Position numbers and translations under genes: made by a program
Shown: positions 1 through 59,131 of the stretch, piece after piece
Layout of the letters: each line of letters starts with the position of its first letter
Position numbering within the stretch: position 1 is the stretch's first letter
The notes under the pieces: generated by a model
What the model was told of the DNA's origin: nothing
What the model saw: the letters and a program-made list of their open reading frames with translations, nothing else
Databases searched by the model: none
Virus record (IMG/VR): IMGVR_UViG_3300029183_000003
Span: 1-59,131 of that record
Length of the DNA: 59,131 nt
Strand: one strand, 5' to 3'
Source: a virus
Taxonomy: Duplodnaviria; Caudoviricetes

Positions 1-98
1 ATCTCGTGCGCGACATCAGCCACCTTTGTATTGCCCGCCTCGACCTGGATTACAATGTCGGGATAGACACTTTCAAACTTGGAACTATATTTTTTTTT
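1..98. repeat. Terminal overlap with 59033-59130 (circular assembly)
   Basis: 1-98 is identical to 59033-59130. The T-run has 9 T at the left end and 10 T at the right end. Confidence 0.95.
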
Positions 99-281
99 GC
101 GAACCTCACCGAAGTCTGTCGAAGCCGTCATCATTTGCTCGTCAGTCGCGCCGCGAAACAAGCCATAAATATACGTATCAAAATAAATCATACATCTATG
201 ACGTTCTTGGTATGCGCCATGGCGAAACACTAAATCATTCAAATCCTGCTCGCCCAACCACTGGTAAAACTTACTGATCAC
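1..281 (-). CDS. 5' part of an origin-spanning 130-aa protein with C-terminal excisionase/MerR-like HTH, join(281..1,59032..58921)
   Basis: Manual translation across the junction. The GTG at 281 overlaps the TGA of the upstream ORF, and the frame reads ...RKKKYSSKF...KVADVAHEIDVSPRTVLSWIQRGLI...VVV*. Missed by the ORF track. Confidence 0.75.
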   Translation of the reverse strand, partial: MISKFYQWLGEQDLNDLVFRHGAYQERHRCMIYFDTYIYGLFRGATDEQMMTASTDFGEVRKKKYSSKFESVYPDIVIQVEAGNTKVADVAHE

Positions 282-487
282 TTCCCCGCCTCCATCTCTG
301 CCAAATTCTGCCGCCGTCGCTCAACCACCTGTCTGAGCGCCGACAAATCACGCCGCGCCTTTGGGCATTGCGGCAACTTCGCCAACGCTGCCGCCTGCCG
401 CTCGTTGGCGGCGATACGGCGGCGTAATGCCACGATGCCGTATTCTCTGATCATATACTCGTTTACTGTCGTTACGTCTGCTAACAC
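278..487 (-). CDS. Hypothetical protein
   Basis: Tightly packed in the operon; its stop overlaps the next start. Confidence 0.55.
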   Translation of the reverse strand: MLADVTTVNEYMIREYGIVALRRRIAANERQAAALAKLPQCPKARRDLSALRQVVERRRQNLAEMEAGK

Positions 488-651
488 TAACTAAATCCTC
501 CACACTATACTGATTGCCGTATAGCTCATTGCGATATGTAGCGAAATCGTAAGCTATCCGTTCTATACAGCATTGACGCACTAGTTCAAATTGGTAATGT
601 GCTGAAGCGAGACGGCTATCGTTCGCCGCCCGCCATTCTGAAAACTGCATA

Positions 652-1236
652 CTATCTATCGTCACCATCGCCTTGCAACTTGCTGCGCTCCTGGCGGCTG
701 AGTAGCTTCGTCAAATTCGCCTCGGCTATCTCGTCGAGGCCAAAACGAAGTTCGGTTGCCAGCTGCGTTACATACCAAAGTACATCACCCAACTCGCCCT
801 TAAGCACGGCTCGATAATCTTCTGTGATCTTGCCATCCTCATCTCTGATAATCTTCTTGAATTTACCAGCGATTTCGCCCGCTTCACTAGCAACACCTAA
901 AGCTAGATACTCTTGCCACATATCACGTGGATATATAGCAGTTCTATGCGCTTTTGCCTGATATTCAGCAAAGGTTAAACGTGCCTGCTTTGGATGTTTA
1001 GACGGCGGGCATTGGTCAAATCGCGGGTGATCCTCAAGTGGATTGCCACACATCACGCATAAATCGGGTGCGTTAGATTTGGCGCTTGCTGTTTGCTCAG
1101 TCATCTCTCCTTTAGCTTCGTCAGGCTGCGCCGGATGCCTAGGATTATGTATTCCCGTATGTTCCCAATACGTGCCACGGTTTATGATCTGCTCGCCGCA
1201 GTGTTTGCATTTCGCAAATCTGGATGTTTGTTTCAT
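652..1236 (-). CDS. mazG: MazG-like NTP pyrophosphohydrolase
   Basis: LGVASEAGEIAGKFKK...GELGDVLWY...NLTKLLSRQER motifs. Confidence 0.9.
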   Translation of the reverse strand: MKQTSRFAKCKHCGEQIINRGTYWEHTGIHNPRHPAQPDEAKGEMTEQTASAKSNAPDLCVMCGNPLEDHPRFDQCPPSKHPKQARLTFAEYQAKAHRTAIYPRDMWQEYLALGVASEAGEIAGKFKKIIRDEDGKITEDYRAVLKGELGDVLWYVTQLATELRFGLDEIAEANLTKLLSRQERSKLQGDGDDR

Positions 1237-1592
1237 CTCGCCTCGACTTTCGTTCTCGCTCTAGTAATGCTGTCAAACACCTCGAAATCACTAAGCATAA
1301 CAGAGACAAATACCTCTATATGCTCCAGGTTGTCTATTATATCCTGCACTTCAAAGCTCCATACCTTCGCAGAAATAGCTCTATTAACATCATGCCATAT
1401 CCTAAGATCGAACCAGGTGCTCTTACCATCACCACCATGACACTCAAGAATGTTGACAAATCTATCCTCGCCATCTGGTAGCTGTTTTTGCCAATGCGCT
1501 ACGCAACACGGCGTAACAATGTGGCTCGTCTCGGTCTGCGGTACAAGGACATAGCCACGGGATGTTAAAAACTCAGATACTTGTTTATTCAT
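1233..1592 (-). CDS. Hypothetical protein
   Basis: 4-bp overlaps with both neighbours. Confidence 0.65.
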   Translation of the reverse strand: MNKQVSEFLTSRGYVLVPQTETSHIVTPCCVAHWQKQLPDGEDRFVNILECHGGDGKSTWFDLRIWHDVNRAISAKVWSFEVQDIIDNLEHIEVFVSVMLSDFEVFDSITRARTKVEAR

Positions 1593-1840
1593 TCGGCCTC
1601 ACATTTCAATAATTCAAAAATTATGTCATTACGCAGCAACATCAATTCGGGATCATCGTCTATATCCAACGTCGCAACACGCTCCAAAATCTCGGCGCGA
1701 TAGGATACACCGCAGGTAATAGGCGGCGCCCACAATAGAAACCATATCAGAATGCCGCCGATCAGTATCCCTATAAGTAAAGGCCACGTTGCGGCGAAAA
1801 ATCCAGCAATGTTAGATAGTATATTCTTGATCACTGTCAC
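1589..1840 (-). CDS. Small membrane protein
   Basis: N-terminal hydrophobic helix; GAGGT RBS. Confidence 0.65.
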   Translation of the reverse strand: MTVIKNILSNIAGFFAATWPLLIGILIGGILIWFLLWAPPITCGVSYRAEILERVATLDIDDDPELMLLRNDIIFELLKCEAE

Positions 1841-1946
1841 CTCAACTTTCGTTCTAGCCAGCCACGCGCAGCGGCTGGGATGCGTGGGGATTGGGGGATA
1901 CTGCGCTCGCTATGCGAATACACGCTATCGCGTTAGCACATCCGTT

Positions 1947-2114
1947 CTAGTCAAAAAAGCCACCCCAGTAAAGCAGTCCGATCAGTATTACCGCATCGAA
2001 CAACGATTGACATATGTTCCATCTCGGGAAAGCCTTGTATTCACCGTGCTTTGCTAGAGCATATAATAAATTAAATATAATCAGACCAAGGGTAATTATC
2101 GCTGGCGTACTCAT
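1947..2114 (-). CDS. Small two-TM phage membrane protein (55 aa, not in ORF track)
   Basis: GAGGAG RBS; MSTPAIITLGLIIFNLLYALAKHGEYK...LLYWGGFFD. Confidence 0.7.
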   Translation of the reverse strand: MSTPAIITLGLIIFNLLYALAKHGEYKAFPRWNICQSLFDAVILIGLLYWGGFFD

Positions 2115-2126
2115 ACCTGTCTCCTC

Positions 2127-2480
2127 CTACTCTCTATACGCCGTCACCGCTGGCGCTTCCTCTGGCATCTCGAACAAGGCAGCTTGCGCCCCAGGCCGCC
2201 ACGACACACGCACGATATGCCAAGTGATCTCATAGCTATCCATCACAACATCCGTTTCCTGATTCGGCACACGCTCGCAGCCAAACAGCTCCCGAATCGC
2301 AGCCACCGTTTGCTGTGATGGCATCTGCCCGGCGCGACGTATTTGCAACGTGTACACGCCGCCTTGCAGCTTGACGCCGACGCGGGTATCGTCGATGAAC
2401 GGCTGAATGTAACCGATACATTCGCCGGGTTTGGCCTCAGCCTGCGCTAACAGGTTGCGTGCGATCTGTTGTCTGTTCAT
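2127..2480 (-). CDS. Hypothetical protein (start MNRQQ)
   Basis: GGAGGTG RBS upstream of the ATG at 2480. Confidence 0.65.
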   Translation of the reverse strand: MNRQQIARNLLAQAEAKPGECIGYIQPFIDDTRVGVKLQGGVYTLQIRRAGQMPSQQTVAAIRELFGCERVPNQETDVVMDSYEITWHIVRVSWRPGAQAALFEMPEEAPAVTAYRE

Positions 2481-2524
2481 CGTCTCACCTCCCGCCACGC
2501 CTGCCGTGGCTCGCCGCTGGGCGG

Positions 2525-3286
2525 CTAGTTGCTGGCTTCCGCTTCGAGGATGCGGCGGCCAATCCATTCAGCAGCTTGTGGGACTACGGCGTTACCTAGT
2601 CCTCTAAGCCTGTCCACCCTATGGGGAACCCCATCACCATTTCGGTGATACAAGGGTTCATCCATATTTTTTCTTTGCAACCAGTCAACCATTGAATCGC
2701 GTGAATCAAGTGCAGTTGACGACCATCCCTTATACGGCTCCACGCACTGCTGTTTCTCTTGATCCCCCCAATCACATACCAACTCTTGCCGTCTCTCGCC
2801 TGCGGGGTAGGCAAGTAAAAACAACCTTTCTCTTTTGTGGGGCGCTCCAAATTCCGAGGCTTCAATGCATCCCCATTCCGCATCGTACCCTGCTTCGGCC
2901 AAGTCTCTGAGAATTCCTCCAAAGAACCGTCCATTTTCACTTGCGAGTAACCCTGAAACGTTTTCAGCCAATACGAATCTGGGATCAATTTCGCAAATAA
3001 TTCGATAAAATTCCGACCAGAGGTCACGTTCGTCTTTTGACGCCTTTTGTTCACCGGCAACGCTATGTGGCTGGCAAGGGAATCCGCCGACAATAAGCTC
3101 GGCTGGTGGTAATTCGTATCCGTCAACATCTCTAATATCCTCATACTTTGGCACATCAGGCCAATGCTTTGCTAATACACGGCGGCAAAAATCATCAATC
3201 TCGACTTGAGCAACGCACTCAAACCCAGCCCGATCCAAACCCAAGTCCATGCCGCCGATTCCTGAAAATAAACTTATGTATCTCAT
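2525..3286 (-). CDS. dcm: DNA cytosine-C5 methyltransferase, alpha polypeptide (motifs I-VIII and X)
   Basis: SLFSGIGG, GGFPCQ, ENV, HKRERLF and LRGLGNAVVPQ are present; motif IX is absent from this frame. Confidence 0.92.
   Translation of the reverse strand: MRYISLFSGIGGMDLGLDRAGFECVAQVEIDDFCRRVLAKHWPDVPKYEDIRDVDGYELPPAELIVGGFPCQPHSVAGEQKASKDERDLWSEFYRIICEIDPRFVLAENVSGLLASENGRFFGGILRDLAEAGYDAEWGCIEASEFGAPHKRERLFLLAYPAGERRQELVCDWGDQEKQQCVEPYKGWSSTALDSRDSMVDWLQRKNMDEPLYHRNGDGVPHRVDRLRGLGNAVVPQAAEWIGRRILEAEASN
2596..3129 (-). CDS. Nested out-of-frame beta polypeptide of the C5 MTase (target-recognition region plus motif IX)
   Basis: Open alternative frame ending MNPCITEMVMGFPIGWT, with an LPTPQARD segment; GAGG RBS before the ATG at 3129. 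Confidence 0.75.
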   Translation of the reverse strand: MLTDTNYHQPSLLSADSLASHIALPVNKRRQKTNVTSGRNFIELFAKLIPDSYWLKTFQGYSQVKMDGSLEEFSETWPKQGTMRNGDALKPRNLERPTKEKGCFYLPTPQARDGKSWYVIGGIKRNSSAWSRIRDGRQLHLIHAIQWLTGCKEKIWMNPCITEMVMGFPIGWTGLED

Positions 3287-3508
3287 CGTCTCTCGCTATC
3301 CGCCGCCAAGCGGCTGCCGGGGGCTAACTCGCCTCGTCTTCGTCGCCCACTTTCGCGGCCTCTTTCAGAATCGTCAGCATCTCCTGAAGCCGCCCCACCT
3401 CGTAAGCATCGGCCAGCAGCTTGCCAAGCTCTTTTTGATATTCCTTGTGTTCCTGCCGCCGTCGTAGGTCTTCCGCTGTTAGCATAAAATCGATCTGATG
3501 CTGTTGCA

Positions 3509-4900
3509 TTATCGCCACCCCGCCATATCCTTTGTGTCTATATCGCAATCTGAGAACTGCATTGTGTCTTTTCTAAAAAATGCATTAACTGTCCCCGGCT
3601 CACCATCTCGATTTTTTGCCAAAATCAAATCAACTACGCCCGGAATATCTGTATCAACGTTGTAATACTCATCGCGGTATATAAACATAATCGCGTCGGC
3701 GTTCTCTTCCCACTTACCCGTATCCCGTAAATCCGACATTTCAGGAACGCGCTGCGCTCTGCTTTCAACTTGGCGGCTCAACTGCAACAAGGCCAAAACC
3801 GGAACACCTAACTGCTTAGGCAGTGCCATCAGCTTGTCAGCCTTGCGACTCGATTCCTCATACGCCTTGCCGTGCTTCTCTTCCTGCACAATGTTCATAT
3901 GATCGATAACCACCATATCAACGCCGTGGCGCAAAGCCGCCCGCTGTGCACGGCTTCTGATCGTTTCCATCGTCAAAAGCGGCGTACAATCAATAAAGAT
4001 CGGCAGTGATTGAAACTCAGTAACAGCTACGGCAACCTGTGATTGTTCATCCTGATTCAGTTGGCCGTCTCTAATCTTCCAATACGGTATGCCTGTCATC
4101 TGCGAGGCCACACGTCCGATGACCTTACGCTCACCCATTTCCAACGAGAACATCAACATATTGTGGCCTTGTCGAGCCAGGTTGAGCATTACGGACAAAG
4201 CCAGCGACGACTTGCCCATCCCCGGACGCCCTGCCAAAAGATAGTTCTGCTCTGGAAGCAAGCCACCCAGTTTTTTATCCAGCGCCCGAATCCCCGTTGA
4301 CAATCCCATCACGCGGTTATCAGAATCGCAGCGGGCTTTTAGGTCGTCTAAAAACGTCCACGAAGCATCGCCAATCGACACTACGCCGCCCTCGTGACCG
4401 TCCGCGTTAATATCCGTCAGCGTTTCCATTGCGCCATTCATCAGCGATGACGTACTTGATTTCTCGCCTGAGCGATCCCAAGCCATTTGCACAATATGCG
4501 TGCCAGCATCAATCATTTGCCGCCTAACGCTGTTCTCTCTAACAATCTCGGCATAGTGCGGCACGTGCATCGACGTTGGCGTATTGTTGATCAGGTCAGT
4601 GATGTATACAGGCCCGCCTAAATCATCCAACCAGCCCAACCGCTCTAATTCGTCCAAAATAACAAGTGTGTCCAACCCTTTACCGCCTCGATACAAGTCG
4701 ATCAAGACCTGAAACACACGTTGATTCTTGTTCAGGAAAAAGTCAGAGGGCTTCAGGTGATCCGCTTCTAGCATCATATCAGGGTCGATTAGCAAGCCGC
4801 CGATGACGGCCATTTCTGCATCCTCGTTATGCGGTGGCAACGCGCCGTCAACAATCGTTTTTGGGTTTTTCGTATCCACAAATCCATTACTCGATAACAT
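3509..4900 (-). CDS. dnaB: Replicative DNA helicase DnaB
   Basis: PPHNEDAEMAVIG N-terminus, Walker A AGRPGMGKS, FSLEM, QLSR, SDLRDTG, KNRDG. Confidence 0.95.
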   Translation of the reverse strand: MLSSNGFVDTKNPKTIVDGALPPHNEDAEMAVIGGLLIDPDMMLEADHLKPSDFFLNKNQRVFQVLIDLYRGGKGLDTLVILDELERLGWLDDLGGPVYITDLINNTPTSMHVPHYAEIVRENSVRRQMIDAGTHIVQMAWDRSGEKSSTSSLMNGAMETLTDINADGHEGGVVSIGDASWTFLDDLKARCDSDNRVMGLSTGIRALDKKLGGLLPEQNYLLAGRPGMGKSSLALSVMLNLARQGHNMLMFSLEMGERKVIGRVASQMTGIPYWKIRDGQLNQDEQSQVAVAVTEFQSLPIFIDCTPLLTMETIRSRAQRAALRHGVDMVVIDHMNIVQEEKHGKAYEESSRKADKLMALPKQLGVPVLALLQLSRQVESRAQRVPEMSDLRDTGKWEENADAIMFIYRDEYYNVDTDIPGVVDLILAKNRDGEPGTVNAFFRKDTMQFSDCDIDTKDMAGWR

Positions 4901-5901
4901 TACGCACCTCCGGCAGCAGCAACGGCCTGCTGGTGTTCTTTGGCTAACTTGACAAGAGCCTCACGTGGAATAGCACGGCGCTCATGGGGGCGGGTTGGGG
5001 AATCGCCAGTAGCCGACGATTCCCCAATAAACTTCAACCAATCCTCCTGAACAACCTGCGGCCAAGCAAATCTCTTGCCATCCTTACGCCCACTAACAAA
5101 CCAAGACAAAAAGGCTTCAACCTGTTCTGGGGTAGCATTTTGTTTTTCAAGATACAAAACTGTATTGCGAATATCGTCACGCTTCCGACTGCCAATTGCA
5201 TCAATATCGTAAGCGCAAATGCCAGCCACAGAATCGGCAAGCAAATTTCTGTAATCGGTCTGTTGTGTGTCTACTACTCTTTGGTTATCTTTGGTATTCT
5301 TTGAGATCATGCGTTTGGCTTTTTCCGAAACGGATTCCGTTTGGCTTTTTCCCGTTTGTATTGCGTTTGGATTAAAGCCATTTGGCTTTTTCCCAATCGG
5401 GTTATTCCCATTTGGCTTTTTCCCAAATGACTTCGGATAGTCATCACTCTCACTCTCTACCAACTGCTTATAATGCTCGACGATGCGTTTGTTGAAATAA
5501 GCCTCGTTAAAGTAGAAGATTGTCTCGTATGTTTTTGTCTGGATGCAGCCCACGAAATACCCGTCAAGCGCGGCGTCCAAGTCAAGCAAATCGTCTTTTT
5601 TTAGACGCTTGCCAATCAGCTTAAACGCGCCTTCGTATTCGTATCCAGTGAAGCCCAGCTCCTCGCACCAACTATCACCCTTCTTGTATTTTTTCATTGC
5701 TTTTTCGGACGTTGGCGGCTTGATAAATTTGTAGAACGGCCCTTTTTCTCTTTTCCAACGGAATCGAATTTGTTGCAACAGAATCGCAGATGTTATTGAT
5801 CCTGTCATATCCTTCCAGCTTGGACGATACTTGATCATCTTGCGGTCTTCGTCCAAAATTTCTTGGGCTATCTGGGTTGTAATTTGGTCGTCGTTACACA
5901 T
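4900..5901 (-). CDS. Phage replication initiator (lambda O-like layout)
   Basis: Directly upstream of dnaB; N-terminal wHTH-like region (AILLQQI...SWCEELGFT); internal iterons. Confidence 0.75.
   Translation of the reverse strand: MCNDDQITTQIAQEILDEDRKMIKYRPSWKDMTGSITSAILLQQIRFRWKREKGPFYKFIKPPTSEKAMKKYKKGDSWCEELGFTGYEYEGAFKLIGKRLKKDDLLDLDAALDGYFVGCIQTKTYETIFYFNEAYFNKRIVEHYKQLVESESDDYPKSFGKKPNGNNPIGKKPNGFNPNAIQTGKSQTESVSEKAKRMISKNTKDNQRVVDTQQTDYRNLLADSVAGICAYDIDAIGSRKRDDIRNTVLYLEKQNATPEQVEAFLSWFVSGRKDGKRFAWPQVVQEDWLKFIGESSATGDSPTRPHERRAIPREALVKLAKEHQQAVAAAGGA
5314..5424. repeat. Iterons of the putative lytic origin: 4 x TTTGGCTTTTTCC
   Basis: Copies at 5314, 5340, 5381 and 5411 inside the initiator gene, next to TCTTTG repeats at about 5278-5303. 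Confidence 0.8.
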
Positions 5902-6562
5902 TGTCGCCCTCTTTCATTACGAATCTATCTTGCCTATAAGCGACAATCGACTTGATGAAATCAATATGATCATTAACTAAGACAAACCATTCGCCTGTGT
6001 ATCTGTAATCTAAAAATATTGTTTGTAAATGTCTTTCGGCCTGAGCCATATTACCAGCACAAAAGCTATGAATAATATCGACTCGCCCCACTTGCCTCGC
6101 TCGTTTTTCTACATCACGCGCCAAACCAATCTTGTAGAATCCTGCATTGTCCTTGCAACCGAAAAGGTAAATATAACCCCAAACCTCATCTCTTGGGTTT
6201 ACAGCCTTTAATGGCTTAGTATCTGGACTATCAGGGAATATGCGAGGCTGCTTAACTGTCTTGACCTGCGGTTGAACCGGATCATACCGCTTCTTCAAAG
6301 CCTCGCTATTGTAGTCGGCTATCTCTTCGTCTGATACGCAATCGTAGAACTGCTGGAACTCTGTCATAAGTTCGTCGAATGCGGCACGTGTAGGTATAAA
6401 CCCATTATGAATCGGGAATAACGTTTGGGAATCCACCTCATAGCCCACATTCAAAATATCCCAAGGATAATCTTTGTCTGGCTTGGGGGCTTGAAGCGAC
6501 TCCTTAAGCAGGGGGACATCTAAGCCGGTGAACCGATGCATATATCTAACAGTGCCCATCAC
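5894..6562 (-). CDS. T5orf172/GIY-YIG-like domain protein
   Basis: GYIYLF...YKIGLARDVEKR...AERHLQ...GEWF. Confidence 0.8.
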   Translation of the reverse strand: MMGTVRYMHRFTGLDVPLLKESLQAPKPDKDYPWDILNVGYEVDSQTLFPIHNGFIPTRAAFDELMTEFQQFYDCVSDEEIADYNSEALKKRYDPVQPQVKTVKQPRIFPDSPDTKPLKAVNPRDEVWGYIYLFGCKDNAGFYKIGLARDVEKRARQVGRVDIIHSFCAGNMAQAERHLQTIFLDYRYTGEWFVLVNDHIDFIKSIVAYRQDRFVMKEGDNV

Positions 6563-6777
6563 GCCCCCTCCCCAGCCCCGCCCTCGGCGGCTTGCTGCGC
6601 TACCACTCGGCCAATTTCCATCCGCTGCGTCGCGTTCTCAAACACCTCTCTGATGCCATCATTCAGATATTTTCGGATTTCATCGGGGACGGAATCGCAC
6701 TGATACCAGCCGCCGTCCATCTTGCCGTCTGGATACTCAATAGTTACACGTAATTTCTTGACATTTCTATCGTCCAT
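6559..6777 (-). CDS. Hypothetical protein (start MDDRNV)
   Basis: GGAGG RBS upstream. The longer track ORF is a shadow of the Gly repeat. Confidence 0.6.
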   Translation of the reverse strand: MDDRNVKKLRVTIEYPDGKMDGGWYQCDSVPDEIRKYLNDGIREVFENATQRMEIGRVVAQQAAEGGAGEGA

Positions 6778-6859
6778 CTGTATACTACCTCCTGTATAGT
6801 TTGAATTTGAATTACCTCTTGGGTGAGCCACTGTTGCAAGCAGTGGCTTTTTGTTTTGC

Positions 6860-7060
6860 CTAGCCATCGCCATAGCCATAGCCATAGCCAGAGCCATCGC
6901 CATAGCCATAGCCAGAGCCATCGCCATAGCCATAGCCAGAGCCATCGCCATAGCCATAGCCATCGCCATAGCCAGAGCCAGAGCCATAGCCAGAGCCATC
7001 GCCAGAGCCATCGCCATAGCCAGAGCCATCGCCATAGCCATCAATCAATGTGCTGTCCAT
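6860..7060 (-). CDS. Gly-rich (GYG/GDG/GSG)n repeat protein
   Basis: GGC alternates with TAT/GAT/TCT codons; overlaps the upstream gene. Confidence 0.7.
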   Translation of the reverse strand: MDSTLIDGYGDGSGYGDGSGDGSGYGSGSGYGDGYGYGDGSGYGYGDGSGYGYGDGSGYGYGYGDG

Positions 7061-7332
7061 TCCGGCACCCCTTGAATAGAGTCTTTCGCTTCATCAGTAC
7101 ATTCAATAATCTCAATTGCTTCGGTCAAATCAATACTCGGTACTGCTACAGGGAATTTACACTGATTTGGCTTTGATGTTCCTCGAACCGCCATTTCACT
7201 AAGCGATGCTGCACCGTCCCAATACCATAAACGACGAGCGTTTTTAAGTGTAACCTCTTTTCCGTTTCGAGTTTCTAATTGGCCTGCGAAAACACCTGCT
7301 GAATACGTTCGTACAATTACATAATCTGACAT
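7045..7332 (-). CDS. Conserved phage protein (DUF6948-like)
   Basis: VIVRTYSAGVFAG...LKNARRLWYWDGAASLSEMA; AAGGAG RBS. Confidence 0.75.
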   Translation of the reverse strand: MSDYVIVRTYSAGVFAGQLETRNGKEVTLKNARRLWYWDGAASLSEMAVRGTSKPNQCKFPVAVPSIDLTEAIEIIECTDEAKDSIQGVPEWTAH

Positions 7333-7359
7333 TTGTTTAGCTCCTTTCAGCTAAATAAT

Positions 7360-7545
7360 TTAAAACGCAAAAATCCCGTTCTCCATTGCGGGTTGCGAAA
7401 CCATTACCTTCGGAGCACGACTTTCGTCTTGCCAAACAGGTGCAATAAAGAACGGGACTCTAACGCACAAATTATAGGATTGTGAAACTACAGGCAATAA
7501 AAAACCGTGCCTAAAAAAGAAAGGTTTCGCACCTGTAATCATACC
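7360..7545 (-). promoter_or_regulatory. Promoter and structured leader with terminator (switch A)
   Basis: TGG-TATGAT -10 (7543-7538). The 5' segment ACAGGTGCGAAACC is complementary to the loop of terminator hairpin 7373-7458. Confidence 0.65.
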
Positions 7546-7580
7546 ACAACCCCTCGCATTCATCAAGTCACGCTTCGTAA

Positions 7581-8027
7581 TCACCACGTTCTCACTTGCT
7601 CCGCTAAATCTCGTAACGAGTACACAATATCAACATTTGGGCGTGCAAGACCCGTTTGGATTTCGACATCTTGACGGCGGCTATAATTCGGGTCAACGCC
7701 TACAAATATTGGCATAGCGGTCTCCGATTGCGCCCCCAATTCATACAAAACGATAGGACAAAGCGTTTGCGGTGGGAACCAGAACAGTATTGCATCAACT
7801 AGCCGCAGGTGATTGTATTCCCACGTAATTTGCTCTTTGGCGGCATTGGGATCATCAATCGGAAAATTCTTTCGACGTGGATTAACGAGTGTTAGATCAG
7901 TGTCGCTCAACATTTGGCAGATTGCTGATTGCCAATCCGGGCATCCTGTAATTCCCCCCGCCAAAAATATGGCATTTCCCGGCCACTGCTTTTCGTCATA
8001 GATATGTGGTGCTTCTATGTAGACCAT
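7581..8027 (-). CDS. Nucleoside 2-deoxyribosyltransferase-like protein
   Basis: IFLAGGITGCPDWQ, NPRR, EQITWE, LYELG. Confidence 0.85.
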   Translation of the reverse strand: MVYIEAPHIYDEKQWPGNAIFLAGGITGCPDWQSAICQMLSDTDLTLVNPRRKNFPIDDPNAAKEQITWEYNHLRLVDAILFWFPPQTLCPIVLYELGAQSETAMPIFVGVDPNYSRRQDVEIQTGLARPNVDIVYSLRDLAEQVRTW

Positions 8028-8048
8028 CTACCCCTCGCATTCATCAAG

Positions 8049-8462
8049 TCACGCTCCTGATTCGTCTTCATCTAGCCATCCAAATATCGAGGTCTTTGGA
8101 TTGAATGTTCCGCTGTCAATCTGCCTTCTGAAATACTCAATCATATCAATCGTATCCTGCCTCTGCGTGTCTTGATCTTCCTCTTTGAGGATTACAAACC
8201 TTTCAAGCTCACGCTTAATCCAGTCAACATCATTGATGTGAACGATCAGGCGTGACGTACTTGACCACGGCGGCGTATACTTGAACACCTGTCCTTTCAG
8301 CATATGCATTTGTGTCGTGGTCAAATACCAGGTCTCTTTGTTTTCATCGACGATTGCTTTAACACGTGCGTAAGTCTCAATGAGTTTATCTATGGTTAGA
8401 TTGTTCGTGCTATTATCGCCAGAAGGCGCTGCCGTCGATCCGTATCCGCTAAATATGTTCAT
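8049..8462 (-). CDS. Hypothetical protein
   Basis: GAGGGG RBS; contiguous with neighbours. Confidence 0.6.
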   Translation of the reverse strand: MNIFSGYGSTAAPSGDNSTNNLTIDKLIETYARVKAIVDENKETWYLTTTQMHMLKGQVFKYTPPWSSTSRLIVHINDVDWIKRELERFVILKEEDQDTQRQDTIDMIEYFRRQIDSGTFNPKTSIFGWLDEDESGA

Positions 8463-8711
8463 CTACCCCTCGCTCCTGCCGCTGCCCTCGGCGGCTTGCA
8501 TCCGCTCCGCCACTGCCGCCAGCCACTTGGCAACGGCGGCGATTTCGGCTGCGCCTGACAGAGATGTGACCATAAGTGAGCGAGGTGTACCATTCTCTAT
8601 AATTCTCGATTCGATATACACAAGTCCGCTATCTGTTAATGCGAACTTTCGCTCAATGCCGCCGTCTTTGAGTATGATCTTATCGTCGCTGCGGGTGATT
8701 TGTGATTTCAT
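8463..8711 (-). CDS. Hypothetical protein
   Basis: GAGGGAGG RBS; start overlaps the upstream stop. Confidence 0.6.
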   Translation of the reverse strand: MKSQITRSDDKIILKDGGIERKFALTDSGLVYIESRIIENGTPRSLMVTSLSGAAEIAAVAKWLAAVAERMQAAEGSGRSEG

Positions 8712-9439
8712 TAGCTTGCCCTCCCTCGAATAGCCTCGCCTATATCCTGTCCGTCAATCTCGTTGCCAATCACATCCCATCCCAGCATTGGCCTACGTGC
8801 AAATAACTCAACCCGTGGCACGTTGCCATACAGCCGCTCAATGCGCTGATGAACCTCATCTGGCTTGCGGCTATGCTCGCTACGTGGCGCGATAACCAAC
8901 TGAGGTACGCTGTTATCGCAACGTCGTAGCCCCTTGCCTCGCGTTGCCAGCAAGCACATTTCTGGATTCGCCCTGGTATGGTATCCAAGGCCGAAGTGAA
9001 AGCCCGCACCGCTAGGATTTTGCTTGACCCACGTGAAGCCGACTGTTTTATACTCAAAGCCCCACGCCTCGATGACGCTGAATGCCTCTTGTAGTTTTGG
9101 ATCAGTGACCCACATAAACAGAATCGCGTTCTTTGCCGCTATATCAGCTACCGGCAGGGCGGCGATGTCTTCGGTGTTCATTACCGGATATGGGCTGCGA
9201 CCATTGCGCCGTGCCCATTTTTCGTCGCGCTTGGCTTGCTCGGACATAGACCAGTTGGCGTAGCGCCAAGGAGGGTCGCAAGCGATAACTGAGTAGCGCC
9301 CTGGTTCGATACGGGTTGCGTTTAGGCTACTGTCAGCCCATTGCTGGTGCTTCGGCGGCATCGTGTATACTGCGGTCATACAGCACCGCCTAATGTATTC
9401 AGTTGTCGAGATTGGGGATTGACGCAGAGATAGCGCCAT
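8711..9439 (-). CDS. MT-A70 family N6-adenine methyltransferase (start may be about 9379)
   Basis: DPPW, LFMWVT, WGFEYKT...WVK, EHSRKP, ELFARR. Confidence 0.92.
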   Translation of the reverse strand: MALSLRQSPISTTEYIRRCCMTAVYTMPPKHQQWADSSLNATRIEPGRYSVIACDPPWRYANWSMSEQAKRDEKWARRNGRSPYPVMNTEDIAALPVADIAAKNAILFMWVTDPKLQEAFSVIEAWGFEYKTVGFTWVKQNPSGAGFHFGLGYHTRANPEMCLLATRGKGLRRCDNSVPQLVIAPRSEHSRKPDEVHQRIERLYGNVPRVELFARRPMLGWDVIGNEIDGQDIGEAIRGRAS

Positions 9440-9524
9440 GGTAAAATCTTACGCAGAAATGTACGCATAAAGTATTTCTCCAAGCAACGCCTGAGCCGCC
9501 AAGCAAACGGGCGTTGTTTTCGGT

Positions 9525-9665
9525 TTAAAAAAGCGAAGGCCACTGGGAAAACTGTTGCTGAGACAGTTACGAGATTATCGTCCAGTGGCCTTCTATATTG
9601 AATTATAACTAAATTATTTAAAACAAAAAAATCTCGAAACGTCTCAGCATAAGAATCATAGCACA
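9525..9665 (-). promoter_or_regulatory. Promoter and structured leader with terminator (switch B)
   Basis: TGC-TATGAT (9663-9655). The 5' segment TGCTGAGACGTTTCGAGATT is complementary to the loop of hairpin 9535-9593, which is followed by a U-tract. Confidence 0.65.
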
Positions 9666-9843
9666 TTTCGACTATGATTGCAACAGATAATATGTTAAAA
9701 TTTTGCGTTGCGCGAATCGAGTTACAGATCATTGGTTAGTTGCCTTTGTTATGCTCGTACTTCTGCATTCTCGGTCTGAACACCTTCAGAGAGCTAACGT
9801 GTTTTAACTGTTGGGCGAATGGCGATAATCTCCATTTAATAAT

Positions 9844-9872
9844 TTGACACGTATTGCGTATTGCGGTACAAT
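9844..9872 (+). promoter_or_regulatory. Sigma70 promoter, leaderless, with operator-like repeats
   Basis: TTGACA-17-TACAAT with ATG 6 nt downstream; GTATTGC x2 and inverted GTATTG...CAATAC. Confidence 0.8.
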
Positions 9873-9878
9873 ACTTAT

Positions 9879-10040
9879 ATGAAACAAGCAACAAGTTTTC
9901 GGCTAAGTAAGGACGCATTGAGTCTGCTAAAGCAACTCTCTCAGGAGCTTGGTATATCACAAACCGCTGTTTTAGAGATGCTAATACGCCAGAGAGCCAA
10001 GCAAGAAGGATTGAGAGTTGATCGTAACCAAGACGCTTAA
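9879..10040 (+). CDS. Ribbon-helix-helix protein (53 aa, not in ORF track)
   Basis: MKQATSFRLSKDALSLLKQLSQELGISQTAVLEMLIRQRA: beta strand plus two helices with a G-x-S turn. Confidence 0.85.
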   Translation: MKQATSFRLSKDALSLLKQLSQELGISQTAVLEMLIRQRAKQEGLRVDRNQDA

Positions 10041-11187
10041 ATTCAGACTGTATCGTAGTAAGCAAGCCAAAAGCATCAATCAACAGATTGATATATCTGG
10101 TATTATTTACAATCACTGTATTAGCCTTCACAAGCGATACTACGCCCAGTATGGTCGCCATCTTTCTAAGTATCTCCTCCAAAAACATATTGCCCGACTT
10201 AAAAAGCGTTCTGAGTATGCGTTCTGGAAGTTGGTTGACGCTCAGGCTATTCAAAACATCGTAGAGCGTATTCAAGCAGGCTATGAATTGTTTTTCGAGA
10301 ACTTGAAGCGCGACATCAAAACCAACCCGCCTAAATTCAAGAAAGTTAAGCGGTATAAGTCCTTCACGCTGAAACAAACAAGCTGGAAACTGCTTGAAGG
10401 TAACAAGATCAAACTTCGCGGCAAGGTGTACAAGTTCGTTAAACACCGCGAGATTGAAGGCAAGATAAAGACGGTTACAGTCAAGCGGGACAACCTCGGC
10501 AACTTGTGGCTTTGCCTTGCGGTTAAACAAGAAATCGAGCCATCCGAATCCACGACGGGTAAAAGCGCGGGATTCGACTTTAGCTTGAAAACATTCCTTG
10601 TTTCTTCCGATGGTGAGGTCATCCAGTCGCCGGAGTTTCTCAAACGACATTCGAACCAACTTGCTAAAGCGCAACGTATCCTGAGTCGTAAGGCCAAAGG
10701 CTCCAAGGCGTGGAATCGGGCTAGATTGAACGTGGCTCGAATTCACAAGCGTATCACTGACAAACGTCGTGATTGGTTTTTCAAGTTGGCTCACCAGCTG
10801 ACCGATGAATACGATTACCTTTTCTTTGAAACCCTCAACCTCAAAGGGATGCAACGCATATGGGGGCGCAAGGTCAGCGACTTGGCTTTTAGCGACTTCC
10901 TGCTGATATTGAGATGGGTTGCCAAACTCAAAGGTAAGGTCGTTCATTTTATTGATCGTTGGTTTCCTTCAACCAAAACCTGCTCTTGTTGCGGTTACAT
11001 CAACCGCAATCTCACACTTAATGATCGCTGGTGGCGTTGTCCTGACTGTCAGGTTGTACACGACAGAGATAGTAACGCCGCTGTGAACATCTGGACTGAG
11101 GGCATTCAGTCCTTGGGCTTAGGGGATGTAAGACGCTCGCTTGCGAGTGCCGCCCTGCACGAAGCCCTAGAAGCCCACGCGCTTTAG
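10018..11187 (+). CDS. tnpB: TnpB RNA-guided endonuclease (TnpB-1)
   Basis: KFRLY N-terminus, RuvC-I GFDFSLK, RuvC-II FFETLN, CSCCG/CPDC zinc ribbon, RuvC-III DRDSNAAVNI. Confidence 0.95.
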   Translation: MIVTKTLKFRLYRSKQAKSINQQIDISGIIYNHCISLHKRYYAQYGRHLSKYLLQKHIARLKKRSEYAFWKLVDAQAIQNIVERIQAGYELFFENLKRDIKTNPPKFKKVKRYKSFTLKQTSWKLLEGNKIKLRGKVYKFVKHREIEGKIKTVTVKRDNLGNLWLCLAVKQEIEPSESTTGKSAGFDFSLKTFLVSSDGEVIQSPEFLKRHSNQLAKAQRILSRKAKGSKAWNRARLNVARIHKRITDKRRDWFFKLAHQLTDEYDYLFFETLNLKGMQRIWGRKVSDLAFSDFLLILRWVAKLKGKVVHFIDRWFPSTKTCSCCGYINRNLTLNDRWWRCPDCQVVHDRDSNAAVNIWTEGIQSLGLGDVRRSLASAALHEALEAHAL

Positions 11188-11224
11188 CCGTGGGAGTATG
11201 TCACTTCCCTCCCAGCGCCGCACG
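11050..11224 (+). ncRNA. Predicted omegaRNA of TnpB-1; guide about 11205-11224 (TTCCCTCCCAGCGCCGCACG)
   Basis: Right-end hairpin ending TCAC; the guide is flanking DNA by established IS605 biology. 5' boundary approximate. Confidence 0.65.
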
Positions 11225-11449
11225 CACGGCGGCCCGCGCTGCAACTTCCTCGTCGGCATCTAACACGCGGCGGTTGATTTGCTCCGCCAGCGTCTTGAGC
11301 GCCTCGGTTGTCGCGGCGTCTCTGCCAGCGATCCAGGCCGCGTATACGTTGTGTACCGTTAGCGCCTGGTCGGTGTTGTGGCGTTGGCTGTGTTGGTTCC
11401 ACCATTCGAGGAATTGGTTATCCATCATAATCCTCCGGCGCATCGCCAA
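11201..11449 (-). CDS. Hypothetical protein whose stop codon is supplied by the IS right end
   Basis: Its TGA is the reverse complement of TCA in the terminal TCAC. Confidence 0.6.
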   Translation of the reverse strand: MAMRRRIMMDNQFLEWWNQHSQRHNTDQALTVHNVYAAWIAGRDAATTEALKTLAEQINRRVLDADEEVAARAAVRAALGGK

Positions 11450-11712
11450 CTATATGCTTCTTCCACCATTTAGACCGCTTACCAATCGGCTGATCAAGCC
11501 ACAAGGCGATAATAAGGGCAACGCCTATCATAACTATTGCAATGCAAAAAAGCGTAATTATTACGACAAGTGCGTCATACATTCGTTGTACTCCTCAACT
11601 GTATACTCCCTAAACCCGCGCCTGTAGTGCCACCAGGCGTGCGCCCACAGGATGCCCACCGCCAGAATCGTAGCTACGTTGAACACGCCGCGCCACAGGC
11701 GGCGGATGGCTA

Positions 11713-11949
11713 TCATTCCACACCCCCAGCACGCGGCTTGAATATCACCGTCGCTGCGTCTCGCATTGCGGATTCCAATGTGCGTCCGTAGCCTAATGCT
11801 ATCCTGTTATCCTTGATCATCTTGCAGCCATATAGTGGCTGGCCGTCGCCATCGAACGGCTTGAAGAAATGCCAATCCCAGCCGCAGTGACCGATTTGCA
11901 ATAACAGGTTTATGTCGATATGGATTGGGGTGAATGGCTGATTGGTCAT
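11713..11949 (-). CDS. Hypothetical protein
   Basis: ATGA overlap with the VRR-NUC gene. Confidence 0.6.
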   Translation of the reverse strand: MTNQPFTPIHIDINLLLQIGHCGWDWHFFKPFDGDGQPLYGCKMIKDNRIALGYGRTLESAMRDAATVIFKPRAGGVE

Positions 11950-12311
11950 ACTGTCGCCTCGTATCCTAGATATGCTAGGATGCCGTTAGCGGCATCCTGC
12001 CAGTCCCAATAGACCTGATGGCAATAGCCCTGGTCAGTTAGTTGCGATTTCCACACCCGCTGATGAGCGGTGAGCAAATTTTTACCGTACTTCATCTCAA
12101 TCCACAACCCGTGATAATTGTTTCTAGCCACTGGCAAGAATATATCGGGAACCCCGGCGCGAACACCCTCCTGCTTGAGCCTGACAGCTGTACGCTTATG
12201 TCGGTGGCCGCCATTTGGGATGGCAAACATCAGAGACAACTCGCAGTACATGTCGCATTGCATCGCCGCCCAGTTGAACAGCGCTTTCTGGTGTTCGTGT
12301 TCGCTACTCAT
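11946..12311 (-). CDS. VRR-NUC domain nuclease
   Basis: SEHEHQ...FAIPNGG...GVRAGVPDIFL...IEMK...Q..W. Confidence 0.9.
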   Translation of the reverse strand: MSSEHEHQKALFNWAAMQCDMYCELSLMFAIPNGGHRHKRTAVRLKQEGVRAGVPDIFLPVARNNYHGLWIEMKYGKNLLTAHQRVWKSQLTDQGYCHQVYWDWQDAANGILAYLGYEATV

Positions 12312-12598
12312 CTTATCGCCACACACTCCCCATTCTCGAAATCCCATACCAAGCGGCCTGCGCCCTCGTAGCGCCCCGCCTGATTCCAACAGTCAACTAT
12401 CCGCGCCATCGTTTTGCCTTGTGGTGTATCGTCATCTCTGAAATGCGCGCTACCAATGGCAATACCAAACACGGTTAGCACGATAACCAACACCAACGTC
12501 ACCAACGCCGAATCACGAGGCGTTGGCATCGTTGTAGCGAACAGTGTGGATCGCTGCGGTTCGGCCTCGCGTACATCCAGTGTCTTGAGTGCCATCAC
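12308..12598 (-). CDS. Single-TM membrane protein
   Basis: LVTLVLVIVLTVFGIAIG helix; overlaps neighbours. Confidence 0.6.
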   Translation of the reverse strand: MMALKTLDVREAEPQRSTLFATTMPTPRDSALVTLVLVIVLTVFGIAIGSAHFRDDDTPQGKTMARIVDCWNQAGRYEGAGRLVWDFENGECVAIR

Positions 12599-12789
12599 GC
12601 CGACCTCAATTCCTTGACCACCTCGCGCATCAACAGATTGTCTTCAACATCGGCGGCGATGTTTGCCAACTCGCCTCGCGCCTGGTTGATTTCGCTGGGC
12701 TGCGAGCGTAACTTATCGCGTTGAAGGCGCAAGAAATCCGTCAAAATGTCGAGCCAGCTTTCGTTTTCGTCATTAACCGTTACTATCAT
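12595..12789 (-). CDS. Hypothetical protein
   Basis: AGGTG RBS. Confidence 0.6.
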   Translation of the reverse strand: MIVTVNDENESWLDILTDFLRLQRDKLRSQPSEINQARGELANIAADVEDNLLMREVVKELRSA

Positions 12790-12813
12790 ATTTCACCTAC
12801 TTCAAAAACTAAT

Positions 12814-12912
12814 TCGGCGGCGGAGCATCTTCGAGGTGCTACAGGAGATATTCCGAGGCTTGTTGCGGGGACAGTGGGATTAAGAATGTTCCTTGCTCCG
12901 CCCCGCCGCCGA
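12814..12912 (-). ncRNA. Hairpin RNA H3 with C/U-rich loop
   Basis: Stem TCGGCGGCGG..GGAGCA / TGCTCCGCCGCCGA; loop contains AUCUCCUGU. Confidence 0.5.
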
Positions 12913-12963
12913 TAATCGTGAGCGCCGTATGCTAGGTACAAGCAGTGTGGGACATACGGCTAT

Positions 12964-13116
12964 TGGGAACGCCCGGATTCGCACCAGGATCGGAAGGTAA
13001 ATACTAAGTCGTGGTCTCTCGAACCGTTCAGCCTTAACTCAAGAAACCTTCAGAGAACATCTATATTTGATTGTGTCCGATGCGGCCTGCGCTGCCGATA
13101 GCTCGCCGCCGTTCCC
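12964..13116 (-). ncRNA. tRNA-like element T2 (153 nt; about 80-nt insert replaces the anticodon arm)
   Basis: Acceptor GGGAACG/CGTTCCC-A, T-arm CCTGG-TGCGAAT-CCGGG, D-like stem GCGGC/GCCGC, stem TCGGA/TCCGA. Confidence 0.7.
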
Positions 13117-13124
13117 ATATAAGG

Positions 13125-13205
13125 CGGCATCTGTGGCAAGAGAGAAAAACATACGGTTTACCAACATACAAAAGGAGGGAGATCAAGTGGTTGCCACAGA
13201 TGCCG
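13125..13205 (-). ncRNA. Hairpin RNA H1 with anti-Shine-Dalgarno loop
   Basis: 15-bp perfect stem CGGCATCTGTGGCAA/TTGCCACAGATGCCG; loop contains CUCCCUCCUUUU. Confidence 0.6.
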
Positions 13206-13207
13206 AG

Positions 13208-13303
13208 TAAGAGTGTTCGGAATCGAACCGAATAACCGTGCCAGTCAAGAGCCTATGTTCCACTGGCTATGTTGTATCTAACACGCGCACCAGCGCCACT
13301 CTT
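13208..13303 (-). ncRNA. tRNA-like element T1 (non-canonical anticodon arm, long extra arm)
   Basis: Acceptor AAGAGTG/CACTCTT, T-arm TTCGG-TTCGATT-CCGAA, D-arm GCGC-TGGT-GCGC, arm GCCAGT/ACTGGC. Confidence 0.7.
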
Positions 13304-13320
13304 GCACATTTGCAATAACG

Positions 13321-13548
13321 CTATCCTGCATCGTACAGCCTATGTCCATCGTTGTCCTCACGCGGCTGCACGTTCTCAGGTAGCGAGTCATCCCATTTGA
13401 ATCTGGGTTGAAAGTCGCCATCGCCATCCGAATAAAGCGTAACACGACGGCTACTACCCATCCGCCCTAAGCGTTCCATATAACGCAATGTTGCAAGAAA
13501 ATGTGGAACCCAACGTTCTTTCATTTCGCATTCAATTGTAAATTTCAC
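13321..13548 (-). CDS. Conserved phage hypothetical protein (GTG start)
   Basis: AGGAG RBS; MKERWVPHFL...GSSR...YSDGDGDFQP. Confidence 0.7.
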   Translation of the reverse strand: MKFTIECEMKERWVPHFLATLRYMERLGRMGSSRRVTLYSDGDGDFQPRFKWDDSLPENVQPREDNDGHRLYDAG

Positions 13549-13613
13549 AGCATTCTCCTGGTGTAAGTTTTTTGCCTGTACCGCCTCGCTGTCGGTTGCG
13601 AGGCCGCCCGCTC

Positions 13614-15029
13614 CTATAGATATGCCCAAATATGGACATCAGGTGATTCGCTCACTGTTGATGTCTCGTTGCCGAGTGTGCAACTAGTGTCTTGGTTGAG
13701 CGGTCCCAACCGTTTGAATTGCTCGGTACGTTCTAGTAGAACTTTCTTGACCTTTTTATACGGCGTGTATAATCCGATCTCAGGATCATTCAGTCGAGCC
13801 AAGATATTCCGAGCCGCATTTGTATCAGCATCCAATACCACCCCATCAAATGTGGTGAAACGGTCTCCGTTACGCTCGCCCAAAAGGATGCCGTAACGCG
13901 AGTCCGTTTGTGAGGTATAAGCTGCATTTACAATGGAAAGAGACGCACCGCGTCTCTGAGATACCGAATCTAGCGCCTCTGCCATCAACCCTTTGACCCA
14001 AACGGACAACCTGCGCTTTTGGTCTTTACGATATTTCTTCTTTGACTTGATTGGGGCAGTTAAATCTTCCACAACAACCGTACTGGCTTTGTCCACCACG
14101 CTATGGGTAGCCTTATAGACCTTATCTCGCACATTCTGCGCATGACGCTTCTTACGGGCGTCTAGCTTTTTACGACCAAGATTGTTGCGTTCTATTTTTT
14201 TTCGTTTGTGTGGTGGTGATTTTTTGGCAATAGCGTGGAGTTTGCCACGCCGTTGGTATTTCACCTTGAGGTAATCTGATTCAGCACTAAGCATCTTGCC
14301 TAAACCCTCGCCGTGAGCCTTGCCATCTGAATCGGTAAAAGTTTCGGTATAGCCCTTATCTACCCCAACAGTATCTTCACCGCAAGGCTTGATGCTGCAA
14401 ACATCGACTGAATCGACGCTGTAATGAACTTCTACGCGGTTGTCTTTGAGGATAAGGCGTAACGTACCAGAAGGAGCGACCGTAGTATTAAGCGGAATGG
14501 CGATGCGCTTACCACGCTCCAAGCTCATCACCTTGATCCACGCCTTACCACCTAACTCAAAGACGTTGTACAGTTCAGGATCAAGGACTATCTGGTTATC
14601 GACTTGGGTATGCCCGTGTTTGAAATGCTTACGCATCTGACGACGTAGGTAGCTATCTTCTAGCCACTTATCAGACTTAAGCAAGGTATACAGTCGCTTG
14701 CGCTCTTCGTCATCCTCGGCGCGATTCCGTATGGCCTTACGTACCTGAAACTTCGCGGCTTCTCGATATGCCTTAATGTCACTGGCGACATCCAATACTG
14801 TTGTCGCCCACAGCTTGTATGGCAAGCTGTCAGTTCTCTGCGGTTTAAGTTCTGCGCGAATATCACGGGCGGATTTACCCACGCCTTGTACTGATCCGTA
14901 CCTATGCCATACATCGCGGCGTATTGGCGCAAGCATTGTGGCTATCTGTCCAAGTTGGGTGTACTTCGATTCGGTTAGATTCTTGCTATACGCTATCCGC
15001 GTAACTTTCGCGGTCTTACTTCGTGACAT
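13614..15029 (-). CDS. tnpB: Long TnpB-like RuvC nuclease (TnpB-2) without zinc-ribbon cysteines
   Basis: RuvC-I GVDKG, RuvC-II VVEDL, AAYTSQ, RuvC-III DADTNAARNI. Confidence 0.88.
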   Translation of the reverse strand: MSRSKTAKVTRIAYSKNLTESKYTQLGQIATMLAPIRRDVWHRYGSVQGVGKSARDIRAELKPQRTDSLPYKLWATTVLDVASDIKAYREAAKFQVRKAIRNRAEDDEERKRLYTLLKSDKWLEDSYLRRQMRKHFKHGHTQVDNQIVLDPELYNVFELGGKAWIKVMSLERGKRIAIPLNTTVAPSGTLRLILKDNRVEVHYSVDSVDVCSIKPCGEDTVGVDKGYTETFTDSDGKAHGEGLGKMLSAESDYLKVKYQRRGKLHAIAKKSPPHKRKKIERNNLGRKKLDARKKRHAQNVRDKVYKATHSVVDKASTVVVEDLTAPIKSKKKYRKDQKRRLSVWVKGLMAEALDSVSQRRGASLSIVNAAYTSQTDSRYGILLGERNGDRFTTFDGVVLDADTNAARNILARLNDPEIGLYTPYKKVKKVLLERTEQFKRLGPLNQDTSCTLGNETSTVSESPDVHIWAYL

Positions 15030-15050
15030 TAAAAAGCCCCTGTGAACTTA

Positions 15051-15260
15051 CTAGCCGTCGTTTTCTTTGCAGTTGCCCATTGCTTCATCCTCCGTTGGCG
15101 GCATTGCAAACAATCCGATATGAACAGCACGGGATAACGCAGCACGCACAAAGACGGGCCTGTCTAAATTGTGCCGCTTTGCGGCTTGCTTGACCGCTTC
15201 GTCCAACATTTCGGGCAATCTAATTGTCATTACCGCTTTCATATTTTCTCTGTCTTCCAT
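15051..15260 (-). CDS. Ribbon-helix-helix protein
   Basis: AVMTIRLPEMLDEAVKQAAKRHNLDRPVFVRAAL; AGGAGG RBS. Confidence 0.8.
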   Translation of the reverse strand: MEDRENMKAVMTIRLPEMLDEAVKQAAKRHNLDRPVFVRAALSRAVHIGLFAMPPTEDEAMGNCKENDG

Positions 15261-15315
15261 TCGTTGCCGCCCTCCTGAATTTATATGAATTCTCTAATTA
15301 TTTCTAACTTTTTAC

Positions 15316-15442
15316 TTGACAACTCATAGACTCTGGTGAATAATATCAAACGATCTCATGCGAAAGTACCGTGGTACTATTTGACGTTACCTAGATATAA
15401 CCCTAAAATAAGTTGACAGCCGAGTCTCTGCTCGGTTATTAT
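15316..15442 (+). promoter_or_regulatory. Three tandem sigma70-like promoters
   Basis: TTGACA-17-AATAAT (15316), TTGACG-17-TAAAAT (15381), TTGACA-18-TATTAT (15413). Confidence 0.6.
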
Positions 15443-15518
15443 GAAAGTGGCGGTTCGTTCTTTTTAGCACAAAGGCCATACGGTTTGAATGCAAAAGGCT
15501 TATCGCTCTTTTCCTTTG

Positions 15519-15564
15519 GATGATCCACAATTACTCTTGCCGGAGGGGTGGGTCATCCTTTTTT
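15519..15564 (+). terminator. Intrinsic terminator
   Basis: GGATGATCCAC...GTGGGTCATCC followed by TTTTTT. Confidence 0.7.
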
Positions 15565-15611
15565 ATTGGGGATAAAGAGGGTCTCTTTATCTGGTATCTC
15601 GACTAAAATTT

Positions 15612-15674
15612 AAAACAAAAATCGCCATACAACGCCAGTAAACCACATCAGTGGTCAATTAGCGTTGTATGGCG
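15612..15674 (-). terminator. Intrinsic terminator of a minus-strand leader/sRNA
   Basis: TCGCCATACAACGC...GCGTTGTATGGCGA followed by TTTTTGTTTT. Confidence 0.7.
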
Positions 15675-15796
15675 AGGATGCGAAGGAATCGCTGTAACAT
15701 CCGTTTGGGCTGGGTCGCTGGACGCCCCGGCGTCGTGGTCTGCCTCGTATGGTGATCCTGCGTAGTACTAATAATCATAGCAAATAAATCCACGAT

Positions 15797-16297
15797 TTAC
15801 AAGTTCCATTTACTTAAGGTTTTGCGATACAACCTTTTGCTTTCACGCTTCAACAACTTGATTTGCTCAGACAATATAAAATCATCAAACCTATCATATC
15901 GAGCCTCGCGTTGCAGTAACCCGTGATGCCGTCGTGCTTCCCTAATTTCAATCGCTTTGGCGCATTTTCCCACTTGAGCAACGCACATTTTCTCTTGCAC
16001 TTCTAGCAACCCACCGATGACTCTGCCACTGGCGATAAAGAAATCGCCGTTCTCTGGCTTATCATTCACCTCTACGACATATGGTAATTTGACTGTATAG
16101 ACCTCACCGCGCTTGGCTATAATATCAAATGACCAGCCGTTCGATTCACGTGCTGGTTCTGTGATAATGTAACCCTCAAGAATTTCGACGAAAGTATCAC
16201 GAAGAAGGTCTAATTTTGTCGGTGATATTTGCCCCGTTACCATTCTGTATATGTTCGCTCGTTCGACAGTAATGTCGCCCCCGGCGATGTTTTGCAC
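15797..16297 (-). CDS. Hypothetical protein
   Basis: 166-aa ORF with GGAAGG upstream. Confidence 0.6.
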   Translation of the reverse strand: MQNIAGGDITVERANIYRMVTGQISPTKLDLLRDTFVEILEGYIITEPARESNGWSFDIIAKRGEVYTVKLPYVVEVNDKPENGDFFIASGRVIGGLLEVQEKMCVAQVGKCAKAIEIREARRHHGLLQREARYDRFDDFILSEQIKLLKRESKRLYRKTLSKWNL

Positions 16298-16509
16298 TTG
16301 TCTGAAACAACCTTCCCGTAAATAGAATACGGTTTAATCAGGACTTTCGGTATAGGAAATCGGTCATGGTGATGAAAGTGAGAGATTGATGAGAGAAGAG
16401 TGAGAGACTGCGAAAAGGCGTTGGTTTTAGTTGGCTCGGTACTCTGACCAATACCGAGAAAGGGGGCAATCTGTATAAATTATAGCACAAAATGTTGCGA
16501 CCCGCAATG

Positions 16510-16734
16510 TCACAAGGCTTTATTTTTAGGACGATAGCGCATAGCAGTCTCACGATCTATTAGCCAGTTGTTTACGCCTGCCGTGGTGCGCCTAGCCTTT
16601 CCTTGCGATAGCCAATAAGTCGAACACATCCTACGAATTGTCTGAGGGCTTACATCGTGAAGGGCAGCAACTTCGCTTCCTGTCATAACCTCGTTAAGAC
16701 AATTGCGAGAATTTGATTTTTCATCTTGCGTCAT
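16510..16734 (-). CDS. HTH DNA-binding protein (excisionase/MerR-like)
   Basis: VMTGSEVAALHDVSPQTIRRMC...WLIDRE. Confidence 0.8.
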   Translation of the reverse strand: MTQDEKSNSRNCLNEVMTGSEVAALHDVSPQTIRRMCSTYWLSQGKARRTTAGVNNWLIDRETAMRYRPKNKAL

Positions 16735-16820
16735 CTCCGCCGCCTCGGTTGTATTGATTTATGGATGGTTTCTTCCCTGCCCCAATTCTACCCCAACCCT
16801 GCCTCCGACGCAACCCCGCC

Positions 16821-17165
16821 TCACGCCTCTTTCGCATTCTCAATCGCTGCAATCGCCGCCAAGCAGCACGCCCAGCGCGGATCAGTCGCGTGCGATCCGA
16901 TGCCCCACGATGGGCCGCTAAACGTGACTTGCCACTGGTAATCATTGTTCGGTGCGGGGCTGTCCTCTGAAAAATGATAGCCCCGCTTTATCATATCCGT
17001 GATCAAGCTCCAACACAGCCGCCAGTCGTCGGTAAACTGCGGCGGCTTTTGCTCAGGTAGCAATGGGTTATCGTAAACCACGGACAAGACGTGTCTATTC
17101 AAATCGTCAGGTTTCATATCGACCTGGCTTTGCCCCGGCCAGTTTCTGCTGTGGGTCGCAATCAT
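16821..17165 (-). CDS. Phage protein (ABA-sandwich/NinX-like)
   Basis: FTDDWRLCWSLI...ACCLAAIAA pattern. Confidence 0.55.
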   Translation of the reverse strand: MIATHSRNWPGQSQVDMKPDDLNRHVLSVVYDNPLLPEQKPPQFTDDWRLCWSLITDMIKRGYHFSEDSPAPNNDYQWQVTFSGPSWGIGSHATDPRWACCLAAIAAIENAKEA

Positions 17166-17180
17166 TATAACATAGATTGA

Positions 17181-17528
17181 TCATTCGTCATCTTTAATTC
17201 TAATTCGCCTAATGATTTCCAATGCCGACTTTAGCCACGCCTTGCCAGCGTAATTGATTTCCATATTAGCCAATTCCATCAGTGCCGCCTCGTTTTGTCC
17301 TACGTCATTGTATTCCCACCGTGCAGAACGCGTCCAGATTATTGCTCTCTCGTCATTAGAACCCTCTGTGTTTATAGCCTCAATTTGATCACCGATCAAT
17401 TGCTCTAGCGTATGAGGGTAGCAAAACATATCGCTTGCGCCGATGCATATTCTGCCCTTGCAATCTGGTGCTTGGCAAACAGGCCAATAGACAGCTGTGT
17501 CTAAGTCAATGCGAACCCAATCGCTCAT
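17181..17528 (-). CDS. Hypothetical Zn-binding protein
   Basis: C-x4-C...FCYPH. Confidence 0.55.
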   Translation of the reverse strand: MSDWVRIDLDTAVYWPVCQAPDCKGRICIGASDMFCYPHTLEQLIGDQIEAINTEGSNDERAIIWTRSARWEYNDVGQNEAALMELANMEINYAGKAWLKSALEIIRRIRIKDDE

Positions 17529-18167
17529 TCATCCCCCTCGGCTACCTCAACCATGCTTACGCAATCCTCACAGAAATATAGCAGTCTACCGATGCTGTCT
17601 TCGTGAACCTGCGTCGCATCGTTGCCGCAGTCGCATTTGTCGGCGAATGGCTGAAGTGGCTGAGTTGTAAAGTCTGGGTTTTCGTGTTGGGTTGTCATTT
17701 AATTACCTCGTCATCAATCAAAGCGTCTATCTCCTCGTGACAAGCAATCATCTTTCGGATAACAACACTCGCACGCTTTAAGTTGATCACCGTATTAGAG
17801 GGCAAGCGGGCATTCGTCGCGCCATCAGGCGGATATGCCTCAAGCTCTCGCGCATATTGTAGTAAAAATGTGTTCGCGTATTGCAAGGCGTCGTGTGCGG
17901 ACATTCTATTTGTCATATTCTCCTCTCTGCCGCGCTGCTGGCGGCGGGTCGCTCGATGCGGCGGGTCATTTGGTTGGGTCGCTATCATCAATCAAACGTT
18001 GTACGAATTCGTTAAATATACCCCATACTCACTAACCAGTCATCAATAGACAAGCCAGATGGGTGTTGACGTTTACCGTTGATCTTCCGCCAAGCGTTGT
18101 AATACGTTCGCCCATGCATCGCTTTAGCCTTCACGACGCTTTCTTGTTTTTTGATAAATTCCTTAGC

Positions 18168-18449
18168 CTACTCTTTGTCAAAAGAGCCGTCATGGCGAGC
18201 GCCTAACGAATGATTGCATCTATTGCATATCCACCAAACATTAAGAGGGTCATCATATCCATTCCAGTGATGGCCTACGATCAAAGGCACTTTTAATCCA
18301 AACGAGTGGTTTACCGTATAGCCCGGCTTGCTTCCACATAGCTCGCAAACTTCTGGCCTAGCCAATTCGCCCTTTTTTATCGCGCTAGTAACCATTCTGG
18401 ACGCCTTTGATTGCGCTCTAATATACTCTTTTGTTCTTACGCTTGCCAT
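18168..18449 (-). CDS. Small HNH-like Zn-finger protein
   Basis: AIKKGELARPEVCELCG...GHH..YDDPLNVWWICNRCN. Confidence 0.75.
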   Translation of the reverse strand: MASVRTKEYIRAQSKASRMVTSAIKKGELARPEVCELCGSKPGYTVNHSFGLKVPLIVGHHWNGYDDPLNVWWICNRCNHSLGARHDGSFDKE

Positions 18450-18541
18450 AATACATTTACTCCTTAAAATGACTCCCGTATCGGGCGTTGTCTGTGGGGC
18501 TTTGCGATTCCCAGACTTCGCTCGGTACTACGAGAGCCGCC

Positions 18542-18766
18542 TTACGAGGCGGCTTTTTTCGCGTCCTCAATGTAGATAAACAAATCTTCCATAGAACACT
18601 CGAAAGTAGCCGCCAGCTTGCGCAAAGTCTCTGCCCGGGTTTTGGATAAATCACCTTCCCAGACAAGTTTGGCTGTAGGCCAAGTTATCTCGGCAGCAAA
18701 GCACAAGCGCTGAATACTTTCTATCCCACGCTCTTTGGCAAGTTCTGCGACTCGACTTTTCATCAT
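18542..18766 (-). CDS. XRE/Cro-like HTH regulator without a peptidase domain
   Basis: ELAKERGI...TLRKLAATFECSMEDLF; AAGGAGG RBS. Confidence 0.85.
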   Translation of the reverse strand: MMKSRVAELAKERGIESIQRLCFAAEITWPTAKLVWEGDLSKTRAETLRKLAATFECSMEDLFIYIEDAKKAAS

Positions 18767-18793
18767 TCCGCCTCCTTTCTAACAGTTTAAGAG

Positions 18794-18908
18794 ATCATAC
18801 CACACTAGCAAGCCAGTGTCAATATGCTTTATAGTATATACCGCTATATTAAAACTCTCAATATGCTTTATATTGATACTTGACAACGAGGCCGAAATAT
18901 GCGATAAT
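18794..18908. promoter_or_regulatory. Divergent promoters with operators (genetic switch)
   Basis: Minus TTGACA(18822)-17-TATGAT; plus TTGACA(18880)-17-GATAAT; TCAATATGCTTTATA at 18819 and 18858 (the second is the palindrome TCAATAT-N5-ATATTGA). Confidence 0.8.
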
Positions 18909-18967
18909 AATATTCAAGAACGAACAGCACCGCCCCCAACCGGGCGACACCTAACGGAGACAGACAA

Positions 18968-19240
18968 ATGCATATTAACAATATTCAATTTAGCCTGAAT
19001 AACTATGGAGATGTAACGGCAGACGCGGGACATCTGAAGCATTTTCTCAATGAAGGTTTTGCAACCAGGATTGTCCGTCATCATGGAAACTTTGATTTAG
19101 TCTCGTACAGGCTAAATCAACGCGGCGTTAAGTGTGCATCACTGGGCAAAACGAGACTGACAGACATTCCTAACACGGAATTCTGGCAGGGGGCGAGAGA
19201 AGTAATCAAGCGGATTGCCAAACAAGAAGCAAGCGCCTGA
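18968..19240 (+). CDS. Hypothetical early protein
   Basis: GGAG RBS; first gene after the plus-strand promoter. Confidence 0.65.
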   Translation: MHINNIQFSLNNYGDVTADAGHLKHFLNEGFATRIVRHHGNFDLVSYRLNQRGVKCASLGKTRLTDIPNTEFWQGAREVIKRIAKQEASA

Positions 19241-19280
19241 ACCCGCCAACGGCCACCAGGCCACACAGCAGCCGCCTCGC
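19228..19280 (+). repeat. 53-bp direct repeat, copy 1
   Basis: Matches 19943-19995 with one mismatch. Confidence 0.95.
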
Positions 19281-19307
19281 AGCAAGGCGGCACCGAAAGG
19301 CAACCGT

Positions 19308-19661
19308 ATGACCCGCATCAACTGCATCCCCGTAACCGAGCTAACCAGCAAGCACCTGCTTGCAGAATACCGAGAGCTACCCCGCGTCCGCCACGCCTAC
19401 CCGCGCAAGGCGTCAGCCAGCATCCCGCCAGCCTACGTACTAGGCAAAGGACACGTCACATTCTTTTATGACAAAGGGTTGTGGTTAGAGCAACGCCACG
19501 CGGCATTGATCGCAGAGATGCGGCGGCGTGGATACACCGTAAATTTGCCGCCGCTGGACTTGGGTCATTGGCCGCAGGGCGCGATGAACAACTGGCGTGT
19601 GACAGATGAGGCGATGCGGTTGAATAGAGAGCGAATTAGCCAGCGACTTGCTGGTAAATAA
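19308..19661 (+). CDS. denV: Pyrimidine-dimer DNA glycosylase / endonuclease V
   Basis: MTRIN...HLLAEYRELPRV with Thr2/Glu23 as in T4 DenV; LGKGHVTFFYDK. Confidence 0.92.
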   Translation: MTRINCIPVTELTSKHLLAEYRELPRVRHAYPRKASASIPPAYVLGKGHVTFFYDKGLWLEQRHAALIAEMRRRGYTVNLPPLDLGHWPQGAMNNWRVTDEAMRLNRERISQRLAGK

Positions 19662-19696
19662 TAACAGCAGCCGCCGAGAGGCGGCGAAAAGGATGA

Positions 19697-19933
19697 ATGA
19701 AGATGGAAGAACCAAGACTAGTATTTTTCATAATGGAGACTGAGACAACTGACGATGGGCAATACATTCCGTGTATTGCCACCGAGGGAGAAAAGGGCTA
19801 TGCGCGGACTAATTGGGCTTGGGGCACTGATAAGGAGCAAGCACAAGAATTGTGTGACGAGCGTAATATGGAGACTTACGGGTTAACGCCGCAAGATGCG
19901 GTAAGAATCCAACTCGCAACGATGCAAGAGTAA
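19697..19933 (+). CDS. Hypothetical protein
   Basis: AAGGA RBS; lies within the repeat-flanked cassette. Confidence 0.65.
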   Translation: MKMEEPRLVFFIMETETTDDGQYIPCIATEGEKGYARTNWAWGTDKEQAQELCDERNMETYGLTPQDAVRIQLATMQE

Positions 19934-19942
19934 TCAACAACC

Positions 19943-19995
19943 AGCAAGCGCCTGAACCCGCCAACGGCCACCAGGCCACATAGCAGCCGCCTCGC
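19943..19995 (+). repeat. 53-bp direct repeat, copy 2
   Basis: Matches 19228-19280. Confidence 0.95.
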
Positions 19996-20253
19996 TACAG
20001 GGGCGGCGGAAAGGATTACGAAATGTTGAATTGTTTAGAGTGTGATTATGTAGCCGCCGAGCAATGTTTTGATTCGGATTATGGCAACGTTTGCCCGCTG
20101 TGTGATGGGGAAGATGTTGTTGAGGTAGAAGACCCTTCGGCAGAGGATGTGGATTATATCGCGGCGACGTATGCATCGCCGTATTAGAGCAAACAAAAAA
20201 CCCGCCTCGGCTGCAACCGAAAGCGGGTTTCAAAGCCAACCCTAGTTAAAGGA

Positions 20254-20547
20254 TTGAAAACGATGAGTAACAGTATACCAGATGGAACCGCCCTTGTCCA
20301 CAGGGGCGAGTGGGAAACGCCCGAACTGATCCTGCTCGACGGCTATCACGAGGACGTAACCATCGGCGAGTGGTTCGTGCAGCTAGACGGCGAGGTTATC
20401 GGCTACGCCGTCACCGAGACCAGCGCACGGCGGCAATACAACGAGGCGCTCAGAATTCGCAACGAACACGCTACGCGCAACCCAGCCAACGTTATGCCCG
20501 ATGCGTATGCGGAGCCGATCATCAACTGGCAGGGGGTGACGATATGA
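20254..20547 (+). CDS. Hypothetical protein
   Basis: Operon packing. Confidence 0.6.
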   Translation: MKTMSNSIPDGTALVHRGEWETPELILLDGYHEDVTIGEWFVQLDGEVIGYAVTETSARRQYNEALRIRNEHATRNPANVMPDAYAEPIINWQGVTI

Positions 20548-21008
20548 TGATGTTATCAGAAATCCGCCACTTGCCGCCAGCGCAGCAAGCCGCGATCTTA
20601 CGCCGACAATCAGAAATACATCTTGAGTTAGCGATGGATTATGATGTGATGGCGCGGTCTTTGGCAGATGACGATTGGATGACTGAGAATTTGCCAGAGA
20701 CATCGGGGGACAAGGGGCTGGGCGAAGGGAACGGGCTTAAGTCTGGGGTGGACTACTAGCCTGTGGGATTGTTCGGCAAGAAGCCGAGCGGCACACACGA
20801 TGTAATATGCGCTTGGTGTGGCGAAAAATGTGGCACATCAAGCGCCAGCGGATCGCACGGTATTTGTTCAAGCTGTAGCGAGAAGATGCTCAAAGAAGCG
20901 AAAGCCGCAAAGAAAAAACGCAAGTAACCAAACCACACGGCGGCAACCGTAGCCGCAGCGCAGCAAGCCGCCGTGTATACTATCATCAAAAAACTTAGGA
21001 GTAGAAAC

Positions 21009-21785
21009 GTGAGTAACAAACTAATCAAAATCAGAGATCAATCAATGGACGTGATGCAGTTAGGCGATGTCCTGAGTAAGTCAGGCTTTTTTCAAGATAC
21101 CAAACAAGCCGCGCAAGCTGTCGTCAAGGTACTGGCTGCAAACGAATTAGGGATTGGCCCGATTGCTGGGATGACTGGTATATACATCGTTAAAGGCAAG
21201 GTCACGCTATCGGCCAACCTGATTGCCGCCGTCATCAAACGCAGCCAAGCGTATGACTATCGTGTTCGGCAAATGGATAGCGACGGATGCCGTATTGAGT
21301 TTTTCCAGAACGGTGAAAGCATAGGCGTATCTGAGTTCACCGCTGCTGATGCAAAGGCGGCTAGTCTCGGAGGTGATAACTGGAAAAAGTATCCGAGAAA
21401 TATGTTATTCGCCCGTGCTATGAGCAATGGCGCGAAGTGGTATTGCCCTGATGTATTTAGCGGCTCGCCAGTCTACACGCCTGACGAGCTGGGCGCTGAG
21501 ATTGACGGCGAGACAGGCGAGATTATCGATGCTATGGATTACGAAGTATCTGAAGAGACCGTCCAGCGTGTGATTGAGGATCGTCAGGACGCCAAACAAG
21601 CAAGCGGAAAGCCAAAGGATGCGATGACTGCATTTTGGACATATGTAAAAGATTCGGGCATTGACAAGCAAGCTGCCTTGCAAACATTAAACCAAGATGC
21701 TGACGGAAATGCAGAACGCGCATTGAGTCTATTGGAAGGCGCGGCTGATGTGATACCACCGGAAGCGGAACCAGTAGCCGCGTAG
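21009..21785 (+). CDS. RecT/ERF-like single-strand annealing protein
   Basis: ELGIGPIAGMTGIYIVKGK...WKKYPRNMLFARA...CPDV; AGGAG RBS before the GTG. Confidence 0.75.
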   Translation: MSNKLIKIRDQSMDVMQLGDVLSKSGFFQDTKQAAQAVVKVLAANELGIGPIAGMTGIYIVKGKVTLSANLIAAVIKRSQAYDYRVRQMDSDGCRIEFFQNGESIGVSEFTAADAKAASLGGDNWKKYPRNMLFARAMSNGAKWYCPDVFSGSPVYTPDELGAEIDGETGEIIDAMDYEVSEETVQRVIEDRQDAKQASGKPKDAMTAFWTYVKDSGIDKQAALQTLNQDADGNAERALSLLEGAADVIPPEAEPVAA

Positions 21786-21838
21786 CGTAGCAGAGGCCCG
21801 CCGCCGTGGGGTGGCGGGCGATATGGAGGGTTGATACG

Positions 21839-22102
21839 ATGGGTTTAGACATTAGCGCATACAGTAATATTGAATATATCGAAAATGTAACTGGTGACGA
21901 ATATGACAGCAAGTATTTTTTCGGAGGTATCCCCAATACTATGTTTGTTCCCAAAATTTACATTGACAAAGAATGGGACTTTGCGAAGCAAGCCAGCGGG
22001 CTTAAAGACGGCGTTTATCGTTACGACGATGCATTAGGATTCCGCGCAGGGGCGTACAGTTACTATAACCGCTGGACTTTTGCGTATGCCGCCCTACAGT
22101 AA
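21839..22102 (+). CDS. Conserved phage protein (MGLDI... family), possibly 3'-truncated
   Basis: MGLDISAY...FRAGAYSYYNRW followed by an abrupt stop. Confidence 0.5.
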   Translation: MGLDISAYSNIEYIENVTGDEYDSKYFFGGIPNTMFVPKIYIDKEWDFAKQASGLKDGVYRYDDALGFRAGAYSYYNRWTFAYAALQ

Positions 22103-22156
22103 ACCCAGCCGACACCGACTAACCGTTGCACGGGAAACGAGGGGAGGTGATGCCTA

Positions 22157-22225
22157 ATGAGCGGAACTGACGACCCTGGATACAGCGGACTAGCGTCAGG
22201 ACCAAAGCAAGCAGCAATGCAGTAA
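22157..22225 (+). CDS. Putative 22-aa peptide MSGTDDPGYSGLASGPKQAAMQ
   Basis: Very strong RBS GGGGAGGTGA 6 nt before the ATG. Confidence 0.4.
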   Translation: MSGTDDPGYSGLASGPKQAAMQ

Positions 22226-22262
22226 CGGGGGCCGCGTATCCGCAGCACGCGGGGAATAAAAG

Positions 22263-22300
22263 CACCCAACTATTGACAAGTATTTATTTGGGTGTACAAT
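22263..22300 (+). promoter_or_regulatory. parA promoter within an inverted repeat
   Basis: TTGACA-16-TACAAT; CACCCAA...TTGGGTG brackets the -35. Confidence 0.6.
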
Positions 22301-22354
22301 GTAAGTAATTATCAATACTCGATTATGTGCGTTGTAAATATCAGGAAGGGCAAT

Positions 22355-23131
22355 ATGACAAAAATTATTACACCAGTATCGCAAAAAGGCGGCGTAGGCA
22401 AAACATCGACCATTCAGAACCTTGCCTCGGTACTGTCAGAGAATCACACTGTATTTTTGATTGATTTTGACCCGCAAGGAAATTTAACGCAGGGTTACGG
22501 TATTGATCCATACGAAGACAATATGCCAACCGTTCTTGATGTTTTGCTTAAGCGAGCGACCTTGGCTGATGTGGCGAAAGTTTTGAATGATAATATGGTT
22601 GTCGCTCCGGCTAATCTTTTGCTGGCTAATGCAGAGCTAAACGTTAATCAGACTGAAGGCAAGGAATGGCACTTGAAGCAAGCGATTGAACCTTTGGTCG
22701 AACGTGTTGATTATATTTTAATCGACGTGCCGCCATCCCTAGGATTCTTGACTACTAACGCTTTGTATTGTTCAACGCATTATTTTATCCCATTGCAACT
22801 ACATCCGTATGCGTTTTATGCGATAGACGGCATCGAGGCGATTGTAGAGACGATGAACGAGCGAACGCATGGTGGCAGGTCTGAACCGATTGAATTTTTA
22901 GGCGCATTGATCACGATGTACGATCCGCGATCAAATCTGGCTAGTTCCATTGAAGAATTGGTTGTCAATCATTTTAACGGCAAGACGTTTGACACTAGGG
23001 TTCCGCAAAACATCAAGGTCGCTGAGGCTACATCAATGGGGGAATCTGTTATCACTTACGAGCCTCAATGCAAGGGCGCTGTTGCATATCGAAATTTTGC
23101 AAATGAGGTTATGGCTCGTGTCAAAAAGTAA
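22355..23131 (+). CDS. parA: ParA/Soj partition ATPase
   Basis: QKGGVGKT, IDFDPQGN, YILIDVPPSLG, TMYD. Confidence 0.95.
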   Translation: MTKIITPVSQKGGVGKTSTIQNLASVLSENHTVFLIDFDPQGNLTQGYGIDPYEDNMPTVLDVLLKRATLADVAKVLNDNMVVAPANLLLANAELNVNQTEGKEWHLKQAIEPLVERVDYILIDVPPSLGFLTTNALYCSTHYFIPLQLHPYAFYAIDGIEAIVETMNERTHGGRSEPIEFLGALITMYDPRSNLASSIEELVVNHFNGKTFDTRVPQNIKVAEATSMGESVITYEPQCKGAVAYRNFANEVMARVKK

Positions 23132-23525
23132 AAGCAAGATTAAGGCGTCCCTGGTTGCTGGGCCTGGGGCAACATCTCACGTCGGCGGCGATTCTGGAAT
23201 CGAGATACCTTTAACAGAAGAGGAATTGGCGGCGGCGGAGAGAGAAGCCCGTACTGAGGCTAAGAAAGCAAGGATCAGAGAACGCCGTGCCACATTCGAC
23301 CTTGATCCTGCCATTAGAAGATTGTTACGTGTATGGTCAGGGCGTTACGGTGTACCACAAAGCCAGATGGTGATGCTTGCCGTCGTAGAGTTAAAGGGGC
23401 TGATAGAATCGGGCGAGATAAGTATTGAGGCGATGCGGTCAGAATCAGATAGCCCGAAGTTTGCCTACAATCTTGAGTTAAACGAAGCAATAGCGGCAGC
23501 CGCCGCCGAAAGCGAGATGAGATGA
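23118..23525 (+). CDS. ParA partner, RHH-type centromere-binding protein (type Ib-like)
   Basis: Overlaps the parA stop; unstructured N-terminus then RRATFDLDPAIRRLL...YGVPQSQMV. Confidence 0.65.
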   Translation: MSKSKSKIKASLVAGPGATSHVGGDSGIEIPLTEEELAAAEREARTEAKKARIRERRATFDLDPAIRRLLRVWSGRYGVPQSQMVMLAVVELKGLIESGEISIEAMRSESDSPKFAYNLELNEAIAAAAAESEMR

Positions 23526-23737
23526 GTAACCAGGAAGTCACTTCACTGGCAACTGAGTATCCAAAGATGCAGGCGTATTGTCGAGAATTGCTGAAATCGT
23601 ATCAGGAAATTGGGCCTGCTGGTCGATTTGGTGCAATGATGATTGAGCAGACGTTGCGCGAAGCTGACGAGGCCATAGCCAACGGTGACACAGTAGCAAT
23701 GTTGGTGGCTTACGATAAGATGAAAAATCACAAATAA
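23522..23737 (+). CDS. Conserved phage hypothetical protein
   Basis: YQEIGPAGRFGAMMIE...GDTVAMLVAY. Confidence 0.7.
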   Translation: MSNQEVTSLATEYPKMQAYCRELLKSYQEIGPAGRFGAMMIEQTLREADEAIANGDTVAMLVAYDKMKNHK

Positions 23738-23803
23738 ACCAAAAGCGGCCCCGGCACGCCCTGTAAGCCGCCGAGGCCATCACCCCCGGATCGGAGATGA
23801 AAC

Positions 23804-24121
23804 GTGAGTATACAAGATTACGCCCCAGAAAGCCAGTATTACCAGCAAGCCGAATTCGATGTCGAAGAAATGGTTACATTGCATCCGTTAGCGATGCGGA
23901 TTCCAAACGAACACGGCATCTATCAGACAAGTAAGATCAAGCAGGTAGAGACGATAACGGCGGCTGAATTGCAAGAGCGTTTCGGAGGTTGTTGCAAGCA
24001 AATCCGTGTCTGCCTGGGTGATGTGCAATCTGAAGATGAACTGCTGGCGCAATCGAAGATGGTTATAGCCTACGGTTTCGGTCTCGATTGCTGGTACATT
24101 GTAAAGCGCGAAACGCAGTAA
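23804..24121 (+). CDS. Hypothetical protein
   Basis: GGAG RBS. Confidence 0.6.
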   Translation: MSIQDYAPESQYYQQAEFDVEEMVTLHPLAMRIPNEHGIYQTSKIKQVETITAAELQERFGGCCKQIRVCLGDVQSEDELLAQSKMVIAYGFGLDCWYIVKRETQ

Positions 24122-24192
24122 AAAAAGTGGCGGCTACCGTTTGCGCGGTGAGCCGCCGAAAGCCATAACTGAGATTAGAAAGGACACAAGTT

Positions 24193-24483
24193 ATGACCAC
24201 GATATTTTACAACACATACCCTCAACCTACAATTGAACACAAGCCCCACAACCGTCAAAGATTGCTATTTGCGGCGATTGCGATAGGTCTTGCGGCAATG
24301 GTGCTAGAAAATTTGTTCTCGCTACTGTTTGACGAGATAAAGCGGGGATTAGTATCATTTAGCCAGTCTCATCGGGCGTTGTATATCGTGGCAGTTGCAA
24401 TCGTTGCTGGTATAGGGGATGCGGTGTTAGCGTTTCCGGAATCATTTGTACGTTCAATATTAGAAGCCGTGGTGATATTATGA
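24193..24483 (+). CDS. Two-TM membrane protein
   Basis: Two hydrophobic helices; ATGA-coupled to the ATPase gene. Confidence 0.7.
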   Translation: MTTIFYNTYPQPTIEHKPHNRQRLLFAAIAIGLAAMVLENLFSLLFDEIKRGLVSFSQSHRALYIVAVAIVAGIGDAVLAFPESFVRSILEAVVIL

Positions 24484-25775
24484 AGCAAAATCGAAGTATA
24501 ATAATCGGGTTGTCTGTCATAGGCGGCGTGAGTATGTGTGTGGCAATTCCGTTTGTTATTGGTGCTTGGGATACGATCAGTGCTATGGCTCCGGTATTGT
24601 CTGTGTTCTTTGCGGGCGTCCTAGTACTGATTGGTGGTAGTGTAGCCGCCAGGCAGCTATCTGGTGCGTACACAACCATTCACGTAGACAAAACCGAACG
24701 TAAAACTGTGAGTGCTAATCACCAATTCGATATGCAACGACAGGCTCTTGAAATGCAAGAGCAAATGTTGAGGTTGACCGCGCAAGTGGAAATGTTGCCT
24801 GAAATGATGCGTCAGATAGCTTTGGATTTAGCGATGCCTCGCGGCGGCGTTGCTGGAATCGAAATGAAGGAATATCCGGCGATGGTTGCACGGAAAGCGC
24901 AACAGGCAATCCAGCCGCCGATACAGTCCGCGCTTAAGCCGCTGATGCACGAATTGCAAAACGCTGATAATATTTTGGTGGTCGGTGCTAAAGGAACTGG
25001 TAAGACATCGCTACTGCAACATATTGAGCATATTCGCCGTCAATACGGTAAAATCATCGTACTAGACAGTCACGCACAGCCGTCGCAGTGGCAAGGCGAT
25101 GTAATCGGAATCGGGCGGCAATATGAAACAATTAAGACTGCGATGGTGAATTTGACCAATAGACTTCATGGCCGATACCAACGATGGGCCAAGGGCGAAT
25201 CGACGTTTGAGCCTATCCACACATTTATCGATGAATTCACATTATTACCTGACGCGCTGAAGCAAGCCGATTACGATGTGCAACAATACTCGATCCCAGC
25301 GCTGACCGAAGGGCGCAAGGTCAGGATGAATTGCATTTGGGGCATCCACTCAGATCGCGTCAAAGCGATGGGGCTGGAGGGCAAGGGTGATATTAAAGAG
25401 TGCTTCGACGCTGTAGTCTACCTAAAGCACAACGCGCAGACTGATGAACGATATGCATTAGTGGACTTTGGCGATGGTGTAGACAAAGATACGCGATACG
25501 CCCACCCCGGCCCATTTGTGATCCACGGGCAGGCGCAGACGGTCACAGAAGCAGCGCCAATGCTTTTAGATGCACCACCTGCACTGTCCATATTAGATGG
25601 TCAGGTAATAGAAGCTGAAATAGCGGCATACGAAGAATACATATCTACTAATAGTCTTAGTGCGGCGTGGCGCAAGTTGTATTTTTTGCGCGAGGGCAAG
25701 AAATTCGGTAGCCGTCCTAACAGTACACAGCTATCCGAAATCCGCGCGATAATCGCGCGATTAGAGGGTGGTTAG
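24480..25775 (+). CDS. Membrane-anchored FtsK/HerA-superfamily (TraB-like) ATPase
   Basis: Two N-terminal TM helices, coiled coil, Walker A GAKGTGKT, Walker B FIDEF, EGRKVR, short C-terminal helical domain. Confidence 0.7.
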   Translation: MKQNRSIIIGLSVIGGVSMCVAIPFVIGAWDTISAMAPVLSVFFAGVLVLIGGSVAARQLSGAYTTIHVDKTERKTVSANHQFDMQRQALEMQEQMLRLTAQVEMLPEMMRQIALDLAMPRGGVAGIEMKEYPAMVARKAQQAIQPPIQSALKPLMHELQNADNILVVGAKGTGKTSLLQHIEHIRRQYGKIIVLDSHAQPSQWQGDVIGIGRQYETIKTAMVNLTNRLHGRYQRWAKGESTFEPIHTFIDEFTLLPDALKQADYDVQQYSIPALTEGRKVRMNCIWGIHSDRVKAMGLEGKGDIKECFDAVVYLKHNAQTDERYALVDFGDGVDKDTRYAHPGPFVIHGQAQTVTEAAPMLLDAPPALSILDGQVIEAEIAAYEEYISTNSLSAAWRKLYFLREGKKFGSRPNSTQLSEIRAIIARLEGG

Positions 25776-25804
25776 ACGCGACTCGCGCGATAATCGCGCG
25801 ATTA
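25743..25804. repeat. 2 x 21-bp CGCGCGATAATCGCGCGATTA (4 x CGCGCGAT)
   Basis: Copies at 25743-25763 and 25784-25804 straddle the ATPase stop codon. Confidence 0.9.
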
Positions 25805-25823
25805 TTTGCTTGTAGAGGTTTAT

Positions 25824-26354
25824 ATGATTTACTTTATACAAGAAACAGGGTTGTTCAAAAGCAAAGTAAAAATAGGTTACTCACAAAACGTTCAAAGAAG
25901 AATGATGAGTTTCAGATCGGCAAATTCGACACGATTGAGGCTTTTGCTTGTGTTGCCTGGCGACCAAGTAGTCGAAAGTCTATATCACGAAAAGTTTAAA
26001 AAATACAGAGTACATGGCGAATGGTTCAGGTACGGATGGAAGCTGAGAGTGTTTGTGTTTTTAAATTGGTTTCGACCAATATTATTTGACTCAAGCTCAG
26101 ATGAAATGTCTCAGAATTTTGTCTACAAAGAACCAATAGAAATTCAAAATTTAACGGACGAAGAGGTGAAGGATCATATTGTCAACGCCTATACGGATGG
26201 CGAAAGCCTAAACGGATGCTGTAGATTGTATCACTCTTTGTCTACGGGGGAAGAATGGCCTAGAGGAAAACGTTTGGGAAGTCAACACACAAGATTTATT
26301 ACTAGTATAGTTGAATCAAAAGCCAGCATTGATATTCTGGCTGAGGAATCGTAG
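25824..26354 (+). CDS. T5orf172/GIY-YIG-like protein with C-terminal helical domain
   Basis: MIYFIQ...VKIGYS...R...E..YHEKF..YRVHGEWF. Confidence 0.8.
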   Translation: MIYFIQETGLFKSKVKIGYSQNVQRRMMSFRSANSTRLRLLLVLPGDQVVESLYHEKFKKYRVHGEWFRYGWKLRVFVFLNWFRPILFDSSSDEMSQNFVYKEPIEIQNLTDEEVKDHIVNAYTDGESLNGCCRLYHSLSTGEEWPRGKRLGSQHTRFITSIVESKASIDILAEES

Positions 26355-26408
26355 ATTTACGCAGGAAATAACAAGCCGCCAGCAATCGGCGGCGAAAGGC
26401 GAGAGGCG

Positions 26409-26603
26409 ATGAGAACCAAAACGAACGTGTCTATCATATTACGCATCTTGGCCGATGAGCTTGAGCAGCCAGGACAATACGAAGATATGCTGATTACGGC
26501 GCTGCAAGTAATCGAGAGTAACGGTCTTGCCGATCAGTTTCGCCATTTGCGACGTAAGCACATTTTGGAACGCCATATACTGATAGACAACGATCTGCTA
26601 TAA
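26409..26603 (+). CDS. Hypothetical protein
   Basis: GAGG RBS. Confidence 0.55.
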   Translation: MRTKTNVSIILRILADELEQPGQYEDMLITALQVIESNGLADQFRHLRRKHILERHILIDNDLL

Positions 26604-26609
26604 TATCCC

Positions 26610-26878
26610 CAGGCGGCGGCGAATGCCCTAGCCGCCGATACACTCTCCTGCGTTGGCGAAAGTCGGCTTCATGCCGTGCGTCTACCATCGTAGACCTAGC
26701 CGCGTAGGGGAGTGAGCCTGCCAACCGCGAAGGCCAACGCGCCGCGTTGGGTAGCCGCAGCCAAGACGCTGAGAAGCGTGGGTATGCGGTGTAGCGGCGG
26801 CGGGAACGGCATCTGAAACTGGGCTTATCTCAGGTAGTAGGATGCGCCCGACCCGACTCAATTGAGTCGGGTCTTTTT
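26610..26878 (+). ncRNA. Orphan multi-domain structured RNA
   Basis: TGC-TATAAT at 26596-26604, many nested stems, terminator at 26850-26878, no sense ORF of 60 aa or more. Confidence 0.65.
26850..26878 (+). terminator. Intrinsic terminator
   Basis: GACCCGACTCAATTGAGTCGGGTC followed by TTTTT. Confidence 0.85.
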
Positions 26879-26906
26879 ATTTTAAGGTTGGGTTTGGGAT
26901 AAAGGG

Positions 26907-26935
26907 TTGACATTATTTTGTTTTTTTGATATAAT
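26907..26935 (+). promoter_or_regulatory. Consensus sigma70 promoter
   Basis: TTGACA-17-TATAAT; inverted repeat TTTGAT-ATA-ATCAAA over the -10. Confidence 0.9.
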
Positions 26936-26982
26936 CAAATTATCAAAAGTTAGTTATTATTTACTCAACAGGAGACACAAAA

Positions 26983-27192
26983 ATGTTTAACATCAGCCAA
27001 GAAAAACTAGAACAAATCACCGACGTTATCAATAACGAAAGCGACCCGCGTGCAACGGATGCAGATGTACACCAATTTGTTACTGATGAAAGTTGGGTTG
27101 AAAGCGCAACGGGCGACGAGCATCAGGAATGGCTAGATACTGCTGACGCTCAAGAGATTGCTGGCTGGATGATTTCAATCGTTTACAAATAA
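26983..27192 (+). CDS. Small acidic protein
   Basis: AGGAG RBS behind the consensus promoter. Confidence 0.75.
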   Translation: MFNISQEKLEQITDVINNESDPRATDADVHQFVTDESWVESATGDEHQEWLDTADAQEIAGWMISIVYK

Positions 27193-27432
27193 GAACGGGC
27201 AAGGATAAAACTGTAACTAAATTAACAGGACGAGGTGGCCCAGGACGCGGCCAGGGTAGAAAGCGAATACCAAAGTTCTTACCGCACCTTAATGAATATA
27301 TGGTTTTTCAAGAGGAAGCTATTGGAGAAGAAATCAAACCCGACCGACTGGCAAAAATTGTCGGTGTCGGTGATGACGAGGTTGAATTTCAGATTGGCGA
27401 TACAATTTATGTGCTGAGGCGTCCGAATACCG

Positions 27433-27918
27433 ATGACAACATTGTCATCGGTAACAACGATCGGCACAAGCAAAAATAGAGCCATGGTTATTGAAACACT
27501 GCGAACACCAGGGATATATTCGATAACCAATTTGGTATCAGGAAGAGTTTACATTGGAAGCACTGTCGATTTAAGGACTCGTCTGAACTATCATCGTACC
27601 TCTCTGTTAGGGGGAAGTTGTCCTAACAAGAAATTACAAAGGGATTTTAATAGTTTAGGTTTGTCGAGCTTTTTGTTTGATGTGGTTGAATTTTTCGAGG
27701 GAACAGAAGATGGATTGGCGTTTCGAGAGATATTACACACAGTACACGCACATCATCAGCCTGGCGGTTGTTACAATCAGAAATGCACAATACCAAGAAA
27801 AGAAACGATAAAACGCCGGTGTATTATTTGCAAGTCACCTCATTATGCAAAAGGGTATTGTGGTTATCATTGGCAACAATACAGGAGAAAGCGACAAGTT
27901 GTTTTAGACGTATGTTGA
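27433..27918 (+). CDS. GIY-YIG endonuclease with C-terminal Zn finger
   Basis: GIYSITN...YIGS...R...H...N..LQ; CIIC...AKGYCGYHW. Confidence 0.88.
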   Translation: MTTLSSVTTIGTSKNRAMVIETLRTPGIYSITNLVSGRVYIGSTVDLRTRLNYHRTSLLGGSCPNKKLQRDFNSLGLSSFLFDVVEFFEGTEDGLAFREILHTVHAHHQPGGCYNQKCTIPRKETIKRRCIICKSPHYAKGYCGYHWQQYRRKRQVVLDVC

Positions 27919-28013
27919 AGAAGTAACATTTGACTAGCAGCAAGGCGGCAACCGCGAACGCAGCGGTGAGCCGCCTTTTTTGTTGCAACAAGACATTTTG
28001 CTATAATGTGTCT

Positions 28014-28256
28014 ATGGAAATATTAGAAAATGGCATTGCTCAATTAGGCGTAGCATATATTGAAAATCCAGACTTCGACCTGAAAGATTTTAACTCAATG
28101 GTCATGGCCTATTTGATAGACACACTCATCCAGCAGCATTCCGTGATCACTGATTGGGGCATCTATAGCCACTCAGAGACGCACGGATGGACTGGATGGA
28201 TAACTGACGGTGAGCAAACGTTGTTTTTCTCTCCGACCAAAACTGTGATACAATAA
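28014..28256 (+). CDS. Hypothetical protein (leaderless, start MEILEN)
   Basis: TGC-TATAAT 6 nt upstream of the ATG. Confidence 0.55.
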   Translation: MEILENGIAQLGVAYIENPDFDLKDFNSMVMAYLIDTLIQQHSVITDWGIYSHSETHGWTGWITDGEQTLFFSPTKTVIQ

Positions 28257-28316
28257 CAGTGTCTTTCGAGATGCAACGCATCTCTTGATTCTGATAGCTT
28301 CGTTCAAGAGCGAAGC

Positions 28317-28350
28317 AAAAGCGCGCTTGTTGGCCAACAAGCGCGCTTTT
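28317..28350. terminator. Perfect 34-bp palindrome, probable bidirectional terminator
   Basis: AAAAGCGCGCTTGTTGG|CCAACAAGCGCGCTTTT between the convergent genome arms. Confidence 0.7.
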
Positions 28351-28495
28351 TTGTTGCGTCAAATTAGTACTAATTTACCAGGCGTTAGTAGTTCCGAATT
28401 TCACAAGTGTTTGTCAATTTTCCAGCAAAACGCATTTCGAGGCAGGGTAGGGGGCTGGCATCAGCTTCGTCGCGCTGTCGGCGGCTGTGGCGGGC

Positions 28496-28539
28496 TGCCA
28501 GTAAATTGCCAGTGAGTTGTCAGTGATCTGCCAGTGACC
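28496..28539. repeat. 4 x 11-bp tandem repeat TG(C/T)CAGT(G/A)ANN
   Basis: tgccagtaaat tgccagtgagt tgtcagtgatc tgccagtgacc, in non-coding DNA. Confidence 0.85.
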
Positions 28540-28687
28540 CCGGTTGGTGGGGGCGGGACTGGGGATTGGTGGTTGCGGGTTGTAAGATTCCGGTGCTATT
28601 CAAGGTCAAACGCTGGTTTTTATTCTTAATTTCAATATTTTACCAATTCGCCATTTAGTAAATCATTGGGGCGAAAATAGTAAATTG

Positions 28688-29488
28688 CTACACCTCAAAC
28701 ACGCCTCGACTCACATTAAACAACGTGCTTATAATGCTATCCGGTAACGCCGCTGCGCACAGAAAGCACAGAGAGGCGCGACCATTGTACAGAAACGATG
28801 TGGAGCTGTTACGATTTCCAATATTGAACGGCGCAGAGCTATTAAACAACGACGCTGGTACGCCGCTTGTCAAAGAACCGCTAGTATCTTCGTCGGCATT
28901 CATTACCCGCATCAGTAGTTCGGCGGATGGATCGTAACGTATTACAAAAAGATTCCATTTGCTTAATATGGACGATGACAGCGAGGCGGATTGATCAACC
29001 AATGTCGTCCCGTTGTTCGAGACACGGGCAGTCAACGAAGTCGAACTGCCGATAAACATTGAGTAGGAGGCATTTGACCCGCCCCCTGTTTTGCTCATCA
29101 GTATTTGGATGCCGCCAGCGTCAGGATAAAACCATCCACCCATCGTGAGGCCGTTCAGCCCTGACACGATGTACGATTCTGTGCCATCTATATCGAGATC
29201 GGATTCGTCCGCCCTGCTCAAGTAATCCCCCGTGCCGTCAAGGTCGATATATGGCGCAAGGCCATCTTGATTGTATGTGGGATTGCCGTTATAGGTCAGT
29301 GTGTGGCCGTGTCCTGATTGGTCTATTGCATTGCCTGAGCTATCAATAGCCGACATAGGCCAAAAGCCACGCAAGCCAGGCAACGATTGGAACAAGGCGA
29401 TGGCTTGCGATAATTGCAACTGGGTTTCATTGCGCCTTATAAAGAACGACGTGAGGTTTTCGACTAGTTGAGCGTTATGGGTTTGCAT
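28688..29488 (-). CDS. Tail-tip/receptor-binding protein, LamG/ConA-like
   Basis: GFWPMS...DQSGHGHTLT...DGTGDYL...TMGGWF...FNIG. Confidence 0.7.
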   Translation of the reverse strand: MQTHNAQLVENLTSFFIRRNETQLQLSQAIALFQSLPGLRGFWPMSAIDSSGNAIDQSGHGHTLTYNGNPTYNQDGLAPYIDLDGTGDYLSRADESDLDIDGTESYIVSGLNGLTMGGWFYPDAGGIQILMSKTGGGSNASYSMFIGSSTSLTARVSNNGTTLVDQSASLSSSILSKWNLFVIRYDPSAELLMRVMNADEDTSGSLTSGVPASLFNSSAPFNIGNRNSSTSFLYNGRASLCFLCAAALPDSIISTLFNVSRGVFEV

Positions 29489-29502
29489 GATATAATATCG
29501 CT

Positions 29503-29724
29503 ATGATTTACACTTACTATGTTTGCCATAAATGCAATAGACCAACACAAAGCATGGCAATTTTAAACAAGTTGCATATCCCCAGTGTTGACGAACTCGC
29601 GAACAGGCCAGACATGGAGCCAATCGGCCATGAGGTACTTGAATGTCCGTGTGGAATAGAGTTAACATGGTTTGATGCTGTACCAGTGTCAAGCCCCGAT
29701 ACCGGACAAGCCCAACTTAGCTAA
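29503..29724 (+). CDS. Small Zn-ribbon moron opposite the tail operon
   Basis: CHKC...CPCG; TGA-TATAAT just upstream (leaderless). Confidence 0.55.
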   Translation: MIYTYYVCHKCNRPTQSMAILNKLHIPSVDELANRPDMEPIGHEVLECPCGIELTWFDAVPVSSPDTGQAQLS

Positions 29725-31545
29725 TCGCTGCGGCAGTCTATCAGCCCTGCCCCCTGTCCATGTCAGCGCATTTGGCAGTGAGAATGTCACTGATTCGATA
29801 AGCGTGTAGCGTCTATCGTTTTTCAGATCGCCCTCGAATCCGTTGCCATACACATCTGTCGTAAATACCCACTCCCCCGGTCTTATATCCCACGGCTCAA
29901 CCCGTGTACCATCTGGCGTGAAAAATGCCTGCTCGCCCGTAAACATCGCACGATGATAAGCTGCTGTCGTCGGCACGGATTTGTACTTGGCCTTGCGTCC
30001 GCCATATACGCCGAATGTGTATCGCTCATTCGACGACCCGCCAACCTCACCTAACCCCTGTAACACATCAAACCCTGATCGACTGCCATCTTCGTAGGTC
30101 TGAACGCTAAACGAATTGTCGGACACATTCACGTAATCGTCACTCATAAAACTATTCGGATCGGCGGCAAGTACCGCCTTGATTTTGTCAGTCACTGATT
30201 GCGTTGACCTGGTAGAATTCGAGTAAGCGAACGATTTTGCAAAATGAATATACCCCAAACATTCAACTGACACGGACACATTGCCCTGATTGCCGAATGC
30301 GCCTTGCTGAGAAGTTTTAGGCACGGCGTTCTCTTCAAGATAGGCGTCACGTAGATTTTCGGCTTCAGGCGGCGGGATGCCGCCGCCTGACAGCAAGCGT
30401 TGCACGATACCGTATTTTTCTTGGCTGGTCGTATTGTTTACTGCGCTAGTTGACAACCTGACGCCTTGCGCCCCTTGCCCGTTATCCAGTTGCACAAATG
30501 AGCTGTAAAACAGCGCTGCTCGGTTGCCAATGTCTAGCAACGGCCCGACGCTGATATTGTCACTGCCAATTGTGGCGGTTACTTTATTAGTAAACCCTTC
30601 CCATATTAACGATTGCGCGTGATTATAGACCTCGATATGGCGCCCCAACCCACGATCAAGCCAACTGTCTATATAATCTTTGCGTCCAGTCAGCGTAAAT
30701 CCAGCCGACCAATAGCCGCCGTTTGCTCGTATCTCGTGCTGGTAGCCTTGTGCAATTTCGGCTGTATTGTCATATAGGAATGCGCCACCTGATACCAACG
30801 GCTCAAACACAGTGATCGCTACCTGTTTGGATTGGTAGAACGATGGAATAAACACAGTGTTATTTGTTCCAGTCTCTGCACTCGGAACATTAGTCGGCGT
30901 TGCGGGCGTTGGCGGCGTAACTGCGCCTATCTCGGTGTCGTCATCACGGACAATCAACTCATCAAGATAAAACGTTCCAGACGTGCCAGAATCGATGCCA
31001 TCTGCGCCGCCGAATCGTATGCGACTTGGTTGAGCGATGGTAGACACATCAAATGTAGACACGCTACCTTGGCTCACACCATCAATAAATAATTCCACAA
31101 CCCCATCGTTAGAACTAGCGTTTGTGGCCCGTTGCCAACGCACTTCGATGTAATGCTCGGCGTCGGTAATCGTTCCGGTTGGCCCATCCTTAAACGTAGT
31201 AGAATCCTCTTTCCATCTCGTTTGAACAGTGTAAGCAGACGAGATGTACGCCAGCCTGACCTCGCCAAGTGTCGTGGAACCATCCATAAATAACAAGCAA
31301 GTAAATGAGTTGTTATTTGCCATAGTCAGCGTGTTCGGATCGATATAGTAGCGGCTACGCATATTCGAGCCTGTTAGCTGCGTAAAATCGAATTGGCCGT
31401 AACGGTCTGCGGTGCTGGTGATATTTGTGCTTAAACCAGCCGCAGACCCTGCAAGCCCAGCGCCTAATGATGCACTTACGCCTGTACTGCTATCATATTC
31501 GCTCAAATTATTAGTGTCATGGTCAATATCTACCACTACAGCCAT
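29689..31545 (-). CDS. Tail hub/minor tail protein with N-terminal beta-sandwich domain
   Basis: Position after the Dit-like gene; PPTPATPT linker; GGYWSAGF...IWEGF region. Confidence 0.65.
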   Translation of the reverse strand: MAVVVDIDHDTNNLSEYDSSTGVSASLGAGLAGSAAGLSTNITSTADRYGQFDFTQLTGSNMRSRYYIDPNTLTMANNNSFTCLLFMDGSTTLGEVRLAYISSAYTVQTRWKEDSTTFKDGPTGTITDAEHYIEVRWQRATNASSNDGVVELFIDGVSQGSVSTFDVSTIAQPSRIRFGGADGIDSGTSGTFYLDELIVRDDDTEIGAVTPPTPATPTNVPSAETGTNNTVFIPSFYQSKQVAITVFEPLVSGGAFLYDNTAEIAQGYQHEIRANGGYWSAGFTLTGRKDYIDSWLDRGLGRHIEVYNHAQSLIWEGFTNKVTATIGSDNISVGPLLDIGNRAALFYSSFVQLDNGQGAQGVRLSTSAVNNTTSQEKYGIVQRLLSGGGIPPPEAENLRDAYLEENAVPKTSQQGAFGNQGNVSVSVECLGYIHFAKSFAYSNSTRSTQSVTDKIKAVLAADPNSFMSDDYVNVSDNSFSVQTYEDGSRSGFDVLQGLGEVGGSSNERYTFGVYGGRKAKYKSVPTTAAYHRAMFTGEQAFFTPDGTRVEPWDIRPGEWVFTTDVYGNGFEGDLKNDRRYTLIESVTFSLPNALTWTGGRADRLPQRLAKLGLSGIGA

Positions 31546-34400
31546 TAGTAATTACCTCGTGCGCCTAAGTATCTTTGCACGGCGTTAATCGTTACACTGT
31601 GGCTAATCCAAGGCTCGCTGATCCAATCGCTAGAACTACCGTAACTAGCGCATAGAAAATATATGCGCTGCGTGGTGTTAGCTTGCAATACGGCGGCCCC
31701 ATTGGTTATTGCCGCATAATTGGCCTTCGTGACGCCAGACGCTTTCCTGACAAAGCTACGAATCTTATGCTTTGGATAACCAACGCTATCAATCTCGATA
31801 TATTGCCCGTTATCTACACGACTGCTTGACGTGTTTTCTCTGTCCTGGAAATCGCCTGACCACTCATCTATTGGCATCAGTACCACATCATACAAATCCA
31901 GCACTGTGCTCGCACTGTTTGACCCGACTTTAATCACGATTTGCGCTTGATCTCCGATTTCGACGCCAGGGATATGGTAATCAGAATGAATCTGAATTTG
32001 TCCCAAGTCCACCAATTGCCAATCATCAAGCGTGGCTACACTTACAGTCTCGGTGGTTGTCAGAGGATCGCCAGAATTAGACCGCACGCCTATTGCGATC
32101 TCAGCATCTCCCACGCTACCAGCCGTCTGATGGCAGCGAACGAACGCTCGGTATGTGCCACTGTACTCATCAGCGATGAATGTGTCCATAGAGATAGTTG
32201 CGGCCGTGACCAGCGATTCCGCCGCGCCGGGTGAGTAGGTCAACTTGTATCCATTAGCCGTATTGCCTGCGGAGGCAGTAGTGGCCTGGTCGTCTGCCAC
32301 CGTGACACCCGTAGGATTGCCTAAATCTCCGTTCGTGGTTGTATCACCTAGGTTGATATACGGCCTAAACCTAATCCCCCTCGACGTAGACCGTAACCCA
32401 CATATGGCTCGGTTGGTCTCCATGTTGCCGCTATTGTTGCTGGAAATATTCGTCAACCGCACTGAGCATAACGCGGGAATATCGCCGCCAATTTGCGCTT
32501 GCGGTATTTCGACAAACGATGTGTTGATCGTATATATATCCTCATCGGTTTGTTCTGGGCTAGTAGCACCTATCGCGGATGTTGTGTCAGCCCGCACCCA
32601 CCATCCTGTAACGCCGTCGAGCGTGGTGGTCGCCCAGTCAGTTGGTTGCTCCCAATGGACAGATACTACGCCCTCGTTAGCAAAGCTGCTTGTGTTGTCC
32701 TTTGCCGTAAGCGTACTCCATGCCGAGCCGTCCCAATATTTCCAGGATATAACAAATGTTCCGGTTGCGGCTGTGGAAATATTAAACCTCAGCGAACAAA
32801 ACGGTCCCGCGCCATCTATTGACGTATCGCTACCAAAAAATAAATCTGCACCAACATCGCTGCCAGGATCAAAAGTGTAAATATCTGTAGCTTCTCTGAT
32901 AGGCCAGATATTTGGGCCGAATGTTGAGCCATCGTCGTCACTCGGAAGGATATGGGTAATCTGCCCAGTTGCTTGGTAGTTTGCTATATCTACACGGTTG
33001 TTTGAACTGCCGCCGAAAATATACGTATGACCGTAAGTGTCCGACTGGATATACAGCGATTCTCCAGATACAAACAATTCACCGCTATCGTTTTGAGTAA
33101 TATTTTTATGCGTCCAACTATTTTCCAGATCGTTTATTTCGTAGAAGTTCTCGCCGTCGTCGAAACTTTCCTGAACAACCGTTGGCGTTGTGCCGCTTGT
33201 CCGGTATAAAACGTCACTATCTCCAATGTGTATCCCAGACCCAGCCGTAATTATCTTGTCCTGAGAATTGATGCCAGAGAACAGGCTAGGAAGCGATCTG
33301 TCCTCACTCCATGTTGCGCCATCGTCTGTGCTGACTAATGTGGAAGACGCACTCCAAGCGATGTAAATATATCCGTTGGACTTCTTGTAATAAGGCTTGG
33401 ACGAAATAACAAACCCAACGCCGTCAACGGATAGATCGCCAACGTTTGTCCAGGTTGCGCCTTGGTCTGACGATGTATAAACGTCCGGGACGGCCAACGA
33501 CAAGTCAATGCCTATCAAGGTGCTGTTGTCTTGTAATGTGTTTAGATACCCATTGCCCCACGTCGAGGACAGTTGGGACCATGTTGCGCCTTTGTCAGTG
33601 CTATACAACAACTGATCGCCACTTGTTTGGTCAGCAGCAATAATGTAGTTATCGGTTATCTTGAGTACGTCAACGATCTGCACACCAGACTGAACGCTAG
33701 TCCAGGTCGTTCCTCTGTCAGTACTACGATATATATTGCCTGATGCACCTGTGTCAAACACCAAAACCGTATCATCTTCAACGGTTTCTACAATGTAGCT
33801 TGTCACGGGTGCAGGTAAGTCAGGGACACTGCCAGTCGTTACCTCGACAAAGTTTAGGGCGGCATTCCAGAACTGATACGAAGTAAGCCCCGTAACCGCA
33901 TCCGATTCCCCTGGCTTTTTCGACAGCCAGTGTTGGCGCTCAATCTGCACAGCCAAATTAACCATAGCCGATTGACCATGCAATGGCTGGAATGGCTGAC
34001 CGTACTGGTAGCCATCTTGCGGCATCCGTGAGCTAACAATCACAGCGTAGCGAGTGTTGGTTTCTTGCGCTGCCTTGGCCTCAATCCAAACAGGCTTTGA
34101 TTGCCAGCGCGTCGGGCCATAGGTGAACGCTTGTGCCAACAGTTCACGCAACCGTTGCGCCGCCCTAATTGTTTGATCTTGAGACAACCCCTTGATGTGG
34201 AATGTCATATTCTCGATGACATTTCCATAGCGCCCAAAGCTGTAACCAGAACCTTCAGATAGCGGCGATTCTTGCACGATACCTCCGCCTTTGTAGTCTG
34301 CTATACTCGGCGTCCACGATTGCAAATCAATATTATCATCAGACAATAAATCTATGGTCTGTGTGCCGTTTGTGATTTTGAGAACTGACCAGTTTGACAT
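31545..34400 (-). CDS. Distal tail-like protein with inserted BNR/Asp-box beta-propeller
   Basis: Follows the tape measure gene; STDRGTTW, STDKGATW, SSDQGATW, STDDGATW. Confidence 0.7.
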   Translation of the reverse strand: MSNWSVLKITNGTQTIDLLSDDNIDLQSWTPSIADYKGGGIVQESPLSEGSGYSFGRYGNVIENMTFHIKGLSQDQTIRAAQRLRELLAQAFTYGPTRWQSKPVWIEAKAAQETNTRYAVIVSSRMPQDGYQYGQPFQPLHGQSAMVNLAVQIERQHWLSKKPGESDAVTGLTSYQFWNAALNFVEVTTGSVPDLPAPVTSYIVETVEDDTVLVFDTGASGNIYRSTDRGTTWTSVQSGVQIVDVLKITDNYIIAADQTSGDQLLYSTDKGATWSQLSSTWGNGYLNTLQDNSTLIGIDLSLAVPDVYTSSDQGATWTNVGDLSVDGVGFVISSKPYYKKSNGYIYIAWSASSTLVSTDDGATWSEDRSLPSLFSGINSQDKIITAGSGIHIGDSDVLYRTSGTTPTVVQESFDDGENFYEINDLENSWTHKNITQNDSGELFVSGESLYIQSDTYGHTYIFGGSSNNRVDIANYQATGQITHILPSDDDGSTFGPNIWPIREATDIYTFDPGSDVGADLFFGSDTSIDGAGPFCSLRFNISTAATGTFVISWKYWDGSAWSTLTAKDNTSSFANEGVVSVHWEQPTDWATTTLDGVTGWWVRADTTSAIGATSPEQTDEDIYTINTSFVEIPQAQIGGDIPALCSVRLTNISSNNSGNMETNRAICGLRSTSRGIRFRPYINLGDTTTNGDLGNPTGVTVADDQATTASAGNTANGYKLTYSPGAAESLVTAATISMDTFIADEYSGTYRAFVRCHQTAGSVGDAEIAIGVRSNSGDPLTTTETVSVATLDDWQLVDLGQIQIHSDYHIPGVEIGDQAQIVIKVGSNSASTVLDLYDVVLMPIDEWSGDFQDRENTSSSRVDNGQYIEIDSVGYPKHKIRSFVRKASGVTKANYAAITNGAAVLQANTTQRIYFLCASYGSSSDWISEPWISHSVTINAVQRYLGARGNY

Positions 34401-34401
34401 G

Positions 34402-37400
34402 CTAACCCGTTGCCAATGCGCCTGAAACGGCCTGTGTTACTTGGTTGGTGAATTGATTCATATCCATCCCGTTATTGATGGTCGGATGGAAGTTGAGTGT
34501 AACCGAACGGCTATTCGAGTTGTTGACGTTGCCGCCTTGGTTGCCGCCTAACCCCGGTATCATTCCTCCCACATTGGGGACTTGCTGTGCTATGCCGCTT
34601 GATGCCTGCTGAATGATCTGGTTCATCGCCGCCGTGGTTGCATCGAGAATGGCGGCAGGATCAGCGTCCAAGCCAAATTGCAGACCGCTGAATATCTCGG
34701 CCTCGAAGGGCAGATCAGCGTCTTTGACTAACTTAATAAGGTCTAATTGCTGCTTAAGAAAGTCTAGTTGACTGCGCTTTTCTTCGATGGCTACTATTTT
34801 GGCCTGAATTTTTTCTTGCTCGATTAACGCTTCGTTAAGTTTGATTTGTTCAATAACGGCAAATTTGACGGTTTGAGCGTCTACGCCTGTTAACCCGTTA
34901 AAGCTACCGCCATTCTCAAGTTGCATCAACATGCGTTGCAACGTAGGCAGCCCAGCTTCGTTCAGATCAAAGTCCAGTAACTCATTAGCGCGTTCGGTTG
35001 TAGTTTTAGCAACAGCTTGTAACTCTTCGATCTCCTTTTGGATCGGGTCAGCAAACTTTCCTGCAAAAAATGACGTAAACCCGCTGAACGAACTTCCTAT
35101 TCCCAACATCTCCTTTAGCGCTTCGTCGGTGTCTTTAATCCTAGACCTGATACCAACAATAAAGCCTTCGGCCACATTCTCGCCTATTTCTGCAAATACT
35201 TTCGACGGCGATCCAATGCCTAAACCCTCACGTGCCCATGCAGGTATGGCATTAACTACATTTTCTGTTATCCAGTTTTGCAACGAACCTATTCTATTAC
35301 CTAGTCCCTGCAAAATACCGCCTACGATGTCTTCGCCTATTTTCACGAAATCATTAGCTACACCTGCCGCCGACTTCAGCGCCTCAAACATCATATCATC
35401 GGCAGCTTGAATTAAATCGGACTTGACGCCGTTTAGCCCCTCTAAGATTCTGAGGACAATATTTTTTCCAGCCTGTTTCAAATCGACGTTTTCAAACATC
35501 TTGGCAATCGCACCTTTAACCAATGCAATCGCCGCCGTTTTTAGCGCGTTCTCCATGCGTTGCAAGCCAGGCAGCATTTCGGTAACTATTTTTTTTCCAG
35601 TTTCCTCAAGGTCTGACTCCCCGATGGCTTTTGAGAATTCGGACAAAATGAAATTAACACCCTTGGTGATTGCTGGGCCTACGTTGTTCCAAGCTGCCAC
35701 TACTAACTCGACAATCCTAGCCCCCACCGATTCCCAATCAACACCTTCGATGGTTTCTGCCATTTGGTTAGACAAGTTTGTCACACCATCAACTAGAGAA
35801 CTGGCAGAATTCGCAAAGCCACTAACTAAAAACTGAATAACCGTCGAACCTAGTGCAGCCCAGTCAATGTCACGAACAAATTCAGCAGCACCGATAACAG
35901 AGTTTTTTAATGTGCCCCAAACCGCGGCCCAATCACCTGTGGCAGCTTGCCACGCCGTTGCTCCAACCGACGCCGCCAAAGCGAAGTTATTCATAAAAAT
36001 ATCGACAACTTGAAGCGCACCAGGGATAAGCGTGTTTGTGATAAACTCTGAGATTGTGCCAAATGCTGAAACAAAACCATCCTTGAATTGAAATATCTGC
36101 TCAATTCGCTCCTCGTCTAAAAAATTATCCAGCACTTCCATCACGCCGAGAAAAGCAGATTCTAATCCGCCATCACCTTGTGCGAAACCACGTGCAAATT
36201 CAGAGAACACGGTTTTCAATGTCTCGATTGCAACAGGTATCTTAACAGCCAACCATTCCCCTAAACTCTCAAAGAACGGCAATAGAACCGAGTCCCCACT
36301 ACTGACCATCTCTAGCGCGGCATCTGCTAAAACACGGAACGCCGGGAGCAACGCATCACCAATCTTTGTCCGCATCGCTTCCATTACGCCGCTGAGAATT
36401 TCCATCGTTCCCTTAAGAGTGTCCATTCTCAAGGCCACAGATTCGGCTGCCGATGTATCGGCCATTGTCGCTTGCAGATTGGCAAATTCCGTTTCACTAA
36501 ATGACGCCATCCCAGCCGCCGCCCTCATTGCGTCAGCACCGAAGATAGTAGACAAAGCGTTGTTTTTCTGTTCGTCTGACAGACCCGCCGTGGCCTGTTG
36601 TAATATCCCGGCAATCTCCGCCATTGACTTCATATTGCCGTTTGCATCAAAGAACTGGTTGCTACCATCCTCGGTAATGATACCCAAGTTATGCATAGCA
36701 GCGGCGGCGCTATCAGATTGCGGTATAAGGCGTTGCAGAAACGTCTTGAATGACGTGCCTGCGTCTGAACCAGATGCGAACAGAGGGGATATAGCCGCGA
36801 TAGAAGCGTTAAAATCATCAAACGACACGCCAACTGTCTGTGCAACACCGCCGCCTTGCGCCAGTGCAAGCGCGTAATCATTTATAGAGAATTTGGAGTT
36901 AACCGTGACAGAGGTAATACCATCGACAGCCTTAGTCATATTCTCGGCTTCAATACCGAAAATAGCCATAGCGTCCGTGGCAATATTGGCCGCCGTGCCG
37001 AAATCCGCACCTGTAGCATTAGCAAGTGTAATGCTTGCCTCCGCTGCGCCGCCCATAATTTCTGTCCACGTGAGACCGTTACGAGCAAGCATTTCCAGTA
37101 CGGCGGCAGCTTCCTGCCCTGTCACCTTGAGATTAGGGTTAATACCCAATTCGAGGATAAGATTTTTAACATCCTCAATATCGGGTTTTGCGCCACTAAA
37201 CACCGAGCGAATATCGGCCACTTGTTGCTCAAGATCAGCCGCCGCTTTGACGCCAGAGATAGCCATTCCACCAATGGCTGCCGTCGCTAAAGCAATGCCA
37301 CCTGTAGCTGCGCCAGCCGCCACCGCGCCTACACCAAGGATAGCCTTGCCCATCGTGCCGAACGAAGACTTGACCTTACCCGCCGTCGAAGACGTGTTGC

Positions 37401-37494
37401 GGTTCATGCCGCCAATCATTGAGTTATATTGATTTGCGCCACGCCTGAAGCTACCTAAATCAAGAACAGCCTCAAGGCCGATTTGTTGGGTCAT
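34402..37494 (-). CDS. Tape measure protein (TP901-like core)
   Basis: GSDAGTSFKT, IFGADAMRAA, Trp-periodic repeats, LGIGSPSKVF. Confidence 0.93.
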   Translation of the reverse strand: MTQQIGLEAVLDLGSFRRGANQYNSMIGGMNRNTSSTAGKVKSSFGTMGKAILGVGAVAAGAATGGIALATAAIGGMAISGVKAAADLEQQVADIRSVFSGAKPDIEDVKNLILELGINPNLKVTGQEAAAVLEMLARNGLTWTEIMGGAAEASITLANATGADFGTAANIATDAMAIFGIEAENMTKAVDGITSVTVNSKFSINDYALALAQGGGVAQTVGVSFDDFNASIAAISPLFASGSDAGTSFKTFLQRLIPQSDSAAAAMHNLGIITEDGSNQFFDANGNMKSMAEIAGILQQATAGLSDEQKNNALSTIFGADAMRAAAGMASFSETEFANLQATMADTSAAESVALRMDTLKGTMEILSGVMEAMRTKIGDALLPAFRVLADAALEMVSSGDSVLLPFFESLGEWLAVKIPVAIETLKTVFSEFARGFAQGDGGLESAFLGVMEVLDNFLDEERIEQIFQFKDGFVSAFGTISEFITNTLIPGALQVVDIFMNNFALAASVGATAWQAATGDWAAVWGTLKNSVIGAAEFVRDIDWAALGSTVIQFLVSGFANSASSLVDGVTNLSNQMAETIEGVDWESVGARIVELVVAAWNNVGPAITKGVNFILSEFSKAIGESDLEETGKKIVTEMLPGLQRMENALKTAAIALVKGAIAKMFENVDLKQAGKNIVLRILEGLNGVKSDLIQAADDMMFEALKSAAGVANDFVKIGEDIVGGILQGLGNRIGSLQNWITENVVNAIPAWAREGLGIGSPSKVFAEIGENVAEGFIVGIRSRIKDTDEALKEMLGIGSSFSGFTSFFAGKFADPIQKEIEELQAVAKTTTERANELLDFDLNEAGLPTLQRMLMQLENGGSFNGLTGVDAQTVKFAVIEQIKLNEALIEQEKIQAKIVAIEEKRSQLDFLKQQLDLIKLVKDADLPFEAEIFSGLQFGLDADPAAILDATTAAMNQIIQQASSGIAQQVPNVGGMIPGLGGNQGGNVNNSNSRSVTLNFHPTINNGMDMNQFTNQVTQAVSGALATG

Positions 37495-37745
37495 TTTTTG
37501 CGCTTACTCTTTATTTCGGCTTGTTTAGCGTTCCAAGCACTCATGATCGCCTTGGCTTTGTTAGTTGCTATCATCCACACGCGGTCTTCGTATGAGGCGG
37601 CGAACCACTCAGACGGCAACATCCCACGCCGTTCTGCTATGTCCATTTCCATAAATCTAGTGCTATACGTCCAGCCATCGCCTTGATCGCCTTCAAGTGT
37701 ATACTCAATATCTTCGATAGGGATGCCGTTGTACTCAGGAACGAA
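37491..37745 (-). CDS. Tail assembly chaperone extension (gpT-like), frameshift-accessed
   Basis: Overlaps the chaperone end in the +1 frame; GMLPSEW...EDR..M motif. Confidence 0.65.
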   Translation of the reverse strand, partial: FVPEYNGIPIEDIEYTLEGDQGDGWTYSTRFMEMDIAERRGMLPSEWFAASYEDRVWMIATNKAKAIMSAWNAKQAEIKSKRKK

Positions 37746-38340
37746 AGATACGTAAGGCGGCTGCCAAGTCCTCCGATTCTGGCTGCTGTCCAGATTGCTG
37801 CCTGACCAAGCCGCACACAAATATCGAGTCCTCATTCCTTGCCAAAACTTCCAGCTTCAAGAATTCAAACTCAATGTCAGCTTGTTTTTCTGGCAACAAT
37901 TCGCCCGAATCGATTCGAGCTTCTTGCCACGCCGCCAAACCGTCCTTGTATTTCTTGTTGCGGATCGGTTCAACGCCCTCACTGAGCAGCAAGTCAAAAA
38001 TTCGATTAGAGGCATCAGCCGTTACCTCGCCTAACTCTTCCTGGTAGGCATCCCATTTGGCTTGAAACTCAGCTTTACGTTCAGGATCGTCCTCCTCATC
38101 AATCACCGATTGATCGAGGTCGAATGTTTCAGGTGTATCGCCTTCGGCTACCGTCGCCGCATCTTGCTCGTATGTTGGTGGTTTGATACGTCCTGGTTTG
38201 CTTTGAATATCCTCTAACTTGAGAATACTCACACCACGTACTTCTAATTGATAGCCGTTGGTAGTTTCGACTACCGGATACTCAATCTTGTCTGCAAATT
38301 CAGCGACTTTGATGACTTGTCGCTTTTTTTTAGCCATCAT
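37735..38340 (-). CDS. Tail assembly chaperone (gpG-like)
   Basis: Acidic; between the tube and tape measure genes; ends ATC TTT CGT TCC TGA. Confidence 0.75.
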   Translation of the reverse strand: MMAKKKRQVIKVAEFADKIEYPVVETTNGYQLEVRGVSILKLEDIQSKPGRIKPPTYEQDAATVAEGDTPETFDLDQSVIDEEDDPERKAEFQAKWDAYQEELGEVTADASNRIFDLLLSEGVEPIRNKKYKDGLAAWQEARIDSGELLPEKQADIEFEFLKLEVLARNEDSIFVCGLVRQQSGQQPESEDLAAALRIFRS

Positions 38341-38445
38341 TCCCCCACTACTATAGACAAACGGGTAAAGGATTCGCCCGTGGGGGGATGCGAATTCACT
38401 TTACCCGCTATGTCACAAATCAGATATATAGTGTCCCCCAACACC

Positions 38446-39975
38446 TTATGCGGCGGCTGGTTCTAGCAAGCTAAATAGACCGCCTGTACTACCTATTTCA
38501 TCACTAGCAATATATGCCTTTGAGTGATCGTGAACTGACAAGCCATTGAACCCAGTTGGCGACCCAGCAACGAATGTTGTGCCAAACGTGTGCATTTCCC
38601 AACTATAACCGCCATCTACCGAGCGGTACACGATGCCAAACTCGTTAGTATCCGTATACATTCCACACATAAATGCCGTGTACTGATCCAAGAACACAAT
38701 GTCGTTGATTTGGTCAAGCACCGTCACACCACTTGGCAGTGTGAATGTGCGCTGTGTCCAGTTTACGCCATTGTCATTAGTGTAATAAAGCAGACCGTCA
38801 TTGTATCCAATCCAGTATCGGTTTTCATCGATGATGTCAGCGGCTAGAATAGCGTCAGACCCTTGACCGGAAGGCCCGGTCTTTTGCGTCCAGTTTGTAC
38901 CACCGTCGATAGTTACTGCTACCACATTCGATGCACCACCAACAATACCAACTTGCGAGTCTCGGAATCTAACCACATTAAGCGCCGATGTAACAGGCGA
39001 ACCTTGCAGTGACCACGTAACACCTTTGTCAGTGGATTTGGCGATGTCGCCGCCATCGGTAACAGCCCACAAATTGTCACCGTACTGAGCTAATCCTGTG
39101 TGGTATGAAACAAACTCAGCATTTGTGCTGGCAATGTTAACCGCTGTCCACGCGGATGGATCAGGACTGGTGATGTCTACCGTAGCGTAAGCGACTTCTG
39201 CCGGATTACTGGCATCGGTCACGCCACGTGCAGCAACAACGCGGATTTGCGTGTCACTGATTTGGAATGCAACCAATGAGGCGATATGCTCATCATTGCC
39301 AAACGGATCAGCGGTTGCCGCCGTCCAAGTAACACCAGCGTCTGTGCTATACAGCACGTTAGCCGTAACACCTGATCCTGCGTTACCTGCGGCAAACAGA
39401 ATGTCATCAGACTTGCGAACTGGGCCATTAAACCCACCGCGAGACACAATTTTTGGACTGGCGATGGTTTTAATATCTTCGGAATCAGTCGTCGTTTGTC
39501 TGCTTAACGTAAGCGGAAAGTAATCGAGGATCGAATCAGGCGAGCCGGAAAACGAAGCGTTGATCATCGTGGCTTCGTTGCTGTTACGGCTTTTTATGTT
39601 GGTTGCGCCGATAGATGTTTTGAAGATGTCTTGCACTCGCGTGGCAACGTCATAAGAAGTAAACACGTCTTTTTTGCCGCCAATCTTCTGCGGCAAAAAC
39701 GCGGTTGCACCCGCTTGAAACTCTTGCAGAATGCGGTTAGGGCGCGTAGATCGCAACCCTTCAACATCAAATGTCATATCACCAGGCGGTCCCTGGCGAC
39801 GGATGGCGACATTCCACTTACCCTCACGGTTATGGTCGTCGCAATATTCGGTCGTAATTTCGCCCTGGTCTTGCGATACGTCGCTTGCCGTGACGCACGT
39901 GACCAGATACGGCTGGGTGTTCGGGCCGTCCAATTGCACCCAAAGCGCCCCATGGTTGGCAACTGTATTAGCCAT
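38446..39975 (-). CDS. Major tail tube protein fused to a BNR beta-propeller
   Basis: Position; STDAGVTW, STDKGVTW, TIDGGTNW, TNDNGVNW, SVDGGYSW. Confidence 0.65.
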   Translation of the reverse strand: MANTVANHGALWVQLDGPNTQPYLVTCVTASDVSQDQGEITTEYCDDHNREGKWNVAIRRQGPPGDMTFDVEGLRSTRPNRILQEFQAGATAFLPQKIGGKKDVFTSYDVATRVQDIFKTSIGATNIKSRNSNEATMINASFSGSPDSILDYFPLTLSRQTTTDSEDIKTIASPKIVSRGGFNGPVRKSDDILFAAGNAGSGVTANVLYSTDAGVTWTAATADPFGNDEHIASLVAFQISDTQIRVVAARGVTDASNPAEVAYATVDITSPDPSAWTAVNIASTNAEFVSYHTGLAQYGDNLWAVTDGGDIAKSTDKGVTWSLQGSPVTSALNVVRFRDSQVGIVGGASNVVAVTIDGGTNWTQKTGPSGQGSDAILAADIIDENRYWIGYNDGLLYYTNDNGVNWTQRTFTLPSGVTVLDQINDIVFLDQYTAFMCGMYTDTNEFGIVYRSVDGGYSWEMHTFGTTFVAGSPTGFNGLSVHDHSKAYIASDEIGSTGGLFSLLEPAAA

Positions 39976-40234
39976 TACTTAACTCCTTATTACACGATTT
40001 GAGGAAAGCGCCAACCTGCGCGGCGTCACCGTCAAATGCTTTTTCTAAACCCCGCAGATTGTTCAACGCATCGGCGGCGGTGTTTATTCCATTAGCTTCC
40101 AGCCCCTTAATTGTGGCCTCAGCATTGGCAGAATCGGGGATGTGCTTCGCCATTGGATGTGTCGATTCTGCCTTTGCTGTGGCCTTTGGAGCTTTCGCTC
40201 TTTTCCTCTCGGTACTGACAATTTCTTCGGTCAT
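39968..40234 (-). CDS. Hypothetical virion-module protein
   Basis: Overlaps both neighbours. Confidence 0.6.
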   Translation of the reverse strand: MTEEIVSTERKRAKAPKATAKAESTHPMAKHIPDSANAEATIKGLEANGINTAADALNNLRGLEKAFDGDAAQVGAFLKSCNKELSNG

Positions 40235-40725
40235 ATCGAATGTCCTGATTTTGCCGCCCCTTCCTCGAAGCGATCTTGCATTTCTTTAGCGAATAGCGGC
40301 TCTTGATTATCTGCAATTACAGGCGTAAAGTTGCGACCTGCGAAACCTGGATGTCTTGCGAACGGTCTAATCACTGCTGTCCCTGTTGGCCCGCCGCCTC
40401 GCGCTTTGATTGATCCTGGCGTTGTTTTGGCGCGGTATCCTGATTGGAATGCTAATGCTCGCGCTCGCCGTGGTCTGATGATATGTGGTCTTGTGCCATC
40501 GTGAACGTATCCATAAATCGGATCGTTCGTCGTTACGCTAGTCCTAGCTCGCGTGTTGGTCATAGACAACCGCTTATCAAACCCTGGCCTGTGATCCCAC
40601 GTTGAGATCGTGCTGTTGTAATCGGCGGCGATACGGCCTTGTGTTGTTTTCATTCCGGCCTTGATTGGGCCGTTAAATGCACTCAAATCCAACGTGTCAG
40701 CCAGTATCGCCCTAAACTTAGTCAC
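40231..40725 (-). CDS. HK97 gp10-like neck protein
   Basis: YVHDGTRPHIIRP...ALAF...HPG. Confidence 0.75.
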   Translation of the reverse strand: MTKFRAILADTLDLSAFNGPIKAGMKTTQGRIAADYNSTISTWDHRPGFDKRLSMTNTRARTSVTTNDPIYGYVHDGTRPHIIRPRRARALAFQSGYRAKTTPGSIKARGGGPTGTAVIRPFARHPGFAGRNFTPVIADNQEPLFAKEMQDRFEEGAAKSGHSI

Positions 40726-41194
40726 AATCCATCGCCGCCTGAACAGAGAAACGCACAGCAAAGCCGTAATAAAACCGCCCAGATTGTACCGGGCGCTCAA
40801 TCAACCCAATCGTTTGAGGCGTAATAGAACTATTCACCATCGCTATCTCTGGCGACGCTTGAAACGTCTTAACGCCCTCAACTGGATATGCGTCGTCGTC
40901 TCGATACGCTTCTATGAATTCATCGAGCAGACAATGCAGCTGTCCGCCATTGTCGCTATACTCACCTTGGTTAATCGGCTTGTATAGCACCTGCACTTCT
41001 AGCGGCAATATCACATAATTACAGCAATCAAGGCTTATTTCCATGCCTGGTACGAGACTGGTTAGCGCCGTGATGCCATGCTGCGTGTCCACAATCGGCG
41101 GATAGTCGCGCAACGGCGGCGCGTGTTCCACGTTCTTGATGCTTCGGTTAAAATCTTGCACCAAATTGATGGTTGTCTCGATAGGCTGCGTCAC
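40718..41194 (-). CDS. Putative tail terminator/completion protein
   Basis: Position and size. Confidence 0.5.
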   Translation of the reverse strand: MTQPIETTINLVQDFNRSIKNVEHAPPLRDYPPIVDTQHGITALTSLVPGMEISLDCCNYVILPLEVQVLYKPINQGEYSDNGGQLHCLLDEFIEAYRDDDAYPVEGVKTFQASPEIAMVNSSITPQTIGLIERPVQSGRFYYGFAVRFSVQAAMDCD

Positions 41195-42057
41195 GGCAAC
41201 TCCATTTCGTACCGCTTGCGGATTGCCATTGCCTCGCCTGGCAAACTGTTTGGCATAATAACCACGCCAGATGGCGAAGCTAACGGCCTATCATCCAAGC
41301 TGCCTATACTGTCTTTGCGTCTGTACAGATGAGCCGCAATGATAGCTGTTGCCATAACAATATCCGACTGCGGACGATAGATATAGATCGATGTGGTGTC
41401 CGCTTGCGATGCCGCCGTGCTGCCATTGACACCGCGTTTTATAGTCAGCGTTTCACCATCAACCGCCGTGATATATGCGTACTCGGCTGTGCTACTGCTG
41501 CCAAAGCGTATAAGCTGCCCGCGCTGAAAACGCGGATGAAAGCCACGCTCGTCTGCGCCATCGCCATCTGCCACGGTCACGCTTGTAGCCGAGTCGGTGA
41601 TGGTAGTTTGTACCGTGTCGCCACTGTCACCCCAAGCGTCACTCCAATCCTCGTGATAACCCCATATGCCTGTTACACGATTGGCTTCACGCTTTGTACC
41701 ATCCCATTTCCAGCATTTGTCTTCATCGTCCAGCGCAATCACGCTATACGGCGGCCTGTTGCTACTGAGACCGTTTTTGAGGAAATAATCGCCGCTGGCT
41801 ATGGTTTCGCCGCCGTTCTCTGTGGTTAGCGTTGTAACTTCGAGCAAATCACGGTCAAGCAAAAGCAGGTCGTCGGCATCAGTGTAATCCCATTTGTACG
41901 TAGCGTACTCAGGGTAGAAATGACGGCGGCGTCTTGGAATGTCCATCAGCCGTGACGCCTCTATGCACATACGTGTTAGGAGTTGATCGTCTTTGACCAA
42001 ACCAACGTCGTGTCCTAAATACTCACGCAGTTCATAGAGGGTCACGTACTGATTCAT
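41191..42057 (-). CDS. Head-tail adaptor
   Basis: YVTLYELREYLG...ASR..D...VTGIWGY...DIVMATAIIAAHLY. Confidence 0.8.
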   Translation of the reverse strand: MNQYVTLYELREYLGHDVGLVKDDQLLTRMCIEASRLMDIPRRRRHFYPEYATYKWDYTDADDLLLLDRDLLEVTTLTTENGGETIASGDYFLKNGLSSNRPPYSVIALDDEDKCWKWDGTKREANRVTGIWGYHEDWSDAWGDSGDTVQTTITDSATSVTVADGDGADERGFHPRFQRGQLIRFGSSSTAEYAYITAVDGETLTIKRGVNGSTAASQADTTSIYIYRPQSDIVMATAIIAAHLYRRKDSIGSLDDRPLASPSGVVIMPNSLPGEAMAIRKRYEMELP

Positions 42058-42257
42058 TACTTCGTTTCACCGCTTACGGCGGACTCGGTTTCAATAACTT
42101 CTGGGCGCCCATCGACTTCCTGGCGAATCATATTCGCCTCAACCATGCGCTTTAGATGGTCTTCGTCATAAACGTCGGCTGGCACTTCGTCACCAGGCAT
42201 AAGTCGATCAATAAACCGCATAGCAACGTATCGAACTTCAGCTTTCTTTTTAGCCAT
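42057..42257 (-). CDS. Small capsid-adjacent protein
   Basis: PGDEV motif; operon packing. Confidence 0.6.
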   Translation of the reverse strand: MAKKKAEVRYVAMRFIDRLMPGDEVPADVYDEDHLKRMVEANMIRQEVDGRPEVIETESAVSGETK

Positions 42258-42259
42258 CG

Positions 42260-42706
42260 TTAGCTCACGATCTCATCGACAGATGCTAAGTCACTATCAC
42301 TGGCGGGCTGATACCGAGCGCGGCGACCAAGTACAATTCCGCCGCCATCACTGGTAGCTGTAGCGACAGTTATCGACAACCGAACGTGTGTGAAATCACC
42401 CGCCACATCTAACTCGTCAGACCGACAATTGATAATCGCTTGCTTATCACTGTCAGTCCCGGCTTGGGTAAGCTGAGTAATAGACTTGCCCGTGATGTCT
42501 TTTGCACCAGTACCGCTACTGTCGGTTGCCTGTTCGAGCTTGGCGTCCAACGTAGCGGACGAGCCAAGCGTGCCAGCCATCACGATCGCCATAACCTGCT
42601 GAAAGGTGGTCATATCCACCCAATCGGATGTATGCGTGGCGGCTGTCAGCGCATCGGGATCGACAGTTGCGACAACAGCAACCTCTTCACTCATTAAATG
42701 TCCCAT
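42260..42706 (-). CDS. Putative head decoration protein
   Basis: Follows the capsid gene; WVDM...LEQATDSSGTGAKDI. Confidence 0.7.
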   Translation of the reverse strand: MGHLMSEEVAVVATVDPDALTAATHTSDWVDMTTFQQVMAIVMAGTLGSSATLDAKLEQATDSSGTGAKDITGKSITQLTQAGTDSDKQAIINCRSDELDVAGDFTHVRLSITVATATSDGGGIVLGRRARYQPASDSDLASVDEIVS

Positions 42707-42717
42707 ATTTCAACTCC

Positions 42718-44889
42718 TTAGTCGTTCAGGTAAACAAATGGCGACATGGTATAAGACCCTTGTGGATCAGCCAACGTGATTGCTGACTTTAGCCACGGCT
42801 GACCGTCAAGCCGCTGGGTAAATCGCCACGTGCCTTTGTCGCTGGTGAATGCCGCGTGTTCACTGAACGCAATGCTTAAGCCGCTTCGCTCGAACAGCAG
42901 ATAAGCGGAAAGGTCAGCCAGAACCACACACCCACTATTGTCGTCCTGCGGCAAATGTTCGGATTGCAAAATTTCGTAGCCTAAAATGTTGTTGCCTAAT
43001 GCCGCTTGCAAGTTTGCTTGGAACACGCCGCCGCCTGCGCTTGTCTCGAAATCGCCAATGTCGGGCCAGATGCCAGGGTGGATAATCCAAACAGGCGTGC
43101 CGCCGACTGTCTTAAATCGAGATTGCATTGTGGTTGCATCAGCCCAAGCAAAGGTGTTGTTAGTTCCAGGCGTGTGAGCAACCGCACACGCAGCATTCAG
43201 AATGCCAAGCGGTTCGCCTGCGCCAGTACCGCGCAATACCATCTGCTCGGTTCGTGCGCTAACAGCAACGCCAAACAGTCGGGTCAATAGCACCTCGATA
43301 GATTGCGGACTATCAGCAATCAACTCGTTCTCAACCTCGGTGTAACCGCCGACCTTATTGACGCGCCATTGGATCATCTCGAATCCAGGCTCGGTCTCAG
43401 TCAGCGGGCCGCCTGCGCTGGTGGTCGTTGCTACAACGCCAGCCGCCATAGCAGTCTGTCCACTCCCTGCGGTTGGCGTAATGTACTGATCAAGCGCAGG
43501 ATAGCGACCCGTATCAGAGTTAACCGGAACGCGGGTAACACGTGGCAGGATTTGACTGGTTGTTTCAGCGATTTGAAGCAGTTGATTCGTGAATTCTTCA
43601 GGAACCAGATAGCCGCCTGCTGTACCAGTTTCACCAGAAAGGTCTTTGGTTGAACCATAAACCTTGGTCAGTCGCTTAACGTTACCGTTATAGATAGCAA
43701 GCAGAAAATCAGCGAACGACTTGGTTTCTGGCTTGGTTTCTTCGTCGTCGGGCGCAATAAACCCAACGTCCTTCAGCGGGCCGGAATTCTGCAACTTTTC
43801 CATCAGGCCCGACAATTGATCAGAGAAATCAGTGAATTGAGATTTGAATTCGTTGAACTCGTCCTTGGTCACAACATCGGCGGCGGCTTGCCCGCCATTG
43901 CCACTTGTTGCGTCTTCGTTCTCAACTGCACCGACAGTCTCTTTTGTTTCATCAGCCATTTCTCTACTCTCCTCTGGCTTGTTGTCGGTTGCGGGCGTTT
44001 GCCCGTTGACATTTATATTGATGTTTACTTCGTGCGCGTTTGCCTCCGCTGAATCCTCCCCGGATTCCTGTTGCGTCGATTTCACTTGCAACGGTTCAAC
44101 ATTTTCTAACGATTTGATAGGGATTGCCGCAGTGCGCGGCTCTGCTGGCGTTGGCGTAAGACTGGCGTCCAGACCAAGCGGCCAATGGGTAATATGAAAT
44201 GCACCATTTGACTTTTGCTCACGCTCAACCAAATGCGCCGCCGTGCCGGATGACCAGCCGAGCTTGCCAGCTTCTACCAACTGGTACACGGCCTGTTCGT
44301 ACTCATCTCTGAGATCGAGCTGACCTTCTAGCCATATGCCAGCGTCTTTTACGCTCATATCAGCACGTCCAAGGCGGCGGCTTTTTAGCACTGGATCAAG
44401 ACCGTGGTTGTAATAAATGGTGGTGCGTTTTAGTTCGTCAAGATCAAAATCGGTATTATCGGTAAAAAAGTCACCTTCGAGATCGGTGTTTTTGGCGTCA
44501 CCAAACTGTACCAAGTAGCCACCGACTTTACCACCGCCGAGGGCTTTGACTTCGCCGCCGAAAAACACAACCGATTCTGTATTCTGCTCTTCGCTCATAT
44601 CAACACTCTTTTCGTCCGTGCTTGCCCAGTCATAGCAGGCCCAAAAACCCGGCTTGAATGGGTCTTTCTTTTCGCCACAACTATGGCGGCTCAAGAAGTT
44701 CTCACGGCGTTCTGGGTTGTCACGCTGCATCGGCAAGTTTGGATCGCCGTAATGCACCAGCCGTTCTTGTTCGCCACGGCGTACCGTCCGCATATATTTC
44801 TTATCGTCGCGTGATGACGATCTGCGCCTTGTAGCTCTAACGGTCACACCGTTGTAGGTGTATCTGAAGAAATCTGGCATTTTGGACAA
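42718..44889 (-). CDS. N-terminal extra domain + prohead protease + HK97-fold major capsid protein fusion
   Basis: DLEGDFF, YNHG, GIWLEG, GWSSG, ASLTPTPAEP; AGGYLVPE, GEPLGIL, FTQRLDGQPW. Internal ATG at 43959 with AGAGGAG RBS. Confidence 0.92.
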   Translation of the reverse strand: MSKMPDFFRYTYNGVTVRATRRRSSSRDDKKYMRTVRRGEQERLVHYGDPNLPMQRDNPERRENFLSRHSCGEKKDPFKPGFWACYDWASTDEKSVDMSEEQNTESVVFFGGEVKALGGGKVGGYLVQFGDAKNTDLEGDFFTDNTDFDLDELKRTTIYYNHGLDPVLKSRRLGRADMSVKDAGIWLEGQLDLRDEYEQAVYQLVEAGKLGWSSGTAAHLVEREQKSNGAFHITHWPLGLDASLTPTPAEPRTAAIPIKSLENVEPLQVKSTQQESGEDSAEANAHEVNININVNGQTPATDNKPEESREMADETKETVGAVENEDATSGNGGQAAADVVTKDEFNEFKSQFTDFSDQLSGLMEKLQNSGPLKDVGFIAPDDEETKPETKSFADFLLAIYNGNVKRLTKVYGSTKDLSGETGTAGGYLVPEEFTNQLLQIAETTSQILPRVTRVPVNSDTGRYPALDQYITPTAGSGQTAMAAGVVATTTSAGGPLTETEPGFEMIQWRVNKVGGYTEVENELIADSPQSIEVLLTRLFGVAVSARTEQMVLRGTGAGEPLGILNAACAVAHTPGTNNTFAWADATTMQSRFKTVGGTPVWIIHPGIWPDIGDFETSAGGGVFQANLQAALGNNILGYEILQSEHLPQDDNSGCVVLADLSAYLLFERSGLSIAFSEHAAFTSDKGTWRFTQRLDGQPWLKSAITLADPQGSYTMSPFVYLND

Positions 44890-44891
44890 AT

Positions 44892-44924
44892 AAAAAAGGC
44901 CCAGACTGTTACAGTCTGGGCCTT
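44892..44924 (-). terminator. Terminator/attenuator just before the capsid gene
   Basis: AAGGCCCAGACTGT-A-ACAGTCTGGGCCTT followed by TTTT. Confidence 0.75.
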
Positions 44925-44986
44925 GCGCTTAACTGATTGCTAGTCCTGGCCTTTTACGGCTAGACGTTGCTATTTGGTTGCTGGTC

Positions 44987-45015
44987 ATTATACCACATTA
45001 CGAACGGATGTTCAA
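44987..45015 (-). promoter_or_regulatory. Late promoter 2 with LexA box
   Basis: TTGAAC-17-TATAAT with extended TG; GAAC-GGAT-GTTC at 45002-45013 overlaps the -35. Confidence 0.75.
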
Positions 45016-45146
45016 CACCTCGCGTAAACGCGGCGGCTTGACGCCTGTGATCAACTCGAACAGTGCCGCCGATGCGCCTAAAACGTGATTGATAAATTTG
45101 GCGTACAGTTTGATTTTGTCTTGTTGGGTCAAAGCAACACCTGTGA

Positions 45147-45494
45147 TTAAATACGAACCATTTTTACACCTGTCGGTGGCGGCAACTCGTCATACGGTGT
45201 ATTATCTTCGTCATAAACTGAGGGATCAATATCCCTCTGGCTCTCAGGAATCTTTAACAACTCTTGAAGTGACCATTTTACAATCATCAACTCATCTTTA
45301 GTGTAATCACCCTCGTACAGATCGCAGTACTCAATACACCTTTTAATATTACGATCATCCAGATTAAAATCCTCCCAAACAACGTGAGATGGCCCATAAA
45401 GTAACGGACTGTCATCGTCATTTAACCTATCTAATGCTTCATAATATATATCGGACACAGGTTTTGGTACACCCCAATGACAATACCAACACAT
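45147..45494 (-). CDS. Hypothetical protein (start MCWYCHWG)
   Basis: AAGGGGG RBS; YGPSHVVWEDFNL motif. Confidence 0.7.
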   Translation of the reverse strand: MCWYCHWGVPKPVSDIYYEALDRLNDDDSPLLYGPSHVVWEDFNLDDRNIKRCIEYCDLYEGDYTKDELMIVKWSLQELLKIPESQRDIDPSVYDEDNTPYDELPPPTGVKMVRI

Positions 45495-45649
45495 ATTGAT
45501 CCCCCTTAAGGCAACACCTGCAACACCGACTGAAACAGCCACACGCTAACCGCCGCCGTAATCGAAGCGCACGGTAGCATCATGCTGGCTACAACAAACC
45601 AAGCCATAACGGTTGAGATTTTGTCGCTGGTTACTTTGCTTTCGTTCAT

Positions 45650-45916
45650 TTAATCTCCCGCATTTCCTGCTATACGATCACCCATTCCGGCTTCTGTCAA
45701 GAGATCACATATTTGATCGAGCAAGGATGTTGGCATTTCCCCTAAATCACCCTCTGTAATATGAACGGGCTGAACCACTTCTCCCAACCTCAATTGCAAC
45801 ACAAGCCAGTTATTATCATCCAGTTCCAAGCTGTGTTTTTGATCCTTGCCTGGTGGTATTCGTCGCGTGACCATATTGAGAAAAGACAGTGTTGTCCACA
45901 TAATTTTATCCCCCAC
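45650..45916 (-). CDS. Hypothetical protein
   Basis: GGGGGA RBS before MWTT. Confidence 0.55.
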   Translation of the reverse strand: MGDKIMWTTLSFLNMVTRRIPPGKDQKHSLELDDNNWLVLQLRLGEVVQPVHITEGDLGEMPTSLLDQICDLLTEAGMGDRIAGNAGD

Positions 45917-45921
45917 TAAAA

Positions 45922-46058
45922 ATGACAGAACGTGCGTTCTGATGTATAATATCTGCGTCTAGGCAAACTCGATAGTCAATGGTATAATCTTGACGAAAGC
46001 CGTCTTTCTGTTGGGTTTGCCTAGACACCAAATCCATTGACCAGAGAGGCGGTTTTTA
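45922..46058 (+). promoter_or_regulatory. LexA-boxed promoter and structured leader (switch C)
   Basis: ATGACA-17-TATAAT; GAAC-GTGC-GTTC at 45928-45939. The 5' segment GTCTAGGCAAAC is complementary to the loop of hairpin 45996-46056. Confidence 0.75.
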
Positions 46059-46906
46059 TATTGAGCTATCACTTTTGCAGCGTGTGTAACACACCGATTA
46101 CACTTGATGGTAATCGCAAAAAAAGCAGAAGTAAGCATAACTTTTGTAGCCAGAAGTGCAGAGAAACACCATTCATTAAAAAGAAATGCATCGAATGCGA
46201 CAAGACGTTTTTTAGCACCGCACGAGTAGCAGGCATGATTAAACTTTGTTCTGTCGATTGCCGCCTTGCAAGAAGCAGGCGTAAGCAAATCCACAAAAAC
46301 GGCAGGCTTGTGAGATGCACCTGCGAAAGATGTGGCGGCGAATACAAAGTAAGGCCAAGTGTAGCCAAGGTTCAACGGTTTTGCTCTCAGGCTTGTTCTT
46401 CCAAAACAATAGCCAAGCGTTTCAGGGGTGAAAACAGTCCGGTTTGGAAAAAGAAAACTGCAATCAATTGCGCTTATTGCAGCAAAGCGATTCACGTTCA
46501 ACCAAGCAGGCTTGGAAGAAAAAAGTATTGCTCGGTGAAATGTCGTACAATTGGCAACCTCCAACGCCTTGCCCAGAATCCACGCACTGACATTGAAATA
46601 GCAATGGCTCAACAACTCAATGACTTGAAGATAACTTATCAAGAGCAAGTCTTGTTTTTTGATAAATTTTTGGTTGACTTTTTTATACCAAGTCATAATC
46701 TTATAATTCAGTGTGACGGTCTGTATTGGCATGACAGACCAGAAGCCAAGGCGAGAGATAAAGGTCAAGATAATTACTTCGCTAAATGTGGCTACAGCGT
46801 TCTCAGATTCACAGATAAGCAAATCTACAAAGACATAAACGAATGTGGCAACAAGATATTATCTACTATCAAGGAACTACAAAGCCAACAAAGCAGCGAC
46901 ACCTAG
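46037..46906 (+). CDS. Free-standing DUF559/Vsr-like endonuclease with repeated CxxC-FCS Zn fingers (start possibly 46061)
   Basis: Four C..C...(F/L/Y)CS..C units; TDIE...EQ...VDFF...CDGLYWH...RD...D...GYSVLRF. Opposite strand within the head module. Confidence 0.85.
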   Translation: MTREAVFILSYHFCSVCNTPITLDGNRKKSRSKHNFCSQKCRETPFIKKKCIECDKTFFSTARVAGMIKLCSVDCRLARSRRKQIHKNGRLVRCTCERCGGEYKVRPSVAKVQRFCSQACSSKTIAKRFRGENSPVWKKKTAINCAYCSKAIHVQPSRLGRKKYCSVKCRTIGNLQRLAQNPRTDIEIAMAQQLNDLKITYQEQVLFFDKFLVDFFIPSHNLIIQCDGLYWHDRPEAKARDKGQDNYFAKCGYSVLRFTDKQIYKDINECGNKILSTIKELQSQQSSDT

Positions 46907-47573
46907 GATGCACAGGCGGCGACACAAAACCGCCTGGGAAGACGCCATTGCGATTTTCTCTTGTGCCGTCTAAAGGGCGACAAACAGGGCATAATTTTTC
47001 GTCGCGGGTTACTATCCATACTCGCCTCAATCCAACCTCTTTCCCAACCAACCGCGCCGCTTCACCATAAGCCCGCGTAATCTCAGTCTGCGCAATCATT
47101 TCAGCCCGCCATCGCGGGCCTATGATCTCGCTCAGGCTGTCACTTAACTGACGAACTGTGCCGCCTTGCCGGAGCCACGCGGCTATTCGATTCCTCGCCA
47201 TCTGGCGGCTGGTGCGATTAAGCCCCTTTGCCAGCTTCAGGCTGTGCTTATTGGCCCAACGCTCGGCGGCTACGTTCACCGCCTCATCAACGCCCAGCCC
47301 AACCGTGCCAAGCAACCCGACTGATTGGGCTATGCCGTCACTGGCACTCTTGATGAGTAACCCGGTCAGCACGGCGGCTAGAGCTGTATGTTCTGCTTGC
47401 CAAAACGTGTTATCTGGCACTTGCTCGGTGAATTGTGCTTGCTGTGCAATGCGCTCTGACTGGTCAACCAAGAACGGCTGTACCTCATCAGCGAATACAT
47501 CCTCATCAGCAAATCGTTCTGGCGGTATTTCGTCGCCGTCACGTAAAATGCGTTTAGTGGCCGTTTCGCTCAC
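46869..47573 (-). CDS. MuF / minor head morphogenesis protein
   Basis: RAEMIAQTEITRAY...CPVCRPLDG...PPVHPRCRC. Confidence 0.9.
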   Translation of the reverse strand: MSETATKRILRDGDEIPPERFADEDVFADEVQPFLVDQSERIAQQAQFTEQVPDNTFWQAEHTALAAVLTGLLIKSASDGIAQSVGLLGTVGLGVDEAVNVAAERWANKHSLKLAKGLNRTSRQMARNRIAAWLRQGGTVRQLSDSLSEIIGPRWRAEMIAQTEITRAYGEAARLVGKEVGLRRVWIVTRDEKLCPVCRPLDGTRENRNGVFPGGFVSPPVHPRCRCFVGFVVP

Positions 47574-48951
47574 TGAATACCGCCTTCACTTCCGCCTCGG
47601 AGAAACACAGCGAAAGCTCGTTAAGTATCTGCATTGATTCATCATCGGCTATCACATCACTCTCGAATGGCGCTGCCGCCATGCCGTTAGACTTAAACGC
47701 TGACAATGATTTGCGTTGCCATTTTTCAAGGTCAACGCGCCGCAATGTCTCGGCGTCTTCCGCTGGTTGCGCTTCGGGTTGTCGTGGCAACTGCATTACA
47801 ATGGGTTGTTCGTCGTCGGCTTCTGGATCATCCTCTAGTGGTTCATAGCCCAACATGTCGCGGGCCTCGTTGCGTTCAAGGACTTTGCCTGTAACCAGTG
47901 ATACCAACTGGTCAGCCGTTTCAAGGTTCTGCTTCTGGAACACTTCAAGCCGCTCTGGACGAAACACCAACCGCAGGCCAAGCTCATTTAGATACTGATT
48001 GTTAAACGTCTTAGCCACTCGTTTTGCCCGTGGGTTGAGGGTCATATCATAAAAGTTGATGTAATCCTGATGCGATACCGCAAAGTTGGCGGCATTACTC
48101 ATTACAATGCTATGAGGCACACCCAACGCTGTGGCTACATTCTCACGCTGGATTTCGGTCAGATCACGCATTGCCATTTCACTGACTGGCGGGCCAATGA
48201 TCTCAGGCTTAACCGACGCCTTAATAGCAACAGTCTCCCAAGCGTCTTTGACGCCGCGTAATAATCGTTTCCACCATATTTCCAGCTTGTCCATCTCCGA
48301 GCGCGGCGGGTTACCATCTACTGATAGCAGAATCGGGAATACTGCGCCGCGTACAAAAAACTGTCTCGCAAAATTGGTTGACGAATCAAGAACGCTGGCG
48401 GCGTCAATAGCCGCCTTGCCCTCGGCTGGGCCTGGCCCCACTTCTGCGTCAATCGGCGGCGTCCAGAAATAAACAATTTCCTCTGGCTCTAGTTTCTCAG
48501 GCTCTTGCCCTTTCCGCGTTCGCTCAAAATGAGACAGCCCGACTGTATTATTGTATTTCGGCTTGATGGACTTTGGTGCAAGCCAACGAGGAGCTATCTC
48601 GTCACGCAAAGCATTTTGTTGCTTTAGCAAATACGCTTGGGCGTACAAAGTCATCGCCACCTCGATTTGAAACAACCAATCGTCCAGGTCATTCAATTGC
48701 GGCACGGCATCAGATAACTCGTCCTCTGGTATTGCCTCACCATCGCGCACGATGTCACGTGGTAGATTGCTTAATGCCAGCCCGCGTACATCAACACAAC
48801 GGCGGAAAAATGCCGACTCTTTGTAAACCTTAGTTATATCACTGTCGTCTTTTTCGCCACCTGAAATAACCGTCCAGGCTTCTTCCGGCAAATTATTGAT
48901 ATTCACGGCTTTTGTGCCGTTGAAATAATATGCGCCCGGTTTTGTTACCAT
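47554..48951 (-). CDS. Portal protein
   Basis: FFVRGAVFP, RENVATALGVP, NEARDMLGYEPL. Confidence 0.9.
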   Translation of the reverse strand: MVTKPGAYYFNGTKAVNINNLPEEAWTVISGGEKDDSDITKVYKESAFFRRCVDVRGLALSNLPRDIVRDGEAIPEDELSDAVPQLNDLDDWLFQIEVAMTLYAQAYLLKQQNALRDEIAPRWLAPKSIKPKYNNTVGLSHFERTRKGQEPEKLEPEEIVYFWTPPIDAEVGPGPAEGKAAIDAASVLDSSTNFARQFFVRGAVFPILLSVDGNPPRSEMDKLEIWWKRLLRGVKDAWETVAIKASVKPEIIGPPVSEMAMRDLTEIQRENVATALGVPHSIVMSNAANFAVSHQDYINFYDMTLNPRAKRVAKTFNNQYLNELGLRLVFRPERLEVFQKQNLETADQLVSLVTGKVLERNEARDMLGYEPLEDDPEADDEQPIVMQLPRQPEAQPAEDAETLRRVDLEKWQRKSLSAFKSNGMAAAPFESDVIADDESMQILNELSLCFSEAEVKAVFSERNGH

Positions 48952-50258
48952 AGCATTAGACTCTCATTCGCGGAATCGACATATCGCACAGCGTAACGCA
49001 AGGTGTCCATACCGTGATCGTTAATTTTCAATGGCGATTCCTTTTGCTCTTTACCCTCTTTATTGGGCGGCCAAATATAGCCGGGGAACTCTTCCTCTGT
49101 ACACGTGGGCTTCGCTTGATCACCGTCAACGAGTGACATGTCTAATTCCACCAAGCTCCCCGAAAAAACAAACAGCCCTGGCTTACCGTCCTCTCTGATC
49201 TTTAACCGCTCTTCGACTGCTTGTATACCAGTCGAAATATCTTTTGCGGCTGGGATGTTGTATATCTCGTTTTCAGCCAACGTCTCCCTATCTTCCGCAT
49301 CGTGATCACATATCGTTTGCTCTATATTCTCGCCTTCGCTCAGCTTGTTTATCAAAGCGGCGTGAACCTTCACAGTACGCTTGCTCATATAAATCTCACG
49401 ATACAGATACATCCGGTCATCGCCATCAATAGCCCACCATTGACATACAAATGGATTGGTAAAACCGAAATCAATGACACGAATACGCCGCCAATCGTCA
49501 GGTATATCGAACGGCTTAATAACGTGTATCGAAGCGTCGTAATCTTCATAAACAACGCCCTCGGCTTGCACCCATTTGCCGTCTCTAAGCCGCTTGCGCC
49601 TTACGCCTGACAACGTATTAAGCCTTTTTCCGTAATCAGGCGGGTTGTGCGGATTCTCGCGCCAATTCGAGTAATATACGGCGGCTTGGCCGCCTACAAT
49701 CAGATTGCGGTTAATCCAATGATATGGCGTGTCTGGATTCGTAGTCAAGATAATTTGCGTCCACGGCGCAGCCTTGCCGCGCATACGCGCTATAATTTCC
49801 TCGAAATCCGCCAACGCAAAGGCGTTAGCTTCTTCGATCCATACGATGTCAAGCGCCCCATCTTGCCCTATTGAGCGTATAGCCTCGCGCTGCTGGTCAT
49901 CCTTCATGCCGCCCCAATAAAGCACCGAGCCATTGCTGTACTCAAAACACAAATCAGATTTCTTGAACTCAACGCCGCTATCATCACCTACCACAGTTTT
50001 GCGCATAAATGGCACAACTGATTTGCTGCAAAACTCACGCGCCTTGCGAAGCACTAGCCCATTAGCGCCTTTGTATTTTTTCATAAAGGCGTTGACTTTC
50101 TCGGCGGCAACCCTGGATTTTCCGCCGCCTGCTGCCCCGGTCAACAGCAACACAGGCGACTTGTCTCTAAGCGGCTCAAGTTGCCACGGTAATGGCTCAT
50201 AAATCGCTGTTGGTATCGCCGCCATCATCATCCCAATCGTCTGGTGAGAAAACAACAT
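48945..50258 (-). CDS. terL: Terminase large subunit (PBSX-like)
   Basis: GAAGGGKS, WIEEA, TTNP, IDFGFTNP, DHGMDTLRY. Confidence 0.95.
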   Translation of the reverse strand: MLFSHQTIGMMMAAIPTAIYEPLPWQLEPLRDKSPVLLLTGAAGGGKSRVAAEKVNAFMKKYKGANGLVLRKAREFCSKSVVPFMRKTVVGDDSGVEFKKSDLCFEYSNGSVLYWGGMKDDQQREAIRSIGQDGALDIVWIEEANAFALADFEEIIARMRGKAAPWTQIILTTNPDTPYHWINRNLIVGGQAAVYYSNWRENPHNPPDYGKRLNTLSGVRRKRLRDGKWVQAEGVVYEDYDASIHVIKPFDIPDDWRRIRVIDFGFTNPFVCQWWAIDGDDRMYLYREIYMSKRTVKVHAALINKLSEGENIEQTICDHDAEDRETLAENEIYNIPAAKDISTGIQAVEERLKIREDGKPGLFVFSGSLVELDMSLVDGDQAKPTCTEEEFPGYIWPPNKEGKEQKESPLKINDHGMDTLRYAVRYVDSANESLMLW

Positions 50259-50784
50259 AACCTTTAATTGGCTCGTCGTTGCTAGTCACATCCATTTTTT
50301 GCTTACGCCCACCCGTTTCTTTGGCGATGTCGTCTAGAGAACGCTGTAAGGCGGCGATATGTTGCGCCTTGAATACTTTAACCTTGACTTCCTTGCCGTT
50401 GGCCGATAATTTAATGTCATCTTGGTAAAGCCCGTTCTTTAAGTCGTCTTTAATCTCGTCAATCAGTTCAGACAACGCAACAACGCGGTTGTAAGGCGCC
50501 GCCCAACCTGTAGCCATTATTTCTTCAGCCTCAGCAGTTTTCCGCTCCTCGATGCGCTGGTCATATTCGGCGGCGCGGGTCTGCCAACCATAAGTAGACG
50601 ACCAATCAAGCAAAGTCCTCAAAGTCTTTGTTGGCGGCGAATCCTCTGCTCTTTCTGTGTAGATTTTATGCAACTTTGGTAGTGACCGCCCCGCACCCAT
50701 TCGCAAGTAGTCATTACAGGCCAGCTTTGCCTTATTCGTCTCACGCGGCTTTGGCTCGCCTGCAATCAGTTCGACACCACTCAT
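50197..50784 (-). CDS. terS: Terminase small subunit
   Basis: YLRMGAGRSL...WSSTYGWQTRA; IAKETGGR...DVTS; directly upstream of terL. Confidence 0.8.
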   Translation of the reverse strand: MSGVELIAGEPKPRETNKAKLACNDYLRMGAGRSLPKLHKIYTERAEDSPPTKTLRTLLDWSSTYGWQTRAAEYDQRIEERKTAEAEEIMATGWAAPYNRVVALSELIDEIKDDLKNGLYQDDIKLSANGKEVKVKVFKAQHIAALQRSLDDIAKETGGRKQKMDVTSNDEPIKGYVVFSPDDWDDDGGDTNSDL

Positions 50785-51533
50785 CTGCCAACCCCCACGA
50801 TAAAGTGACCTACAGCGGGCGCGTAGTTGCCCGCGTTAAATTGCACATCAACCCGATAATCAACCAGTCGCGCTGCACTCGGTATCTGTAACTCTTTCAA
50901 AGTAACATTGTCACCGTCAATACTATGGCTACCTTGCGCCATAAACGTGCTAGTCACATCCTCAACCGCCATACCATTGACCAACCGCCACACCGTCGCG
51001 CTTGGCGATGTCGGCGTGCCGCCCCAAGCGGTTGTTGTGACCGCATAAGCCATCCCCTCGCCACGGCGTAGCGTTTGCGGCGATCCAATGGCGGCCAGCC
51101 ACTGATGCATCGGTGACACATCAAGCGGAATTCGTACAACAACCGGGCTATAGCCGCCAGCCTCAACCAACACATCCACGCTGTATATGCCGATGGCCGT
51201 TGCTGGTATCGACAATTCCGGCAACGTGATCGTATTGGTCGATATAGACGCGCTACCCGATGGAATAAAGCTGCTAGTCACATCCGACCAGTGACGATTG
51301 CGAACCGTTACACTTGCCGCTGTCGGCGTAGTGTAGTTGCTCACATCGACTGTGAGTGTGATGCCTTCCCCCGGTGCTGCAAACACCTGCTTCTGGTCAA
51401 CGTAACACGTGTGGCGATCCCAACTCGCCACCGTCAGCGCCGTCGAACGCCGTTTCAGCGTCAACGCAACCGCGACGGAGGGCTGAACATAGGCGACTTG
51501 TTCGCCGCCGCCGAAGAGAAGCAATAAAGACAT
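50781..51533 (-). CDS. Virion protein with two tandem Ig-like repeats
   Basis: DVTSSFIPSGSASI...LPELSIP versus DVTSTFMAQGSHSI...LKELQIP. Confidence 0.6.
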   Translation of the reverse strand: MSLLLLFGGGEQVAYVQPSVAVALTLKRRSTALTVASWDRHTCYVDQKQVFAAPGEGITLTVDVSNYTTPTAASVTVRNRHWSDVTSSFIPSGSASISTNTITLPELSIPATAIGIYSVDVLVEAGGYSPVVVRIPLDVSPMHQWLAAIGSPQTLRRGEGMAYAVTTTAWGGTPTSPSATVWRLVNGMAVEDVTSTFMAQGSHSIDGDNVTLKELQIPSAARLVDYRVDVQFNAGNYAPAVGHFIVGVGR

Positions 51534-53011
51534 TAGGGCGCTATAAACCCGTGAACTTGAATGGTATGGTTGCCTGCTGCGCTAGATGTATAACCAAGAT
51601 TGACGTTAGCCGACAATTTGATTGGCGTTTTAAGTGGCATTGCAATACCACCATTGGCGGCAAAGTAGTACGGGCCAGCTTTATCTGTCGGCGATCCCGT
51701 ATTTTCAACCAACTTGATATTCATCGCTGTGTCGGTACTCATAACAATGTCGGTCACATACAAACTAAGACCAGGACCAGGTGCGGCCTTCAATTCGTTA
51801 TTGGTTTGAGCGGTACTGTTATTCTCGACGGCACTCCACAAATTAGGATGCACATCATTAACATATAATCGTCTATTCTCATCAGCGATCAGATGAGCGC
51901 GATCATTCTCAGCGTCAGCCTCGCCCGGATCAGTAGCGTCCATTGGCTTAACCACCGCGCCAATTTTAACAGGATTGCCACTGTCAGCAGCGTCATCTGC
52001 CACATCGCCAGCCACACCGGGCAATGTAGCAACATCGACATCGCCTATGTTATTTGTCCCGGCTGGCAACGCCGCAACGACATCAACTTGCATCTCAGAG
52101 CCGCTTACCGCTCCCGCGAGCGTTGTCAAGTCAGTGTTATCTACGGTTAGACTACTGCCGTTATCATCGACAGATAAAACGCCAGTGCTATTGGTTGCAA
52201 GTGTAACACGCAAAGCGCCTGTCTCGGTTCCGCCACCTGTTACCGTTCCAAAATCAGTGTTGGTCTCTATTGTGTCCAACACCGCGTTATCAGTGGCTGA
52301 CAAATTGGCCGTAACCGTGCCACTGACTATATCAACCTGCAACTCGCTACCTGACACAGTGTTGTCGAGCAATTCCACGGCAGCTTGAATTGCCGCCAAT
52401 GCTGTGTTAGCCGTTGACTGATTGGCTGATGTGGCCGCACCAGTCGGCAACGCAGACGATACAATGTCAACTTGCATCTCAGTGCCAGAGATAGCGTTAT
52501 CAAGCAATTCGACAGCCGTCTGAATCGCAGCGAGTGCGGTATTAGCGGTTGATTGATTGGCGGATGTAGCAGCCCCGCTTGGAAGTGCCGATGTGATTAC
52601 ATCAACTTGAAACTCAGTACCCGATACAGCCCCGGCTAGTGTAGTCAGTGCTGAACTGTCAATCGTAACAGAATTGCCGCCATCGGATATTCGTACCGCG
52701 CCATCAGCGTCAAGCGCAATTGCGCCAACATCACCGTCACCAAGCGTTCTGTCCGATGCGTCATAACGCCCACCAACAAGGTTGGGATTGCCCGCAACGG
52801 CGGCATTTTCCGCTGCTGCGCCTTGCACCTGTAGGCCATCAGCATCCGCGCCGATATGAACGCTTGAACCATCAGCGGATACAGCTAATTTTATACGCTG
52901 AACTAGCCCGTTACTAGTATCCTCGTCGGCACTGACTTCCGTCCCTGCCGGAACAGTGGCTAAAGTGCCTGACTGAAAAGTCACATTGTCTGCCATTATG
53001 TCACCTACCAA
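51533..53011 (-). CDS. Fibre/decoration protein with 45-aa repeats
   Basis: SGTExQVD...SALPxGAATSANQSTANTALAAIQ x2; LPAGTNNIGDVDV. Confidence 0.7.
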   Translation of the reverse strand: MVGDIMADNVTFQSGTLATVPAGTEVSADEDTSNGLVQRIKLAVSADGSSVHIGADADGLQVQGAAAENAAVAGNPNLVGGRYDASDRTLGDGDVGAIALDADGAVRISDGGNSVTIDSSALTTLAGAVSGTEFQVDVITSALPSGAATSANQSTANTALAAIQTAVELLDNAISGTEMQVDIVSSALPTGAATSANQSTANTALAAIQAAVELLDNTVSGSELQVDIVSGTVTANLSATDNAVLDTIETNTDFGTVTGGGTETGALRVTLATNSTGVLSVDDNGSSLTVDNTDLTTLAGAVSGSEMQVDVVAALPAGTNNIGDVDVATLPGVAGDVADDAADSGNPVKIGAVVKPMDATDPGEADAENDRAHLIADENRRLYVNDVHPNLWSAVENNSTAQTNNELKAAPGPGLSLYVTDIVMSTDTAMNIKLVENTGSPTDKAGPYYFAANGGIAMPLKTPIKLSANVNLGYTSSAAGNHTIQVHGFIAP

Positions 53012-54246
53012 TACCCTCTATTCGTTGTCATAAATTGCTCAGCAGCTGCCGACTCAGCAAGCACCAACCAAAAATTCTGCGTTGCTGACGACTCTGCTGT
53101 TGCAACATTGCGTGTCCAGCCATCAGAATCTAAAGACACAATTGATGCTTCAAATTCTTTTGTACCATCTGCACCTTTAATGCTAGAATGGTTGTCGTCG
53201 GTGTAAGATTCAGTGTTTGTCGGGCTTACTGCGTCTTGAAACGCCACACAAGTGCAATACTCGTCATTTTCAGTAAATGCACCCAAGGCAAACGTTCCCG
53301 CCCTATCCCCCGTCCTGACTGTATTGAATAAATCGAGCCTAGATTGCACACCGAAGCCGAATTCAGGCTGAAAACCCACACCTGTAATAGCATCGTTACC
53401 TGTAGACGTTGCGGCTGCAAGATCAATTAACTTGAAATCGTCAAGCGATCTTATTGCAATGTAGCCGATCTCTTGCGTGGTTGGCGTTCCTGAGTCATTA
53501 GAAACTTCTACACTTGTAGCATCAAAACTGGTTACACTATAAGATCGAGCTACGGCGTTACTTGTGTTATTATAAACGATATGGGAGTTTGCATTTGAGA
53601 TATATCCACCCGCTTGAGATGGATTAACCCCATCTCTGTCCCTGGTTCCCAAGGCTCTTTTGACAATTCCGCTATCATCAACTGTTATACCCGCAGCCAT
53701 GTTAAAATGCGGATTATTACCAGGGACAGACCCAGCCATCCCAAAAGTGATGAATATATTTGATTCAAAACTTGTCGATACATCTTCCGGAGTACCAGAC
53801 GAAGGTTCTGCGAAATTCCCCACTTGAACATTCTCAAATTTGAACAATAAAACCGTTAGCAGAAACCCACTGGAATATGCGACATCATGATTTATTTCTA
53901 CGCCCGCACCCGAACCAGTATCCGACAACCAAGAGCTAAACGAGGATCGGCCATCCCCGTTTACACTTCCCACTGCAAGCACCATTATACAAGAATCATC
54001 CCGCGCCCGCCTGTCCGAATCAGACGTAGTTTGATTATGTTCTGTTTGGCTAGACAATGCAAACTGGTTTGTACCATCCGTTGCGCCTACACCTATTCGA
54101 GCCTCGTCAACAGCAGTATCGTTAGCCGTTGCGCCGGAAATAATAAATATGGCACAATTCGGCGTTTCATCCATATTTGAATCACGGAATTCCTGCGTAC
54201 CCGTTGACGTATTAACTGCCGCCCGGACTAAACCATATTTAGCCAT
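53005..54246 (-). CDS. Beta-rich virion structural protein
   Basis: STGTQ, ITGVGFQP, SLDSDGWT motifs. Confidence 0.6.
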   Translation of the reverse strand: MAKYGLVRAAVNTSTGTQEFRDSNMDETPNCAIFIISGATANDTAVDEARIGVGATDGTNQFALSSQTEHNQTTSDSDRRARDDSCIMVLAVGSVNGDGRSSFSSWLSDTGSGAGVEINHDVAYSSGFLLTVLLFKFENVQVGNFAEPSSGTPEDVSTSFESNIFITFGMAGSVPGNNPHFNMAAGITVDDSGIVKRALGTRDRDGVNPSQAGGYISNANSHIVYNNTSNAVARSYSVTSFDATSVEVSNDSGTPTTQEIGYIAIRSLDDFKLIDLAAATSTGNDAITGVGFQPEFGFGVQSRLDLFNTVRTGDRAGTFALGAFTENDEYCTCVAFQDAVSPTNTESYTDDNHSSIKGADGTKEFEASIVSLDSDGWTRNVATAESSATQNFWLVLAESAAAEQFMTTNRGYW

Positions 54247-55078
54247 TGTTAAATTCCGAAATAGCGTCTTTCATTGCTTGCGTGGCACTTGCTTTCTCGC
54301 TTGGGTCATCCGCGTCAACAGATCGCAGATATATCCAATCAGCCCCAGCATTAGATAACGATTGCATTTCTGCAACCAGATTATCAACATCAGTATAATC
54401 GTCCCATACGTTAATGTGTACGGCGTATTGATGATCCCAAGGACTAGTCATTTCAATGCGTGACTTGGCGTTCTGAAAGCTGACAGTTGAGGGCTTGGGA
54501 TGTTGCCCGGGAAAATCCTCAAAACTTGGTGAACTACCCGTTTGAAAGTGAATGACAAGCCCGTAACCGTCATCCTTTGGCGTCTCGTGAACAATCACGT
54601 AATCTTGCCATTTGCCGCCCTCTGGGTGATCTGAATTGCACCGATAATCAGGACGACGTAACGCTCGTGCCGTCCCGTAATATGTGCGAACTGGCGTGTC
54701 TGGGAAATGCGTGCGAATCAATTTGTACGTGTTAAGTCTTTCTTGCTGCGTCATCGCCTCTAAAACTTCGTGCCCCAGAAAGATATGAGACATTGCCGGA
54801 TGGCCGTTCAGATGCGCGTGTGGCTCAATCTGCTCAGAAGTAACACCGTTGAGCAGATTGAATGGGAACCGCGCGCCCATGGTAAACCCTTCGGCGTCTA
54901 ACATATCAAAGTGATCAATGTTTTTTTGATGACCGCCACTCAATTCGATTGCCAGATAATGATTGACGCCCTGAGCAACAAGCTCTTGAGCTTTTGCCGT
55001 GTTATCTGACAGACTTCCAATACTCTTAAAACCAACTTTATGATAAATCCCCGCAACTGCTTTAGTCATCACAATCAC
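54239..55078 (-). CDS. Hypothetical protein, possibly glycoside-hydrolase-like
   Basis: Alternating alpha/beta pattern; function not established. Confidence 0.5.
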   Translation of the reverse strand: MIVMTKAVAGIYHKVGFKSIGSLSDNTAKAQELVAQGVNHYLAIELSGGHQKNIDHFDMLDAEGFTMGARFPFNLLNGVTSEQIEPHAHLNGHPAMSHIFLGHEVLEAMTQQERLNTYKLIRTHFPDTPVRTYYGTARALRRPDYRCNSDHPEGGKWQDYVIVHETPKDDGYGLVIHFQTGSSPSFEDFPGQHPKPSTVSFQNAKSRIEMTSPWDHQYAVHINVWDDYTDVDNLVAEMQSLSNAGADWIYLRSVDADDPSEKASATQAMKDAISEFNNG

Positions 55079-55439
55079 CTATGTCTACACATCTTATGTC
55101 CACGCCAATCGCCGCCCACTCGCTGGCAGTCAGCCCATCAGCCAGCTGCGCCAAACGTAGCATAATATCATCCAGAGACTGCCCGACGTGCGTACCGTTG
55201 TCGGCATACCAATCACGTGTCTGATTCCAACTGTCCCGCTCAAACGCCAACGCCTCGTAGGTGGCAAACATTAGCGATTCGAGTTGTTCGCCGTGCGGAT
55301 ACGGCAAGCCGCATTGCTGCTGCGCTGCCGCCGTGCCAGTGTTGTCATAGACAAATGACAGTAAAATGACAGTAAATAGTAATATAAGTGTGGCTAATGA
55401 TTGTTTGCGATAGGCTGTCACTAGACCACCTCCGGCCAT
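55062..55439 (-). CDS. Secreted or membrane-anchored protein
   Basis: Signal-like hydrophobic segment followed by TAAAQ. Confidence 0.6.
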   Translation of the reverse strand: MAGGGLVTAYRKQSLATLILLFTVILLSFVYDNTGTAAAQQQCGLPYPHGEQLESLMFATYEALAFERDSWNQTRDWYADNGTHVGQSLDDIMLRLAQLADGLTASEWAAIGVDIRCVDIGDCDD

Positions 55440-56056
55440 CTAATAATGCGCGTCTGCTGCGGGGCGACAACATCACGCGGGATGCGTAACAAGATGTCGC
55501 CTCCGTCACGTGCGGCTTGGCCGCTGAAATCGTGCCAATTCACCTCTGGCGGCTGACTGGGCGGCAACGGGGTCGGTTGTGACGACTTCGCTTTCATTAA
55601 CTGAAACACACAGAAAAAGCTGTGATGTCCCCACGTATTGCCCTGATCTTCGTCAGGCCATCCGAAGTGCATTCCTGAAACAACATCGGACGGCACGGCT
55701 AAACCATTAACAGGCCAATCGACCCGAACCGACACAGGTCTATCTGACCACATTGGGAAGTTCGTGCCCGGCTCATTCTCTGGCTTATCAATAATTGCTG
55801 TATGACTAGTCGAAATGTGCAACCTTGCGCCATTCGCTCGATTGCCATTTGTATCCAGCACGTCACAATAAATGTGATGATTGCCATTGTTTTCAAAGCC
55901 AGTCAGATGACGAACGCCAATCACGCGCCAATAATACTCGCTTGGCTGCGTTGCTTTTTCGACGGTAACGCCATACGAGGCGGCATCATTGTTTGGCAAA
56001 AAGCCGTTTTTCGCTGCCGCTATCCACTTGCGTGTGTAAAACGTATGGTCAAACAT
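55421..56056 (-). CDS. Cell-envelope-associated domain protein of a type I recall from Chloroflexota
   Basis: YWRVIGVRHL...NHHIY.DVLD..G.R...DKP.NEPGTNFPMW...H.SF..VFQ; Pro-rich linker. Confidence 0.6.
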   Translation of the reverse strand: MFDHTFYTRKWIAAAKNGFLPNNDAASYGVTVEKATQPSEYYWRVIGVRHLTGFENNGNHHIYCDVLDTNGNRANGARLHISTSHTAIIDKPENEPGTNFPMWSDRPVSVRVDWPVNGLAVPSDVVSGMHFGWPDEDQGNTWGHHSFFCVFQLMKAKSSQPTPLPPSQPPEVNWHDFSGQAARDGGDILLRIPRDVVAPQQTRIIRWPEVV

Positions 56057-56057
56057 C

Positions 56058-56924
56058 CTAACTCGCTGACATAATCATATTGATACGTTCGTCTGGATTG
56101 GTGGCTTGCGGCCTCAGCTTGACTTCCACACCGCCAATTGGTAGCGGAAAATAACCTTTAGCCTCGCCGTAGCTACTGCCGCCCATTCCAAAACCTCTAA
56201 GGAACGTACCGCAATAACCGCCGTATTTCACCTTGTTCACAACCTTGCCACTCCTGCTTGCAGTCATCACCGCCTCAAGCTGTACGCCTGTATTGTGGCT
56301 ATGCCCCATCAGGCATATGTCACAATCGTGTGTCCATAACATTCGTTGCATATTCAGTGCCTTAGCGCCTGCCAACTTGCCACCGACGAATCCGTGATGC
56401 AGATAAAATCGAATGTCCTTGGTATGCGCCTTGCGATATTCGCCTTCATCGCTCTTGTAAAACGACAACCACAACCAACCATTGTAATGCAGTGCCAGAT
56501 CGTTGGTATGGCCTGCGGCCTCTTTCACGCCGTTGACTACTTCAAGGTATACATCACGCTCGTAATGGCGCTTGACCGCTGTTTCGTGATTGCCTTCAAT
56601 CATCCCAAGGCATTTGTCGGCTATCGGCTCAAGATAAGTCAATAACCTATCTCGCTGCGCGGCGGCCAAGTCTGTCAAATGCTCGACTTTAACCCATTTC
56701 GCTAGTGACCCCGGCGAAAATCGCGGGTCTTTGCGGTTGATGTAATCGCAGTAGTCGCCTAAACCTATCCAGTAGGTATTAGGCTCACTTGCCACACGAT
56801 CACAGACTTGCTTCAGCCGCTTTTCGTCGCAATTTTCGGCGCCGATGTGTATGTCGCCAATCGGAATGATGGTGAACACATCTTCAGCCGACACGCTGTA
56901 AAATTCTTTTTTAATGAACTTCAT
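56058..56924 (-). CDS. Calcineurin-like metallophosphoesterase
   Basis: GDIHIG, GLGD..D, EGNHE, HHG, MGHSH. Confidence 0.9.
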   Translation of the reverse strand: MKFIKKEFYSVSAEDVFTIIPIGDIHIGAENCDEKRLKQVCDRVASEPNTYWIGLGDYCDYINRKDPRFSPGSLAKWVKVEHLTDLAAAQRDRLLTYLEPIADKCLGMIEGNHETAVKRHYERDVYLEVVNGVKEAAGHTNDLALHYNGWLWLSFYKSDEGEYRKAHTKDIRFYLHHGFVGGKLAGAKALNMQRMLWTHDCDICLMGHSHNTGVQLEAVMTASRSGKVVNKVKYGGYCGTFLRGFGMGGSSYGEAKGYFPLPIGGVEVKLRPQATNPDERINMIMSAS

Positions 56925-56971
56925 CTATTGCCACCGCAGATTGAAATTCTGGCAACGATGAGACTACATTG

Positions 56972-57430
56972 CTACTTGCTATCATTAGCAGCCGAAGCCG
57001 CCTTTTCATACAGAACGTTTTCTAAATCTTCGATCCAGCCTTGTATAGCCTCTGGATCAAGTGAGGATGCCGCCAATCTGCGCGGTTCACGATCTGCTAT
57101 TTGCAAAAACGCCTGAATAGTATCAGGGTCAGACTTGACAAACACATCTTGAAAGTTCCGAGCCAACGTTGCCGCATTGTCAATAGTTCTTTGAAGTCCA
57201 GGTAAATCTTCCATCAGCTCGGCTTGCTTGGCTATCGTAGCATCAACCTCAGAGTAAGAATTCTTAAGGACACCTAATTGCTCTTCTAGTGCGCGAATCG
57301 TTTTATGAATTTCAGGGCTATTAGTAGTCAAAACCTTGACTAGTTCTTCGCCCGCTTTTTTCATACTGCGCGAAGCATCAGAAGCATTTTTTAAACTGGT
57401 AGACAATCTAAATGCTTGGTCATTCTGCAT
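56972..57430 (-). CDS. Coiled-coil protein
   Basis: Heptad-rich; overlaps the upstream gene. Confidence 0.6.
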   Translation of the reverse strand: MQNDQAFRLSTSLKNASDASRSMKKAGEELVKVLTTNSPEIHKTIRALEEQLGVLKNSYSEVDATIAKQAELMEDLPGLQRTIDNAATLARNFQDVFVKSDPDTIQAFLQIADREPRRLAASSLDPEAIQGWIEDLENVLYEKAASAANDSK

Positions 57431-57767
57431 CGTCTTCTGATCCTTGCCTGACTAATCGATATTGTGTAATTCGTGAAATCGGCGACAGCATAACAAACAG
57501 CGCCGCAATGCCTAAAGCGCGAGCCACATTGCCAACATAGTAATACCCGTTGATTGCGCCAAAATAGGGCAATTCCTTGATCCCCATCTCCCAGTTGGCA
57601 AAAAATATGGTCGATTCTAGAAGCGCATTGAACGCCACCATGTTTACAAAAAACGCAAATACCTTTTGCACCAGTCCCGCATCTTCTGAATGACTAATTT
57701 TGCGTCCTATGTAAAACGCCATCGCTGCCGCTATAAAATTCATTCCTAATCTATATTCAGGCGACAA
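57420..57767 (-). CDS. Three-TM membrane protein
   Basis: Three hydrophobic segments. Confidence 0.65.
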   Translation of the reverse strand: MSPEYRLGMNFIAAAMAFYIGRKISHSEDAGLVQKVFAFFVNMVAFNALLESTIFFANWEMGIKELPYFGAINGYYYVGNVARALGIAALFVMLSPISRITQYRLVRQGSEDDAE

Positions 57768-57967
57768 TTTGATTCAGTGTCCTTGATAATTTCTCGGCAT
57801 TCTCTCGATAAGATGGTACATCGTTAACCATCCGTTCTACCGCGTGTCCATTCGCCTGGACAAGCGCGCCTAAATACTCTAACGCTTCATCCGCTTCGTC
57901 TGACCTTTGTTTATTCTCTATGTCGTCTATTCGTTTTACCGAAAAAGGCCATTGGTTAAACATCTTT

Positions 57968-58255
57968 TTAACTCTGTCCCGCATCGGATAGCCGCCTGAT
58001 TGTCGAGTCAAACTTGTCATTAAGATACTTCTGCATAGACAAGGACTCTTTGACTGCATTAAGCGCGGTAAATAGTTGCTCTGATTGCTGAGTGGTTGTG
58101 GTGATCATTGAAATAAACCGTTGGTTGTAATTGTCTTCGATCTCTCTAATTTTATCGTTTAGCCGTTGATTCTCTTTCCACAACTGCAAAACCGCTATGC
58201 TTAAGCCTAGTATCACGATGCCGGGAAGCCCTTGGCTCAACAGAAATTCTTGCAC
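57968..58255 (-). CDS. Holin-like single-TM + coiled-coil protein
   Basis: LLSQGLPGIVILGLSIAV followed by a coiled coil. Confidence 0.6.
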   Translation of the reverse strand: MQEFLLSQGLPGIVILGLSIAVLQLWKENQRLNDKIREIEDNYNQRFISMITTTTQQSEQLFTALNAVKESLSMQKYLNDKFDSTIRRLSDAGQS

Positions 58256-58369
58256 CGTGTTTCACCTTGCGTTACTAATATCCAAAATGTTAAAATCATC
58301 ATATCCCCCTGACGTTGACGCGCCAGGTGCGGGGAGTCGCGCTGGCTCCGCAGGTCAGCGCGGCGCTAC

Positions 58370-58630
58370 TTAATCGCCTACTAAATCCAACTCAGAAAAA
58401 ATACTTCTGTCCAACTCGTCAGGTAATGCCGTGTTGCGCTTAGTACGGCCCCATATGAACGTTGCCACTAATCCCGCGATAGCCACTGCGATGGTTTGCA
58501 ACACCTGCGTATCTACATCGACCATATAGGCGTCGGCGAAAAACAAACCGATCTCAACCAGGATCGCGGCCAGCATCACCTTGAATCTTTCGCTATCGAA
58601 CAAGCGTTCTTTTTCCACTTTCGACCTCAA
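58370..58630 (-). CDS. Holin-like two-TM protein
   Basis: LFDSERF..ML...TM...TFIWG. Confidence 0.65.
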   Translation of the reverse strand: MRSKVEKERLFDSERFKVMLAAILVEIGLFFADAYMVDVDTQVLQTIAVAIAGLVATFIWGRTKRNTALPDELDRSIFSELDLVGD

Positions 58631-58634
58631 ACAA

Positions 58635-58675
58635 CAAAAAAGGCGACACGCCAGCCGTTGCTGGTCATATCGCCT
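58635..58675 (-). terminator. Terminator/attenuator before the late operon
   Basis: AGGCGATATGACCAGC-AACG-GCTGGCGTGTCGCCT followed by TTTTT. Confidence 0.65.
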
Positions 58676-58857
58676 ATAGAAATTTACCCCGATAGACTAC
58701 GATTATTTTCTCTTGTGTTGCTTCAACTCGTGACCGTCTCGAAGGTTGAAATAATATTCAATCGCCTCGTTCGCGGCCAGCCTCTCGCGGATTTCTGACA
58801 AATTCCTGTTGCGAATTTTTATCCAGAACTCCCTATCGTCATTCTCTTGAAGCCATT

Positions 58858-58912
58858 CCAGAACCAATGTTCTGGTTACTGGTATAGTACCACATTTCGT
58901 TTCTAGGTTCAA
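58858..58912 (-). promoter_or_regulatory. Late promoter 1 with LexA box
   Basis: TTGAAC-17-TACTAT with extended TG; CCAGAAC-CAAT-GTTCTGG at 58858-58875. Confidence 0.75.
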
Positions 58913-59032
58913 GTAACCACCTACACCACTACATGCCACACGTCTTGACCTCTGAGACCGCCGCCTTCAACGATACGTCCACCGATCAAGCCTCTTTGTA
59001 TCCAACTCAATACAGTACGCGGCGACACGTCT

Positions 59033-59131
59033 ATCTCGTGCGCGACATCAGCCACCTTTGTATTGCCCGCCTCGACCTGGATTACAATGTCGGGATAGAC
59101 ACTTTCAAACTTGGAACTATATTTTTTTTTT
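59033..59131. repeat. Terminal overlap with 1-98
   Basis: Identical to the start except for an extra T. Confidence 0.95.

Follow-up and report, generated by a model that had tools for sequence, protein, structure and literature searches.

What does a phage encode in a non-coding stretch that carries two tRNA-shaped modules and three hairpins, and do the former serve to release the latter? The question is raised by the minus strand of the window, the 59,131-nt sequence analysed here (IMG/VR record IMGVR_UViG_3300029183_000003, Caudoviricetes), in which an initial annotation had described about 500 nt without a sense-strand open reading frame (ORF), composed of modules T1, H1, T2, H2 and H3, and had read them as a tRNA-punctuated array of anti-Shine-Dalgarno hairpin RNAs. 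The stretch measures 531 nt, and all five modules are found where that annotation had placed them (Table 1). The best reading of the locus, which we hold with moderate confidence, is nonetheless a different one: T1 and T2 would be tRNA mimics that do not decode, kept together as a conserved pair and matured by the enzymes that process tRNAs, and H1, H2 and H3 would be lineage-specific hairpins.

Table 1. Features of the spacer and its surroundings (window positions), with the homologous elements of a second phage (L193 positions).
Feature	Position	Strand	Description
TnpB element part	13607..15029	-	right end at about 13607; 3'-terminal conserved block omega-RNA-like
TnpB ORF	13614-15029	-	471 aa; Pfam Cas12f1-like_TNB, 1.2e-7
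Small protein gene, phrog_10928	13321..13557	-	E 5.5e-25; start probably GTG 13557
Non-coding spacer	12790-13320	-	no credible ORF
T1, tRNA-shaped module	13208..13303	-	96 nt; acceptor, D hairpin, T-arm; weak Rfam tRNA-Sec match
H1, hairpin between T1 and T2	13125..13205	-	15-bp perfect stem; 51-nt loop containing CUCCCUCCUUUU
T2, tRNA-shaped module	12964..13116	-	153 nt; acceptor and T-arm; no Rfam match
H2, hairpin	12924..12960	-	9-bp stem, 21-nt loop; z -2.8, 3/200 shuffles fold as well
H3, hairpin	12814..12912	-	13-bp G+C-rich stem with one bulge, loop of ~73 nt; z -2.7
T1 homologue	L193 6416-6522		
T2 homologue	L193 6524-6626		

The spacer and its TnpB neighbour

The spacer is delimited by the stop codon of a small phrog_10928 protein gene (13321) and by the start codon (ATG, 12789) of the minus-strand ORF that follows, and the only sense-strand ORFs within it span 34-55 aa. 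The phrog_10928 gene, which has homologues in the C-terminal part of a 200-aa protein (L191) and in a 75-aa protein (L192), is located between T1 and a TnpB element. A promoter and terminator scan of positions 12300-13900 yielded no promoter in that interval and no terminator inside the spacer. The initial annotation overlooked both the TnpB identity of the upstream gene and the position of the spacer just outside its insertion sequence.

This neighbourhood suggests that the spacer might be a feature of the DNA or of the transposon, be it an extension of the TnpB omega RNA or the right end of the element, an attP site derived from tRNA fragments, or a replication origin. Like an omega RNA, the spacer is non-coding and follows the TnpB gene directly on its strand, and attP sites are typically made of tRNA 3' halves. 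Against such readings, nucleotide conservation around the tnpB 3' end is limited to positions 13633-13698, and blastn similarity across 110 loci of TnpB relatives is found only inside the tnpB 3' end. Ten multicopy relatives place the end of the element about 40 nt past TnpB residue 461. In the window, T1 starts some 300 nt outside the insertion sequence, and T1 to H3 are neither contained in the element nor conserved with tnpB. A TnpB guide RNA was rejected because the conserved block stops at about 13607, because the phrog_10928 gene, itself conserved, intervenes before T1, and because the T1-T2 pair exists in records that lack TnpB (L193 and L194, discussed below). An attP site was likewise rejected, since no tyrosine or serine recombinase (integrase, resolvase) is encoded in the window; moreover, both strands of each acceptor are kept, which goes beyond mere 3' halves. 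That the spacer is a feature of the DNA or of the transposon is extremely improbable and, judging from the sequence, the T1-T2 element is independent of the adjoining TnpB insertion sequence.

Structure of T1 and T2

The initial annotation had credited both modules with perfect 7-bp acceptor stems, T-arms of 5 bp and 7 nt, and D-like arms, and had noted that they lack a valid anticodon loop and an encoded CCA. Most of this description holds. The T1 acceptor (AAGAGUG/CACUCUU) has seven of seven Watson-Crick pairs and is accompanied by a canonical T-arm (UUCGG-UUCGAUU-CCGAA) and by a D hairpin of tRNA-Sec type (GCGC-UGGU-GCGC), while the T2 acceptor (GGGAACG/CGUUCCC) is also fully paired (7/7) and its T-arm (CCUGG-UGCGAAU-CCGGG) includes a single G-U pair. 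The claim of D-like arms stands for T1; T2 has only a weak one, with UCGGCA. Between the conserved arms, T1 carries 52 irregular nucleotides devoid of an anticodon loop and T2 a longer irregular segment that includes an 11-bp hairpin, and in neither of them is there a stem of 5-6 bp closed by a 7-nt loop. The discriminator is A in both modules, and neither window copy encodes CCA. T1 folds with a z of -2.9. The weak T2 D arm, the G that occupies the position expected to be U55 in the T2 T-loop and the poor conservation of the middles all count against a mimic-pair reading, as does the unremarkable stability of T2 alone (z +0.86, no more stable than shuffled sequences) and of the whole 536 nt (z -1.3, not unusual among shuffles).

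The combination of acceptor and T-arm is rare by chance. A motif defined as a Watson-Crick acceptor of 7 bp immediately next to a 5-bp hairpin with a 7-nt loop of the form T.C.A. occurs twice on the two strands of the whole window, at T1 and at T2, whereas 60 first-order Markov simulations averaged 0.05 such motifs and never gave more than 1. The contrast is smaller when the loop is left unconstrained (six matches, simulated mean 3.2). The restriction of the full motif to T1 and T2 counts in favour of the mimic-pair reading.

The tRNA quality of the acceptor, D and T parts could also be explained if T1 and T2 did decode, as true tRNAs whose anticodon arm is unconventional or interrupted by an intron and so escapes standard programs, and long tRNA-shaped elements that ARAGORN does not call do exist elsewhere: two of 117-137 nt, both with an encoded CCA, lie in the tRNA array of a jumbo phage (L198, 133-269 and 1657-1773). 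In the window, ARAGORN reported no tRNA or tmRNA gene and, with introns allowed, nothing at its default threshold; models appeared only when the threshold was lowered to 60-80%, and these are implausible, built on different and mismatched stems. No Rfam family reached its threshold for T1 or T2, and the tRNA model (RF00005) matched neither at an E-value of 10 or less, a limit at which T2 had no Rfam match at all. The one match of T1, a weak one, was to tRNA-Sec (RF01852; 13207-13305, E 0.9, 18.9 bits against a gathering score of 47), in which cmscan aligns its D hairpin to the tRNA-Sec D arm; the homologous L193 elements score 21.5 and 18.0 bits with the same model. Hence, ARAGORN and Rfam, two of the resources proposed in the initial annotation, identify T1 and T2 neither as ordinary or intron-containing tRNAs nor as members of a known Rfam family. 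Since inspection by eye of the four middles, those of L193 included, also revealed no stem of 5-6 bp capped by a 7-nt loop, and since CCA is absent from the window copies, a decoding role is quite improbable.

The pair and its hairpins in a second phage lineage

A search of a viral collection with a pattern that specified only the 12-nt D hairpin of T1 and an 11-nt T-loop returned two stretches, L193 and L194, with the same sequence throughout the part read. Beyond what the pattern demanded, the T1-like element in L193 is closed by a perfect 7-bp acceptor and is followed, 1-2 nt downstream, by a second tRNA-shaped element. The acceptor of this second element is exactly that of T2, and the U preceding and the GGYGG following it are common to both phages. 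In T1, by comparison, four of the seven acceptor pairs have changed on both sides with pairing kept, and two of the five T-stem pairs show compensatory changes; the T2 T-stem differs at one pair in five (U-G to A-U). Taken together, the four acceptor stems of the window and L193 are paired at 28 of 28 positions and the four T-stems throughout. The acceptor and T stems have a 7/5 configuration in the window copies; allowing for a G-U pair, those of L193 may be counted as 8/5. The middles behave differently: those of T1 (52 and 61 nt) and of T2 (about 120 and 70 nt) differ in length and are mostly unalignable, the T1 middles having only AACAnAnCCAG..AAC and CAUA in common. A 5-bp hairpin abutting the T-arm carries four double changes between the window and L193 and may be the remnant of a variable arm. 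In the MAFFT alignment, the placement of an extra L193 nucleotide offsets the columns of the T1 acceptor.

Little else is shared by these phages. By tblastx only a VRR-NUC gene matches between them, and there is no flanking nucleotide similarity; the L194 record is a complete 37.4-kb phage without TnpB, and L193 has downstream of the pair a Mom-family gene that the window lacks. The initial annotation had anticipated conserved stems and variable loops among homologues; in these two, stems are kept through compensatory changes and middles vary, two independent lineages being too few for a statistical test of covariation. The recurrence of the pair in a barely related phage, with compensatory changes, counts in favour of the mimic-pair reading. 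With an acceptor, a T-arm and a D hairpin containing GG, and without an anticodon loop, T1 and T2 can be taken as genuine tRNA mimics. The small number of lineages (two) counts against it, as does the fact that no partner protein is conserved beside the pair in the window and L193.

The family appears to be rare. Four further pattern scans and 401 bacterial genomes added no member to the window and L193/L194. A scan for the full T2 pattern recovered L193 and L194 only, and one for the 17-mer of the T2 T-arm gave a single coding stretch, discarded as a chance match. The 5' motif of T2 occurs in 36 stretches, of which 35 were checked by script (L194, with the sequence of L193, being the one left out); a tRNA-shaped continuation was seen in L193 only, and three others have CGTTCCC downstream in apparently coding sequence. 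Among the 401 genomes, which belong to one bacterial phylum, the D-hairpin and T-loop pattern matched 15, the matches listed being G+C-rich coding sequence. Within 1.31 Mb of loci, a motif scan produced 50 rows, made up of real tRNAs (L041, L052, L060, L180, L181), chance coding rows and L193/L194. The 80 VRR-NUC loci and two phrog_10928 loci gave blastn matches in L191 and L192 alone, within the phrog_10928 gene and never in the spacer, and the motif scan of these loci found no additional pair. A relaxed tandem scan of 2.2 Mb returned 18 rows: the window, L193, L194, three in the tRNA array of L212 and 12 in VRR-NUC loci, three of which were read and proved to be the antisense strand of a coding gene without tRNA features. 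Against cultured phages and plasmids, blastn yielded no match to the window element and, for L193, only T-arm-sized matches to real tRNAs (E about 0.2).

A further scan combined the 14-mer of T1 with GTTCRA. It returned 58 stretches, 50 of which lack the T-arm and the 7/7 acceptor; the remaining eight are L193, L194 and six elements of tRNA(UAU) type. The 14-nt D hairpin of T1 indeed recurs in 95-nt tRNAs with a UAU anticodon and a long variable arm, located inside phage tRNA arrays (L198, L212). These UAU tRNAs, which grade from callable by ARAGORN (L198, L212) to uncalled (L221, L236, L243, L249), resemble the published tRNA-Sec-like or allo-tRNA class, and the shared D hairpin thereby ties T1 to that class. 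Mukai et al. 2017 (PMC5389517) describe this irregular class as linked to mobile elements and phages, with members that are inactive in translation and with "polycistrons of irregular tRNAs".

The main rival to the mimic-pair reading is the decay of irregular tRNA genes. T1 and T2 would then be functionless remnants of tRNA-Sec-like or allo-type phage tRNAs that have lost their anticodon arms, and the spacer would be junk. The absence of an anticodon loop, the divergence of the middles in length and sequence, the unremarkable folding of T2, the rarity of the family (two lineages after five pattern scans) and the gradation of the UAU relatives from callable to uncalled speak for such decay, and allo-tRNA(UAU) pseudogenes and inactive members have been described (PMC5389517). 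The compensatory changes themselves could be older than the loss of the anticodon arms. Decay fits poorly, on the other hand, with acceptors and T-stems that have remained fully paired through four, two and one double changes between lineages, with the retention of both tandem members in two phages with almost nothing else in common, and with the rarity of dead stretches of 250-500 nt in phage genomes. We regard it as a serious but unlikely alternative, under which the locus would be of minor interest.

The second lineage also bears on the hairpins. In the model of the initial annotation, the tRNA mimics punctuate an array and cleavage at them frees stem-protected anti-Shine-Dalgarno sRNAs (H1 and H3) that silence host mRNAs. 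H1 is real and unusual: its arms (13191-13205 and 13125-13139) are complementary at 15 of 15 positions, as had been claimed, it is one of four perfect inverted repeats of at least 14 bp in the window, and none of 200 shuffled sequences folds as well (z -5.0). Its loop holds CUCCCUCC, and the anti-Shine-Dalgarno strings quoted for H1 and H3 are present (CCUCC at 13178, CUCCU at 13177 and 12847). Both words are rare on the minus strand genome-wide (12 each), the region being mildly enriched in them in a post hoc comparison of non-coding with mostly coding sequence; the same reservation applies to the CTCC words, 4 of 47 of which fall in this 0.9% of the sequence. The stem of H3 is 92% complementary and is followed on its 3' side by AAUUAGUUUUU and then by the ribosome-binding site of the next gene; H3 is not a canonical terminator, and the terminator scan found none there.

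Against the anti-Shine-Dalgarno model stand the absence of H1 from between T1 and T2 in L193 and L194, where the two modules abut, and the downstream hairpins, which are unlike in these records, H2 and H3 having no counterpart by sequence in L193. In addition, complementarity of the loops to the rest of the phage genome, and thus to its own transcripts, never exceeds 12 nt. We consider the model very improbable and an anti-Shine-Dalgarno sRNA role for the hairpins unsupported. As far as can be read from the two lineages, the conserved unit is the T1-T2 pair and not the hairpins supposedly released by it; H1, H2 and H3 are lineage-specific and may be processing or stabilising hairpins.

Known RNA classes and possible roles

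Compared with known RNAs, T1 and T2 combine fully paired acceptor and T-arms, as in canonical tRNAs and as in both L193 homologues, with the absence of an anticodon stem closed by a 7-nt loop and of any above-threshold score. The closest likeness is to the irregular tRNAs. T1 has their tRNA-Sec-type D hairpin, with a short stem and a 4-nt UGGU loop, and weak matches to the tRNA-Sec covariance model (for T1 and both L193 elements) and a tandem polycistronic layout are further points in common, in a class that includes RNAs unused in translation (PMC5389517). Within tRNA-Sec proper, the extended D stem with a 4-nt loop is seen in T1 and not in T2, and neither module reaches 47 bits, carries a UCA anticodon or has the 8/5 acceptor and T arrangement. 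Allo-tRNAs, as described in the text of PMC5389517, keep an anticodon stem-loop and a 12-bp acceptor branch divided 8/4 or 9/3, together with a long variable arm; T1 and T2 are 7/5 (8/5 with a G-U pair in L193), have no anticodon loop and do not show this set of features.

The tRNA-like domain of tmRNA similarly joins an acceptor and T-arm to a reduced D region, with a long insert between the acceptor strands. Unlike tmRNA, T1 and T2 are far shorter, have G-C instead of G3:U70 at position 3:70, and possess no credible tag frame or pseudoknots; ARAGORN makes no tmRNA call at default, and its tmRNA models, whose tags are unidentified, emerge only once the threshold is lowered to 70%. The tRNA-like module of bacterial Y RNAs (YrlA) imitates the elbow and acceptor of a tRNA within an RNA that does not decode and whose termini are not located at the acceptor stem. 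Such Y RNAs are reported to occur in phages as well (PMC4201824). T1 and T2 have no Rfam Y-RNA match, and no Ro60 gene or TROVE domain is found in the phage.

If T1 and T2 are genuine conserved tRNA mimics, it is reasonable to expect that RNase P and 3' processing enzymes recognise them, and the predicted structural prerequisites for RNase P and RNase Z substrates (acceptor, T-arm and elbow GG) are present. Each mimic would keep the half that is read by processing and acceptor-end enzymes, namely a 7-8-bp acceptor, a T-arm and a D hairpin giving the elbow GG; where the anticodon arm would stand there is an irregular rod or loop that differs between lineages. Both would be transcribed with the minus-strand early operon; the scan revealed neither a promoter nor a terminator within the region. 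RNase P would presumably cleave where each acceptor stem begins, trimming past the discriminator would fall to a 3' endonuclease or to exonucleases, and the CCA-adding enzyme would complete the 3' end. The outcome would be stable RNAs, about 96 and 153 nt long, and a polycistronic mRNA cut in two. Such use of a tRNA body to direct RNase P and 3' processing and to stabilise a replaced arm or intervening RNA corresponds to tRNA punctuation and tRNA scaffolds, which are working principles and not a sequence family, so that their application to T1 and T2 is by analogy. Mitochondrial processing and the processing of the phage T4 tRNA cluster are examples of punctuation, and in engineered tRNA-scaffold RNAs (PMC3753655) the tRNA body reportedly stabilises an insert that replaces the anticodon arm.

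Unable to decode, the mature mimics would most likely occupy, or be acted upon by, a factor of the host or the phage that reads the acceptor and elbow half. They could be decoys or sponges, or carriers that are charged yet take no part in translation; in addition, the tRNA body may be a natural scaffold that stabilises a variable insert. A decoy for factors reading the acceptor, T-arm or elbow is possible. The initial annotation had proposed instead a decoy for anticodon nucleases, a suggestion weakened by the lack of any anticodon loop in either module.

Phage tRNAs are now regarded as counter-measures to host tRNA-targeting defences, and to our knowledge those with a counter-defence role are all decoding tRNAs. 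A conserved anticodon-less pair would point to a different phage use of the tRNA shape, as decoy, carrier or scaffold; it would constitute a natural counterpart to engineered tRNA scaffolds and extend the poorly understood tRNA-Sec-like class of irregular tRNAs to forms without an anticodon arm. No description of anticodon-less tRNA-shaped pairs in phages was found in the literature searched, supplements aside. We tentatively suggest, as a possibility well short of likely, that T1-T2 might be the founding example of phage "anticodon-less tRNAs", tRNA-Sec-shaped, host-matured and possibly CCA-tailed or aminoacylated, which would never take part in decoding and would work as decoys for immune or toxin enzymes of the host that target the acceptor end or elbow of tRNAs, or as scaffolds displaying a phage-specific insert where the anticodon arm would be. 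Were this so, the acceptor of T2, invariant between the two lineages in contrast to the freely covarying acceptor of T1, would serve a specific enzyme as its identity element.

Two tRNA-shaped modules in an early-operon spacer

The virus record is a complete genome of 59,131 bp, in which the modules T1 to H3 sit in a 531-nt intergenic gap of the minus-strand early/replication block (table). All five modules lie where the initial annotation had placed them, and its observation as a whole is confirmed, whereas its interpretation is supported in part. The sense-strand ORFs of the gap are 34-55 aa in length, and a promoter and terminator search returned none within the spacer. In T1, the T-arm (UUCGG-UUCGAUU-CCGAA) abuts the 3' acceptor strand directly. 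We searched the whole window, both strands included, for an acceptor/T-arm motif in which a 5-bp/7-nt hairpin with the loop T.C.A. runs directly into the 3' strand of a 7-bp Watson-Crick stem. It occurs twice in total, as T1 and T2; in 60 Markov simulations the average was 0.05 occurrences and the maximum 1. Neither T2 alone (z +0.86) nor the whole spacer (z -1.3) folds better than shuffled sequence.

Features of the early-operon spacer and its surroundings
Feature	Position	Strand	Details
T1	13303-13208	minus	acceptor AAGAGUG/CACUCUU; D hairpin GCGC-UGGU-GCGC; discriminator A
H1	13205-13125		between T1 and T2
T2	13116-12964	minus	acceptor GGGAACG/CGUUCCC; T-arm CCUGG-UGCGAAU-CCGGG
H2	12960-12924
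H3	12912-12814
Downstream neighbour of gap	12789		ATG
Upstream neighbour of gap	13321-13557	minus	small conserved gene; phrog_10928, E 5.5e-25; homologues in L191, L192
TnpB-type insertion sequence	13607-15100	minus	inside phage early operon
Early/replication block	~350 to 17,500	minus	DnaB-like helicase, two DNA methyltransferases, MazG, VRR-NUC, nucleoside deoxyribosyltransferase-like protein

T1 and T2 are neither ordinary or intron-containing tRNAs nor members of a known Rfam family, since nothing reached threshold in either check. ARAGORN reported no tRNA or tmRNA in the whole window, and likewise no gene with introns allowed at default stringency; models appeared at 60-80% thresholds only, built on other, mismatched stems. 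No Rfam family was found at gathering thresholds. At E<=10 the sole relevant match was that of T1 to tRNA-Sec, at 18.9 bits (gathering score 47) and E 0.9, with acceptor, 4-nt-loop D arm and T-arm aligned, and T2 searched alone against Rfam gave no match. T1 and T2 are two tRNA-shaped modules incapable of decoding; the reading of them as unconventional tRNAs that still decode has direct evidence against it and is very unlikely.

The closest cultured relatives of the DnaB-like helicase are ~35% identical. A match was sought for the 492-aa ORF at 51533-53011 and none was found. For the phrog_10928 protein, GTG 13557 is the probable start, rather than the TTG of a 102-aa ORF overlapping tnpB; its domain makes up the C-terminal portion of a 200-aa L191 protein (3611-4213) and stands alone (75 aa) in L192 (2143-2370).

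A tandem with compensatory changes in a second phage lineage

No T1-T2-like element was found near relatives of TnpB (110 loci) or of the flanking genes (82 loci). A pattern in which only T1's 12-nt D hairpin and, 35-65 nt further on, an 11-nt T-loop were required was searched in the viral collection and matched two stretches, L193 and L194, identical to each other over the stretch read. Several features not required by the pattern accompany the match: a perfect acceptor (UCGGGCG/CGCCCGA) encloses the L193 T1-like element, and a second tRNA-shaped element follows it after 1-2 nt. The acceptor of this second element, GGGAACG/CGUUCCC, is identical to that of T2, with a U before it and GGYGG after it in both, and its T-arm is CCAGG-UUCGACU-CCUGG. 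Between window and L193, four of the seven T1 acceptor pairs and two of the five T1 T-stem pairs differ, all by double, pair-preserving changes; the T2 T-stem shows one such change, and the 5-bp hairpin adjoining the T-arm in T1 shows four double changes. In the middles, length and most of the sequence diverge between the lineages; for T1, the short stretches AACAnAnCCAG..AAC and CAUA are common to both. The acceptor, T and (in T1) D parts have been preserved by compensatory change in two phage lineages, and the conserved unit is the T1-T2 tandem.

Each L193 element carries one extra U between T-stem and acceptor, an insertion readable as an eighth pair (G-U); the resulting 8/5 arrangement would resemble bacterial tRNA-Sec, to whose model the elements match weakly (21.5 and 18.0 bits). 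The main rival explanation, neutral decay of irregular tRNA genes, is countered by the acceptor stems, in which all 28 pairs (28 of 28) are intact, and by the retention of both tandem members in two otherwise unrelated phages, whose sole shared gene by tblastx is VRR-NUC; on the two lineages known, we regard it as rather unlikely. A third lineage was sought in four further pattern scans, a scan of 2.2 Mb of collected loci with a relaxed tandem motif, blastn against cultured phages and plasmids, and a sample of 401 bacterial genomes, and none was found. A Mom-family DNA-modification gene (L193 7542-8123; Pfam PF25680, 1.4e-48) lies ~900 nt downstream of the pair in L193; it is no conserved partner, because the window has no Mom gene.

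Hairpins and TnpB as neighbours of the tandem

H1 is a perfect inverted repeat (15/15; loop 51 nt; z-score -5.0), one of four of at least 14 bp in the window, and H2 and H3 are weaker, yet real hairpins. The initial annotation saw T1 and T2 as processing signals releasing H1 and H3 as anti-Shine-Dalgarno sRNAs. This array model is highly unlikely, given that H1 is missing from L193, where the sequence 3' of T2 is unrelated to H2 and H3, and that the phage genome holds no target longer than 12 nt. The spacer shows a mild excess of CUCC-type words, but this was a post hoc count. H1-H3 may serve as ordinary hairpins for processing or stabilisation.

CCTCC (12 and 29) and CTCCT (12 and 32) are rare on both strands of the 59 kb, and the minus strand of the whole window lacks TCCTCC altogether; anti-Shine-Dalgarno-like words seem to be avoided in its sense transcripts. 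The further perfect inverted repeats (14-17 bp) lie at 25743-25805, 44896-44924 and 28317-28350, the last at the convergence of plus- and minus-strand gene blocks and resembling a bidirectional terminator.

The TnpB ORF (13614-15029, 471 aa) has a Cas12f1-like TNB domain. One Psychromonas assembly contains its relatives in multiple copies, whose mutual similarity stops ~40 nt past the residue aligned to 461. Between the window and TnpB relatives, nucleotide similarity is confined to 13633-13698, within the tnpB 3' end. Nine aligned tnpB 3' ends share an omega-RNA-like conserved block to ~13607, 7 nt beyond the stop codon, and the guide would therefore begin there. T1 starts ~300 nt further on, past the phrog_10928 gene, and T1-H3 lie outside the TnpB element. 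L194 comes from a complete phage record of 37.4 kb, in which TnpB is missing. The tandem is independent of TnpB, and with direct evidence against it, a DNA-level or TnpB role for the spacer is highly improbable. The RuvC triad (D224, E321, D402) is invariant across 7 aligned relatives; the window TnpB lacks the four zinc-finger cysteines, all retained in the more distant relatives L063 and L084.

Putative role and kinship of the mimics

RNase P and 3' processing enzymes recognize the acceptor/T-arm domain, and the CCA-adding enzyme accepts minihelices as substrates. From established tRNA biology, both T1 and T2 would be excised from the operon transcript and CCA-completed, yielding stable tRNA-like RNAs and splitting the mRNA. 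Non-decoding mimics are favoured because lineage-specific sequence replaces the anticodon arm while the enzyme-facing half is kept. Their role is speculative: they might act as decoy or sponge towards a factor that works on the acceptor end or elbow, as a charged carrier outside translation, or as a scaffold holding the insert. The missing anticodon loop counts against the decoys for anticodon nucleases proposed earlier. The invariant T2 acceptor, as opposed to the freely covarying one of T1, hints at sequence-specific recognition of T2.

Large phages also carry T1's 14-nt D hairpin in their tRNA arrays. The L198 and L212 copies lie in 95-nt genes annotated by ARAGORN as tRNA-Ile(UAU), which have a long variable arm and encoded CCA (31.4 bits to the tRNA-Sec model in L198); L221, L236, L243 and L249 have the same gene type with no ARAGORN call. 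These phage tRNAs match the tRNA-Sec-like 'allo-tRNAs' described in the text of Mukai et al. (PMC5389517), where the UAU group is the largest, shows stem-destabilising changes and possible five-stem junctions, and was translation-inactive in 6/6 variants tested. Irregular tRNA 'polycistrons' are described in the same text, and again in a review (PMC7609411). T1 and T2 have neither an anticodon arm nor the 8/4 or 9/3 configuration that defines the class; we accordingly regard them as another, more extreme form of the irregular-tRNA kind rather than as allo-tRNAs, a distinction drawn against the text of PMC5389517.

Further tRNA-shaped elements without a default ARAGORN call lie in large-phage tRNA arrays (L198 133-269, 1657-1773 and 4443-4528; L212 8653-8741; L229 260-343), with perfect acceptor and T-arm and, in most, encoded CCA; two, of 117 and 137 nt, are candidates for additional irregular or insert-bearing tRNAs.

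Elsewhere in the window, a ParA-like partition protein is encoded at 22292-23131 (phrog_164, 2.7e-56), no integrase or resolvase was found in the window, and the phage may persist as a plasmid-like prophage. The minus-strand ORF 6559-7044 carries at its 5' end a tandem hexanucleotide array (6861-7041; TAGCCA on the plus strand, ~30 units, 85-86% matches), which would give a long N-terminal dipeptide repeat.
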